Shown here: positions 1 through 64,000 of the stretch, in pieces
Layout: every line of letters begins with the position of its first letter
How positions within the stretch are numbered: the first letter of the stretch is position 1
From: Octopus sinensis
Taxonomy: Eukaryota
Reading direction: 5' to 3'
NCBI RefSeq assembly: GCF_006345805.1
Contig: NC_043011.1
Location: forward strand, 558,001 to 622,000
DNA length: 64,000 nt
Position numbers and translations under genes: made by a program
The notes under the pieces: model-generated
What the model was told of the DNA's origin: nothing
What the model saw: only the letters and a program-made list of their open reading frames with translations
Databases searched by the model: none

Positions 1-89
1 AGAGACGGACAACTTAACGACTGGAAAATGATGTAGTGTAATACTGCGCTTAGCCAGCTTTTGCCGAAGTTGCAGACGTAAAAGGAAAG

Positions 90-580
90 AACTGTTGCCG
101 GTAAATGTTTTTATGTTTTAAAGGAAAACGTGCTTTGTGTTGTTAAATGTGTATTTTTATAAAAAGAAGAAAAGAAAGAGAAAAAGAACCGACTTATTAA
201 CTGTCTTTTTAAAAGAACAGAAAGAGGAAAAAAGAAGAACTTTGTGTTGTTAAATGTGTTTTTTTAAAGAAAAGAAAGAAAAATCTGAGTTGTCGACTGC
301 TTTTAAAAGAAAGGGAAAAAAAGAAAAGAAAGAAGCAAAAGGACTGTGTTGTTAAATGGTTTTGAGAAACGAACTTTGCGATGTTAAACGTTTAAAAAAA
401 ACCCAGAAAACTTTGTGACGTTAAATGTTTGAAAAGAAAAAAAAAATTTGTAACGTTAAATGTTTGAAAAGAAAAAAGAAAAAGAAAAACACCTTTGTGT
501 TAAAAGTTAAATGTGTTTTTAAAGGAACTAAGGAAAGGAAAAAAGAAGAACTTTCCAAAGAACTATTGTTGTTGAATGTT
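90..580. repeat. Degenerate dispersed tandem motif (CTTTGTGTTGTTAAATGT-like) separated by A-rich spacers
   Basis: About 8 imperfect copies near 91, 133, 240, 344, 374, 411, 447, 493 and 565. Confidence 0.6.
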
Positions 581-659
581 TTGTTTAAAAAAAAATTTAC
601 TTTGACTACGCAACGTTTTGTGTGTGTTATTTTTGCTGCTGTTGTTGTTGTTGTTGGCT

Positions 660-849
660 CTACAGGCTACGTTTCGTTGCTTCACCGTCCGGAGTGGGTT
701 TCTGGTTTGCTGAGCGTTGTCGCACGTGAGCTTCTCTTGGCCAGCAAACTGCGGGCTGTTTGTGTGGGGACCCGTGGTGACATTGGTGGCCTGCGTGCTG
801 CGCAACAATATGTATATACTTGATGCAACTCGAAAACCGGGTCACTAAT
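660..849 (-). CDS. Possible terminal exon of an unidentified host gene
   Basis: Non-repetitive GC-richer segment after a TGCAG acceptor-like site (850-851, minus); open frames end at stops at 660 or 682; no recognisable domain. Confidence 0.2.
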
Positions 850-944
850 CTGCATTATTACACGGTGGCAGGCATAATTTATTTGCATATTCAAAACGTT
901 ACCATAAGCAAATGTAAAAGATATATATATATACATAAAGATAT

Positions 945-1619
<675 letters not shown>

Positions 1620-1620
<1 letters not shown>

Positions 1621-2030
1621 ATAGAGTTGAAATTTACAGAAAAACAAAAGACGAAGGCAAGTTTATGAACAACAAGCATGTCTATGTGTTGACGCTCGGG
1701 AGCGTGAGAAAGTCTTTTACGTTTGGAGCCTACGCTCTTCAACAGAAAGTAATAAGAAAAAATAAACTCGGAGAATAAAAAAAAGTTGTGGATTTAGTAG
1801 TCAAGCATGGCGACTGGTTGGAAGAAAAAGAGTTTGACAGGAGCGGTAGAAAAAAGGGGAGATAATGGTGATCCCCAGAAGAAGGTGTATGTGTGTGTGT
1901 GTATGTGAGAATGTGTAAATGTGTGTGTGTGGATAGGGGCTAGTGAAGAAAGAAGGTTAGTCCCTGTTCACGGTGAAGGCGGGAGTCCGGATGGCTCCGT
2001 GCAAAGACGGGGTGCACTCGTTTTTTGAGT
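1620..2030 (-). mobile_element. 3' fragment of a PLE-derived repeat family (also at 12297-12445 and 52178-52316) with an HHR-like motif
   Basis: Shared sequence ...gaaaagtcttttacgtttcgagcctacgctcttc.acagaaag in three places, each adjoining a microsatellite. Confidence 0.55.
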
Positions 2031-2129
2031 TTATTGTATGAATTTAGAAAATGACGCATAGCTCATGAAAGAAAAGCTATATTTGAAAACAAATTGGTAC
2101 AAATAATCTTGAGTATCCTTTTATCATAC

Positions 2130-2460
2130 CTATTCAATGAATTCACTGCTAGCATTAATGGCTACTTCAGTACAGAGCTGGAGATGTTGACATGCTCGAA
2201 TCAGATGATCTTTATCGATCTTAGACATATTGCTGGTTATGGTGGTTTTAAGTGATTGTATAGTGTTATGGGGGTGTTGTGTTGATTGACCTTTCTCTCT
2301 TCTATGTCCCATAAATAATAGTCTAGTCGATTGTGCTGTGATGAGCTAGGACGCCACGTATTTGGGAGAAGATGATCCTGAAGGTTGGCACGTATCTACG
2401 CTTATGAAATGGTGCCGAGTCACGTTGGAAGACGTTCGGTCGTCTGTTGTGTATTCTGCC
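2130..2460 (-). mobile_element. Tc1/mariner-superfamily transposase C-terminal remnant
   Basis: VFQRDSAPFH motif and HNTIQSLKTTI...LIRAC...GxFIE-like C-terminus, broken by frameshifts. Confidence 0.65.
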
Positions 2461-2878
2461 TATCCAGAGACTCACAACCTCCTCTGCTTGGTGGTAAGTA
2501 ATGGCCGACCTGCCAAGCATTGCTACATCATGCCTGAGTGAGACGGGTAATGCGCTCCATCCCTACATAAATATTATGGTAACGTGTATACCTGTAATTG
2601 TGAGTCATGTATATTTGTTTAAAATTATCCCACTATAGTATTTTGCTGCTTGTATTCTCTTAATTATCTCACTATTTCATTTATCAGTATACTACTCAAC
2701 AACATTTTCCCTCACTGATTGTGAGTACGTATACATGTGCTTCTGTTACCGTAGTAGGATGTCTGTTTTGATGTCTAATTAACAATATCAAGCAGCTGGC
2801 TTTTGTTCTGAATTCCGGAAAAATCCGAAATTCAGAACACAACTGTCCACAAGTGTTCCGGATAAGGGACTGTGTACT

Positions 2879-2913
<35 letters not shown>

Positions 2914-2918
<5 letters not shown>

Positions 2919-3850
2919 CCGACATAGCTCTGCTGTCATCACCCGTACGAGTGCCGGTCGAGAAGGGAGTGAAGCAAGAAGATACTATCTCTCCAAAACT
3001 TTTCACCGCATGTCTCGAGCAGATCATCAGAGGCATCGACTGGCAAGGCGGTGTCAACATCAATGGCGAGCTACTCACCCACCTCCGTTTCGCTGATGAC
3101 ACCGTAATCATCACTGAAATCATGGATCAGTTTCAGACCATGCTGACGGAGCTCAACATCAAAAGCTCTGCAGTAGGTCTCAAGATGAACCGCATGAAAA
3201 CGAAGTTCATGCGGTCAGACAACGTACCAACAGGTCGAATGGTGATCGGCAGTGATGAAAAAGAGGAAGTAAAGGAATATGTCTACCTGGGACAGGAAGT
3301 GAATATGTGCCGAGATATCGAAAAGGAGATCTCACGGAGAGTAAGGGCCGGATGGAAGGCGTTTAATGGCATAAAGGATGTGCTCAAGGGAAGGTTGGAC
3401 AGGACCACCCACACCAACCTCATCAATAGCACAGTTTTACCTGCAATGTTATATGGTAGTGAAACATGGGCTACAACAAAGAGAGAAGAACAGAGATTCG
3501 TAACGGCTCAAAGAGCCATGAAGAGGACAATGCTTGGAATCTCGTTGAGAGAGCACATCAGTAGCGAGATCATCAGAAAGAAGTCCGGCGTGAGAGATGT
3601 CATCGTAGAATATACACGCAGCAAGTTTAGATGGGCTGGACACGTCGCCCGGTTCACCGATAATCGGTGAACCCGCGCGAGCGGAAACGATGACTCGGAA
3701 GGCCTCTATGGCGGTGGAGTTACGATTTCAGGAGGGCGCGGCTGGGATCACGTGTATGAGAAAGGCACGATCCCGAGAGGAGTTGACAGCGTGCTGTGAC
3801 CAGCGGTGTCAAATGGACACCCGGCAGACTGGTCAGTCAAGGTGATCAAG

Positions 3851-3855
<5 letters not shown>
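2914..3855 (+). mobile_element. 5'-truncated RTE-clade LINE (RT C-terminal half plus 3' tail) inserted in (TA)n
   Basis: GVKQEDTISPKLF, HLRFADD, YVYLG and RWAGHVAR motifs; short tandem tail tcaaggtga x2; (TA)n on both sides. Confidence 0.92.
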
Positions 3856-3913
<58 letters not shown>

Positions 3914-3993
3914 TGAGGGAATAAAATCCAAACTTACAAGGAAAAAGAATTCAATTTAGAAATACTAAATCAAATTCCAAAATATAATATATA

Positions 3994-4209
3994 TAAAATA
4001 TCAGAAAAAAACCACCTTCATCAATTCAAAATGAATAATTGAATTACACCATTTAGAAAATTACATAAATAGAAAAGTTAAAATTAAAATAACAAGTAAA
4101 AAGTAAAAATTTTAGTAAATTACAAAAATAATATATTTATGTAATTTTCAAGATGGTGTAATTAAATTATACATTTTCAATTGATAAAGGTGTTTTTTTT
4201 CTAATATTT

Positions 4210-4212
<3 letters not shown>
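3994..4212. repeat. Imperfect inverted repeat (~78-bp arms)
   Basis: 3994-4071 is the diverged reverse complement of 4134-4212. Confidence 0.8.
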
Positions 4213-4241
<29 letters not shown>

Positions 4242-4373
4242 TGTATGTATGTATGTATGTATGTATGTATGTATGTATGTATGCATGTATGCATGTATCT
4301 ATATGTATGTATGTATGTATGTATTATGTATGTATCTATATATATGTATGTATGTATGCATTATGTATGTATC

Positions 4374-4405
<32 letters not shown>

Positions 4406-4535
4406 TAAAGTCATAAATGACAGAGAGACAATTTAATCAAATTTTATTTCACAATAAGAAAATTCTGATATTACGACAAATTGTTTCGTAACTTAGAGAA
4501 CACGTAAATAACTTCCATTATTAAATATGATAATA

Positions 4536-4746
4536 CGAGGGGAAGTCAAAAATTATCTGCACTTTCACCATAACATATCTTCATTATTTCCACACTGCCT
4601 TCTGCGCATGCGTTCTTATAGTTGGTACAACTGCGGTCACGTGATCGAAGTTTGAGCCTGATCGCGCAATTTTTTTTCTAGCATTACACTGTAAACATGG
4701 CCGCTCCACAAGCAGTGTGCACCAAAGAACAAAGAGCAGTGATCCA
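4536..4746 (+). mobile_element. Mariner 5' end (TIR plus transposase start), truncated
   Basis: TA|CGAGGGG TIR start; MAAPQAVCTKEQRAVI N-terminus. Confidence 0.7.
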
Positions 4747-4774
4747 AGAGATGGCGATGGTGATGGTGAACCCG

Positions 4775-4814
<40 letters not shown>

Positions 4815-5422
4815 TATTGAAATGGATAAATGAATTATCTTGTTACGGATTATTCAAAAGATAACCGATACCTGGGTAGCAAAAATCACAACAGAAAATT
4901 CACGGTTGAGGTTACGACCATGGGGTCTCAAACCCGTGCCTTAGTGCGGAAATTTGAAGTTTATATATCCTCCCATTGTTGACATTCCATCCCTCTACCA
5001 ACTGGTTACAGACGAACACACAGACACAGTTTTTTTCAGCTGCTTGACCATTAATAGCTGCTATATATATCTCTCTCCCTTGCAGCCTTCTAAACACACT
5101 GCCACACATACATAGGCGCACAAACACATACATGTAGGCAATTTCTCACACCCAAAAACTATAGCACTCATTCTTAAAACAATTCGAATATTAACACCAG
5201 TCATACAGAATACATTCTCACTCTTTGATTTTCCTGTAACCCTCCCCCCTGTTGGCCGGATTTTGACCTTGATTTATCTCAACGGACTTTTTCGTCGGCT
5301 CTCACCCAGCCTGGCGTCAACGCATATTGAGAGACAGTTTTGTGCCATTTATCCCATGGGCTCCTCGCGAGCGTTTGTCGAAAAGTTTGATGTGCATTTT
5401 GTTTGGAGAATTAAGTTCCTGG

Positions 5423-5508
5423 ATTTTCCTGAAGAGAAGGCTGCAAAATGGTCTCCTTATTCAATCCGAATTAGGGACTTTGCAGCCTTTGAAACATATG
5501 TAGAAAAT
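5423..5508 (+). ncRNA. Type I hammerhead ribozyme, canonical core, extended stem II
   Basis: AUUUUC-CUGAAGA-GAAGGCUGCAAA...UUUGCAGCCUUU-GAAA-CAUAUG-UA^GAAAAU; followed by AATAAA, a short tail and (TA)n. Confidence 0.9.
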
Positions 5509-5627
5509 AATAAAAAGGAATTTTGTTAAATCTTCGTTCAGCTCCATTTCTTCCTACACTAAATATATATGTATATATATATATATATGTATATATACAC
5601 ACACATAGAGACATATATATACATATA

Positions 5628-5750
5628 TTCTTTTACTCGTTTACTTGTTTCAGTCATTGGATTGTGGCCATGCTGGAGCACTACCTTTAGTCGAGCAAAT
5701 CGACTCCAGGACTTATTTATTGTAAGTCTAGTACTTATTCTATCAGTCTC
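5628..5750 (-). mobile_element. SINE family A, 3' fragment
   Basis: Matches the 3' part of the full copy at 25201-25618. Confidence 0.85.
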
Positions 5751-6732
5751 TCGAGATTGCTGAATCTTCTTATCTGTGGTGGAGCTTGACAGGCGTCCTG
5801 CTCCGTCTTGGTGCATCACGCTTGTTCGGTCTCTTTTAAACTTCTCGATCTACTTACTCATACACACTTCAACGCGGCGGTGCACTGTCCCCGTATTGTG
5901 CTAAAAGCCTCCGATGGATTTCAGCACCTGACACACATTCCGACCACAGAAATCAGATCACTGCTTTCTGTTCTTCTTTGGCGCACATTGCTAGTGGCGC
6001 GGCCGTGCTTACACTGTAAAGCCAGAAAGAAAACTGGCGAGACCAGGCTCAAACTTCGATCATGTGGCCACAATAGTACTAACTATAAGCACACGTACGC
6101 AGAAGGCAGTGTGACAATAATAAACATATGTTATGATGGAAGTGCGAATAATTTTTGATTTTCCCTCGTAAATAAATTACATAAGCAGAAAAAATACAGA
6201 GCTGATATTGATACGCAGAAAATAATTTTCAATTGTTTTCCAGGTAATGTAGAGAAATAAGGTAGTGTTATATATAATACGACACAACGTTTTACATAAA
6301 CGACTGTGACACACTGTCACATTGGAGCTGCGACATAACCAAATGGAACCAAGTTGCCGAAGTGGGCACAGACACTCGCTTTGCCCTACACTCACCCCAA
6401 AACATATATGTGCAAGTTTGTGTGAATCTCTCTCTCTTTCTCTCACTCACTCACTCACTCACTCACTCACTCACTCACTCACTCACTCACTCACTCACAC
6501 ACTCGCTCATTCACTCACTCACTCACTCATTCACTCACTCACTCACTCACTCGCTCACTCACTCACTCACTCACTCATTCTCTCTCTCTCTGCATATATA
6601 TATGTATTTACATATATATATGTATAAATATATGTATATATGTATATATATATAAGTATATATATAAGTATATATATACATAACATACACACACACACAT
6701 ATATATATATATATTCACTTTTATTCTTTTAC

Positions 6733-6993
6733 TTGTGTCTGTGTTTGTCCCCCCACCCAACATTGCTTGACAACCGATGGTTGTGTGTTTTTCACCCCAC
6801 CCAACATCGCTTGACAACCGATGGTTGTGTGTTTACGTCCCCGTAACCTAGCGCTTCGGCAAAAGAGACCGATAGAATAAGTACTAGACTTACAATGAAT
6901 AAGTCCTGGAGTAGATTTGCTCGACTAAAAGTAGTGCTCCAGCATGGCCACAATCAAATGACTGAAACAAGTAAAAGAGTAAAAGAGTAAAAG
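6733..6993 (+). mobile_element. SINE family A, 3' half with an internal ~43-bp duplication
   Basis: Matches the 25201-25618 copy; (AAAAGAGT)n tail. Confidence 0.88.
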
Positions 6994-6995
6994 AA

Positions 6996-7041
<46 letters not shown>

Positions 7042-7048
7042 CACACAC

Positions 7049-7091
<43 letters not shown>

Positions 7092-7095
<4 letters not shown>

Positions 7096-9054
7096 GAGAC
7101 AATCTCCAAATTCCCTCTCAACACACAAAAATGCAAACAAAACCTCCGCAGAGGAGAAAAACAAGCCTTACAAAAACTAAAAAATGACAAGTCGATTATT
7201 ATAAAAGAAGCTGACTAAGGTGGAGCAATAGTAATTATGGATACAGACTACTACAAAGAAAAGATACTGGAGTTGCTTAACAACCAGACATACTATAAAG
7301 AGGAAACAACACCACCGGAGAAAGCAACAATAAAAAAAATTAGAACATTAGACAATGAATACCAGGACTCCTTTACAGACAAGGAGACTATGTATGCAAC
7401 TCAAGAACCAAAGATAGCAACTTTTATGGATTACCTAAAATTCATAAAAGCTCTGAAATACAGAGAGCCATTAAGGAACAGAGGAACCACTATATAAGAA
7501 TACAAAGGCCCGCAGGCCTCACAATGAGATCAATAGTGGCAGGGCCCCAGGCGCCAACACAACAACTAAGTCACTTCATAGATATACTCCTCATTCCAAA
7601 TACAGTTCCGAAAACACCATACTTGCAAGCTTCGATGTCACAAACTTATACACGTACATACCACACACCCTAGGTCTGGAAGCGATAAAACAATCGGTAG
7701 AAAAATACAGGGAACTCATAGATAAGCGTTTCAAAACAGACTTTATCACCCAAGCCACCCAATTAATACTTGAAGAAAACACATTCTCATTCAACAACAA
7801 GACATACCGACAGATAAAGGGCACGGCTATGGGTACAAAATTCGCACCTTCATATGCCAACGGGGTGATGGTTTTCCTTGAGAACAAACTATACGAAGAA
7901 ATAGGGAAAGTCTTCGAACACGATTTCAGAGAAGACATCAAGAAAAAGTGGAAACGCTACCTCGATGACTGCTTCATCTTTTGGAACAAATCAGAAGATC
8001 TACGAACATTCCACAACATCCTCAACACTGCATCCATCTATCAACTTCACAATAGATACCAGCTACAACGAACTTATCTTTCTAAACATCAACATCAAGG
8101 TAAACAACTCCATCGTCACAACAGACATCCACTACAAAAAACTGACACACACCAATATTTAAATTTCTACTCCTGCCACCCATCCCACATAAAAAGAAAC
8201 ATCCCATATAGTATGGCAAGACGCATATACAGCATAGTAACCGACTCACAAACACGCCAAATAAGACTAGATGAACATAAAAACTTACTACTAGAACAAA
8301 ATACCTCCTCAAACTAATAAAAAATGGAATCTCAAGAGCAATAAAACTGGATATTACACAACTCAGAACCCCCAAAGCGAAAAACAAAGAAAACATTATC
8401 CCTTTCATAAACACACACAACCCTGGAGTTACCAACATGTTTCAAATCATACATTCAAACCTACCAATAGTCCTACAAAGCCCCCAAATAGGAAACATAT
8501 TAAACAAATATTGCATAAAAAACAGTAGATGACAAGACAAAAACCTGAAGAAACAACAAGAGCGAAATTCTCATCAGAAACTAAAACTGAATTCTTTGTA
8601 AAAGAGTGCGGAGATGGTAGATGTGGGATCTGTAGTAACCCCACCTACAAATATATAAAGAGAGACAAACAAATGAAATTTAAAAGTGGTCACATATTCA
8701 AAGTAAATGCAGATATGAACTGCAAGACGCAGAACGTAATATACTGCATAACCTGCCCCACGTGCAAGGAGAATTATATAGGTGAACCTGGAAATTCACC
8801 GACAACAGAATTCACCGACAACATGTCCGACAGGAGGAACTGCGCAAGATACCACTCAGTAAACACCTAGATACCTGTGGAGAAGGAAAATTTAAGATCT
8901 TTCCCTTCTACAAATGTCCAAAGAATGACACCTCCTTTAGGAGGTATATGGAAAAATACTTCATAACTAAGTTCTCCCCCAAATTGAATAGCTGAAAATA
9001 TTTCTATAAGTTGTACTAGATGAAGGACCACATTTGTAAAGTAGATTGTATTAA

Positions 9055-9112
<58 letters not shown>

Positions 9113-10471
9113 ACACGCACACGTACTATACATATGTACATATACATAAATAAAAACAATCTTTAATCCAGATTCTCCATCCCATGTCAGCACAGGAATC
9201 AAACATTGGCTTGGAAGAACTGAACAATGGTATAAATATCAACAGAATTATTTCTTCTTCCCCTCTTTCTTCTTTCTTCCCTTCTCCAGCGACACCCCTT
9301 CCAGATTCACAGGCACCCCCATACACGTACGCACACACTCTCACAAAACAATAATAAAAAGAAATCCAGTCAATTTTTTGAGAAGTGACATTTTACCCCC
9401 TTGGAGTGGCCAATTTCTAAAAGCCAAAAATCATTTACAGTTGCAAAAATATAAACACATATTTTTTTCTCCTTTCTCTCCTCCTCCTTCCTTTCATTTC
9501 CCTTTCCCATTTAGCACACCTTTCAGATACGCAGATACCCCCCCCACACACACGCACATACACACACACTCTCTCACAAGACAATGATAAAAAGGAAATC
9601 CAGACAATCTTTTGAAAAGTAGCATTTTGGCTCCCCCCCAGCTGGTTTTACCATTGCTAAAAGCCAAGGATTGATTGTTATTGACAACTTGACCAGTTTC
9701 AAAAACATCAACAAAAATTTTTTCTCCTTTCTCTCCCTTTTCCTCCTTAACACTTCCTTCAGATACAAAAACACACATACACTCACAAGACAATGATAAA
9801 AAGGAAACACAAACAATTTATTGAAAAGTGACAGTTTGCCCCCCCTTGGAGTAAACAGCTGGATTTACCATTACTAAAAGCCAAGAATTATTATTAACAA
9901 ACCGACCAACTGCAAAGATGTCAACAAATGTTCTCTCCTTCTTCCTTTCCTTCTTTTTCTTTAACACTCCTTCCAGATACAAACACACACAAGACAATGA
10001 TATAAAGGAAATCCAGACAATTTTTGAAAAGTGATATTTTGCCCCCCCCCCATCCTGGAGTAAACAGTCGATTATTATTGACAACCTGACCAGCTGCAAA
10101 GAGATCAACAAAAAATGTTTTTCTTCTTTCTCTCCCTTTCCTTCTTTTTCTTTAACACTCTTTTCAGATACAAAACACACACACATGCTCTCTCTCACTT
10201 TCTCCCCATTCATCATCCTCTTGTACTATTATATATCTCTGCCCACCACTACACACTCAATAACACTATAAAAAGAGTCAAAATTCCTGTATGAACTTAG
10301 TTCAGTTTGAAGACTCCACTAGAATGGACGAAAGCGCTAATATATGATATATGATATATGATGTATAAAAACATGTAACATACAAATAAATATCTGTAAA
10401 TATAAAACCATCCGAATTTCTGAGCACCTCATTTCTTCTAATATAAAATACCTGCACATCATCTCCAAACC

Positions 10472-10475
<4 letters not shown>
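7092..10475 (+). mobile_element. Decayed Neptune-type Penelope-like element (RT + GIY-YIG pseudogene, long 3' UTR), flanked by (TA)n
   Basis: IIIKEAD*GG, SFDVTNLY, GTAMGTKFAPSYAN, RYLDDCF, CGDGRCGIC and VIYCITC...YIGE motifs across several frames; HHR-like UUGAAGA..UCCA/UGGA..GAAAGCGCUA at 10307-10339. Confidence 0.92.
9340..10200 (+). repeat. About 4 diverged tandem units of ~200-230 bp in the PLE 3' UTR
   Basis: caagacaatgataaaaaggaaatccagacaat..ttgaaaagt recurs near 9345, 9577, 9786 and 9990. Confidence 0.8.
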
Positions 10476-10569
<94 letters not shown>

Positions 10570-11315
10570 AAGTTATAAATGACAGAAATATTTTGATTGA
10601 ATTTTATTTAACAATAATAAAATTCTAAAAACATGTAAATAACTTATACTATTATATTTAACAATACATAAATTACATGCCTGCATTAATACAAACGGAA
10701 AAAATCTTTCAAAATAAGGCAGAATTGAAGCGAGATCCTCAAATGGAAGAAAGTCTTTGTTAAATTCTAAATTCTCGACGTAACGTTATAGGAACGCAAA
10801 GTCAAAATTTTAAAAGATTATGGAAGACAATAATAATAAAATTGATATAAATTAATAAGAGGATATTCTAATAAATGGAAGAGAATTTTAGTAATATAAT
10901 TAAAAAGTAACTACTACATATTATTAGAACAATAAAAAATCCTAAAAATCTGGAAAAAGGTAGTAAACAGAGAGAAAAATATAATAATAATGATATTAGT
11001 AATAATGATAATAATAATAATGATAATAATAATAATATTGATAATAACAACAACAACAAACTAAAACTAAATAAAAGTAGAGACAATATTTATGAAATAC
11101 AGGGATTGACATCAGCAAGAAAATGTGAACAATGTTAAATTTTTAAAAGATTAGAAATTTGAAGATATAAGTAAATATAAAAAAAAAATTATATAAAGCG
11201 TGAACGACAACGAAAACAAAACATAAATCAATGAACCATTCTTCCAAGATGAGAAGGGAAATCCATCAAGATTTCAAGAAATAATGATTACTATGTATAT
11301 ATATACGTATATATA

Positions 11316-11667
11316 CTCTTTTACTTGTTTCAGTCATTTGACTGCGGCCATGCTGGAGCACCGCCTTTTAGTCGAGTAAATCGACCCCCAGGACTTATTC
11401 TTTGTAAGCCTAGTACGTAAACACACCACCGTCGGTTGTCAAGCAATGGTGGGGAGACAAACACAAACACACAAATATATACACACATACATATATATAC
11501 ATATATACGACGGGCTTCTTCCAGTTTCCGTCTACCAAATCCACTCACAAGGCTTTGGTTGGCCCGAGGCTATAGTAGAAGATATTTGCCAAAGGTGCCA
11601 CGCAGTGGGAATGAACCCGGAACCATGTGGTTGGTAAGCAAGCTACTTACCACACAGCCACTCCTGC
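11316..11667 (-). mobile_element. SINE family A (tRNA-derived), internal deletion
   Basis: Reverse complement of 25201-25618, including the A/B-box head. Confidence 0.9.
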
Positions 11668-11769
11668 TATATATATATATATATATAGCAGCAACGGTAG
11701 CAACTACAGCAACAGCACCTGCTGTAACAACAACAATGGCATCAGGTCCAGAATTAAGGAAAGATGCAC

Positions 11770-12270
11770 TAGCGGCTGTAGCACATTCATTGAACAGTAC
11801 CCTATACATGATTAAATGGAAGCTCCTTGAACTAGTTGAGATATATATAAACGGAAGCAAACGATGTAAGCTTTACTTGGCAGAAAGAGCAAGATTCCTG
11901 CAAAACTCGATTGACCCGGGGTCCAAGAAAAAAAGCATTTAGTCAATGTCTTCATCTGAAGCAATTCCTGTCACAAGCTTGGAATTTCCCATTCGCCGAA
12001 CAGAATCACTTGAGCAACTTGGATAATCGCTACGTTTGGAGCCGATGTAAGGGAGAATATCTCGTTCCGCCTGAAACACCACCTGTACAGCCATTCCGGA
12101 TGTATATTTTTTGTTTACAAAACAGACTAACCATGACGTTTTCCTCCAACTTTTGGAGAGGTTATGTTCCTACGGCCATTTGAACCCGACGAGCCACCAA
12201 TACGGCTAAGCGCTTTATAGGTGCGAAGCCAATGGTCACTCTCTGACCGGCCATAACAATCAACTTCCTA
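11770..12270 (+). mobile_element. 3' fragment of a second PLE lineage (GIY-YIG C-terminus plus HHR-like tail)
   Basis: IKWKLL..YINGSKRCKLYLAER...SQCLH, matching the CxLCLxEK...SxCxH-type C-terminus; degenerate HHR near 12040-12091; ends in (TA)n. Confidence 0.6.
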
Positions 12271-12431
12271 AATATATATATATATATATATATACAGGGA
12301 GAGTTTACGTAAAAAAACAAAAGACGAAGACAGGTGATGTACAAAACAAACAGATGTATTAGTATAACGCTCAGGAATAGAAAAAGTCTTTTACGTTTCG
12401 AGTCTACGCTCTTCTACAGAAAGGGACACAG

Positions 12432-12657
12432 AAAAAACAAGGAGAGAAACAAGGAGAGAAAAAAGGAGAGAAAAAAGGAGAGAAAAAAGGAGAGAAAAAA
12501 AGGAGAGAAAAAAGAGAGAAAAAAGGAGAGAAAAAAGGAGAGAAAAAAGGAGAGAAAAAAGGAGAGAAAAAAAGGAGAGAAAAAAGAGAGAAAAAAGGAG
12601 AGAAAAAAGGAGAGAAAAAAGGAGAGAAAAAAGGAGAGAAACAAGGAGAGAAAAAAA
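12432..12657. repeat. 12-bp minisatellite (AAAAAAGGAGAG)n
   Basis: Directly visible. Confidence 0.95.
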
Positions 12658-12902
12658 TGTGAGTAGTGGCTAACGATCGAGAGGAAGAAAGAATTAGTTT
12701 TAAATCTCTGAGTGAGAAAAATGTAGTAACAGTACTACAGAGTAATGTCTATTTACCAAAGTGGCTGTCTTGATTAGGATGATGTCACTACCTGGTTTTA
12801 GTCTCAGGAGAACATCTGTTCCACCTGGCTATCGACGCACAGCTGTGTCTTTATACTTTGAACAAGGGAGCTAATGTCTCCACTCAACCTTAAACGGTAC
12901 CG

Positions 12903-12942
12903 GCGGACCAGTGGTTTCTGGGTTATTTCTCTTCATCGGCAC
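12903..12942 (-). ncRNA. HHR-like motif (U4C variant, weak stem II)
   Basis: GUG-CCGAUGA-AGAGAAAUAACCCA-GAAA-CCACUGG-UC^CGC. Confidence 0.6.
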
Positions 12943-13014
12943 AAGATAACCGTTGGCTAGAGATGGCTAGAGAATATATTAAGAAAGGGTCAGTCAGAAT
13001 TTTGGATAATTCTT

Positions 13015-13053
13015 TATTAGCGCTTTCGTCCGTTCAATCGAACTCTTCTGATA
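13015..13053 (-). ncRNA. HHR-like motif (U4A variant)
   Basis: UAU-CAGAAGA-GUUCG(AUUGAA)CGGAC-GAAA-GCGC-UA^AUA. Confidence 0.6.
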
Positions 13054-13615
13054 TAGAGCGCAGAAAATTTCTCCCGCCTTATATATGAATCGAAAAGAGG
13101 ATTTTTGTTTTGTTTGGAAGAGGACGAAGAGAAAAGAGGAAAGAAGGGAGAAAGGGAGAGAATAGGGAGAGGGAAAGAGAAAGACAGAGAGGCAGGAAAG
13201 TAAAAGAAATCATGTATCTTGGGATGGTCTTTGAGTAGCACGTGGCTGGTGTTAAATGACCTTTCAAGATGTGAATTTTGTTTTTTGGAGAAAGTAGAAA
13301 GAGAGAAAGACAGGAAGAAGGACAAGAAAGTGAGAGAAAGAGAAAAAAGAAAAGGGGAAGAGAGACAGAGGAGTAAGTTTATTTTCAATTATATTGTATC
13401 GATGTGGTCAACCCGTTGAAATTTAATTACAATTCAAGATGTCATTCTTGATTCAGCCATTGTTTTCAAAAGCATCGCTTTCTCTCTCTCGCTCTCTCTC
13501 TCTCTCTCTCCTCTCTTTTTCTCCTCTTCTCTTATATACATATTAACATGTTTGCAAATAAACATGTCTGTACACTCCATCAAGCACTTTATACATACAT
13601 ACATACATACATACA

Positions 13616-13649
<34 letters not shown>

Positions 13650-13663
13650 CATACATACATACA

Positions 13664-14735
13664 TCTATGATAATAAATGCAAAAGCTAATGTCAGTGTGT
13701 CAGTGTGTCACATTTTCAACTTTACTCCTCCGACCACCTCTCTCACTATTCAACGACTCTTCTACAATTCCTCATGCTGTACTCCTCTCTCATTATTCAA
13801 TGACTCTTCTTCTATTCTTCATTCTTGGTTTTTCTTAATCCTAATAATTTAAAAAAAAATATTTCTCAAAATATTATGACTATTTCCGAAAGTAATTTCT
13901 CAAATAAACATTTTGAAAAAAATTATTTTCTAAATATTATAACTGTATCAAGTAAATTAACCATAACACATGCTTCATAATGTTCGGAACGGAAATACGT
14001 ATTGAACTCACTTGCTCATACAATATTACCTCTCATAACTCTCTGTCATAAAAATGTTGGAAACTTAGTATTTTTTCAGATATTAATAAAATTTATAGGA
14101 CTTATTTTCATGCCGTCGGCCGTCTGAGCTATGGAAACTTAGTGCACTCCGACTGCATGAAAATGAATTCGACTAATTTTATCATTACCTTAAAGAATAC
14201 TAAAATACTAAATTTCAAACATTTTATCGTCAAATACGTTCAGAGCAATTCCAAACCATAAAAATCGCACTTTAAAATAGTGTTTAGTGACAGTGGTGTA
14301 AGTTTCCTTCAAACTACGAACAAGAGTTTAGATAACAAGAGTTTAGATACCCACCAGCTACGACAAATAATTGTTTGTATGAAAAATAAGACTCCACATA
14401 CATCAAATTGTCTTTAAATTAAGTGGTGGCAGAAGAAGTATCGTTGAACTTTTAAGAGGTAAGTTTATTGTTGCCTACGGCCAGATATATATTGGTTGTT
14501 CAAGGGTAGGGAATGGAATCAAGCTATTTGTACTGATCCCGAATGGGAAGACAAAAAAATGTTGTTTACCATGCAGCTTTGCAATAAGTTCCAAGTCGAC
14601 AAATTAAAATTGTTGTTTTGATGAAAATTATTCATTGCTTGAAAACTATTGTTGAAGTTTAATAAAATTCAATGAAGAGCCCTTTGCAGGAGCTAGCTTA
14701 ACCCCCCACCCCTGATAGGGCGGCTTTTAAGCTAG
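13664..14735 (+). mobile_element. Non-autonomous Helitron
   Basis: A|TC...CTAG|T termini; removing it restores the (ACAT)n tract; subterminal GC hairpin at 14706-14723; helicase motif VI remnant YGQIYIGCSRV..LFVL..GKT at ~14470-14570. Confidence 0.9.
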
Positions 14736-17229
14736 TACATACATATATAGATATGCGTGCGTGTGTGTGCGCGTGTGTGTGTGTGTGTGTGTGCTCCTTG
14801 CTCTGCTTTTCTCTTGTGTTTGTTTAGTCCTTCAGGACAGTTTTCATTCTCCTTTGCGTTACTCTACACTTGTCTGTCTGCTAGCCCACGGATTTTTTTC
14901 TCGTAAATGTACTATTATTATTTTTTGCTATCTTCACCTGACCCTAAGGTCATATTCCTTTTATTTATTTCGTTTTTTTGTCCCTCATCCGCCCACTAAG
15001 AGTCTCGTCTCGAATTCCGTTCATCCATTTTCGTATGTCATTTTCCGTATTCCTTATTCATCCTTGTTTGTCCGCCTCGTTTTGTTTTTTATGTTTTGGT
15101 CGCACTCCCAGCAAGTGTTTATTACTATACGTGTTTGTCTTCTGAAAATATTATTCACGTAATGCCACGCACTCCTTACTTTTTACCTATATATATATAT
15201 ATATGCTTATATATGTATTAAACAAAATTGAAGAAGGGAAGCAATCCAGTATAGCCAGTGGCATGAATTTAGACAACACACATGCACATAAATATATTAA
15301 ATATAAAGCGAATTTTGGATTTATTGAAACTATCTTCGTTTCTAGAGGGGCACAGATAAAATCAGAAGCTTTTTAGCAATTGCAACAGACTCCGAATGTA
15401 AAATCTGTATTTGTTGTCAAATATGTCTGTAGCCGTCTGATGTCTATGGCACTGTGCATCCACCAGGTGCTCAATATTAAAAGCATATTTCGTTTAATTT
15501 TCTTTATGAATGTCATTTGAAATTAATATTCAAGATAATAAATATTTTTGCTTGAAGTTCTTCATTTCTTCAAATTATTTGAAACCTCTGGGTCCTTTTT
15601 ATAGATGAAGTCTTTGTAATGATAGACCTTATGAGACCAATAAATTTTAAAATTTTGCACTATTGTGAAGTATTTCTTTTGTTCTGCAACAGTCTCTGCT
15701 GATTTGTAGGTGTGATTATTTATTGGAAGTATCTGCCAAAATTCAGTTTATGTTGTAGATTCAAATATTTTTTTTCGCACAGTTGCTTGTCTGTTAGCTC
15801 ATTGACAGCGTAGTTTTAAGAGCACCTTTCATATCAATCCAACTATTGTCTTAACCAATGCACTTTTGGGAACTAGATTCATTGCACCATTACTACGGGA
15901 AAGAAAATTTACCTCTTCTACATGTAATAAGGTTTGGTCAAAGTATCCAGTCAACAGATCTCAAAAAAAGATTGACTCATGTTTGTTAGGTAAGCCCAAA
16001 GTTCAACGGTGTTTACTACTTTTGGAATCAGTGGCAGAGGTTGATGAGAGTTATCTGACAGGATTATTTTTACTCCTCCCATATGAGATTTCTTTTCACA
16101 CATGTCCTGAAACACCTGAAGAAACAGTAGTAATACCTATGATTTTATATTGAACTTTGACAAGTAACGACACCGAACAGCTATGTCTTTCCTGTTACAC
16201 CTTGAATATCAATGATGCAAATTCTGGCTTATTGTTGCCAAATCCATCCTAAATAGAATAACCTACTGTGCGCTTGAATTCATTGAAATTTACATTTTGC
16301 TATTAAAGTGTCTTCACTTTATAAGATACGTTTTTCTAAATTTCTTTTACTAGATTATTGACTTCAGAGTAGTTAAATTGAGAGAGAGACCTAACTTTTA
16401 AAGATGTTCGCCATTTATATCCATGAGCTTGTCAATTAGAGTAGCATTATATAAATTTACCTACTTACAATAACACCTTACTAGAGTATACTTGCAGAGC
16501 TTCATGCTTGAAATATTTGGCACGATCACCAGAATATTGAGCTGCAATGGATGTGAAATGGCTGTTTTACAGCGTTTTAACAGTTTGATGATATGAACAT
16601 TAAGACTCATAGGTGTTTAAAATATAGAAGCTTCTGATTATGTTATTATAACCCTGTGCATCATTCTTCAGGCAGCCATGTACAAAGTATGTCTCTAAAT
16701 GGTACAAACTTTAGTACTTACTATTTAAGGTTATTGAAATAAAACTGAACTTCGCACCTCATGAAAAACTCGTAGAAAAAAGCACTGTTAAAACATATGC
16801 CAGATTGGTTTTAACAAAGATATCTCGGTTTTTCCTTTCCGTTACTTCTGGTGTCATGTCTATTGAGATAGTAGTTGATAGTACGGAAATACTTGTGTAG
16901 TGTTGCATTCCTTGGAATTTGTGTTGCGGTTGATTAAGCGAAGTAAACCTTTCAGCCATTTTCCAAGTTGACTGTAAGTTATTAAATACTGGAGTCTCTT
17001 TATGAAGGAGAAAGCCAAAAAGCAGAGCTTCCGCTTCGGAGTACATGCCAATATTGGTTCCTTTAAACGACCAAATAATTCCAGCTGGAAGCCTCACTAT
17101 GTGATTCCATATATTTGGTTTCACTGCCACAGAAGGCCTCTTCTAGAGGAAGCACACAGTTAAAACTGCATCTCCCCAAAAATAACCTTTCTCTTCAGAG
17201 TCAGATGATATTTCATGACGTAACAGTTA

Positions 17230-17630
17230 TCGATACTCTGAAAAACCTTGGCAGAGACTATATTAGAGTATTCCTCTCATGTCTGGAACAGTGTTAATGC
17301 AGCACAGAAAAACATCATAGAACGCAACCACAAAAGGTCAACCCGATTGATTAACACCAAGCTAATTACAAACATGCTCCAGCCTCTAGTCTACCCGCGT
17401 ACTGTCTACTTCCCTGCTCCCATCTCTCGCTTTTTCTTTCTGCATGCACCTTAATATAATAATCTCTGTTTTTTTAAATCGGTTGCAATCATACTACTTC
17501 CTCTCGGGTATTTTCGTCTCACTTACTTCTCCTCTCGTTATATTTTTTTGTCCAACATTTCAGGCCCCAAAATAATTACTATTTCTAGTCCTTTCTTTCC
17601 AGAGCTTCTACTCTCTGGAATTCGCTCCCT
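17230..17630 (+). mobile_element. CR1/Jockey-group LINE 3' remnant
   Basis: LEYSSHVWN...IERNHKRSTRLI resembles the LEYxxxVW..ExVQxRAxR motif. Confidence 0.6.
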
Positions 17631-19699
17631 TTTTATATCTCTACTGCAAGGGGCCAATATCACTGGTATGTATGGGAAGGACTTCAAAGACCATAGGCTC
17701 TGTCTCTCCTTCCAAATCTAGGAAGGAAGGCGTGCATATGTGTACATGTGCGCGTGTTTATGTGCAGTGCATGCGTGTGTGCCATCTTTGTGTTTGTATT
17801 TATCACACATCACTCGGCAACCAGTGTTTATTTGTTTTCGTGCCTATATCGTATCGGTTCAGCAAAAGACCATTTACTTGACTGAAAATTAAGTGCTGGA
17901 GGTGATTTCAAGGGCTAAACCTTTCAAAATGGTGCCTTCAAGATGGTGACTACAGAGGTCTGGTTCGTATGGTCAGTCAAACCCAAAGAATTACCGGACG
18001 TATTATTAATGCCAATGTTAGGCAGGGAAGTTTGCATCTATTATGGACCCTAAATTAGGTGTGATAGAGTAGGAGATCTTAATAGAAGATTTGTTAAAGA
18101 TAGAGTAATATTTATGTTGTGGTGGAAAAATGGAGATAAAATTTTAAAGAAAATCTTGCAGGTTTTCCCACCAAATCTGGGGTTGGAATTGATCTCTAGG
18201 AGTAATAACACCTACTCGAATAGACCCTACACGATTCAATAATACCAACCATAATTCTACTTCCCATACTATTACTAACATGACCACATATAACCGTGGC
18301 GACACCCCTCCTAGCCCAACACCGGTACTTCTTTGGGGGCAGGTGAACCTATGTAAAAATACTTATGTCTTACATTGGCACACTATAATTTCCCTTAAAC
18401 ACTGATTTTCTAAAGGACAAACGATTTTGTTTTTACAGTTACACAAGCACTTATTCACTTGTATTTGATACCCATGGTTAGAAGAACCTTACTATTCCTC
18501 CTCTGAGAATTAGGTGTTAAGGCAGGATTATTATTATGAATAACAATGTGTTAACTGTATTATCAGAGTCAGAATTACTTTTGCTTAAAGAATCGAAATC
18601 TAGTTCAGGAAAATTATTATTACAGTTCATCTCACAATTCACACTATCGATTCTACTCTCGTTTACATATTTTGAGTTGAGATATTTCCTAATTCTCCGT
18701 TTATTATATACTACTATAGTCTCATAATTTCTGGTGGCTGAAAACAAAACTTTTATACTATGGCGATTAAATGATTTCCATATCTGCCTTGAAGAGATAT
18801 TTTAACTAATTCTGAATAAATATTATTAAATTTTATTGGTAATTTTATAATGAAAAGTTGTCACAGATTTCGGAAAACATTTAAATATTTCAATTCTTAA
18901 TTATAATTTGTTTGTATATATTATATAATAAGCATAATTTTGCTATTATATTTAATAGATAAATAAATATTGTCACGTCGTAGAATCTCTATTTCTAATT
19001 ATCATAACATAGAATTCGTATGTTTATTTCTTTTTCTTTCGTTATCGACTGACTTCACCAAGAGTTGAATACAAAAAATAGCTTTTCTTAGATTATATTT
19101 CTTCTCAACGTTCTTTTTGTATGCATTCGTGTACTGGAGACATTTTCTTATTTCACTTTGAACTTAACTCAATTTGTATCACCTTGTAAACGTTCTGTTA
19201 ACATGTATTTTCGGATATATCAATTTGTTAATACAGCAGAAACGATCATCATGGTGGATTCTACAATTAACGATATGATTTTCTCTACCTGTGTTTTTAT
19301 TATCTGATTCCCTAAATTTCTCAAGATTCTTCTAAATATTATTTGGATCTACTTTTCATGCATGAGGAATTAACTTAGATGTTTATTTTACTTGCATTTA
19401 TTGGTGTCTGATAATTTGATATAGTTAACCAAATTCCTTTAAAAATGAGTGCTTTATTGATATCTGTTTGGATTTTTAATCACATTTTTAAAATTCTAGT
19501 ATATATATAAAATAAGATTTGTATGTTTTGCTTTGTATATGTATTTTCATGAATATACTTGCATATCTAGACATGCTCATATATACTTAAATGATAAACT
19601 TCTGGAAAGTTTTACAGATTTTTACATTTCCAGAGATGGATTGGATCTGTAGTATTCGAATCAGCTTTCTCCTTTCTGGATTTGAGAAGCCTAATTTCT

Positions 19700-20530
19700 C
19701 AAGATTGGTATTTAGGTAGTCTGTTACATACCTCAGTGTCCCAATAATTACAGGTATAAACCTGAACTTTAACCTGGATAGAGTAACTGCAGATTTCTTT
19801 ATAGTTCAGCGTAGGTATTCTCTTTTTCGCTGATCTTTATATCCATAACTATACACAGTTTCTCTTCTCTATCCCAAATCATTATGTCTGGTATATTGTG
19901 TTTATATTTTATTGAGGTTTACACTAGGACATTCGACCAGTACTCCTTTTTATTATGTGGTTATGGCTTTCACCATACTGTGGGTTCTTATTTCTTTGTC
20001 TTCGGGTTAATCCTTTCGATGGATCTCGTTATACAGTGTCCTAGAAACATCATGTCTCATCGGGAGATAATATCGTGATGGCATTTTCGGACAACTGCTT
20101 ATGATGTGGTCGATATCTTCGGTGTTAACTCCGCAAAGTCTACATCGGTTGTCACATTTTACTGTTTTTCATGCATCTCTGTCCCTTTTATGCATCAGGT
20201 ATTTGGTTGATATTTCTTGTTTCTGGATTGCATACCCTTCAGAGTAGGAGATAGTAATCCGGTTGTTGGTGATCAATGTTACACTCATCTCTGAGCTTTC
20301 TACTAACATATCCATGCATAGTTTTTTGCTCATAAGTGCTCATCCTTTCATCTGATGATACATTGCGGTAAAATCGTGCGACTACTTTGGCCATGTATTT
20401 AAGGTTATCATACAAGGAATTCTGCTCAAAGAGCTGCTTTCCAAGTCTCGTGATGTTATCAACTTCATCTATGCAAACTTGGTCAACGGATGCACTTCGA
20501 CAACTCGGTGGTTAAAAGATGTTGCCGACA
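19700..20530 (-). mobile_element. R4/Dong-clade LINE 3' fragment (zinc knuckle + restriction-like endonuclease)
   Basis: CRLCGVNTEDIDHIISSC...MRHD and HNIPDIMIWD..CIVMD in the minus-strand translation. Confidence 0.85.
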
Positions 20531-20554
20531 TACATATGTCGGCGGAAGCGTTAA

Positions 20555-21143
20555 TATGTGGTAAGTTTGCTTCCGAACCACATGGTTCCGAGTTCAGTCC
20601 CATTGCGTGACATCTTGGGCAATTGTGTTCTACTGTGGCCTCGGATCAACCAAAGCCTTGTGAGTGGATTTGGTAGTAGAAACTGAAAGAAGCCCGTCGT
20701 ATATACATTACTGTAGCCCGAGGCTATAGTAGAAGACACTTGCCCAAGGTGCTACGCAGTGGGACTGAACCCGGAACCAAATGGTTGGTAAGCAAGCTAC
20801 TTACCAACCCCCTGGTTCTGGGTTCAGTCCCATTGCGTGGCAGCTTGGGCAAGTATCTTCTACTATAGCCTCGGGCCGACCAAAGCCTTGTGAGTGGACT
20901 TGATTGACGGAAACTGAAAGAAGCCCGTGTATGTATGTGTGTGTATACGTTTGTGTGTCTATTTGTCCTCCCAACATCGCTTGACAACCGATGCTAGTGT
21001 AACATAGCGGTTCGACAAAAGAGACCGATAGAATAAGTACTAGGCTTACAAAGAATAAGTCCTGGGATCCATGTGTTCGACTAAAGGCAGTACTTCAGCA
21101 CGGCCGCAGTCAAATGACCGAAACAAGTAAATGAATAAAAGAA
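20555..21143 (+). mobile_element. SINE family A compound insertion with an internal inverted segment (20714-20806)
   Basis: 5' part (+), 5' part (-), then near-complete body (+). Confidence 0.85.
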
Positions 21144-21204
21144 TTATATATATATGTATATATAGGCGCAGGAGTGGCTGTGTGGTAAGCGACTTGCTTC
21201 CCCG

Positions 21205-23030
21205 CGCATGCGTTGGTCAGTGTTTCTTTTTGCACTGCTAGGAGTCACGACACTAACGTGTGAAGCACAGCTACAAGGTAAGACATTTGTTTTTTGGGGG
21301 GATTCAGTGTGGGTTTGTTGCTCGTGTTTGTCTATTTTGTCGAACAAAAAGTCTCCACTGAGTTCCTGGCAAATTGTCTGCCTGTAGTTGTATTTAAAGT
21401 CTCCCTTACAGGTGAGAAGTGTGTTTTGGGGGCGTATTCCTCCTTCTATAATTGTGCTTATTTTTTTTTTACTAATTTTTGGTGAAATCGTTATCTGGCT
21501 GTTTTGTGCACTGGATTACCAAGTGGATTACCGAATTGGCCAGGAGTACCAGAACAGCCAGAAAAATAGTTTGCTGTGTTTTTGAACTGTTTCTTGTCTT
21601 CTTCCTTCCTGCATTCTTTGAACTCTGTGAACTTTTTCCCACAAAAAACATGGCAAAAAAGATAAATAACACTACGTCGGAGTGGGAGATTGTCCTACCC
21701 AAATAGTGGATGAAAAACTTTGAAGAGAGGACGGTGGTGTTAAGGACTTAGTCAAAGTCGCTCGACACCTTCGCGCTCTTTAAAAAGACAGAAATTGAAA
21801 TAGAGATGGCAGAGTACTTGCCAACTATTAAATTCATCTCCAGAGGGGGGTCAAATATGCTACAGTGTGGTTGCTATTGACACTCCTGGGGAGTATCGTA
21901 AATTTGCGAGCCAGCCCTTACAGGGCAAAAAGATTTTATTTCTTCCCACGTATGGTGGGAAGAAGTTGACAACATCCCCAAGTATCACCTGTGCCTGGAA
22001 CCGAACCACATCAAAAAGAACTATCCCCAGGACCACAGTAGGGTCCTGGAACAGTTGGTTGTAGAAGAGATCCCCTCCCTCTCCAGAGGGAGAGATGGAG
22101 GTAGTCGAGGTGGTAGAGACCTCTCCGAAAAAAGGAAGAAGGTAGGCAACAATGGTTGCTCCCCGAAGGACCCTAAAGCTGCGGGATGGAGGGATAATAC
22201 TCCGGTTAAAGCAAGGGAACCACCCCCTCCCGTATCAAAGACAAGGAAAAAAGAAGAAAAAGAATGGGACAGTGCCGGCGGTTAGCAGTATACTGCCGGC
22301 ATGTCCCGAAACCTCGTCGGTGGGAATTGTGCCACCGACGGCGGAAACTGTGGCACCTCCCAATGTAACGAATGAGTAATTTGTGATCTTCTTTCTTAAG
22401 GGAGGGGCTGTAGAGAACTTTGTGAGGAATCTGGAAGGTCGGGAACAAGAGGTCCTGAACTGCATTGAAAGCCCAGATTGGCCTCCGCAGGTAGCTGCGG
22501 ATGTCATAGCGGAAAATTATTTCTACAGGGTGATGGATTCCTTTACCAATGATGAATACAATTATCTTTTATGGGGCCCCGACTTGCGACTGCAGGCGGC
22601 AAGAGACTTAATCGGGGAGGTAGAGTAAGAGGTCTCAGTGCCTCGATTAGAATTTGGTGATTTTGGTAAGTGGCTTAATTCCTCAATTTGAAAGTTACTA
22701 CTTTCACCCTCCGCAAAAAATCCCAAATTTTATTTAATTTGCTTTGCGGGAAGGACTGTTTCAACGAAGTCGCGTATTGTTCTTGTCCTTGTAACGCGGA
22801 ATATACAGGGACAACTGATGAAGGGGAATATTCTTTATGTTGCTTGTCTCGTTTCTCTGTTTTTTTCGTTGTTCAAAAAAAAGTTCGTTTTCTATGTTTT
22901 TGTTTTTATGTTTTCGTTTCTCATTGTGTTCAACGTTTTTTTGATGTCCTGTACCCATATATGCACGTATATATACATATATATGTAGGTATGTACATAT
23001 ATGTATGTATATATGCATATATTTATGTAT
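21205..23030 (+). mobile_element. Internally deleted LINE-like element (possibly L1/Tx1 group): decayed ORF1-like region joined to a 3' tail
   Basis: Broken ORF starting MAKKINNTTSEWEIVLPK; 3' ~330 bp shared with 27300-27712 and 49790-50230. Confidence 0.45.
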
Positions 23031-23159
<129 letters not shown>

Positions 23160-23572
23160 GTATGTATGTGTGTGTCATTATGCGTTTGTCTCCTCGCATC
23201 GATTGACAACCGCGGCTAGTTTGGTTGTTTCCGTAACTTTGTGGGGTTCGGCAAAAGAAGTCCATAGAATAAGTAGCAGGCTTAAAAATCTAAGTATTAG
23301 ACTCGATTCGTTCGACGATACCCTTCAAAGCGGTACATGTGAAGAGAAATAAGGATTAAGTCCAGGCAAGTACTTTGGTAAGCAGTCCGTTTCATAAACC
23401 CGGCTAATAGAAAGACTAATAAAGAGTAGCAATCCGTTTGTGTTACGCATATCATGTGACAGGTGCAACACAGTAAATTCAAGGTTCTTCACCAATAAAT
23501 AGGTTGGTATATAATCACAGATTATAACTGCAGTCAAACAAAGAATGAATATATTCATGAGATACTTTAATC

Positions 23573-23707
23573 GCTAACATGTTTCGAATGATCCAATAAG
23601 TTGTGTCTATTACATACTATGGTTTGCAGGCTCAATCGATCAATTATTTGATCAATTAATAACCCAATTCATAGAACAGTTATTCTACGATACATTCTCA
23701 TCGGAGC
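23573..23707 (-). ncRNA. HHR-like motif with ~110-nt stem II region
   Basis: GCU-CCGAUGA-GAAUG...CAUUC-GAAA-CAUG-UU^AGC; degenerate sister at ~26472-26603 (+). Confidence 0.65.
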
Positions 23708-25200
23708 TTTCAAGTATCTGTCGAATTTTTGGGGGGAAAATAGACGCAATCAGAGTTTGTGGAAGGAAAGACAGCTAATACTAGAATTAAATTTCTTCTT
23801 AATTTTTATCATCTTTATGGCGAGTTCATAATCGTGAGAGGTAATTCCCTTATGAGATGCTGGCGAAATGAAGTCTGTGAGAGAAACGATTGGAAATGAA
23901 GCCTGTTTAGTGTTTATATTAATCTGTCAGTCAAGCAGTAGAGCTGAGTAAAGTCTAGGTTTAGTTGAGTGCGATCCAGCATTTAGTAGAAAACGTAATG
24001 TAATAAAATTACCTTTCTAAATTACTTGACAATTTAAATTTAACTATCGTTAAATAGAATTCTATTAAAATGGAATTAAGCTGAATTACGTTTGCTGTGC
24101 TGATTATAAACTCGTGATTGGAAGGTTGCTTTAAATTTAGAAATTTGATAATATTATGTAGTGAGTATATCAAAAGTGAGGAATAAGAATCATTAGAAAG
24201 TGATTTAATTATCAGGTAAATTAACTCAACATACGATTATTTGGGAGAGGATTTTTTGCAAGATTAAATCGTGGGTGGGTTAATAACCAATAAGTTTTTA
24301 AATTGAACTCCTTCGAGGCGAAGGGAAATCCCAGTCCTTATTCTGAGCTCAATTTTAATGAAACAGGTATTTCTAATCAGGATAATGAAAATGATAAAAT
24401 ATCTCATGTGTCTAGTCAGGATGTAACGGATGATAACATTTCAATGTCTCATATAGGGAATAGCCTACAATAAATGAAAATTCTGATAACTATAGGCCTA
24501 ATGAGTTATGTCTTGTTGGATCCGTAGAAAATGGATAACCAATGTTTAAGGGAAAATATATATAATGTTTGATAAGAACACTTGGAAGTGTCTATCTGTA
24601 TTCAGGCACTTCTGCTACAAAATTCAAGGCCAGAAGAATAATTGCAAAACTTGCTTTAAATACAAAAGAAAAGAAACCGTTACCTTACGGAAGTAGAGTT
24701 AAATAAACCCATACTTAAATTACTTTCTAATGATGTTTAGCCTTCACTTCTGATATATCCACTAAATAATCTTATAGACACTCCTTTCCTAACTATTTCT
24801 AAACTTGATACTGCCTTCCAATCACGAGTTTATAATCATCACACGTAACGTATTTCAGTTTAATTGCTTTTTAAACTTTTAGTTAATAGCATTCTACTTA
24901 ACGATAGTTAACTTTAAATTGTCAAATTATTTAGAGAAGTAATTTTATTACATTCTGGCATAAATTGCAATAAAAATTACTACCATTATACGGAGGAGTG
25001 CTACATATGATGTAGCATGATTTAGAGTTGTTAACATTATTCACCCTGAGGGTCCAAATGAATTTGGCCAATAACAAACGGTTTTCTTTTATATTATATA
25101 ATATTTAAAAGAAGTAATGCGATTATTTATCTAGCCTCGAATTTTGTAGCGAAATAGCCTAAGAAATAATAGACATTTCGAGGTATTATTATCAAACATA

Positions 25201-25618
25201 GGCGTAGGAATGGCTGTGTGGTAAGTAGCTTGCTCACCAACCACATGGTTCCGGGTTCAGTCCCACTGCATGGCACCCTGGGCAAGTGTCTTCTACTATA
25301 GCCTCGGGCCGACCAAAGCCTTGTGAGTGGATTTGGTAGACGGAAACTGAAAGAAGCCCGTCGTATATATGTATATATATATATATATATATATGCGTGT
25401 GTGTGTTTGTGTGTCTGTGTTTGTCCCCCCAACATCGCTTGACAACCGATGCTGGTGTGTTTACGTGCCCGTAACTTAGCAGTTCGGCAAAAGAGACCGA
25501 TAGAATAAGTACTAGGCTTACAAAGAATAAGTCCTGGGGTCGATTTGCTCGACTAAAAGGTAGTGCTCCAGCATGGCCACAGTAAAATGACTGAAACAAG
25601 TAAAAGAGTAAAGAGTAA
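25201..25618 (+). mobile_element. SINE family A, full length (tRNA-derived head, internal microsatellite, AAAGAGT tail)
   Basis: A box TGGCTGTGTGG, B box GGTTCAGTCC; about 10 related copies or fragments in the window. Confidence 0.93.
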
Positions 25619-26619
25619 ACATTATATATATATATTTCCCTTAAACATTGATTATACATTTCCTATACTTCCTACATGACATAAGTTATTAGGCCTATAT
25701 TTATAAGAATTCTCATTTATTGTATTAGTTTTAAGGCCATTCCTTATATGAGACATTGAGATATTATTATTCGCTACACACTGACTAGACACATGTGACA
25801 TATTAGTTTCTTTAGCCTGTTTCATTAAAGTTAAGCCTAGATCGCTTCATACGCTCAGAATAAGGACTAGAATTTTCCATAGGCTGGAAGGTGTTCAGTT
25901 TTAAAAATTATTTCTTATGAATCCACCCACGATTTAATCTTGTAAGAAATCTTCTCCCAAATTATCGAAAGTTGAATTAATTAACTCGATATGTTTTAAT
26001 GATTTTAATTCTTCATTTTTGATATACTCACTAAATAATGTTATCAACAATGTTATCAACATTCCTTTCCGAACTATTTCTCAATACAACCTTCCAGTCA
26101 CGAGTTTCTAATTGTTACACTTTACATAATTTAGTTTAATCATTTTTTAATGTTTTAGTCAATAGAATTCTATTTAACAATATTAATTGTAGTTTAACGA
26201 TTGCTAACTTTAAATTGTCAAATAATTTAGAAAGGTAATTTTATTACATTCTGTTTTCTACTAAATGCTGGATCGCAATGCTGGATCGCACTCAACTAAC
26301 CCTATTAAATAGGCTTTATTTCCAATCGCTTCTCACGCAAACTTCATTTCGCCAACATCTGGTGACAGAATTACCTCTCACAAGTATGAACTCACTGTAG
26401 AGATAATAAAAAAGGTGACGAAATTTATGTCTAGTATTATGTCTTCTAAAAAATTCGACAGATATTTGAAAGCACCGACGAGAATTCATCGTGAAATAAC
26501 TGTTTCTCAAATTAGGTTATTGATCGATCAAATAATTGATCGAGTGAGCCTTCAAACTATAGTGTGTAATGGACTTAACTCATTGGATCATCCGAAACAT
26601 GTATATTTCTTCATCGCCA

Positions 26620-26770
26620 GATCGAGCTGCTACTTCTCCGGATTTGGGAGATCACAGCTCCGGTTCTACGGGCATGTGATTAGAATGTCGCAGAAGAGAA
26701 TCGGAAGACGGATTCTGCAACCCAAGTCAACCAATAGACCAAGCACACGATGGTTGGATAATATCCATAA
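26620..26770 (+). mobile_element. RTE-like LINE remnant
   Basis: QLRFYGHVIRM...RPSTRWLDNI. Confidence 0.6.
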
Positions 26771-26942
26771 GTCTATGTTGATTATATTTGAGTATCCCAC
26801 CGGAAAGTCAAATGATAGTTGTCTCTGATACCACCCTACAGAAGAGGTGACTGAGTACTGTACTCACATGACCTTCTCAGGAAGAGTAGGCGGAGAAAAT
26901 AGACAGCTAAATTTTTTTGGCATACCACACACACACACACAC

Positions 26943-26974
<32 letters not shown>

Positions 26975-27111
26975 GTGATAGTATCAAACAGTGGGAATGA
27001 ATGATCAACGCGGCAGCTGACGGATACATATTCCTTAATTATGGACTAACAATGCTCTGCTGCTAATGGCCTCTGCTTTAGAAGAGAATACACACTAAAC
27101 GAGATTACATA

Positions 27112-27157
<46 letters not shown>

Positions 27158-27199
27158 TATATACATATATATATGTGTGTGTGTGTGTGTATGTGTGTA

Positions 27200-27709
27200 G
27201 AGTGGACGGCTTTCCCTGTCTCTCTCGCCGTCCTCAAAGCGTTCAAAATATTTTTCCATTCGTTCTGGCTTAACAGTCCTCAATGTTCGTGTTACTGTTA
27301 TTCTCCTTGTCCTGTCTTTTACTGTTTATATTTTGTATTGTTTTTACTGTCCTGTTTTTGTTGCCATTTTTACCCCTCCGCAAAAAAATCTCAAATTTTA
27401 TTTAATTTGCTTTTGCGGGAAGGACTGTTTCAACGAAGTCGTATCTCGCCTTTACCTTCGAAACGTGGAGTAGATGAAACAGAGGCGGCTGAAGAAAGGG
27501 AATGTTCCTTGTGTTGTATGTCTTGTACTCTATTTTTTCGTTGTTTAAGAAAAATGTCCATTTCCCTGGTTTTGTGTTTATGTTTTCGTTTCTCATTGTG
27601 TTCGACGTTTTTTTGGTGCCCTGTACCCATATATGCAGGTATATATACATATAGATGTAGGTACGTACATATATGTATGTATATGTGCATGTTTTATTTA
27701 TTATTTTGT

Positions 27710-27712
<3 letters not shown>
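27200..27712 (+). mobile_element. 3' tail copy of the element at 21205-23030
   Basis: High similarity to 22700-23030 and 49700-50230. Confidence 0.8.
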
Positions 27713-27791
<79 letters not shown>

Positions 27792-28766
27792 ATATATATA
27801 TATATATATGTAATTAATAAAAAAATAAACGAAGTAAAAACACAGCAAGTAAAAAACAACAACGCGAGGACGTGGTACATGCAAAGTATTAAAAGACGCT
27901 GAGGGGAGGAAAGAAAGGTTACAGAGGAAAGTCCAAGAGAAGGGGATGACAGAGGGAAGAAAAATCGCCAACAACCCCCACACACACACACACACACAAA
28001 CACCCCCATACACATGCATGTATATATATATATGTATGTATGCATGTATGTATGTATGTATGTATGCATGCATGCATGTATGTGTGTATGTATATGTATT
28101 TCGGGCGATTATAGTCCCTGACAATGTATATGTATACAATTATGTGCTTTGCCTACAGCATTATAGCATTTTAGCTTTATTTCTGGCAGTGTAAGTATGT
28201 AGGTGTTTCTAATACCCAAGTCATATTTAGTGACAATTGTAACTTATTACTGGATTGATAAGATCATTTTGTGAAGACATGATTCTTGTGAACCCTCATA
28301 TGTCTTTCAAGAACCGAAATCGATTTGCAAGCCCTTTCACACACTATGCATATCGAACCACCAGTTGCTCTTTCATGGGACTTCAGATGGTTGACCTACC
28401 CAGTCTAGGAAAGGAGTACGCAACCACAAGTCTCCCCCCTCCAGCATTTCATGTTCCCGTTGAGGTTCTCTGAAGCCAGCTCTTTAGGCTTCGTGCTCAT
28501 GGTGACCTACAACTATTTAACAACCTTCCCTTACACACTTCGTCCAGAGCTTATTCTTCCCAGTTCTTTACATTGATTTGCAGATTCTTCAGGCCGCCTT
28601 TTGTGCAGTCTTCGTATATTTTGCTTTTGGTTTGTGCTGAGAACGCTTTTGTGCAGACTTTATATATTTTAATAAATCTCTGAACGAGGTATAAACAGTA
28701 ACTGCACGACAATGTGAGGGGTATTTGCAAAGGGAGGTCATCCTTTCCTCGTCAACCTAAGTGATA

Positions 28767-28811
28767 CGCACGGACTGCAGTTTCTAGGTATTGACCTGTC
28801 ATCAGCGTACG
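28767..28811 (-). ncRNA. Type I hammerhead ribozyme (left arm of palindrome 28720-28917)
   Basis: Exact reverse complement of 28827-28871. Confidence 0.88.
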
Positions 28812-28826
28812 ACAATCACCGTTTTT

Positions 28827-28871
28827 CGTACGCTGATGACAGGTCAATACCTAGAAACTGCAGTCCGTGCG
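28827..28871 (+). ncRNA. Type I hammerhead ribozyme, canonical core
   Basis: CGUACG-CUGAUGA-CAGGU(CAAU)ACCUA-GAAA-CUGCAG-UC^CGUGCG; palindromic stem III ACUGCAGU. Confidence 0.9.
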
Positions 28872-29030
28872 TATCACTTAGGTTGACGAGGGAAGATGAC
28901 CTCCCTTTGCAAATACCTTTGGGCACAGAAAGTGTGCCTAAAGCCAGCTGGAGACGATGTTCTCCTGGGGCTACAAGCTACAGTAACACCCACCCTTAGT
29001 GGTTAGCCATATTGAGATGGCAAATATCCC

Positions 29031-29200
29031 TCACTTTGTATATTTTGCTTTTGGTTTATATTGAGGACACTTTCCAATGTACATTTCATTATAGAACAAC
29101 TGCTTTGGAATCCTATTATCCATCATGTGCACAACATCGCCTGCCCAACGCATCTGTGTAGATATGATGAATGTCTGGATGCTTGTGCATCCTGCCTTTG
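29031..29200 (-). mobile_element. RTE/BovB-like LINE remnant
   Basis: QMRWAGDVVHMMDNRIPKQLFYNEM. Confidence 0.7.
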
Positions 29201-29262
29201 CATACTTACATATATACAGACATATGTACATACATATATACAGACACACATATATACATATA

Positions 29263-29670
29263 GGCGCAGGCGTGGCTGAAGTGGTACGAAGATTGCTTTT
29301 CGGAAACATTCTACGTTCAGTCCCACTGCGTGACACCTTGGACAGGTGTCTTCTACTATACCTCAAAACCAAGCAAAGCCTTGTGAGAAGATTTGGCTGA
29401 CGGAAACTGAAGCCCGTCGTATATATACAAATACACACACACACACACACACATACATCCATACATCCATACATACATGTGTACATGCACACAGACACAC
29501 ATATATGTGTGTATGTATGCGTATATAAATATATATATATATGTGTGTGTGTGTGTATGTGTGTGTGAATATGAGTCTATGCTTGTGTAACTTTGTGTGT
29601 GTTCTGTTTGTCCCCCACCAGTGCTTGACAACCAATGTTGATTTGTGTAGGTCTGATGTGGTAACTCTGT
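29263..29670 (+). mobile_element. SINE family A, diverged copy
   Basis: Head ggcgcaggcgtggctg; body similar to 25201-25618. Confidence 0.75.
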
Positions 29671-30420
29671 TAGGGCCCCTGCCATGAGTAAATTTGTATG
29701 CTTCGGGATTGCCTCGGGAAAAGGGGGCACCCCACAGACACCACAACAGATCCAGGGCAAATGAGGTTTTCCAACTCTTTAGCTGCTCATCAAAGAGCTG
29801 GTAATTCCATACAAATTCTGCACCCTGGTAACTGTCGGTCTCGGGGCGCTTGTACCAGTGCACCACAAGTGTGAAGGATGTGAGAATGGGGCTGGCTCTG
29901 TACAAAACATGCTCACTCTAATAACATTCAAAAGCTCCCTTCTTAAGTCCAATACTGTGCAGCTATGCCGAAGAGAGTCCACCTTATGCATATTCAAACA
30001 TGCATTCCTTCATTTACACCCCCCCACACACATGACAAAGCCTTTTTACTCAGGTCTCATCTCCCCTCAAGTAGCAGTAGGTGACAACGGACATAGCCTT
30101 CTCTCTCTCCTTCTTTCCCTCCTCATTCACATTATTTTAAACTCTTTTTAACCAAACTTTACTCTGCTTACTTATCTTTGATTTACTGCTTCATTCTCTT
30201 CCTTCATTTATCCTTTCTCTTAATTTCTATATCATTTTCATTCTCCAATGGCTTTTCTTTTGCACCCCTCCCCCCACCTCTCTCGCTGTTTCATTCCCGG
30301 TCATTTTTGTTCCCTTTTGACTAAATACTTCTCTCACTCCCTTCTCTCGTTTCCTCTTTTTTCCCCTCAGCTTGTCTGTGTCGATATGTCCGACTGCTTA
30401 TCTATCCATCCGTCCACCTC

Positions 30421-31012
<592 letters not shown>

Positions 31013-32192
31013 TACAAGTACCGACTCTGTTTATTTTGTATCTTACTTTAGTCTTTCCTCTTTTGTCTCCACTCATCTGTCTCGCTATAAACGTTTTTTT
31101 TTTCATGTTTCTCTCCTCTCTTTATCTGCCTCCTTTCGTTACTTTCACTATCGCCTCTTTTCCTTCTCTCTTGCGCTTTCAATTAGCCTTTCACTCTCTC
31201 TCTCTCCCTCTTACCTCATTTATTTCTCTTACACTGGCGGAATTAATTTCACGCAGTCTAAATTTCTGGTGTTACACCGTCTCTTAGTATCTTTAACGGA
31301 ATACCACGGTACACGCTTTTCTATACACAAAATATTCATTACAAATCAAGGAACTTTAAAAATGCCCGGGATAGAAAATAAAGAGAAACGGAGGTAAGTG
31401 TTCTCAGGCAACCATGTCTTTTGATTAATTTTGTTTTCTCGTTATTATTGTCATTATTTAAATTTATACTTTTTTATATCTTTTATTTCATTGGCCAGCA
31501 CTATTATTATTGTTTTGAAGAGTCGTTGGAGCGTCGCTCAAAATGCTTTGCGGTATTTCTTCCGACTTTCTACATTCTGAGTTCAAACACTCATCGAGGT
31601 CGATAAAACCCGACGAGGTCGATAAAAATGAAGTACCAGTTAAACACTGGGGTCGATGTTATCGACTAAGCCCCCTCCCATCAAAACTGCTGGCCTTGTT
31701 ATCATTCCATTTTCGGGTATCATTTCTTACTTTCTTGGGGGAAGGGGATTCATAACACGCGCTACTGGTGTTGCTTCTACTACTACTAATACTACTACTA
31801 CTACTGCAACAAACAACAACATCATCATCATCATCATCAACAACAACAATTATAATAATAGCTTCAAATTTCGGCACAAGGCCAGAACAATTATAATGGC
31901 AATGCCTTGCGATTATAAGAACAGTTGCTATAGTGGTTGTGGACGTAATAGCAGTAGTAACAGTAGAAGCAGCAGTAGTAATATAGCGGAAATATTCATC
32001 GAAGAGGGAAGAATATGTAAGACGATATATAAAAGAAAAGAGAATTCGTCTAGAGAGAAAGGATCTGAAATACAGAAAATGAAAATAAAAAAAAGGAGAG
32101 CCAGAGATTTTGGATGAGATGTGGAATAGAACAGAGATAAAGCAACGTAAAGTCGTAAGAAGCTTAGAGAACGAGAATAAAATTGAAAGGAA

Positions 32193-32264
<72 letters not shown>

Positions 32265-33175
32265 CATGAGTGTATACACACACAGACATACATATACATG
32301 TATGAAGACTTACGAACAGGGAGTGAGAGAGCGAGAAAGAAAGAGGATGGAGAGAAGCAGAATTGAACGAAATTTGGCTTACAGGACGTTGCAAGTGTCT
32401 TTGAAGAATATATATTTTCTAAATTTCTGTCTTTGTGAGACGAACACTACATGTTGCTAGTCTTGTTTTTTCTTCAATTATAAACATGTCTATAAACGCA
32501 TCTACTGCTCTTATATCAGTTTATTTATTTCATGCCAATCTTTGTGTTTGTTATTCAATTATGTAAAAACTTTGTCTGCCCTTTCTGTGTATTTCTTTTT
32601 CTTTTCTGTATAAGTTGCACAGGTAAGGAATGTTACAACACGATACAAGGATAAATAAAAATAATAATGCCATAATGAATAGTGAAATTAACGCCGAAAG
32701 CGAAAGTAGAGAAACTATTGCACTGATTGGCCATGCTTTACAGGCCGGCAAAGCTGTTTACACGGTATCGTAGCAGAATGACAGATGGATTCAGCTGGTC
32801 GAATGAACAACTATCGGACGGATTCTAAACAATGTAAATAAAAAGAAACGCAAAGAAAAGAGTCGAAATAAAACAGTGAAAGATATAAATATTGAGTAAG
32901 AGGTATACATAAAAAAAACCCCCAGAAAAAAACGTTTCGTAATATTAGTAACATTGATGTTGTGGATGGGAACCGGTGCATCGGTGAGATGTTAGTCTTG
33001 CAGGGATTTTGGACACAGCTATGAATGCGTTATTGTAGCAGTAGCTGTAATTCTTAATCATATGCACATACACGTACATACACTCGTACACACTTGCGCG
33101 TGTGTGCGTATATATATGTGTGTGTGTGTGTGATACATGCTAAAGAAAACACCTACCTATATATATCTATATCTA

Positions 33176-33318
<143 letters not shown>

Positions 33319-33519
33319 AAATTCACAGTTGTACACATATGCACATACACACAATTTATATGCGTGTATGCATATGTATGCTGACATGCATACAACCACA
33401 TATACACAATTGTATAGAGAAAACGTCAACACATCTATTGCTGTTTTCCGTTTCTCTTCCGTCTACGTAAAATAGTAACATTACTACATCTACAATTACG
33501 GTTGTAGTTGTCGCCGACA

Positions 33520-33534
33520 TTGTTATTATTATTA

Positions 33535-33604
<70 letters not shown>

Positions 33605-33702
33605 TATCATTATTATTATCATTATTATTATTACTATCATTTTTATTATTATTTTTATTATTATTATTATCATTATTATTATTACTATTATTTTTATTAT
33701 TA

Positions 33703-33760
<58 letters not shown>

Positions 33761-33783
33761 CATTATTATTATCATTATTATTA

Positions 33784-33834
<51 letters not shown>

Positions 33835-33844
33835 TATTATTATC

Positions 33845-33906
<62 letters not shown>

Positions 33907-33976
33907 CGTTGTTGTTGTTGTTGTTATTATTATTATTATTATTGGGCCAAATTTTGCAACTGTTGTTGTTATTATT
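33520..33976. repeat. (ATT)n microsatellite; (ACT)n follows at 34195-34477
   Basis: Directly visible. Confidence 0.95.
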
Positions 33977-33978
33977 GA

Positions 33979-34190
33979 GGCGGCGAGCTGGCAGAATCGT
34001 TAGCACGCCGGGCAGAATGCTCAGCGGTATTTCGTCTGTCTTTATGTTCTGAGTCCAAAAATCCGCCAAGATCGAGTTTGTCTTTCATCCTTTTTTGGGT
34101 CGATAAATGAAGTACCAGTCAAGTACTGAGGTCAATGTAATCAACTATCCACCCCCACCAAAACATTTCAGGCCTTCTGCCTATTATAGA
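33979..34190 (+). mobile_element. SINE family B (tRNA-like head ggcggcgagctggcagaatcgttag)
   Basis: Related copies at 38265-38497 and ~31520-31700. Confidence 0.8.
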
Positions 34191-34215
34191 AAAGACTACT
34201 AACTACTACTACTAT

Positions 34216-34262
<47 letters not shown>

Positions 34263-34288
34263 GTTACGGTTGTAATTGTCGACATTGT

Positions 34289-34338
<50 letters not shown>

Positions 34339-34363
34339 TTACTACTACTACTACTACCTACTA

Positions 34364-34428
<65 letters not shown>

Positions 34429-34742
34429 GTTACGGTTGTAGTTGTTGTCGACATTGTTACTACTACTACTACTACTAGAACGTCTTTCCTAAACTTTATT
34501 TTCGGTATTTCTTTTTTTTTTATATGGAAAACAAAAGTCATTAAGATCTTTGATTAAACTTTCATGATTTATGTATGTATTTCTACACGTGTAGAGAGAG
34601 AGGGAGAGAAAGAGAGAGAGAGAGATAAAAAGGGGAAATGTCTTACTTATTTGAGGAATATGGAAATATTTACAAATCATTTCCTTTAATTTTGTCTTCA
34701 ATTTAATTGTTTTCTTAATTAATAGCCACTTTTGTCTTACTC

Positions 34743-34780
34743 TTAGTTGAAAAAGTCGAAAAGAGTGAAACCGGTACTAA
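34743..34780 (+). ncRNA. Minimal type I HHR, U3-A8 variant
   Basis: UUAG-UUGAAAA-AGUCGAAAAGAGU-GAAA-CCGG-UA^CUAA. Confidence 0.75.
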
Positions 34781-34876
34781 CCGTTACAAAATGCATTTCA
34801 TGATAAAATTATTTTAGCATTTTCCACCTTGTCTTATTTTCCTTAAACATATCAACTCGTGTACTACTTTTCAAAC

Positions 34877-34907
<31 letters not shown>

Positions 34908-35140
34908 CATACATACATACATACATACATACATACATACATGCATGCATGCATACATACATAATACATACATACATACATACATACATGCATACATACA
35001 TACATGCATACATACATACATGCATACATGCATGCATGCATACATGCATACATACATGCATACATACATGCATACATACATGCATGCATGCATACATGCA
35101 TACATACATACATACATACATACATGCATACATACATACA

Positions 35141-35172
<32 letters not shown>

Positions 35173-35178
35173 CATACA

Positions 35179-35213
<35 letters not shown>

Positions 35214-35221
35214 TTTCAATG

Positions 35222-35267
35222 AAAACTGTCCGACGAACGGGAACGTGAAAATTTGAGAAGCAGTTTT
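35222..35267 (+). ncRNA. HHR-like motif (degenerate)
   Basis: AAAACUGU-CCGACGA-ACG(GGAA)CGU-GAAA-AUUU...GCAGUUUU; followed by an AATAAA tail and (TA)n. Confidence 0.5.
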
Positions 35268-35384
35268 TTGTAATGTTTTTGTCGCTTTAATAATAAAGCA
35301 TATTGCCCTACTTCCGGTTTTCGAATACTATTTTTCTCATCTTGTTTCACATCTATCTGTTTACTCTAGTAGACATATATATAT

Positions 35385-37195
35385 AATATTTCGGAATAAC
35401 CATTCTTTTTCTTTTGCCAAATAAACACACACACTATATATATTAGTTCTTCACACATTTATTACTATTCCTATTTTATTTAATGTCCATTGTCCGGAAA
35501 GCTTTCGTCACACTTATGTGACCTCTTCAGCGACCCTTTCCACCCACGTGTGCCCTCCTGCTCCGCTTAGTCCATTCTGTCCTTCTATGGTGTGTTTCCT
35601 TATCCGCGCATGCGGCTGCGTCTGTAATAACTATGTGTGTATGTGTACATGTGTGTGCGTGCGTGGGTACGCATGTTTATGTGTTTCGCATGTCTGCTTG
35701 ACCCTTACTTTCGATATTGTTCTTGTATCCCTCTGTGTCTGTGTGTTCATTCACGCTGCTGCCATCGTGGCTGTTGGTGTTCGTGTTGTTGTTGCGGCTG
35801 TTAGTAAAGTTACTGAATGTGTGTTTGTGCGTGTATATGGGCTTGCTTACTATGTTGTTTGTATCCGTACCCTTTATAGAAGTTTCTTTATTTTATTTTT
35901 TTCTTTGCTTATGTATCTCTATTTCTTATAGTTATTATAAGTATGTGCATGTTTGTTATTTTTGTGTGTTTTACACCGTTTGTATCTGTTTTTTCCCTTC
36001 CGCTTTAGTTGTCGTGTTGCGTGGTTTGTTATTGTTCCATTCGTGTTTTCTATTGAGGCTTGGTCTGTCTATTACTATGTGTGTGGCTTCTGTAATCTAA
36101 GTGTCGTGTCAGTTCTATATGTTCAACCGAACCTCTATGTTCTACCTGAGCATGTTGGTAGAGCACTGATGAGCTTTTCTTCTCTTTGAACCCCCCGCCA
36201 GTGTTCACCTATTCCCTGCTCTATATTACGTGCCGTCTCCCCTATGTAAGTTGTCTTGTTTCTGCACCGCCCTTCAGTACACCGTAAGCTATAAACTATG
36301 TTTCTAATCTTGCAGTTAACAAGTGGGTTCATATTATACAACTGTTCTCCGTACATGGGGACCTATCGAAGAGATATACTTTACTGATCAGGGATTTTAT
36401 GGGGGTTCCAGCCCTTTCTACTACTTTAATCCGTAGATTTACCTTATGCAATGCTTTTCTAAAAACGTATGCTAGTTCGCCGCCGGTGGGGAGCATCAAC
36501 GAACACGACACTCTGGTATTTTTTGTTGTCATAGCCTGAGTTGACCTTATGTATCTTTTTCATGATCTTTTTCGTGTTGTTTCAGGATTTACTCCTGTAT
36601 AGCAGGCAGATCCCATTTGCATCACTATGATAGCCTTGTGCCTAGCCCTGGCTCCTTTGTAAACGCTAATCCTGTTTCTTTGGTTGTAGCCAGATAATCA
36701 TATGCAGTGGATGAAGTGTTGTATGTGTCTTCCCAATTCTACAGGGTCGCACATGCGGGACACATTCCTTATCACTCTCACCAAGTCCACTATTAGAATA
36801 ATGAACTTGGCGTTGTCTGCAATAGCTGCGTTCTTGTGGACAAAGTATTTAGATGCCATGGGTTTGGCATCGATATTATCTTGTGGGGGATGCTTTGGTC
36901 ACTATGTTGATATCATCCACATAGCGGGAGAACATGGTTAAGATGATGGAGTTTTCTGTTAATCAGTCTTTGAGTCTCCTATCCCACCATACCATAAATA
37001 GGTTAGCCACATCGCCAGCGATACTGACACCGATGGCTGCACCTTCCTCTTGGGCGTATATGTTGTTATTCAATTTGAATTTCTGGATAATGGACATAAG
37101 ATAAAATAAGAATAGTGATAAACGAGTGAAGAACGAGTATATAGTGTGTGTTTATTTGGCAAAAGAAAACAATAATGACCACTCCGAAATATAAC
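35385..37195 (-). mobile_element. Decayed, 5'-truncated PLE with inverted terminal segment
   Basis: GIY-YIG motif NIVYSLRC..TYIGETAR..EH (36135-36356); GAAIG-like RT remnant near 37030; 35385-35498 inverted at 37081-37195; HHR at 35492-35534 (CUGAAGA-G-GUCACA/UGUGAC-GAAAGCUUUC). Confidence 0.85.
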
Positions 37196-38067
37196 GGCAT
37201 CTGTTTCAATACACAGTTTCATAACAAGAATCTTGCAACAAAAGAATCACTCAAAACCTCAGGCTCTTTGCTGTTTCTTCACTTGACGTATCTGTCTTCA
37301 TAGTGACCATCCCGAATTGGTTTTCTTTTCGGATTTTGTTTGTTTTTTTGTTTTTTTTGTTTCGTTTTTCATGCTTTATAATTCTATGCGTTTCAGGTTG
37401 GTGCATTCGCCCATTAGATTCTGTGTATTTATCTTTTTGTCACCTCTTTACCTCATAATTTTACTCGTGTTATCTGTGTGATTTTGTGGACATGTGCACA
37501 CACACACACGCGCGCGCGCGCGCGCACACACACACACACACACATATACATATAGATAGACAACAAAGTAAAAACGAATACTAAATGTAAAACTGAATGT
37601 ATGTATGTATGTATTTATGTATGTATGTATGTATGTATTTATGTATGTATGTATGTATGTATGTATGTATGAGACACATTCACACACAAATAATCATTTG
37701 TAGGATTCATTAGAATCTGGGTATTTTAACGTTCAGGACGCCGAGAAAAATCGAGTTACTCATGTACGTCGAAGTATCATGTATATATAACACAATATAC
37801 GCGTATATATACGAATACACTCACTCACACACACACACAAACACACACACACCTACATACATGCTCGCACACACGCACGCACACACACAAACACACAGAC
37901 AGACACACTCACACACACACACACACACATACATACATACATACATACTCGCACACACACAAACACACAGACAGACACTCACACACACACACACACCTAC
38001 ATACATACTCGTACACACACAAACACACAGACATACACTCACACACACACACACACCTACATACATG

Positions 38068-38100
<33 letters not shown>

Positions 38101-38264
38101 GCATGGATTTTAAAAGGTTTATAACAACTATTTAAGGGCAGGTAGTATCGCATTGAAATTTTGTGGCAGGTGCTGATGATGAGGGTTACATCTTCCACAC
38201 AGCATAGCCGATATTCTATTATAACGTAGAGGTTGAGTGGTATCTTTGTCTCTCTCGTTAATCA

Positions 38265-38497
38265 GGAGCTGGCAGAAACGTTAAGCACGCCGGGCGAAAT
38301 GCTTAAAGGTATTTCGTCTGCCGCTACGTTCTGAGTTCAAATTCCGCCGAGGTCCACTTTGCCTTTCATCCTTTCGGGGTCGATTAAATAAGTACCAGTT
38401 ACGCACTGGGGTCGATATAATCGACTTAATCCGTCTGTCTGTCCTTGTTTGTCCTTTCTGTGTTTAGCCCCTTGTGGGTAGTAAAGAAATAGGTATT
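38265..38497 (+). mobile_element. SINE family B
   Basis: Similar to 33979-34190; B box GTTCAAATTC. Confidence 0.82.
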
Positions 38498-38499
38498 TA

Positions 38500-39480
38500 A
38501 TAGCTACGTCTTATTCCTGTGTGGGATGTAATATATCTATCACAGGTTCAGGAGAGGCTGCTCTTCCTATCAATGTTGCTGTTATCCTTTAAGTTGCGGG
38601 GCATGGGCCCATACATTGCTTTTTGGTATGATGCGTGCTTCTCTCCCAAGCTTTTGTTAGGTAGGCTAGCCCCAGTCTCCTTAGGGTTGTATGAGACTGT
38701 TGTATTCTCAGAGTACCTTCTCAGCAGTTCTCTTTTGCTCTCACTTTTGAGTACGCATTTAAGTACTCGTTTCTTTCCTTATTGTTCAGTAGGAGTTGTT
38801 TGATTGCTGCAATGTGACATTCAAATGCTGTTTGAACTGACTGTATACCTCAAAGATCATTTCTTCATCTCACATAAATCCTATCGGTGTCGCCGTTGTG
38901 AAAGTTGCTAGTGGAGGTTAATATCTTTCTGGTTTTGATGCCCAGACTGCAGATCTCATCAAGTGTCCAGGTCAATATACCAAATGTTGGTACTAGCACT
39001 GGTACTGCAAAGGCATTGTGAGACAAGGTCTTGTTAAATGCATACAGCTCTGAGTTCTGTATTTTCTAGGGTCTACAGAAATACTCTTTTGTTACCTGGC
39101 TTAAGTCACAACGTCAACATATGCACATTCTTATCGACATTCCTTCCTCAATTGATTATATACACATTCTGGTCGACAGTCCTTCCTCAATTGATTATCA
39201 TGTATGCGCATCTATCTTGACCAAACTACATCCCAATGTCCCGTGAAAATTTTGTGACTAGTTCTAATTGTCTCTTGATGTTGTTCATGTTACCAGAATA
39301 TAACTTTAGGTCATCTACAAGAAATGTGTGGGTGATATTTAATTTTATTCTTTTCAGCATATCCCAGCATGTCTCGGCATTTTGCTAACAGGGCTAACAA
39401 GGGGTTCAGTGCCAGCCCAAACAACACTACAGATAAACTATTACCCGGGAATATGCCTTGTTGATAGCTTAATTCAGCTA
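38500..39480 (-). mobile_element. R4/Dong-like LINE RT remnant
   Basis: QGIFPGNSLSVVLFGLALNPL and VDDLK motifs. Confidence 0.7.
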
Positions 39481-39779
39481 CAAACAACAATTTCAAATTA
39501 TATCCTTTTTTTTTTATAACCCTAACTCCAAAATATTTTTTAAATTTTAATTTTGTCCTGATTAAATCGAGAAATACATGCATGCAGTGAATAAGTTAAT
39601 AGTGAAATATAACGAAATATATGAAGCAGAATAAGTAATAGTGAAATAAGTGTAAATACAAATGCATGTAGTATATTAAATATATATTGTTCACATATAG
39701 CGTATGATATATTTATTGATTAGATTTACTAATGAGTAAAAGGAGATAACTCATTCGATCATAAGAAATTATGAACATA

Positions 39780-40187
39780 GGCGCAGGAGTGGTTGTGTGG
39801 TAAGTAGCTTGTTTACCAACCACATGGTTCCGGGTTCAGTCCCACTGCATGGCACCTTGGGCAAGTGTCTTCTACTATAGCCTCAGGCTGACTAAAGCCT
39901 TGTGAGTGGATTTGGTAGACGGAAACTGAAAGAAGCCCGTCGTATATATGTATATATATATATGCGTGTATGTGTTTGTGTGTCTGTGTTTGTCCCCCTA
40001 GCATTGCTTGACAACCGATGCTGGTGTGTTTATGTCCCCGTCACTTAGCGGTTCGGTAAAAGAGACCGATAGAATAAGTACTGGGCTTACAAAAGAATAA
40101 GTCCCGGGGCCGAGATGCTCGATTAAAAGGCGGTGCTCCAGCATGGCCGCAGTCAAATGACTGAAACAAGTAAGAGTAAAGAGTATA
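39780..40187 (+). mobile_element. SINE family A, full length
   Basis: Near-identical to 25201-25618. Confidence 0.93.
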
Positions 40188-40874
40188 AAGACATTGGTTG
40201 AGCACTATGAAACAAAGAAAACAGCTGGCTATTGCGACCATTCTCGGACACCCACTTCAATAGGTTGTTCGAACGTATCAACCTTCGTAATTATTTTTAA
40301 GCAACAGAAATCTAAACGTACACTTATGCCCATATCTACATTGATCAACCCGGAGGTGCATGATCACGAAGCGAACTTTTGATCATACAGCCATGGCTAC
40401 ACCTTTGTTATTCTGATATCATTATTATTGCTTTAGAATCGACAGCTCAATGAGGCTGTTGCAATACTTCGTTCACTAAGCCATATGAACTTTTCTCTGA
40501 TATGAAAATACGTAAATGTGTGATACAGCGTATCAAGATTTGTTGAAGCTTTACCAACGTAGTCTCGCAATAGTTGAATAATATTACAGACAGAATATGT
40601 CTTGGATGTCATTCAAGAGTTAAGATTGTTTACTTACTGACGTAAAGTGAAAAATAATGAATGACCAACTCGCAAGGTAGAAGAGGTGATAAGTGTAAAA
40701 TAAAGATCGTTTTACATACCTATGTGGAATTTCCACAATCAAAAAGAACCAAATGCTTCGAGTCAAACACAATTTCGAAAGAAATACATTTCATGGTTCT
40801 CTACAGACTTCAAGTCATCTTTCAGTTTTCAAAATAACCGTGGAATTTTCACGAATACTGCTAGTTATTATTGC

Positions 40875-40973
<99 letters not shown>

Positions 40974-40982
40974 AGAGTGTGT

Positions 40983-41413
40983 GGAGGCGCAATGGCCCAG
41001 TGGTTAGGGCAGCGGACTCGCGGTTTCGATTCCCAGACCGGGCGTTGTGAGTGTTTATTGAGCGAAAATACCTAAAGCTCCACGAGGCTCCGGCAGGGAT
41101 GGTGGTGATCCCTGCTGTACTCTTTCACCACAACTTTCTCTCACTCTTATTTCTTGTTTCTGTTGTACCTGTATTTCAAAGGGCCGGCCTTGTCACTCTC
41201 TGTGTCACGCTGAATATCCCCGAGAACTACGTTAGAGAACTACGTTAGAGAACTACGTTAGAGAACTACGTTAGAGAACTACGTTAGAGAACTACGTTAA
41301 GGGTACACGTGTCTGTGGAGTGCTCAGCCACTTACACGCTAATTTCACCAGCAGGCTGTTCCGTTGATCGGATCAACCGGAACCCTCGTCGTCGTAACCG
41401 ACGGAGTGCTTCC
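40983..41413 (+). mobile_element. SINE family C (tRNA-derived) with 14-bp TSD
   Basis: Head ggaggcgcaatggcccagtggttag...ttcgattcc; TSD atgtgagagtgtgt at 40969-40982 and 41414-41427; internal 6x13-bp repeat at 41222-41299. Confidence 0.88.
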
Positions 41414-41597
41414 ATGTGAGAGTGTGTTAACAAGGGTATGAGCGTGGGGTTTTAAACCTTAATACTTGTACGTGTATCCTGCAAGTGTACGTATGTGCTT
41501 GCTCGTACGCACGTGTGCGTACGCTTACCTGTGTATATTTGTGAGTGTGTGTGTGTATGTGTGTCTGTTTTATGAAGTGATGTGTATTACTCATTTA

Positions 41598-41957
41598 CTC
41601 ATTTACTTGTTTCAGTCATTTGACTATGGCCATGCTGGAGCACCGCCTTTAGTCGAGCAAAGTGACCCCCGGACTTATTCTTTGTAAGCCTAGTATTTAT
41701 TCTATCGGTCTCTTTTGCCGAACCGCTAAGTTACGGAGACGTAAACACACCAGCATCGGTAAACATACAAGCGATGTTGGGAGGACAAACACAACAGACA
41801 AACATACACACATATATATACATATATACGACGGGCTTCTTTCAGTTTCCGTCTACCAAATCCACTCACAATGCTTTGGTCGGCCCGAGGTTATAGTAGA
41901 AGACACTTGCCCAAAGTGCCACGCAGTGGGACTGAACCCGGAATCATGTGGTTTGTA
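41598..41957 (-). mobile_element. SINE family A, head-truncated
   Basis: Reverse complement of the 25201-25618 body. Confidence 0.9.
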
Positions 41958-42513
41958 ATCGAGTTACATGTGCACTGTCTTTTCACATCGTCATCAGTAT
42001 TTTCTCGATTCTATGTTTTTGACAACGAGAGTCATCAACAACAGGTAGCGAGTTTCGCTAAAGGGAAAATCAGAGAAACATCTGTTAACTTTAGCAAAGT
42101 AATAGTCATAGTGAACTTTAGAGTAGAAGATAAATCAGTTAGTAACTTAAAAGAGGTGCACCGAGGAAGCATGCCTTGAATAAGGAAGCGCAATCAGGTC
42201 CTAGAGTATATTTTTAAATATTGTACTTATTTTAGTGATTTATATTTATCACAAGGCTAGGTTATGGGACATAAGCAGAGACCACTTTTGAAAATGATGT
42301 CAAACGTAAAGACAGAAATATACTTAGACACATACAAATACACAAACACACACGCACACAGACACACACGCGCGCGCGCACACACACAACTATTACTAAT
42401 ATATATCGTAAAATTCGTGTGGCTGGAACTTTTAAGTGTCTCCGGAAAACATATTTAACCAATCTGTTGAATAAACTGTCAAGCTTGTTTTTTTTTTTTG
42501 TACAAAGCGCTTG

Positions 42514-42964
42514 GGATCTTTTCGGTTTGAATGGCAGTTTTTAACATAATTTCTAGGTAACTAAAAAATTTTAAACTTCGTATACTGGTAGAATGTGTTT
42601 ATAAAACATCTTTTTCTCTTGGCTTTATTGAGAAAATTCTATAGTTTGTAAGATATTTGTTGTTTTTTTTCTTCAATTTCTGCAATTTCAACCAATCACT
42701 GACGTCCATTGATGTAAAAACATTCTGTCCGTATGAATATGTCCCTCGTTTAATAAACAGATTGGGTTTATTTACATTTGTGAAGTAAAAAAGATACCCT
42801 TCCCCTCACCCCTAACTAACCCTAACTAACCATAACCCTAACCCTAACCCTAACTAACCCTAAAACAGATTGAAATGGAATAGACCGATACTAGGGTCAT
42901 AATTATGGGTAACAATTTCATATGACACCGCCAGAAAAAACTGCCGTTCAAACCGAAAAGATCC
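42514..42964. mobile_element. MITE with ~29-bp TIRs and internal telomere-like repeats
   Basis: GGATCTTTTCGGTTTGAAtGGCAGTTTTT ... AAAAACTGCCgTTCAAACCGAAAAGATCC; imperfect 8-bp TSD agcgcttg/aacacttg; (CCCTAA)-like repeats at 42809-42863. Confidence 0.88.
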
Positions 42965-43717
42965 AACACTTGTTTTACGAAGCACTTGACAATACTCTCA
43001 GTAGTGAGCATTCCCATCAATAAATTTTTATAGTCTGTTGTTGCTATAAAACTTGCTCTAAAACATTGACTCTAATTTAAAATGTATACACCCACACATA
43101 CACATATTTGCATAATCTATTTATTTTTTCTCTTTCTGAGGAAAAAAATAAAAAAAAAACAAAAGCATTGGCATCTTTTATCAGCAGATTTGTCAACTAC
43201 ACTTTGGAAAAATGTACCACTGAAACATTTCATTAAAAAATGTGTAAATGTCTAATATTCTTAGAAAATAAATTCGTGGGCGGTAGCAAACTGTAGTTAT
43301 GCTATATCTTAAAAGAATTGAAGGGAATTAATTGGGAACTTGATAATAGCCAATAAAGATGGTATGATATGTTGTTTTGCTAAATGAAAATGAAAGAACA
43401 AATTTCGGGCAGTTAGAATTTTAGAATTTGTATCAACTAAGCAAAACTCTAAAAACCGTATTTATGAATCAAACGCTTCAGCAAAATACACAAATATTTC
43501 GAACATCTGGAAGAAGAAAGTTCATTTATGCAAATTTGATTTCCAGAAAATGATAATAACAAACAATAAAGTTGACACACACGAAAGATGAATTAATTCG
43601 ACATCGATAAATCTTCTGAGAACATTCCAGATAAGAACAAGGAAAGACGAATCAAAGCAATAAAAGCAACTTCTAGAAAGAATATCTCTATCCAAATTTA
43701 GAATGGAGGTATAGCTA

Positions 43718-43970
43718 TTGGGTTGGTGCATAATTATTGCGGGGTTTTTTTTCAACAAATTTTATTCAACAAAAATAATAACAATATTTAACAAAAACAT
43801 CTTTAAATGACGGTCTGACCGTCTGCCAAGCAAATGGGCAGCAGTAATTGAAGTAGATGGTGAATATGCTCCGGAATAATCATTTAAAGATGTCTTTGTT
43901 ACATGTTGTTATAGTTTTTGTTGAATAAAATTTGTTGAATAAAAGCCACAATAATTATGCCCCAACCCAA
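43718..43970. mobile_element. Mariner-derived fold-back MITE
   Basis: TA TSD, ~90-bp inverted arms starting TTGGGTTGG; centre encodes the transposase C-terminus KWAAVIEVDGEYAPE*. Confidence 0.88.
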
Positions 43971-44119
43971 TAGTAATGCAACCACTAATGAAGAGAAATA
44001 TAAGACAATCGGTGGGGAAATAATTTTTGAAATCTCCAAGGAAGCAGAAAGAACACTTTCTCATAGTATCTGCAAACAACGTAAAGAATAATGTGAAAAT
44101 GAAGAAATGATTTCGCTCA

Positions 44120-45307
44120 ATAGACGGGCACTCCTCCCAATGCCCGGTAAGGTCATTGCAAGGGCTGCTCCTCTAAACACAGTGCGAAATCATCTGCTTA
44201 CTTCTCAGCGGCTGGAGCAGTCAGAGGTCACGCCAAAGAGGTCAACTACCGACTCTCCATGTACTCATCAAGCGCAAAAAGGGTTTTTGAAGGGGCAAGG
44301 CTTGATGGGTAGGGATGTGCTCGGGACGATTAGAGCTGCAAGGTTTTGCACCCCTGACTGGTTAGGCTGATGTCTTTGTACACTGGAGCAGTGAGCACAC
44401 TTAGTATTGGGGCTTAACATTTAACTTTATCTAGGTAGCTCTGGGGTCCGTCAGAGTTATGTTTTGGCTCCCACTCTGTTCAATGCCCGCAAGGACAGGA
44501 TACTTGACCGGATGTTGGCTCAGTCAAGTTGGTGAAATCAGGATTACTGATCTGGATTTTGATGATGATGCTGTTATTCTTGCTGAGTTTCTGGATATCT
44601 TGAGGAGTGACCTTCTTTCACTAAGTGAGGAAGCTGAACCACTTGGCCTTAAAATTTCTTGGGTCAAGATAAAAGTCCAATCTTTCGTTGGCTTCTTGAG
44701 GGATTCCATCTCGTCTGCCTCCGTTGCAATTGAGAATGTTGAAGTTGTTGACCACTTCACTTATCTCAACAGCATGGTTCATAGCAGTATTAGCTGCGAG
44801 TTCGAAGTCCTAAAAAGACTTGGGAGTGCTGATGTAGTTGTGAACTCACTGGACAAAGATGTTTAGCACTACCGATATCTGAGCAAGAAGATAAAAGTTC
44901 GGGTCATGGATACTGTCCGGAGCCCTTAGGGGCTGCCTGAACTCCTTTGGTACTAAAACGCTTTGCAAAATTATGGACTAAAATTGGTGGGATTTCGTAT
45001 CCAGCCAATAACTATACTCAGAAACTGGGATATGTCCCCTTGTATAATTCGGTAGCGTCAGTTCACACTGTTTGGTCATGTTGCTCTACTTTCCGAGTTG
45101 GATCTTGCGTATTGTGTTCTGGGGTGACAGCACGTGTTGGTTGATCACATGTCTCATGGTCACGGCGGATGAGGAAGTATTTCGTGGAGATTTGGAACTG
45201 ATTGGGAGACTGCTCGGAGGGTAACGCTAGACGACTTGAGGGGATATCGACAAACAATGGATGCAGAAACGAGCTGAAACGACGCATGCCTCTATACCTG
45301 ACCTGAT
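44120..45307 (+). mobile_element. Decayed RTE-clade LINE
   Basis: DLDFDDDAVILAE...GLKISWVKIK...EVVDHFTYL; acctg tandem tail. Confidence 0.8.
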
Positions 45308-45339
45308 GTAGATAGGAGAAAAGTTACAATTCATTGCCT

Positions 45340-45900
45340 CATGCTTGCATGCACACAGTATATGCTTGAAATTCTGGAATGTCTACAGTTCCTTTCATGT
45401 CTTGTAACTGTAGTTTTCTAATTACTGGTATAGTTTCTAGTTTTGTGAAACCTAGCTTTTGAAGATTAGTACTGGGGCAGTCAGTTACTTTTCCGAATTC
45501 CTCAATGATTTTCGATATAAATCTAAATATATACCGTAAGCGGAGAATTTGCGGGTTTCTCATTTGTTTTGGGACAGACATTGTTTTCCACTTATCTTTA
45601 ACATTGTCGACTGACAGACGACAAATTTCCACTAATGTGCTCGCATTCCTTTCTCTATTCTAGACTATTATAACTGTTCTTACATTCCACAACTGTTCTT
45701 ACATCCCGAAACATTCCACAATTATGGTTTCATACTATGAGTGAGTAAGCTTTCCATGTCACTGTAATTATTTTGTATTTTTTACGTTCTTTACTATCTT
45801 TTTCATAGATTACATTACATAATGTTTTGGCCACCATATCATGCCACATAAGTGACAGCTGCAGAGTCAGCATTGTAGACGCATTTAAGAGAATTTTTTT
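45340..45900 (-). mobile_element. R4/Dong-like LINE 3' remnant
   Basis: HDMVAKTL motif and endonuclease-region similarity to 19700-20530. Confidence 0.55.
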
Positions 45901-48111
45901 TTACCTGTATTGCTATTCATTTTGTGTATTAGGTATTTCATTGTTATATCCTGATTGGAGTTTTAGAGTTTGTATTGACCGGCCATCTTCTCGATGACAA
46001 AGTTGTAAGGAAATGATTTTTTTAAAAAGAAAAGATGACTTTATTCTTTTCGTCATTCTCTGTACAACATTTTATATTTTGCGTAGGTATTGCTGATTTT
46101 AAAACAGGTTGGTTTCTAAAAGAACACTATTATCGTTGGTATTTAAATATCGTCACACTTCGACACATATTTACATCTTCTAGGCTGTTGATCGTCACAA
46201 ATGATCATAGCTTTTTTCTGAGTCAAATAATTAAATCAGTCAAGATTGTTGATAGTATTCGACGGAATAGTTAACACGTATGTAATAATTTTCCTTTTAC
46301 TGATACGTAGCTATAGTTTCATCGCTAGAAATAGATTAAGCAGTGCCTTAATGACATTTTGTAACTGCTGTTGATCACTCAAGTAATATCTTCCTCAGAT
46401 ATGTGACATAATTGGCATTTTCTGTTCTTGATTACTTCTTATTCTTTTTCAAGTGTAATGTTACAGCTATCACTTGCTCATTGACTGGCGACAGTATAAT
46501 ACTGAAATGTAACAAGATGTAATCCAGTATAGTGTCCAAAGTGTCGATACCAGAATACCGGTACAACAAACGCTTTGTAGTATGTTGTCTTGCAGCAAGA
46601 GGTTCAGATAACCATCAGTGTTCAGAGCAATTTGTATGAGACAGAGTCATAAATAACTACGTATTTGGAGAGGAAGAGAACATTGTGAAATTATTGATCA
46701 TAATGTCTTTCGGTTGAAAAGCATTTTCCCAAGTTCAACTATAAGTATGAACATTTTTGTCAGCCAAAGTCAATTTCTTTATAAATCGCAAATGTTGTTA
46801 TTAAATCCATTCCCCTCCTTTATTATAAATATTTCCAATGTAGATTTTAAGATCTCCAACAAAAAGATCATGAGTTACATTTGAGCTTCTTACAAACTTT
46901 AGCATAAAACTACTTCACCTTCATGAAACAATGACTGTTTGCTACCAAAATAAATCTATAAACAAAGAGATTAATTCCCTAGAATATTTATTTTGAAATA
47001 TGTTTTCAAATCAGTTACAATTCTATCCTTGTGTTTTCAGTTTCAAATAAGAGAACGATTGATCAGATTTTTGTGAGGATTTCAATAACAGTAAACTAGT
47101 TCAGTGAACAATTTTGCTACATGCAGTGATTCCAGGTGTCATAAGTTGTGAATATAGTAAAAAGCCCTTTTGCCAAATTGTCACTAGGATTATGAGTTCC
47201 CAAATTTTCAAGAAGATCCCACAAAGTTTTCTAAAATAAGTCCACAACACCTACAGAAAAGCACACTCACATAATGTATGGGAGGAGGATAGAGGGATAA
47301 CCTGGATTAGTTCTTGCACATTTTTATAATGCCTACTTTAATAAGTTCAAATAACACACTACTAAAAGGGTGCTCATGCTTAGAATCGAATGTAAGAAAT
47401 ATTTATAAAAACAGTCAACACATTTCACCTGCTTAAACACATACGTTAAGATGTATAAATTGCAACCAAATATTTTTCTCTAGTGCCAAATATGCCGACC
47501 AATAACAATTAAAACTACCTAAATACTCTTGTGAACATTAAAACATTTAATTAAAAAATATTCCATACTAATATCACTGTAATATGTTTAAATGATAACC
47601 AACACCCTCCCAATAAAACATGCGAAAAGTCATAAATAATATCAATCTGCCAACTAACTAAACCTTTTGTGAATCCTTAAATACCAACCCACTAAAAACT
47701 GACATACCCACATGAATACAAAGATCAAAACACTGAACTGAACTCTAAGATTTAATCTTCACATTCTCAAAACAAAAGGTAAATATCCCGAAAGGTAAAT
47801 ATCCCATTAATATCTAAACAAGACCAACGACAGTCAACCAAATGAAAAATTTGCTAATAACCTAGCAACATTCCTTTGTGAACACCTTCAACTTAAAAAA
47901 TGATACACCTAAACATACACACCTAATTACAAAGCATGAATAAATTCTAACCATTAGCACTTCTCCAAAGTTAATCAATAAAAATTCTACATTCTATCTT
48001 GTCACCATAACCTACCTTGCAGCATAATTACCATTCAGCAGAACTCTAGTTTCTCTAGACATTTTAAACTTAACATAGATTATATAAAACCAAAATGAAC
48101 TCAAACGAATT

Positions 48112-48156
48112 ACAGTCCTGTGATGGCTTCCGTGGCCGAAACTTCGAAGTTACTGT
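48112..48156 (+). ncRNA. HHR-like motif (core missing A6) at the end of an AC-rich PLE-type 3' UTR
   Basis: ACAGU-C-CUGUGA-UGGC..GCC-GAAA-CUUCGAAG-UU^ACUGU; AATAAA tail follows. Confidence 0.6.
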
Positions 48157-48590
48157 CATTACCATTCTTATTAAAGAATAATAAATTGCTACTCTACCAA
48201 ATGTATTGAGTAGTCCTTCAATTGAATGTAATTACAACACAAAAAAACCATTAATATATATAAGTTAAAGACACCAGAATTTAGTATGGTATTATCCATA
48301 TAATTTAAAATAAGGTGATTATAATTGATGTAATGTTTTCATTGTTCAATTAAATGGAGTCGCATGAAACGATCGTACTGAATTACCTCTGGGTATCCTT
48401 GTTGCTTATTTTAATTATATATATATATATATATATAACATCTGAATGTGGCTAGGGACAGGGCAGGGCGGTGGGGGTGTTACTGATGCATTTAGCCCCA
48501 GGCGATCATCAACGTCACCAGGAGGGCTGACACCATCACGGCGTCCTCTAGCCTGCAAAGGGAGATCATTCCCCGAAGAAGCGGATGCCA

Positions 48591-48635
48591 CATACGGACC
48601 TAGGTTTCAAGGTGTTTGCCTATTATCAACGTATG
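48591..48635 (-). ncRNA. Type I HHR, U3-A8 variant
   Basis: CAUACG-UUGAUAA-UAGG(CAAACA)CCUU-GAAA-CCUAGG-UC^CGUAUG. Confidence 0.88.
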
Positions 48636-48945
48636 GCAGGCACCGCTCCCTCGACGAACGACTCTCTGTGCAGGCTATATATAAAGATTTTCACAGTAAA
48701 TACATTTACTGATGTAGAAAATCTGTTCGACAGCAATAATAATTCTCTAAACGAGATATAGACAGTAACTGCTCCATAACATAAGGGACGTTGGCCATCT
48801 GAATGTGGCTAGGGACAGGGCAGGGCGGTGGGGTGTTACTGATGCATTTAGCCCCAGGCGATCCTCAACGTCACCAGGAGGGCTGACGCCATCACGGCGT
48901 CCTCTAGCCTGCAAAGGGAGATCATTCCCCGAAGAAGCGGATCCA

Positions 48946-48990
48946 CATACGGACCTGGGTTTCAAGGTGTTTGCCTATTATCAACGTATG
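48946..48990 (-). ncRNA. Type I HHR, second unit (stem III CCCAGG)
   Basis: Same as 48591-48635 with one substitution. Confidence 0.85.
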
Positions 48991-49268
48991 GCAGGCACCG
49001 CTCCCTCGACGAACGACTCTCTGTGCAGGCTATATATAAAGATTTTCACAGTAAATACATTTACTGATGTAGAAAATCTGTTCGACAGCCATAATAATTC
49101 TCTAAACGAGATATAGACAGTAACTGCTCCATAGCATAAGGGACGTTGGCCATCTGAATGTGGCTTATTGCTGTCGAACAGATTTTCTACATCAGTAAAT
49201 GTATTTACTGTGAAAATCTTTATATATAGCCTGCACAGAGAGTCGTTCGTCGAGGGAGCGGTGCCTGC

Positions 49269-49313
49269 CATACGTTGATAATAGGCAAACACCTTGAAAC
49301 CTATGTCCGTATG
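49269..49313 (+). ncRNA. Type I HHR, inverted unit (stem III CCUAUG)
   Basis: Same as 48591-48635 with one substitution. Confidence 0.82.
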
Positions 49314-49699
49314 TGGCATCCGCTTCTTCGGGGAATGATCTCCCTTTGCAGGCTAGAGGACGCCGTGATGGCGTCAGCCCTCCTGGTGACGTTGATGATC
49401 GCCTGGGGCTAAATGCATCAGTAACACCCCCACCGCCCTGCCCTGTCCCTAGCCACATTCAGATGGCCAACGTCCCTTATGTTATGGAGCAGTTACTGTC
49501 TATATCTCGTTTAGAGAATTATTATTGCTATATATATATGTATATATATCCCTCTCTCGCTCATTCTTCTTTCTGGTTTTCTCTACCATTCTCTCCCTTT
49601 CACGTTCCCTTTCTCTTACTCCTCCTCCTCCTCATCCTCCTCCCTCTCGTCACTGACATGTGACCAGAGGCCATCTGTCTTTCTGACCACAGCCTTCAA

Positions 49700-50228
49700 C
49701 AAGTGTAGACAGCTTCCTATCCCTTTCTTAAGCCGTTGTTCTCACGCGTTGAAAATAATTTTTCCTTCGTTCGGCTTAACAATCCTTACTGTTCGTATTA
49801 CTGTTATTCTACTTGTCCTGTCGTTTACTGTTTTTATTTGTATTTTTACTGCCTTGTATTGTTTTTACTGTCCTGTTTTTGTTACCACTTTTACCCCTCC
49901 ACAAAAAAATCTCAAATTTTATTTAATTTGCTTTGCGGGAAGGACCGTTTCACTGAAGTCGTGTCTCGCCTTTACCTTCGAAACACGGACTAGACGAAAC
50001 GGAGACGGCTGAAGAAGGGGAATGTTCCTTGTGTTGTATGTCTTGTACCAAGTTTTTTCGTTGTTTAAAAATAATGTCCGTTTCCATGGTTCCGCTTTTA
50101 TGTTTTCATTTCTCATTGTGTTCGACGTTCTTTTGGTGTCCTGTACCCATATATGCATGTATATATACATATAGATGTAGGTACGTACATATATGTATGT
50201 ATATATGCATGTTTTATTTATTATTTTG

Positions 50229-50230
<2 letters not shown>
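49700..50230 (+). mobile_element. 3' tail copy of the element at 21205-23030
   Basis: Similar to 27200-27712. Confidence 0.8.
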
Positions 50231-50285
<55 letters not shown>

Positions 50286-50301
50286 TAGATGTATGTATAC
50301 G

Positions 50302-50397
50302 CAGAGGTGGGCACTGTTAATGGAAAAGTTAACATCGTTAATCGTTAATTCTTCAAAAACGTAAAGGAAGTTAACGTTAATCCGTTAACGGTAACTT
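50302..50397 (+). mobile_element. Isolated hAT-like terminus
   Basis: CAGAGGTGGGCA start with clustered GTTAAC subterminal motifs. Confidence 0.5.
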
Positions 50398-52370
50398 TTA
50401 TTGAAAAAAGGCATATCTACAGTTTAATACCTCACCTACTTTGTTGCCTCATAACTTCAGGAAAAACGGATAGTTTTTAACGAGACTTCCATCAAATAAT
50501 CGCTTATATCCTGTAGATTGAGTGTTTAGAAAGAAGTGTTGGAAAACTTTACTGAGGGGTTGGGGAGAGGAGTTTCGGAAAAAACACAGGACCCGACATT
50601 TTCTCCTTCATAACTTTCTTGAAAATAGATATTTTTAATGAAAGTTTATACAAATACCTTTCAAACAGTGTAGATTACGATTACCAAGAAATCTGTAGGC
50701 TAAATGTCTGGAAGGTGGCGGAGGGGGGAAGTTTCTGGAAAACGGAGTTTCGGATGAGATGGCTCACATAAGTTGGAATCTCTTCGTTTTGACAAGGATT
50801 TTCAATGTTTTTCACCAAAGTCTTCAGAATGATGGGAGGCATCTTTTCAAGAAAAACAGGAAAAAATTTTGAAATTTTTTTTTTCATTCCCGCCACCCCA
50901 CTTACCAACCCAATCCGAAACGATCTTGGCCATTTTTTTTTTTTAGTACACACTTAAAACCCGCCACAAAAACATTTTCGGTTAAAAAAAATTGTTGATA
51001 ATTTCAGAGGAAAATGTGTGATTGAAGGGAGATATTGCTGTTGTTTCTAACACATTCCAAAACCTCCCTCTTTGTTTCATTCTCACTCACACACCTATTG
51101 GTATTTTTCAATATTTTTCTCCCCATACATAAATTTTATGGAATGCTGATGTCAAAGTAACACACGTGTAGTCTCAACCGAGCGAGGCTGTGTTATGTTT
51201 TAAAAAAACGCCTAAAATATCTTTAGTGTTCATATTAATCTGTCAAATGTAATGCATATGTGTTCACGTTATTTTGAATTATTCAGGTTCAAGATGGATG
51301 TCCACAATATTTGCTTGTAACTTAGTAAATTTTTTACATACAAATTTGAAATTTTGTGAGTGGGTGCTTTATATAACACTGGTTTATAGTTATTTAATCT
51401 TAACTGATCTTGCTGACTTTTATGGGCAGGTAAATTTAATTAACCGGTGTAAAAGCAATAACATTATGGATAAACACTAAAACTGAAATTCGTAATGCAT
51501 CTTACCTGTTTGATTTGTTACTAAAATTATCCCAGATGGCAACCGACAAAAATTTTGCCTCTTTTCAAAATACAGGGATAATCAGTACAAGAATTTATTT
51601 CGTAAATATTTCGTACCTTGGTGGAGAATAATTGTTTTCACAGATTTTTTCGGGTGCATTCAACGTATCTGACCTCCAAACCCGCCGCAAGCCACTTTTT
51701 CTCGAAAAAGAAAGGTGAGAAGGGTAATGGGGACATCGGAGTTTTCCACGAAGGGAGTTTTGTTTCGCGGATCTTTTTTCTTTTCCAGGTTATTTTGCAT
51801 GCTTTCAACGAATGTGACATCGAAATCACGCGTAAACGGCTCCTTTTTCCAGAAAAGGAAAGATTTGGCTGCTATTTCTAGCATGCCCTGCTACCACGTA
51901 ACAGCTATTTGCGTTCATACTGAAATATTTGTGTTCACACCAAAATATTTACCAACGTTTTTCCCTTCAACTTATTTTTTCCACTTTATGGAAGGCAATA
52001 TTTTCTCTGTTTACATTTACTTCAGTGAGGTCACGGATCAAGTGGAAACACATCAGTCACTGTTCCCTCTTGACAGGACAAAGAAATTTCCCGCTGTCAT
52101 TGCAAGCAACAAGAGGGTAGATTGGGTTTCAAATCCAGACAGGACCAAACGAGGTCCTACTAATTATTTATAATAAGGAGAGTTTACGAAAAAAACAAAA
52201 GAGAAAGACAGGTGGTGTACAAAACAAACAGATGTATTAGTATAACGCTCAGGAATAGAAAAGTCTTTTACGTTTCGAGCCTACGCTCTTCTACAGAAAG
52301 GGACACAGGAAAAACAATAATGTATGTATGTATGTATGTATGTATGTATGTATGTATGTATGTATGTATG

Positions 52371-52446
<76 letters not shown>

Positions 52447-52679
52447 CATATATACAAAGTATGGGGAGGTTAGTTCACAGGTGATCTAAACGAATAGGGA
52501 CGCTAGCTAAGTGCTGTAACGGATTACTGGAACTTCAAGGATATAGCCGAGACGGTAGTTATATAGCTATTGCAGATTTCCGATGCAGCGGATATTTAAT
52601 TGTTAAACAGGACGTCAAAAATTAAGGCAAGGCAAACATCTGAAGTCATATACAATATTATTATAGGAAGAAATTCAAA

Positions 52680-52735
52680 ATCTTACAGCTGTTTCTGAGA
52701 TATCCGCGAATATGGGATATTCTGTCATCAGAGAC
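52680..52735 (-). ncRNA. Type I hammerhead ribozyme, canonical core
   Basis: GUCU-CUGAUGA-CAGAAUAUCC..GGAUAUCUCA-GAAA-CAGCUG-UA^AGAU. Confidence 0.82.
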
Positions 52736-52816
52736 AAATTGAGGAAAAAAATATGGAAAATGAGAATGGTACATATCAATAAGATGTGTTGAAGTGGCGA
52801 TAAGCATTACTATGCA

Positions 52817-52858
<42 letters not shown>

Positions 52859-53070
52859 CCCACCCATATATATATATATATACATACGTATACACTATGA
52901 CATATATGCATATAAGTGAGAGCGCATCTACGTATATATGTGTGTGTGCATATGTATGCATATATATACATATACATACATACATTCATATATATATATT
53001 CACGGGTGATGTATGCAATGTCTTGAGCCTAAAAACAACAAAACATGGTACAAGACTTCATACACCCCTC

Positions 53071-53108
<38 letters not shown>

Positions 53109-53119
53109 TATATAGAAGG

Positions 53120-53170
53120 AGCTTCTACAGGACTAGTACTGTTTCATTCAAGAGAAATCTTCAGGAAGCT
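53120..53170 (-). ncRNA. Type I hammerhead ribozyme (left arm)
   Basis: Reverse complement of 55413-55463. Confidence 0.85.
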
Positions 53171-53451
53171 ATTTAGCAAGAATTGTATTAGCATTTATAC
53201 ATTTAGGCAGGTTTAAAGGAGAGGTGGTGGGGGACTTTTTTGGGGGTAGGCATAGCGCAAAATATCATACTTGGGGGAGTGGTCAAGGAGTCAGTGGTAA
53301 GTTAGATGAAAGAATAGATAAATAAAAAAATAAAAAATAAAAAATAAAAAATAAAAAAATAAAATGTGTGCACATACATACATAAACACATATACATACA
53401 CACACACATACGTACACATGTGTGCCTATACATACCTACACATACACACAT

Positions 53452-53500
<49 letters not shown>

Positions 53501-54026
53501 CACATATATATATATACACATATATATATATACACAATCCAATACAGGCCCATTCCCTAATTTTAATTTTATTATCTTCATTTATTACTTTTGTTATCTT
53601 TGATCGCTAGAGCTAAGGATCCTGGCGATGGCAGCATGTCCAAATTGTCTGTCTACTAGAAGGCAAGTACTCGTTCCCGCACGCACACTCATTAGCACGT
53701 ACATACACCCATTCGTACACTCATACACATACACGTACGCACGCGTTATATTCATACATACAAACATCTACATACGTTCACGTATATACACATACGTACT
53801 CGTACCTACAGATTCATGTCTACACTTTAGGAGGCTAGTCTATATATATACACCAATAAATATACATATATATACACATATATACATATATATATACACA
53901 TATACACATACACACACACACACACATATATATACTCCTACATACAGATACATACCTATATATATATATATACATACACACACATACATATACACATATA
54001 TATATATACATATATATACATACATA

Positions 54027-54064
<38 letters not shown>

Positions 54065-54280
54065 CATACATACACACACACCCATATATATACACACACA
54101 TACACACATATATATACATACACAAACATATATACACACATATATATATATATACATATATACACACATACATACACACACCTACATACATATACACACA
54201 AACACATACATACGTAAACATACATACATACATCCATACATCCATACTTACATGCACTTATACGCATACACACACACCCA

Positions 54281-54344
<64 letters not shown>

Positions 54345-54558
54345 TGGGTGTGTGTGTATGCGTATAAGTGCATGTAAGTATGGATGTATGGATGTATGTA
54401 TGTATGTTTACGTATGTATGTGTTTGTGTGTATATGTATGTAGGTGTGTGTATGTATGTGTGTATATATGTATATATATATATGTGTGTATATATGTTTG
54501 TGTATGTATATATATGTGTGTATGTGTGTGTATATATATGGGTGTGTGTGTATGTATG

Positions 54559-54609
<51 letters not shown>

Positions 54610-55412
54610 ATATATGTATATATATATATGTGTATATGTATGTGTGTGTATGTATATATATATATATAGGTATGTATCTGTATGTAGGAGTATATATATG
54701 TGTGTGTGTGTGTGTATGTGTATATGTGTATATATATATGTATATATGTGTATATATATGTATATTTATTGGTGTATATATATAGACTAGCCTCCTAAAG
54801 TGTAGACATGAATCTGTAGGTACGAGTACGTATGTGTATATACGTGAACGTATGTAGATGTTTGTATGTATGAATATAACGCGTGCGTACGTGTATGTGT
54901 ATGAGTGTACGAATGGGTGTATGTACGTGCTAATGAGTGTGCGTGCGGGAACGAGTACTTGCCTTCTAGTAGACAGACAATTTGGACATGCTGCCATCGC
55001 CAGGATCCTTTAAAATTAAAATTAGGGAATGGGCCTGTATTGGATTGTGTATATATATATATGTGTATATATATATATGTGTATATATATATATATATGT
55101 GTATATATATATATATATATATGTATGTGTATGTGTGTATGTGTAGGTATGTATAGGCACACATGTGTACGTATGTGTGTGTGTATGTATATGTGTTTAT
55201 GTATGTATGTGCACACATTTTATTTTTTTATTTTTTTATTTTTTATTTTTTATTTTTTTATTTATCTATTCTTTCATCTAACTTACCACTGACTCCTTGA
55301 CCACTCCCCCAAGTATGATATTTTGCGCTATGCCTACCCCCAAAAAAGTCCCCCACCACCTCTCCTTTAAACCTGCCTAAATGTATAAATGCTAATACAA
55401 TTCTTGTTAAAT

Positions 55413-55463
55413 AGCTTCCTGAAGATTTCTCTTGAATGAAACAGTACTAGTCCTGTAGAAGCT
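55413..55463 (+). ncRNA. Type I hammerhead ribozyme, canonical core
   Basis: AGCUUC-CUGAAGA-UUUC(UCUU)GAAU-GAA-ACAG(UACUAGUC)CUGU-A^GAAGCU. Confidence 0.87.
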
Positions 55464-55546
55464 CCTTCTATATAATAAATTAATTTTACTCTGCTATGTA
55501 TTGAGTACCTTACTTACTGTGGTTAACCCCGGATCAACCCGGGACC

Positions 55547-55586
<40 letters not shown>

Positions 55587-55723
55587 TCAATAAATGGTGG
55601 GGTTGTGTTGACCGCACGTGGAGAAATGATAAGTAAGGAAAAATTATTTTAAAAATGCAGAATGCTCAAATGAAAGAAAATTTTAATAAAATGAGAAATT
55701 GATAAAATATATAAATATATATT

Positions 55724-55764
55724 TATTCAACCGGTTTTCGTCATTGTATGACTTGTCAAGAATA
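55724..55764 (-). ncRNA. PLE pseudo-LTR hammerhead (U3-A8 variant, extra A after GAAA)
   Basis: UAUUC-UUGACAA-GUCAU(ACA)AUGAC-GAAAA-CCGG-UU-GAAUA. Confidence 0.75.
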
Positions 55765-56392
55765 TTTATGTTTTAAAAAGTTTTTTTAAAAATTAGAAAG
55801 GGGAAAAAAAGAAAATTGCATTGTTTTTTGTAAAAGAATAATGATAAAAATGTACAAAAATTAAAAAATAAGTTCTCCGATACATTGTGAGTTCGTTGTG
55901 TATCTTGAGTTTTATGGTTGTTTACGAAAAAATTACCTTGAGGTGTTAAGATCCAAAGGGATTAAGAGCATGTGTTGTGTTGTTAAATTCAGCATGTTTG
56001 CAGGACAGGAAGTAGTAGTAATTGTGGTCCTGGTTCTTCAGTTCCTGTGTTGTGAGTAAGGGGAGACAACTCTTTTGAGTTCTTCAATAAAACCCAAATT
56101 ATAAAATTATCATTTTAGCTTCATTTGCGTTATCTTTTTTATATAATTGCTTGTTAACTTAACTTTCAGATTTTAACACTTTATTTATATTATTTTCTAA
56201 TTATATAAATCTGCATAGACAATTGCATTTCAAATTGTCATATCATTTATAATAAAAATGATAGTAATAACAACAATAGTAAAAATGATATTTAAAGAAT
56301 ATAAGTTTTAGCTTGAAGTGATAAATGCATGGTATCTTTATATATTTGTGTTAGTCCATCCATGAAGAGTGAGGTAGAGAAAGGAAGTTTGA

Positions 56393-58741
56393 TCAACGAG
56401 GAGTTTGCATATTAAGTTGTGTTTGGAATTTTTCAATAAAGAGATTCTCCTTGTTAATTCTCTCCTGTGTGGTGATCCCGTCTTTACATTGGTAGAAGGG
56501 GAATATATAGAATTTGGGGTTTAAGTCTTTAGCACATGAGTCTAAGTGGTCACTCAGTGGAATTTGTCGGTATTCCGGGAGATTTATTTGTTCTTTATGC
56601 ACCGTTACTCGTTTACGTAACGGGAGACTCGTTTGTCCAACATAATTATGTTGGCAACCAGCGCATGTGAGAAAGTAGATAAGGTTCTCGGAGGAACAGG
56701 AGAAGTTAGTCTTGATTTTAAACTTCGTACCTTGTTTGAAGGTAAATTCAGAGCCTTCAAGTAGAAAGGGGCAGGTACCACAGTTTGAGCGTGCACATTT
56801 TTTTACTGTTGGGGGTGGATGTGGTGTGTGAAGTTTGGCATTTGTCAAGAGTTTTTTTAAAGATTTGTGTTGCCTTTTGCATTTGAGGATTTTGTGTGTA
56901 TTTATAATGTTTTTCATTTTTGGGTCTGTTGACAGTAGACTGAGGTTTTGTATGATTGTGGTGTATGCTTCGATATTTTTGGGGTTGTGGGTGGAAATGT
57001 ATGGAAGTATTTTGAGGTTGTGTGTGGTGTTAGGTTGGGTGGTTTTCAGTGTAGTGTTGTCTAGTTCTTTGGTGCGTTTTATTCCATACTCTATAAGGGT
57101 GGAGGGATATTGACGTTGTAATAGTGTTTTTTTGAGGTCTTGAAGGCGTATTTCTCGTGTTTTTGGATCCGAGACAATGGTGCATACCCTTTTAGCTAAA
57201 TTGAAAGGGATATTTGTCTTGGTGTGTTTTGGGTGGCATGAACTAAAGAGGAGGTATTGTTGTGAGTCTGTAGGTTTGTGGTAGATGTCTGTTATGATTT
57301 CGTTCTTAGGTGTTTTTATAATTAGGAGATCAAGGAATGGGAGATGATGTTTGCTTAATTCCATAGTGAATTGGATGTTGGGATGTATGTTGTTTAGTAT
57401 GGTTTTGAATTCCAGGAGTTTTTCATAAGGTTCTTTCCATATGATGAAACAATCATCTAAATACCTTTTCCAGTTTTCCATTAGGTAGGTGTGGAAAACA
57501 TGTCCAAATTTCTGGCTTGATATTTCATAGAGTGACAGTTCGAAGTAACCCATTATGAGGTTCGCAAGGACTGGTGCAGCCTTGGTACCCATCGCAATAC
57601 CACATTTTTGACGGTAGTGTGTGTCGTCGAAGAGAAAAAAATTGTTTGTCAGAATGAACTTGAGAGATTCTGTAATAAAAGACTTGTTAATGCGGTCAGG
57701 GAATGTCTCTGGGTGTTTTTCTAGCCAGAAGTCAATTGCCTCTATACCATACTCATGTGGAATGTTGGTGTAGAGGTTGATGACATCAAAGGATACCAGG
57801 AGTGCCTCCTCGTTAACTGTTTTCGGGAGGTGTTTGAGCATGTCCAGATCATCCCTAATGAAACTTTTGATGTGGGTAAGGAAAGGTTTCAAAAGGATGT
57901 CTAGGAAGTTACTCAGGCGGTGTGTTTCACAGGAGGTACCAGCCACGATGGGCCTTAGTTTTAGGTCCTCCGGTGCTTTGATGTTGATGTGGATGTCAGT
58001 GGAGAGTTTGCAGGCTTCGGTGATGTATTTGTTTTTATGGATTTTAGGAAGGCCATAAAAAAGGCTGGGCTTGCATTTGAAAATGGTGATATAATCCCTT
58101 TCTTTTTCTGTGAGTCCCTGACCGTGTTGGCGTATGAGTGTGGTGAGGTTTCTGATTGTTTTTTGCTGTTTGTAGTTGTTAATAACCTCATAGAAAATGT
58201 TATTGTTAAGCATGGAAAACACTAGGTGTTTATAAAATTCCGTGTCCATAAGGACCACAGCACTCCCTTTGTCCGCTTCTTTGATGGTGAGGTTTTTATC
58301 CAGTTGTATGTCACGTAGGTTTTCCCATTCTTCCTTACTGAAATTGGATTTTACCTTGGTTTTGCTTGGGGTAAAGGGGAGACTCTGGATGTGTTTGCAG
58401 AAATCGTCCAGTGTTTTATTTCTCCCTTGTGGTGGTAGGAAGTTGCTTTTATTTCTGATCAATGAATCGTCCCCATTGTTGATATCTGTCAAAGCTTCTG
58501 TTAGGCGAAGTTTTCTGCAGAATTCAGAAACGTCATCCTTGACCTCCGGGGGGTTGGGTGTTCTTGGGGTGGGTGTGAATTTCAAACCTCTTGCTAGGAT
58601 GTTGATTTGGGTTGGTGTCAGTGTTTTGCTGGAGAGGTTTATAATTTTTGTTTTCTTATTTTGGGTCTGTGTTAGCGGTGGTGTTTGTATTTTTCCCCTC
58701 TGTCTAAAAAATGGTTGTTGAGGTAAGGAGTGTATTCTTTG
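56393..58741 (-). CDS. PLE ORF2: reverse transcriptase + Cys linker + GIY-YIG endonuclease (stop-to-stop, no initiating AUG)
   Basis: IINLSSKTLT..ILARGLKFTPTP, DKG, FYGLPKIHK, RPIV, SFDVINLYTNIP, GIAMG, RYLDD, LPFLD, CARSNCGTC, LIYFLTCAGC..YVGQT..R..H..H; uninterrupted. Confidence 0.96.
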   Translation of the reverse strand, partial: QRIHSLPQQPFFRQRGKIQTPPLTQTQNKKTKIINLSSKTLTPTQINILARGLKFTPTPRTPNPPEVKDDVSEFCRKLRLTEALTDINNGDDSLIRNKSNFLPPQGRNKTLDDFCKHIQSLPFTPSKTKVKSNFSKEEWENLRDIQLDKNLTIKEADKGSAVVLMDTEFYKHLVFSMLNNNIFYEVINNYKQQKTIRNLTTLIRQHGQGLTEKERDYITIFKCKPSLFYGLPKIHKNKYITEACKLSTDIHINIKAPEDLKLRPIVAGTSCETHRLSNFLDILLKPFLTHIKSFIRDDLDMLKHLPKTVNEEALLVSFDVINLYTNIPHEYGIEAIDFWLEKHPETFPDRINKSFITESLKFILTNNFFLFDDTHYRQKCGIAMGTKAAPVLANLIMGYFELSLYEISSQKFGHVFHTYLMENWKRYLDDCFIIWKEPYEKLLEFKTILNNIHPNIQFTMELSKHHLPFLDLLIIKTPKNEIITDIYHKPTDSQQYLLFSSCHPKHTKTNIPFNLAKRVCTIVSDPKTREIRLQDLKKTLLQRQYPSTLIEYGIKRTKELDNTTLKTTQPNTTHNLKILPYISTHNPKNIEAYTTIIQNLSLLSTDPKMKNIINTHKILKCKRQHKSLKKLLTNAKLHTPHPPPTVKKCARSNCGTCPFLLEGSEFTFKQGTKFKIKTNFSCSSENLIYFLTCAGCQHNYVGQTSLPLRKRVTVHKEQINLPEYRQIPLSDHLDSCAKDLNPKFYIFPFYQCKDGITTQERINKENLFIEKFQTQLNMQTPR

Positions 58742-60165
58742 TTAAAGTTCTGGTTGTATGTGTAGGAGTGTTTTTGGGTGGGGAGGTTGGAGGGGGGTAG
58801 GTAGTTGTCGTATTTGTGTTGGTATGGGATGCGATGGTGTAAGGATTTGTGAGAAATGCGATGGGTTTGTGGGTGTGTGTCTGGTAGATTGTATGGGGGG
58901 ATGTAGGGGGGTATGTAGTTGTGGTGATTGGGTTCGTATGGGATGTGAGGGTTTGGAGATCTGTAGGATATGTGGTAGGAATGTGGTTGTTGGATGGGTG
59001 GACTATAGGGGGTTCGTTGGGTGGGTATTATATGTATCGGTGTGGGTAGGATGCCTTGTTTGTTATTGGTGTGAGGGAGGGGAGCCTTGAGGGGAGGATA
59101 ATTTCTAGTGTATGGGAGGTTCTTGAAGGTTCTAATCGGTGGGGGAGGGGTGTTAGAGTGATTGGAAAACCAGGTTTTGTGGTGGGTCTTGTTTGAGATG
59201 TTTCGGGGGGGAAAAGGTTTTTTATATGGTTGGGGGAGGTTGTGTCCTGTTAGGAGGGGGTTTGGAGAGTATGTGTATTTGAGGTGCGGTTTGGAATGGT
59301 GTTTATGGGGTACAGTGGAAGTCTGTGTTGTGGGTACTTTTATGAATGGGTTTTTGGATTTATGGTTTAATATGAATTGTGTTTCATAGTTGAGGAAGAA
59401 ATCTTTGTTGTTTTCCCAGCGTTTAAGGGAGGTTCGTTCTTCCTTTTCACATTCATCTTTCCATAGTTTAATAACAAGTTCGAGGGGCTGTTCGTTGGTG
59501 TGTGAGGTTAGTTCTAGAAGTATCTCATCGTCTATTTTTGTGTATTTTTGTTCGTGGTTTTGTGCTCTGAGTTTTAGAAGTTCTACTTCGGTTTTCATTT
59601 TTTCCAATGTTAGTTTTTCTCTTAGGGAGCGTTGTTTTTCAGGTTCGTCTGGGATGTGTTTGATTTGGAATTTTCGGGGTAGTATGATAGGGGAGGAGTT
59701 TAACCATTTGTCGTAAATTTCAGCTTTGTTTTGGTTTTTGAGCATGTTCCAGAAGAGAAGTTTTCTGTTGTGTAGTTTCTTAGTCCAAGTAGTGATGATC
59801 TGGTTTTTAATGCGTTGTGCTGGGGTTGAAGTGTGTTCCTTCTGTGTGTTGAGTGGTGTCTGAGGTCTCTTTGGCGTTGAATTGGTAAGTAGAGTTTTCA
59901 GTGTAGTGTTGATTTCATTTAGGTTTACATCTATCTTATCCGAAAGTAGAGTTTTCAGTGTAGTGTTGATTTCGTTTAGGTTTACATCAATTTTATCCGA
60001 AAGTTGTTGATGATGGTTGTTTTTTGAGTTGTCCCGGGATTGATGGAAAAGTTCGTCAATTTTTTTGGAGAATGTAAGTAGATGTGTATTGAGTACTTTG
60101 AGTTCTTTTAGAATGGTCTTATTGGTGACTGTCTCTGTAAGAGTGCTCTTGTTTTTCGGAGGCAT
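58672..60165 (-). CDS. PLE ORF1: 497-aa protein, helical/coiled-coil-like N half and Pro/His/Tyr/Asn-rich C half
   Basis: ATG-initiated, uninterrupted; internal 19-aa duplication differs only at 3 synonymous sites; overlaps the ORF2 frame by 70 nt. Confidence 0.85.
   Translation of the reverse strand: MPPKNKSTLTETVTNKTILKELKVLNTHLLTFSKKIDELFHQSRDNSKNNHHQQLSDKIDVNLNEINTTLKTLLSDKIDVNLNEINTTLKTLLTNSTPKRPQTPLNTQKEHTSTPAQRIKNQIITTWTKKLHNRKLLFWNMLKNQNKAEIYDKWLNSSPIILPRKFQIKHIPDEPEKQRSLREKLTLEKMKTEVELLKLRAQNHEQKYTKIDDEILLELTSHTNEQPLELVIKLWKDECEKEERTSLKRWENNKDFFLNYETQFILNHKSKNPFIKVPTTQTSTVPHKHHSKPHLKYTYSPNPLLTGHNLPQPYKKPFPPRNISNKTHHKTWFSNHSNTPPPPIRTFKNLPYTRNYPPLKAPLPHTNNKQGILPTPIHIIPTQRTPYSPPIQQPHSYHISYRSPNPHIPYEPNHHNYIPPYIPPYNLPDTHPQTHRISHKSLHHRIPYQHKYDNYLPPSNLPTQKHSYTYNQNFNKEYTPYLNNHFLDRGEKYKHHR
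58705..58711 (-). promoter_or_regulatory. Candidate -1 ribosomal frameshift slippery heptamer U UUU UUA
   Basis: CAU UUU UUA GAC in the ORF1 frame, within the ORF1/ORF2 overlap; ORF2 is in the -1 frame. Confidence 0.65.
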
Positions 60166-60668
60166 TCTGAATCACACGTGTGGTAGAGGGTACAGTTCAA
60201 TAAATGGTGGGGTTGTGTTGACCGCACGTGGAGAAATGATAAGTAAGGAAAAATTTTTTTTAAAATGCAGAATGCTCAAATGAAAGAGAAGTTTGGCATT
60301 TGTCAAGAGTTTTTTTAAAGATTTGTGTTGCCTTTTGCATTTGAGGATTTTGTGTGTATTTATAATGTTTTTCATTTTTGGGTCTGTTGACAGTAGACTG
60401 AGGTTTTGTATGATTGTGGTGTATGCTTCGATATTTTTGGGGTTGTGGGTGGAAATGTATGGAAGTATTTTGAGGTTGTGTGTGGTGTTAGGTTGGGTGG
60501 TTTTCAGTGTAGTGTTGTCTAGTTCTTTGGCGCGTTTTATTCCATACTCTATAAGGGTGGAGGGATATTGACGTTGTAATAGTGTTTTTTTGAGGTCTTG
60601 AAGGCGTATTTCTCGTGTTTTTGGATCCGAGACAATGGTGCATACCCTTTTAGCTAAATTGAAAGGGT

Positions 60669-61479
60669 ATTTAGCTAAAAGGGTATGCACCATTGTCTCG
60701 GATCCAAAAACACGAGAAATACGCCTTCAAGACCTAAAAAAAAAACACTATTACAACGTCAATATCCCTCCACCCTTATAGAGTATGGAATAAAACGCGC
60801 CAAAGAACTAGACAACACTACACTGAAAACCACCCAACCTAACACCACACACAACCTCAAAATACTTCCATACATTTCCACCCACAACCCCAAAAATATC
60901 GAAGCATACACCACAATCATACAAAACCTCAGTCTACTGTCAACAGACCCAAAAATGAAAAACATTATAAATACACACAAAATCCTCAAATGCAAAAGGC
61001 AACACAAATCTTTAAAAAAACTCTTGACAAATGCCAAACTTCACACACCACATCCACCCCCAACAGTAAAAAAATGTGCACGCTCAAACTGTGGTATCTG
61101 CCCCTTTCTACTTGAAGGCTCTGAATTTACCTTCAAACAAGGTACGAAGTTTAAAATCAAGACTAACTTCTCCTGTTCCTCCGAGAACCTTATCTACGTT
61201 CTCACATGCGCTGGTTGCCAACATAATTATGTTGGACAAACGAGTCTCCCGTTACGTAAACGAGTAACGGTGCATAAAGAACAAATAAATCTCCCGGAAT
61301 ACCGACAAATTCCACTGAGTGACCACTTAGACTCATGTGCTAAAGACTTAAACTCCAAATTCTATATATTCCCCTTCTACCAATGTAAAGACGGGATCAC
61401 CACACAGGAGAGAATTAACAAGGAGAATCTCTTTATTGAAAAATTCCAAACACAACTTAATATGCAAACTCCTCGTTGA
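60669..61479 (+). pseudogene. Inverted truncated copy of the ORF2 3' end (thumb + GIY-YIG)
   Basis: Near-identical protein to the ORF2 C-terminus; frameshift in the A-run near 60736-60746. Confidence 0.9.
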
Positions 61480-62107
61480 TCAAACTTCCTTTCTCTACCT
61501 CACTCTTCATGGATGGACTAACACAAATATATAAAGATACCATGCATTTATCACTTCAAGCTAAAACTTATATTCTTTAAATATCATTTTTACTATTGTT
61601 GTTATTACTATCATTTTTATTATAAATGATATGACAATTTGAAATGCAATTGTCTATGCAGATTTATATAATTAGAAAATAATATAAATAAAGTGTTAAA
61701 ATCTGAAAGTTAAGTTAACAAGCAATTATATAAAAAAGATAACGCAAATGAAGCTAAAATGATAATTTTATAATTTGGGTTTTATTGAAGAACTCAAAAG
61801 AGTTGTCTCCCCTTACTCACAACACAGGAACTGAAGAACCAGGACCACAATTACTACTACTTCCTGTCCTGCAAACATGCTGAATTTAACAACACAACAC
61901 ATGCTCTTAATCCCTTTGGATCTTAACACCTCAAGGTAATTTTTTCGTAAACAACCATAAAACTCAAGATACACAACGAACTCACAATGTATCGGAGAAC
62001 TTATTTTTTAATTTTTGTACATTTTTATCATTATTCTTTTACAAAAAACAATGCAATTTTCTTTTTTTCCCCTTTCTAATTTTTAAAAAAACTTTTTAAA
62101 ACATAAA

Positions 62108-62148
62108 TATTCTTGACAAGTCATACAATGACGAAAACCGGTTGAATA
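62108..62148 (+). ncRNA. PLE pseudo-LTR hammerhead, inverted copy
   Basis: Identical to 55724-55764. Confidence 0.75.
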
Positions 62149-62450
62149 AATATATATTTATATATTTTATCAATTTCTCATTTTATTAAAATTTTCTTTC
62201 ATTTGAGCATTCTGCATTTTAAAAAAAATTTTCCTTACTTACTATATATATATATATATTCCTTATGAGTAGCTGAAGCCGTATTCGTTCGTAATAGCAC
62301 TCTGTATTTCATACTTAATTTATATATATCGTCGAAAGCGCGATAAGCTGTGATATTCGTCTATAAATAGCATCTGTTATAAGTGTACAATGTTAAAAAC
62401 TGAAATATATCAGTAGCGGATGAGAGGTGTCCACAGCGGTGATGTATTGC

Positions 62451-62488
62451 TAAAACGCGTTTCTGCCTATTTGAACTTCGTCAGTAAT
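62451..62488 (-). ncRNA. HHR-like motif, weak stems
   Basis: CUGACGA-14 nt-GAAA-CGCG-UU. Confidence 0.45.
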
Positions 62489-63457
62489 AACTAGCCATTA
62501 GAAGTGGCATGCTTAGAGAAACTCAATCACTACTGATATAAAAAAAAACAGTGATTGAATAATCATTGATGTCGCAATTAGCCGGGAAACTAAATTAAAA
62601 TATGTTAAGAGAGACAGAAGTTGTATTAGTTCAAAATACCAACCAATGTATCATACTTAACGTATGATACTTATATACATCGTTGAAAATTTGATAAACT
62701 GTAGTATTCGTCACGAAACAGTATATGTTATAGACAACTTATTACAACAAGTCATTTTTCAATCACTGTTTTTCTCTTTTAGTAGCATAGAGCAATACAA
62801 CTAAATATATCAGAAGATGAAAGTGAACATAAGAACACAATTTATAAATGTACTTAATACATGAAACGATAAGTAAATATAAAATTATTTATTTCCACAA
62901 AATGTCGGTCTACTGTGAATTGTACTGTAAAGTTGGTTCATAATCTTTGTTAATACATACCTCTAATTATATTTCACAAATTACTGTTGACTTTACGTTT
63001 TGTCTACTGGTCTGTTATCGTCCATTATTGATACCCCAATTTACTTAATGAACCTACGCATAGGTATATGTATCTCATATTCTACAGTACATTGGTTCAA
63101 TTATTCTCTTACATTGGTCCAATTATTCCGTAAAATTCTTAAAACACATACACACACACACACGCGCGCGTAAAAAGACATTTTCAGTGCGGTTTTCTAT
63201 GAAGGATCTGATTCTTAGTCTTTCGACCAGTTTAGAGCTGCCTCGCTTGATATCTAGTACTAAAGAGAGCAAAGAAGTTGAAATATCTGGGTATGCACTG
63301 AAATGACAGGTGTTTTTAACACTTTTTACCTAAAGCGAGAATTTTTTCACCATTGCAATCTGCAGGGAAAACGCCTCTTTGCTGGTCAAATATGCCCTAA
63401 ACATTCGCACTGATTTAAAGTTTGTTTATTTACGCCCTGCTTCAGTTGCCACTCATA

Positions 63458-64000
63458 CGAGGGGTTAGCCAAAAGTAACCGGGAACGTTCTCTGTGAGAC
63501 AAGCCCGTTGTAGTTCAGGCGATGTCCAGTTAGGTCATACTGCCATTGAGTGCTTCTTTACTTTGCAGTGCTTCTCCCCTGTTCGTCGATTTTTGCAATG
63601 GCTGAAACGAAAGAATAGTGTGCTTCCGTGAAATTCTGTTTTCTGCTGGGAAAAACGGCGGCCAAAACAATTGTCATGCTTCAAACAGCTTACAAAGCTG
63701 CTGCCATGAGCAAAACGAGTGGTTTTCACGCTCTTGGTTTCACTTGTCGCTTGAAGACCAATCTCATTTGGAGCGCCTTTTCGACCTTCCGAACGAATGA
63801 AAACATCATGAAAATTCATGAACTGATCTTGGAGAACCATCACCAAATAACAGACGAACTTGTTGATGTGACTGGTGTGTCCTGGAGCTTCTGCCAACGA
63901 ATTTTGAGCGAATGAAAATAGTTGCAGCAAAATTCATGCTTTGCTTGCTCATGGAAGATCAAAAGCAGTCACGACTGAATGCATGTCGTGAACTGAAAGA
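63458..64000 (+). mobile_element. Mariner element 5' part, decayed, running off the window
   Basis: TA|CGAGGGG TIR; VKFCFLLGKTAAKTIVMLQTAY HTH; RPSTFRTNENI..I.ELI; stops and frameshifts. Confidence 0.88.

Follow-up and report, generated by a model that had tools for sequence, protein, structure and literature searches.

The locus at 48439-49529 of a 64-kb stretch of the Octopus sinensis genome (the window, meaning the whole 64,000 nucleotides analysed) raises the question of what kind of element consists of two short tandem units joined head-to-head to a third, inverted copy, and of how such an arrangement came to be written into DNA. The answer favoured here, with considerable confidence, is that the locus is an animal non-LTR retrozyme, likely non-autonomous, and likely inserted in a single event by the reverse transcriptase (RT) and endonuclease of a Penelope-like element (PLE). 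Which form of RNA served as the template is a separate matter, on which the anatomy of the insertion offers hints.

Anatomy of the insertion

A repeat scan delimits a tandem repeat at 48439-49165 (period 355, 2.0 copies, 98% matches), the unit of which measures ~356 nt (355-357 nt) and lies within a (TA)n microsatellite. The locus as a whole consists of two tandem units plus 15 nt, joined head-to-head to one inverted arm (Table 1), with a single T (1 nt) common to both arms at the junction at 49165. The inverted arm runs through unit positions 301 to 1 and then 357 to 294, which leaves an 8-nt terminal duplication, and its 3' end lies 222 nt downstream of its own predicted cleavage site. Read sense-wise, the arms stand head-to-head, each with its 3' end passing into (TA)n. 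An earlier note on this DNA had described a tandem dimer of ~357-nt units with a circularly permuted inverted monomer, one full unit long and beginning at a different phase, inserted in (TA)n like nearby PLEs; the repeat scan and the alignment of the arms bear out each part of this description, the inverted copy measuring one unit plus 8 nt and (TA)n lying at both ends of the retrozyme and of the neighbouring PLE alike.

Two marks of non-autonomous PLE derivatives are accordingly found at the locus, namely a microsatellite target, here (TA)n at both retrozyme ends, and tandem copies with an adjacent 5' inverted copy. No LTR-bounded interior was seen at the retrozyme locus, and any target-site duplication (TSD) is unreadable inside (TA)n. 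The three copies differ at 8 positions, with unit 1 and unit 2 differing from each other at 7, and letters of unit 1 type give way to those of unit 2 type within 48779-48830, at the phase of the left end and away from a cleavage site. Further to the left, the flank at 48261-48411 is another very high-copy repeat, with a summed contig depth of up to 1.2-1.5 million in two public runs (X1 and X5, described below), and the (TA)n target therefore lies at the end of a repeat.

Table 1. Positions, in window coordinates, of the retrozyme locus, its parts and the elements compared with it.
Feature	Coordinates	Strand	Remarks
Left target, (TA)11 microsatellite	48416..48437		adjoins 3' end of tandem arm; read from sequence
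Unit 1, 357 nt	48439..48795	- (sense)	3' end 158 nt downstream of own predicted cleavage site
Unit 2, 355 nt	48796..49150	-	6/8 private differences among the three copies
Start of third unit, 15 nt	49151..49165	-	runs beyond two complete units
Inverted, circularly permuted arm, 365 nt	49165..49529	+ (sense)	one unit + 8 nt
Right target, imperfect (TA)n	49529..49549		adjoins 3' end of inverted arm; read from sequence
Unit 1 hammerhead motif	48591..48635	-	palindromic stem III intact; predicted cleavage 48597/48596
Unit 2 hammerhead motif	48946..48990	-	palindrome broken by one change; predicted cleavage 48952/48951
Inverted-arm hammerhead motif	49269..49313	+	stem III C-G pair broken; predicted cleavage 49307/49308
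Predicted 355-nt monomer between the two tandem cleavage sites	48597..48951	-	
AT-rich hairpin within the unit	48686..48725		-10.4 and -10.9 kcal/mol on the two strands
Diverged sister element	28595..29075		head-to-head at ~28819; two C3-G8 hammerhead motifs
Autonomous-type PLE (RT + C-terminal GIY-YIG)	55587..62244		comparator and candidate helper class; separate from the retrozyme

The hammerhead motif and the predicted monomer

All three copies carry, by motif scan and by pairing, the type I hammerhead that had been claimed for each unit, with a perfect 6-bp stem I, the core UUGAUAA (U3-A8), GAAA and a GUC site. Stem II has 3 bp and a U.U mismatch at its base. The ribozyme strand, absent from the earlier note, is minus in the tandem and plus in the inverted arm, and the U3-A8 core is described as a natural, active hammerhead variant (PMC3088659; PMC4209133). 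A hammerhead scan of the 64-kb window returned 9 matches, all within four head-to-head elements, as compared to 1 match in 40 block-shuffled windows, and a family-specific pattern found 5 matches in the window and 0 in 100 shuffles. In all four of these near-perfect head-to-head structures the hammerhead motifs point outward. Rfam, searched over the same 64 kb, gave 0 matches at gathering score and, at E<=10, a microRNA-like hairpin and other sub-threshold matches only, with no hammerhead family; the ribozyme call therefore rests on motif, pairing and covariation.

The palindromic stem III claimed for every unit survives in part, being intact in unit 1 (ACCUAGGU) but broken in unit 2 (ACCCAGGU) and in the inverted arm (ACCUAUGU), such that 2 of the 8 inter-copy differences strike the palindrome. 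Predicted stem III duplexes reach -11.4 kcal/mol for unit 1 with itself, -6.8 for unit 1 with unit 2, -4.8 for unit 2 with itself and +0.4 for the inverted arm with itself. Animal type I hammerheads that undergo cleavage as dimers typically have a short, palindromic stem III (PMC4209133), and among nine predicted dimers reported in bioRxiv 10.64898/2026.07.22.740005, eight were without cleavage and one was cleaved. Because stem III is damaged in two of three copies, the hammerhead at this locus may, on these modelled duplexes, be weak or dead. The two stem III differences may have arisen by chance, or may reflect a bias to slow-cleaving templates.

Folded as a circle, the 355-nt monomer has a predicted energy of -120.8 kcal/mol (z -4.5 against 60 shuffles, 63% paired), and its antisense strand folds nearly as well (z -3.4). 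Stem I, to which ViennaRNA assigns a probability of 0.9-1.0, is predicted to cap a long rod whose strands derive from either side of the cleavage site; stems II and III have a probability of ~0 both in unit 1 and in the circle, and the active monomeric fold thus differs from the predicted minimum. The strong hairpin that had been pointed out within the unit is real and forms on both strands, but its predicted energies (Table 1) make it a modest one. The unit is non-coding (longest ATG-initiated ORF 33 aa on the sense strand and 88 aa on the antisense strand; GC 48.5%), and the ORF with RT and GIY-YIG domains that marks an autonomous PLE is absent from it, no notable ORF being found. A tRNA-derived origin of the unit was considered and rejected, the tRNA gene scan having found none, and a pattern search of the unit found, on the antisense strand only, a single loose A-box-like match and two that resemble a B-box.

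A sister element and a multicopy family

A diverged sister element elsewhere in the window (Table 1) is ~75% identical to the retrozyme unit, with 162/215 aligned positions matching in its right arm and 87/115 in a second alignment, and its blocks follow the order of the unit. It is rearranged, and its flanks are not (TA)n. Each of its arms stops a few nucleotides upstream of stem I; the left arm is without the middle of the unit, and the right arm seems to invert a second time near 29037.

The sister element retains a stem III palindrome in different letters (ACUGCAGU), and the U3-A8 and C3-G8 palindromes are not predicted to pair with each other (-0.8 kcal/mol, against -11.4 and -11.1 kcal/mol). 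Compensatory changes between unit and sister convert the core pair from U3-A8 to C3-G8 and a stem I pair from A-U to G-C, and a further stem I pair changes from U-A to U-G, a wobble. In the hammerhead alignment, five rows that represent only two independent lineages, 98.2% of 55 cells are paired and 2 of 11 pairs have changed on both sides. As a comparison of two lineages, this covariation is the best evidence that the hammerhead motif may have been under selection.

Public sequencing runs point to a family of copies. Part of the tandem is present in 20 of the 24 listed runs (11 studies, four coded organism labels), the best share in any run being 0.46 of 61 sampled words, and none of those 20 runs is recorded as RNA. 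Contig mapping covered 4 of the 24 runs, over 48100-48810 only, that is, unit 1 and the left flank. In both of the probable DNA runs, summed contig depth over 15 unit bins (5,548-1,075,410 in X1 and 10,876-706,664 in X5) is at least ~100-fold that of the flank contig matching 48100-48219 without difference (56 in X1, 54 in X5), a measure that is a proxy, gives no copy number, and is read as 'multicopy and diverse' only. In X10 and X18, the runs guessed as RNA, the unit occurs in contigs with no excess over the neighbouring repeat, which speaks neither for nor against expression. Most mapped contigs are 90-99% alike or less. Among the rows listed, a pairing-preserving stem I variant at 48593 (U-A to U-G) and a variant inside the stem III palindrome at 48601 each occur in all four mapped runs, and an insertion in loop 2 occurs in two; among the 24 loose contig ends listed, some variants continue across the unit boundary.

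Taken together, the contig-depth proxy and the sister element identify the unit as a multicopy family. Unit size, a hammerhead in every unit, the lack of coding content, the GC content, the self-paired fold and the multicopy state all support the retrozyme reading that the earlier note had advanced. Pattern matches in metagenomes, 0 in a first scan and then 9, were dismissed as chance, since 0/9 had a stem I of at least 2 bp, unit homology or a self-repeat.

A Penelope-like neighbour with the same architecture

The autonomous-type PLE of the window lies ~6 kb from the retrozyme and combines an RVT_1 match with a GIY-YIG match (E 1.8e-4) that falls narrowly short of the curated threshold. It too forms a partial tandem with a head-to-head inversion, at ~60670, and has (TA)n at both ends; its arms are 99.4% identical and its tail is ~42 nt. 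U3-A8 hammerhead motifs are found at 55759 (minus) and 62113 (plus), with the two ends of the element 100 and 142 nt downstream of the motif. Stem III is not palindromic in the register of the scan, a palindrome, ACCGGU, requiring an extra A after GAA. The architecture of the retrozyme insertion matches that of this neighbour. When the unit was compared with seven PLE-related or flanking regions of the window, homology exceeded shuffles in 0/7; the helper is therefore inferred as a class only.

Several further features of the PLE and of the window can be recorded. The coding sequence of the PLE occupies two overlapping frames of 499 and 782 aa, a C-x4-C-x2-C motif precedes GIY-YIG, and the upstream partial copy shows a jump from the 3' end into the ORF. 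By its description in PMC8557442 only, the element would be Neptune/Nematis-like. Between the retrozyme and this PLE, 53115-55468 spans 2.35 kb and forms a near-perfect head-to-head palindrome, its interior rich in microsatellites and its left end in (TA)n. This palindrome carries, ~10-20 nt inside each outer end, a hammerhead motif with C3-G8, a longer stem III and a GUA site, and is possibly another non-autonomous PLE-mobilised element. A PLE-like RT fragment (RVT_1) at 7475-8317 has degenerate tandem repeats of 210 nt after it, at 9.3-10.2 kb, and a second RT fragment (RVT_1), at 2783-3670, appears RTE-like. An abundant SINE-like family, which we take to resemble an octopus SINE, recurs at 5629-6991, 11314-11667, 20557-21142, 25195-25619, 29260-29426, 39774-40191 and 41587-41967, often with an internal (TA)/(CA) tract and with the copy at 20559-20936 folded back. 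The host genome is rich in microsatellites.

How the insertion may have arisen

PLEs are marked by tandem copies with a 5' inverted copy, by tails and by microsatellite targeting (PMC8557442), and in vitro a purified PLE protein cleaves AT-rich DNA, elongates both strands, and initiates reverse transcription within the RNA, downstream of the hammerhead (PMC11167929). On the published retrozyme and PLE models, the tandem loci would be transcribed, the hammerheads would cleave, probably as dimers via their palindromic stem III, and the 355-nt monomer would be ligated into a circle; a PLE protein would then cut both strands of (TA)n, and each DNA end would serve as the primer for reverse transcription starting within the RNA. 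The enzyme would circuit the template once to make the right arm and twice to make the left, and the two cDNAs would be joined head-to-head at 49165.

Both arms run across the predicted cleavage sites without a break, and a single cleaved linear monomer is therefore excluded as the template. The template would have been a circular or an uncleaved multimeric RNA, or exact end-to-end jumps would have taken place, possibilities that sequence by itself cannot separate. The earlier proposal of reverse transcription around a circular or multimeric RNA is thus upheld by the crossing of the cleavage sites, but exact end-to-end jumps would fit as well. Two hints favour the circle. Arm lengths are close to whole turns, at two units plus 15 nt and one unit plus 8 nt (post hoc probability ~0.002, one locus), and 6 of the 8 differences are private to unit 2 (probability ~0.06 under random later mutation, likewise post hoc and from one locus). 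The arm ends further hint, at this one locus only, that the reverse transcriptase, copying a circle, halts shortly after passing its starting point. When unit 1 is read as a circle, the inverted arm matches it with 2 mismatches in 365 positions, as compared to 4 mismatches and 2 gaps against contiguous tandem DNA. Because of this better fit, an origin of the inverted arm by plain DNA fold-back is disfavoured, an argument that would fail if the six changes private to unit 2 post-date the insertion (clustering probability ~0.06). Tentatively, and as a somewhat unlikely proposition in this full form, the locus may record directly how a Penelope-type reverse transcriptase copied circular RNA, with both DNA ends primed at internal sites; each run would then have ended 8-15 nt after a full turn, just past its own start, and the left arm would have been built by an enzyme that changed, at the start-site phase, from one variant of the circle to another.

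A serious rival, of appreciable though less than even probability, shares the family assignment and parts from the favoured account at the template step only. It holds that the enzyme copied a linear uncleaved multimer, or jumped end-to-end between successive cleaved monomers. Multimeric RNAs are produced by axolotl retrozymes (PMC7229834), uncleaved RNA is the main substrate of a lizard PLE in vitro (PMC11167929), a damaged stem III would favour uncleaved RNA, and the 7 differences between units 1 and 2 look more like two genomic units than two circuits of one circle. Random truncation of a linear multimer, however, would not predict the ends observed, as both arms finish within 15 nt of whole units (the same post hoc ~0.002), and the switch of letter type falls at the phase of the left end, where there is no cleavage site.

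Another possibility, decidedly less likely, is that the unit is the pseudo-LTR, the hammerhead-bearing end portion, of an autonomous PLE family absent from the window, and the locus an ordinary PLE insertion made from linear RNA, heavily 5'-truncated and with a partial tandem and a 5' inversion. The layout of the locus is indeed the standard PLE layout (PMC8557442), truncated Schistosoma PLEs carry U3-A8 hammerheads in opposite-strand pairs 100-700 bp apart (PMC4209133), and, among 57 retrozyme families of Xenopus, 24 correspond to annotated elements that are almost always PLE termini (bioRxiv 10.64898/2026.07.22.740005). The units are nevertheless self-closing, with two full turns and no ORF sequence between them; the inverted arm is unbroken across the phase at which the tandem ends; the hammerhead is predicted to cap a rod built from both sides of the cleavage site; the sister element, at 75% identity, keeps the same block order; and contig variants, among the loose ends listed, run on across the unit boundary. 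Very improbable is a satellite-like repeat with a fossil hammerhead, amplified at the DNA level by unequal exchange or fold-back repair, or an assembly artefact: the window does contain four near-perfect head-to-head structures, and a DNA route from PLE ends to tandem repeats has been proposed (bioRxiv 10.64898/2026.07.22.740005), but 8 positions vary among the three copies, the two arms terminate at unequal phases of the unit, each in (TA)n, the inverted arm is no mirror of the adjacent DNA, and outward hammerhead motifs occur in 4/4 of the head-to-head structures.

Relation to known retrozymes and Penelope-like elements

Assignment of the locus to the retrozymes is routine, both the class and the PLE hypothesis having been published (PMC7229834; bioRxiv 10.64898/2026.07.22.740005). 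Animal non-LTR retrozymes of coral, mussel and axolotl, as described in PMC7229834, share with the locus a tandem non-coding unit of 150-450 bp (350-390 bp in mussel), a type I hammerhead per unit, a GC content below 50% and a self-paired predicted circle, and axolotl HHR_Amex2 also shares the U.U mismatch at the base of stem II and a 2-bp stem III with a tetraloop. As compared to the elements described there, the locus has a U3-A8 core, a short array of two units, an inverted arm joined head-to-head and (TA)n on either side. Self-cleavage in vitro and expression as linear and circular RNA are further marks of the class. With endonuclease-bearing PLEs and their pLTRs (PMC8557442; PMC4209133; PMC11167929) it has in common the tandem with a 5' inverted copy, the microsatellite target, ends downstream of the hammerhead and two end positions, and with Schistosoma Cercyon-related motifs the U3-A8 core variant (PMC4209133). 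It differs from PLEs in lacking an ORF, in repeating whole units where PLEs form partial tandems, in having no homology to the PLE of the window, and in the offset between its two end positions, which is 64 nt at this one locus as compared to a PLE tail of 30-40 bp (PMC8557442).

Closest in argument is the work of Li, Clavereau & Pollet on vertebrate retrozymes (2026, bioRxiv 10.64898/2026.07.22.740005), in which retrozymes are argued to be non-autonomous PLE derivatives and most families, like the locus, have at most 7 units. The proposal of a parasite and its helper is shared; the evidence there is co-occurrence and pLTR homology, mostly in vertebrates, and here it is the anatomy of insertion junctions in an invertebrate, pLTR homology having been sought in the seven regions of the window and not found. 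Both PLE mobilisation and a circular template stand in print as hypotheses (PMC7229834; bioRxiv 10.64898/2026.07.22.740005). No cephalopod retrozyme, and no retrozyme junction with a 5' inversion, was found in the literature, which is weak evidence given thin coverage of subscription papers and repeat databases; the words 'ribozyme' and 'retrozyme' have 0 occurrences in the main text of PMC13282606, and no relevant passage with 'inverted' or 'microsatellite' was found in PMC7761336.

Implications

What the locus adds is the junction anatomy of a young retrozyme insertion whose marks recur in an autonomous PLE 6 kb from it. The U3-A8 and C3-G8 subfamilies, occurring together in one window, form a natural pair for testing cleavage by dimeric hammerheads. 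Whole-turn arm lengths and internal start sites make both the question of a PLE helper and that of a circular template cheaply testable genome-wide. If the whole-turn rule were true across the genome, it would provide structural evidence that circles, and not linear RNA, template animal retrozymes, and that PLEs are their helper.
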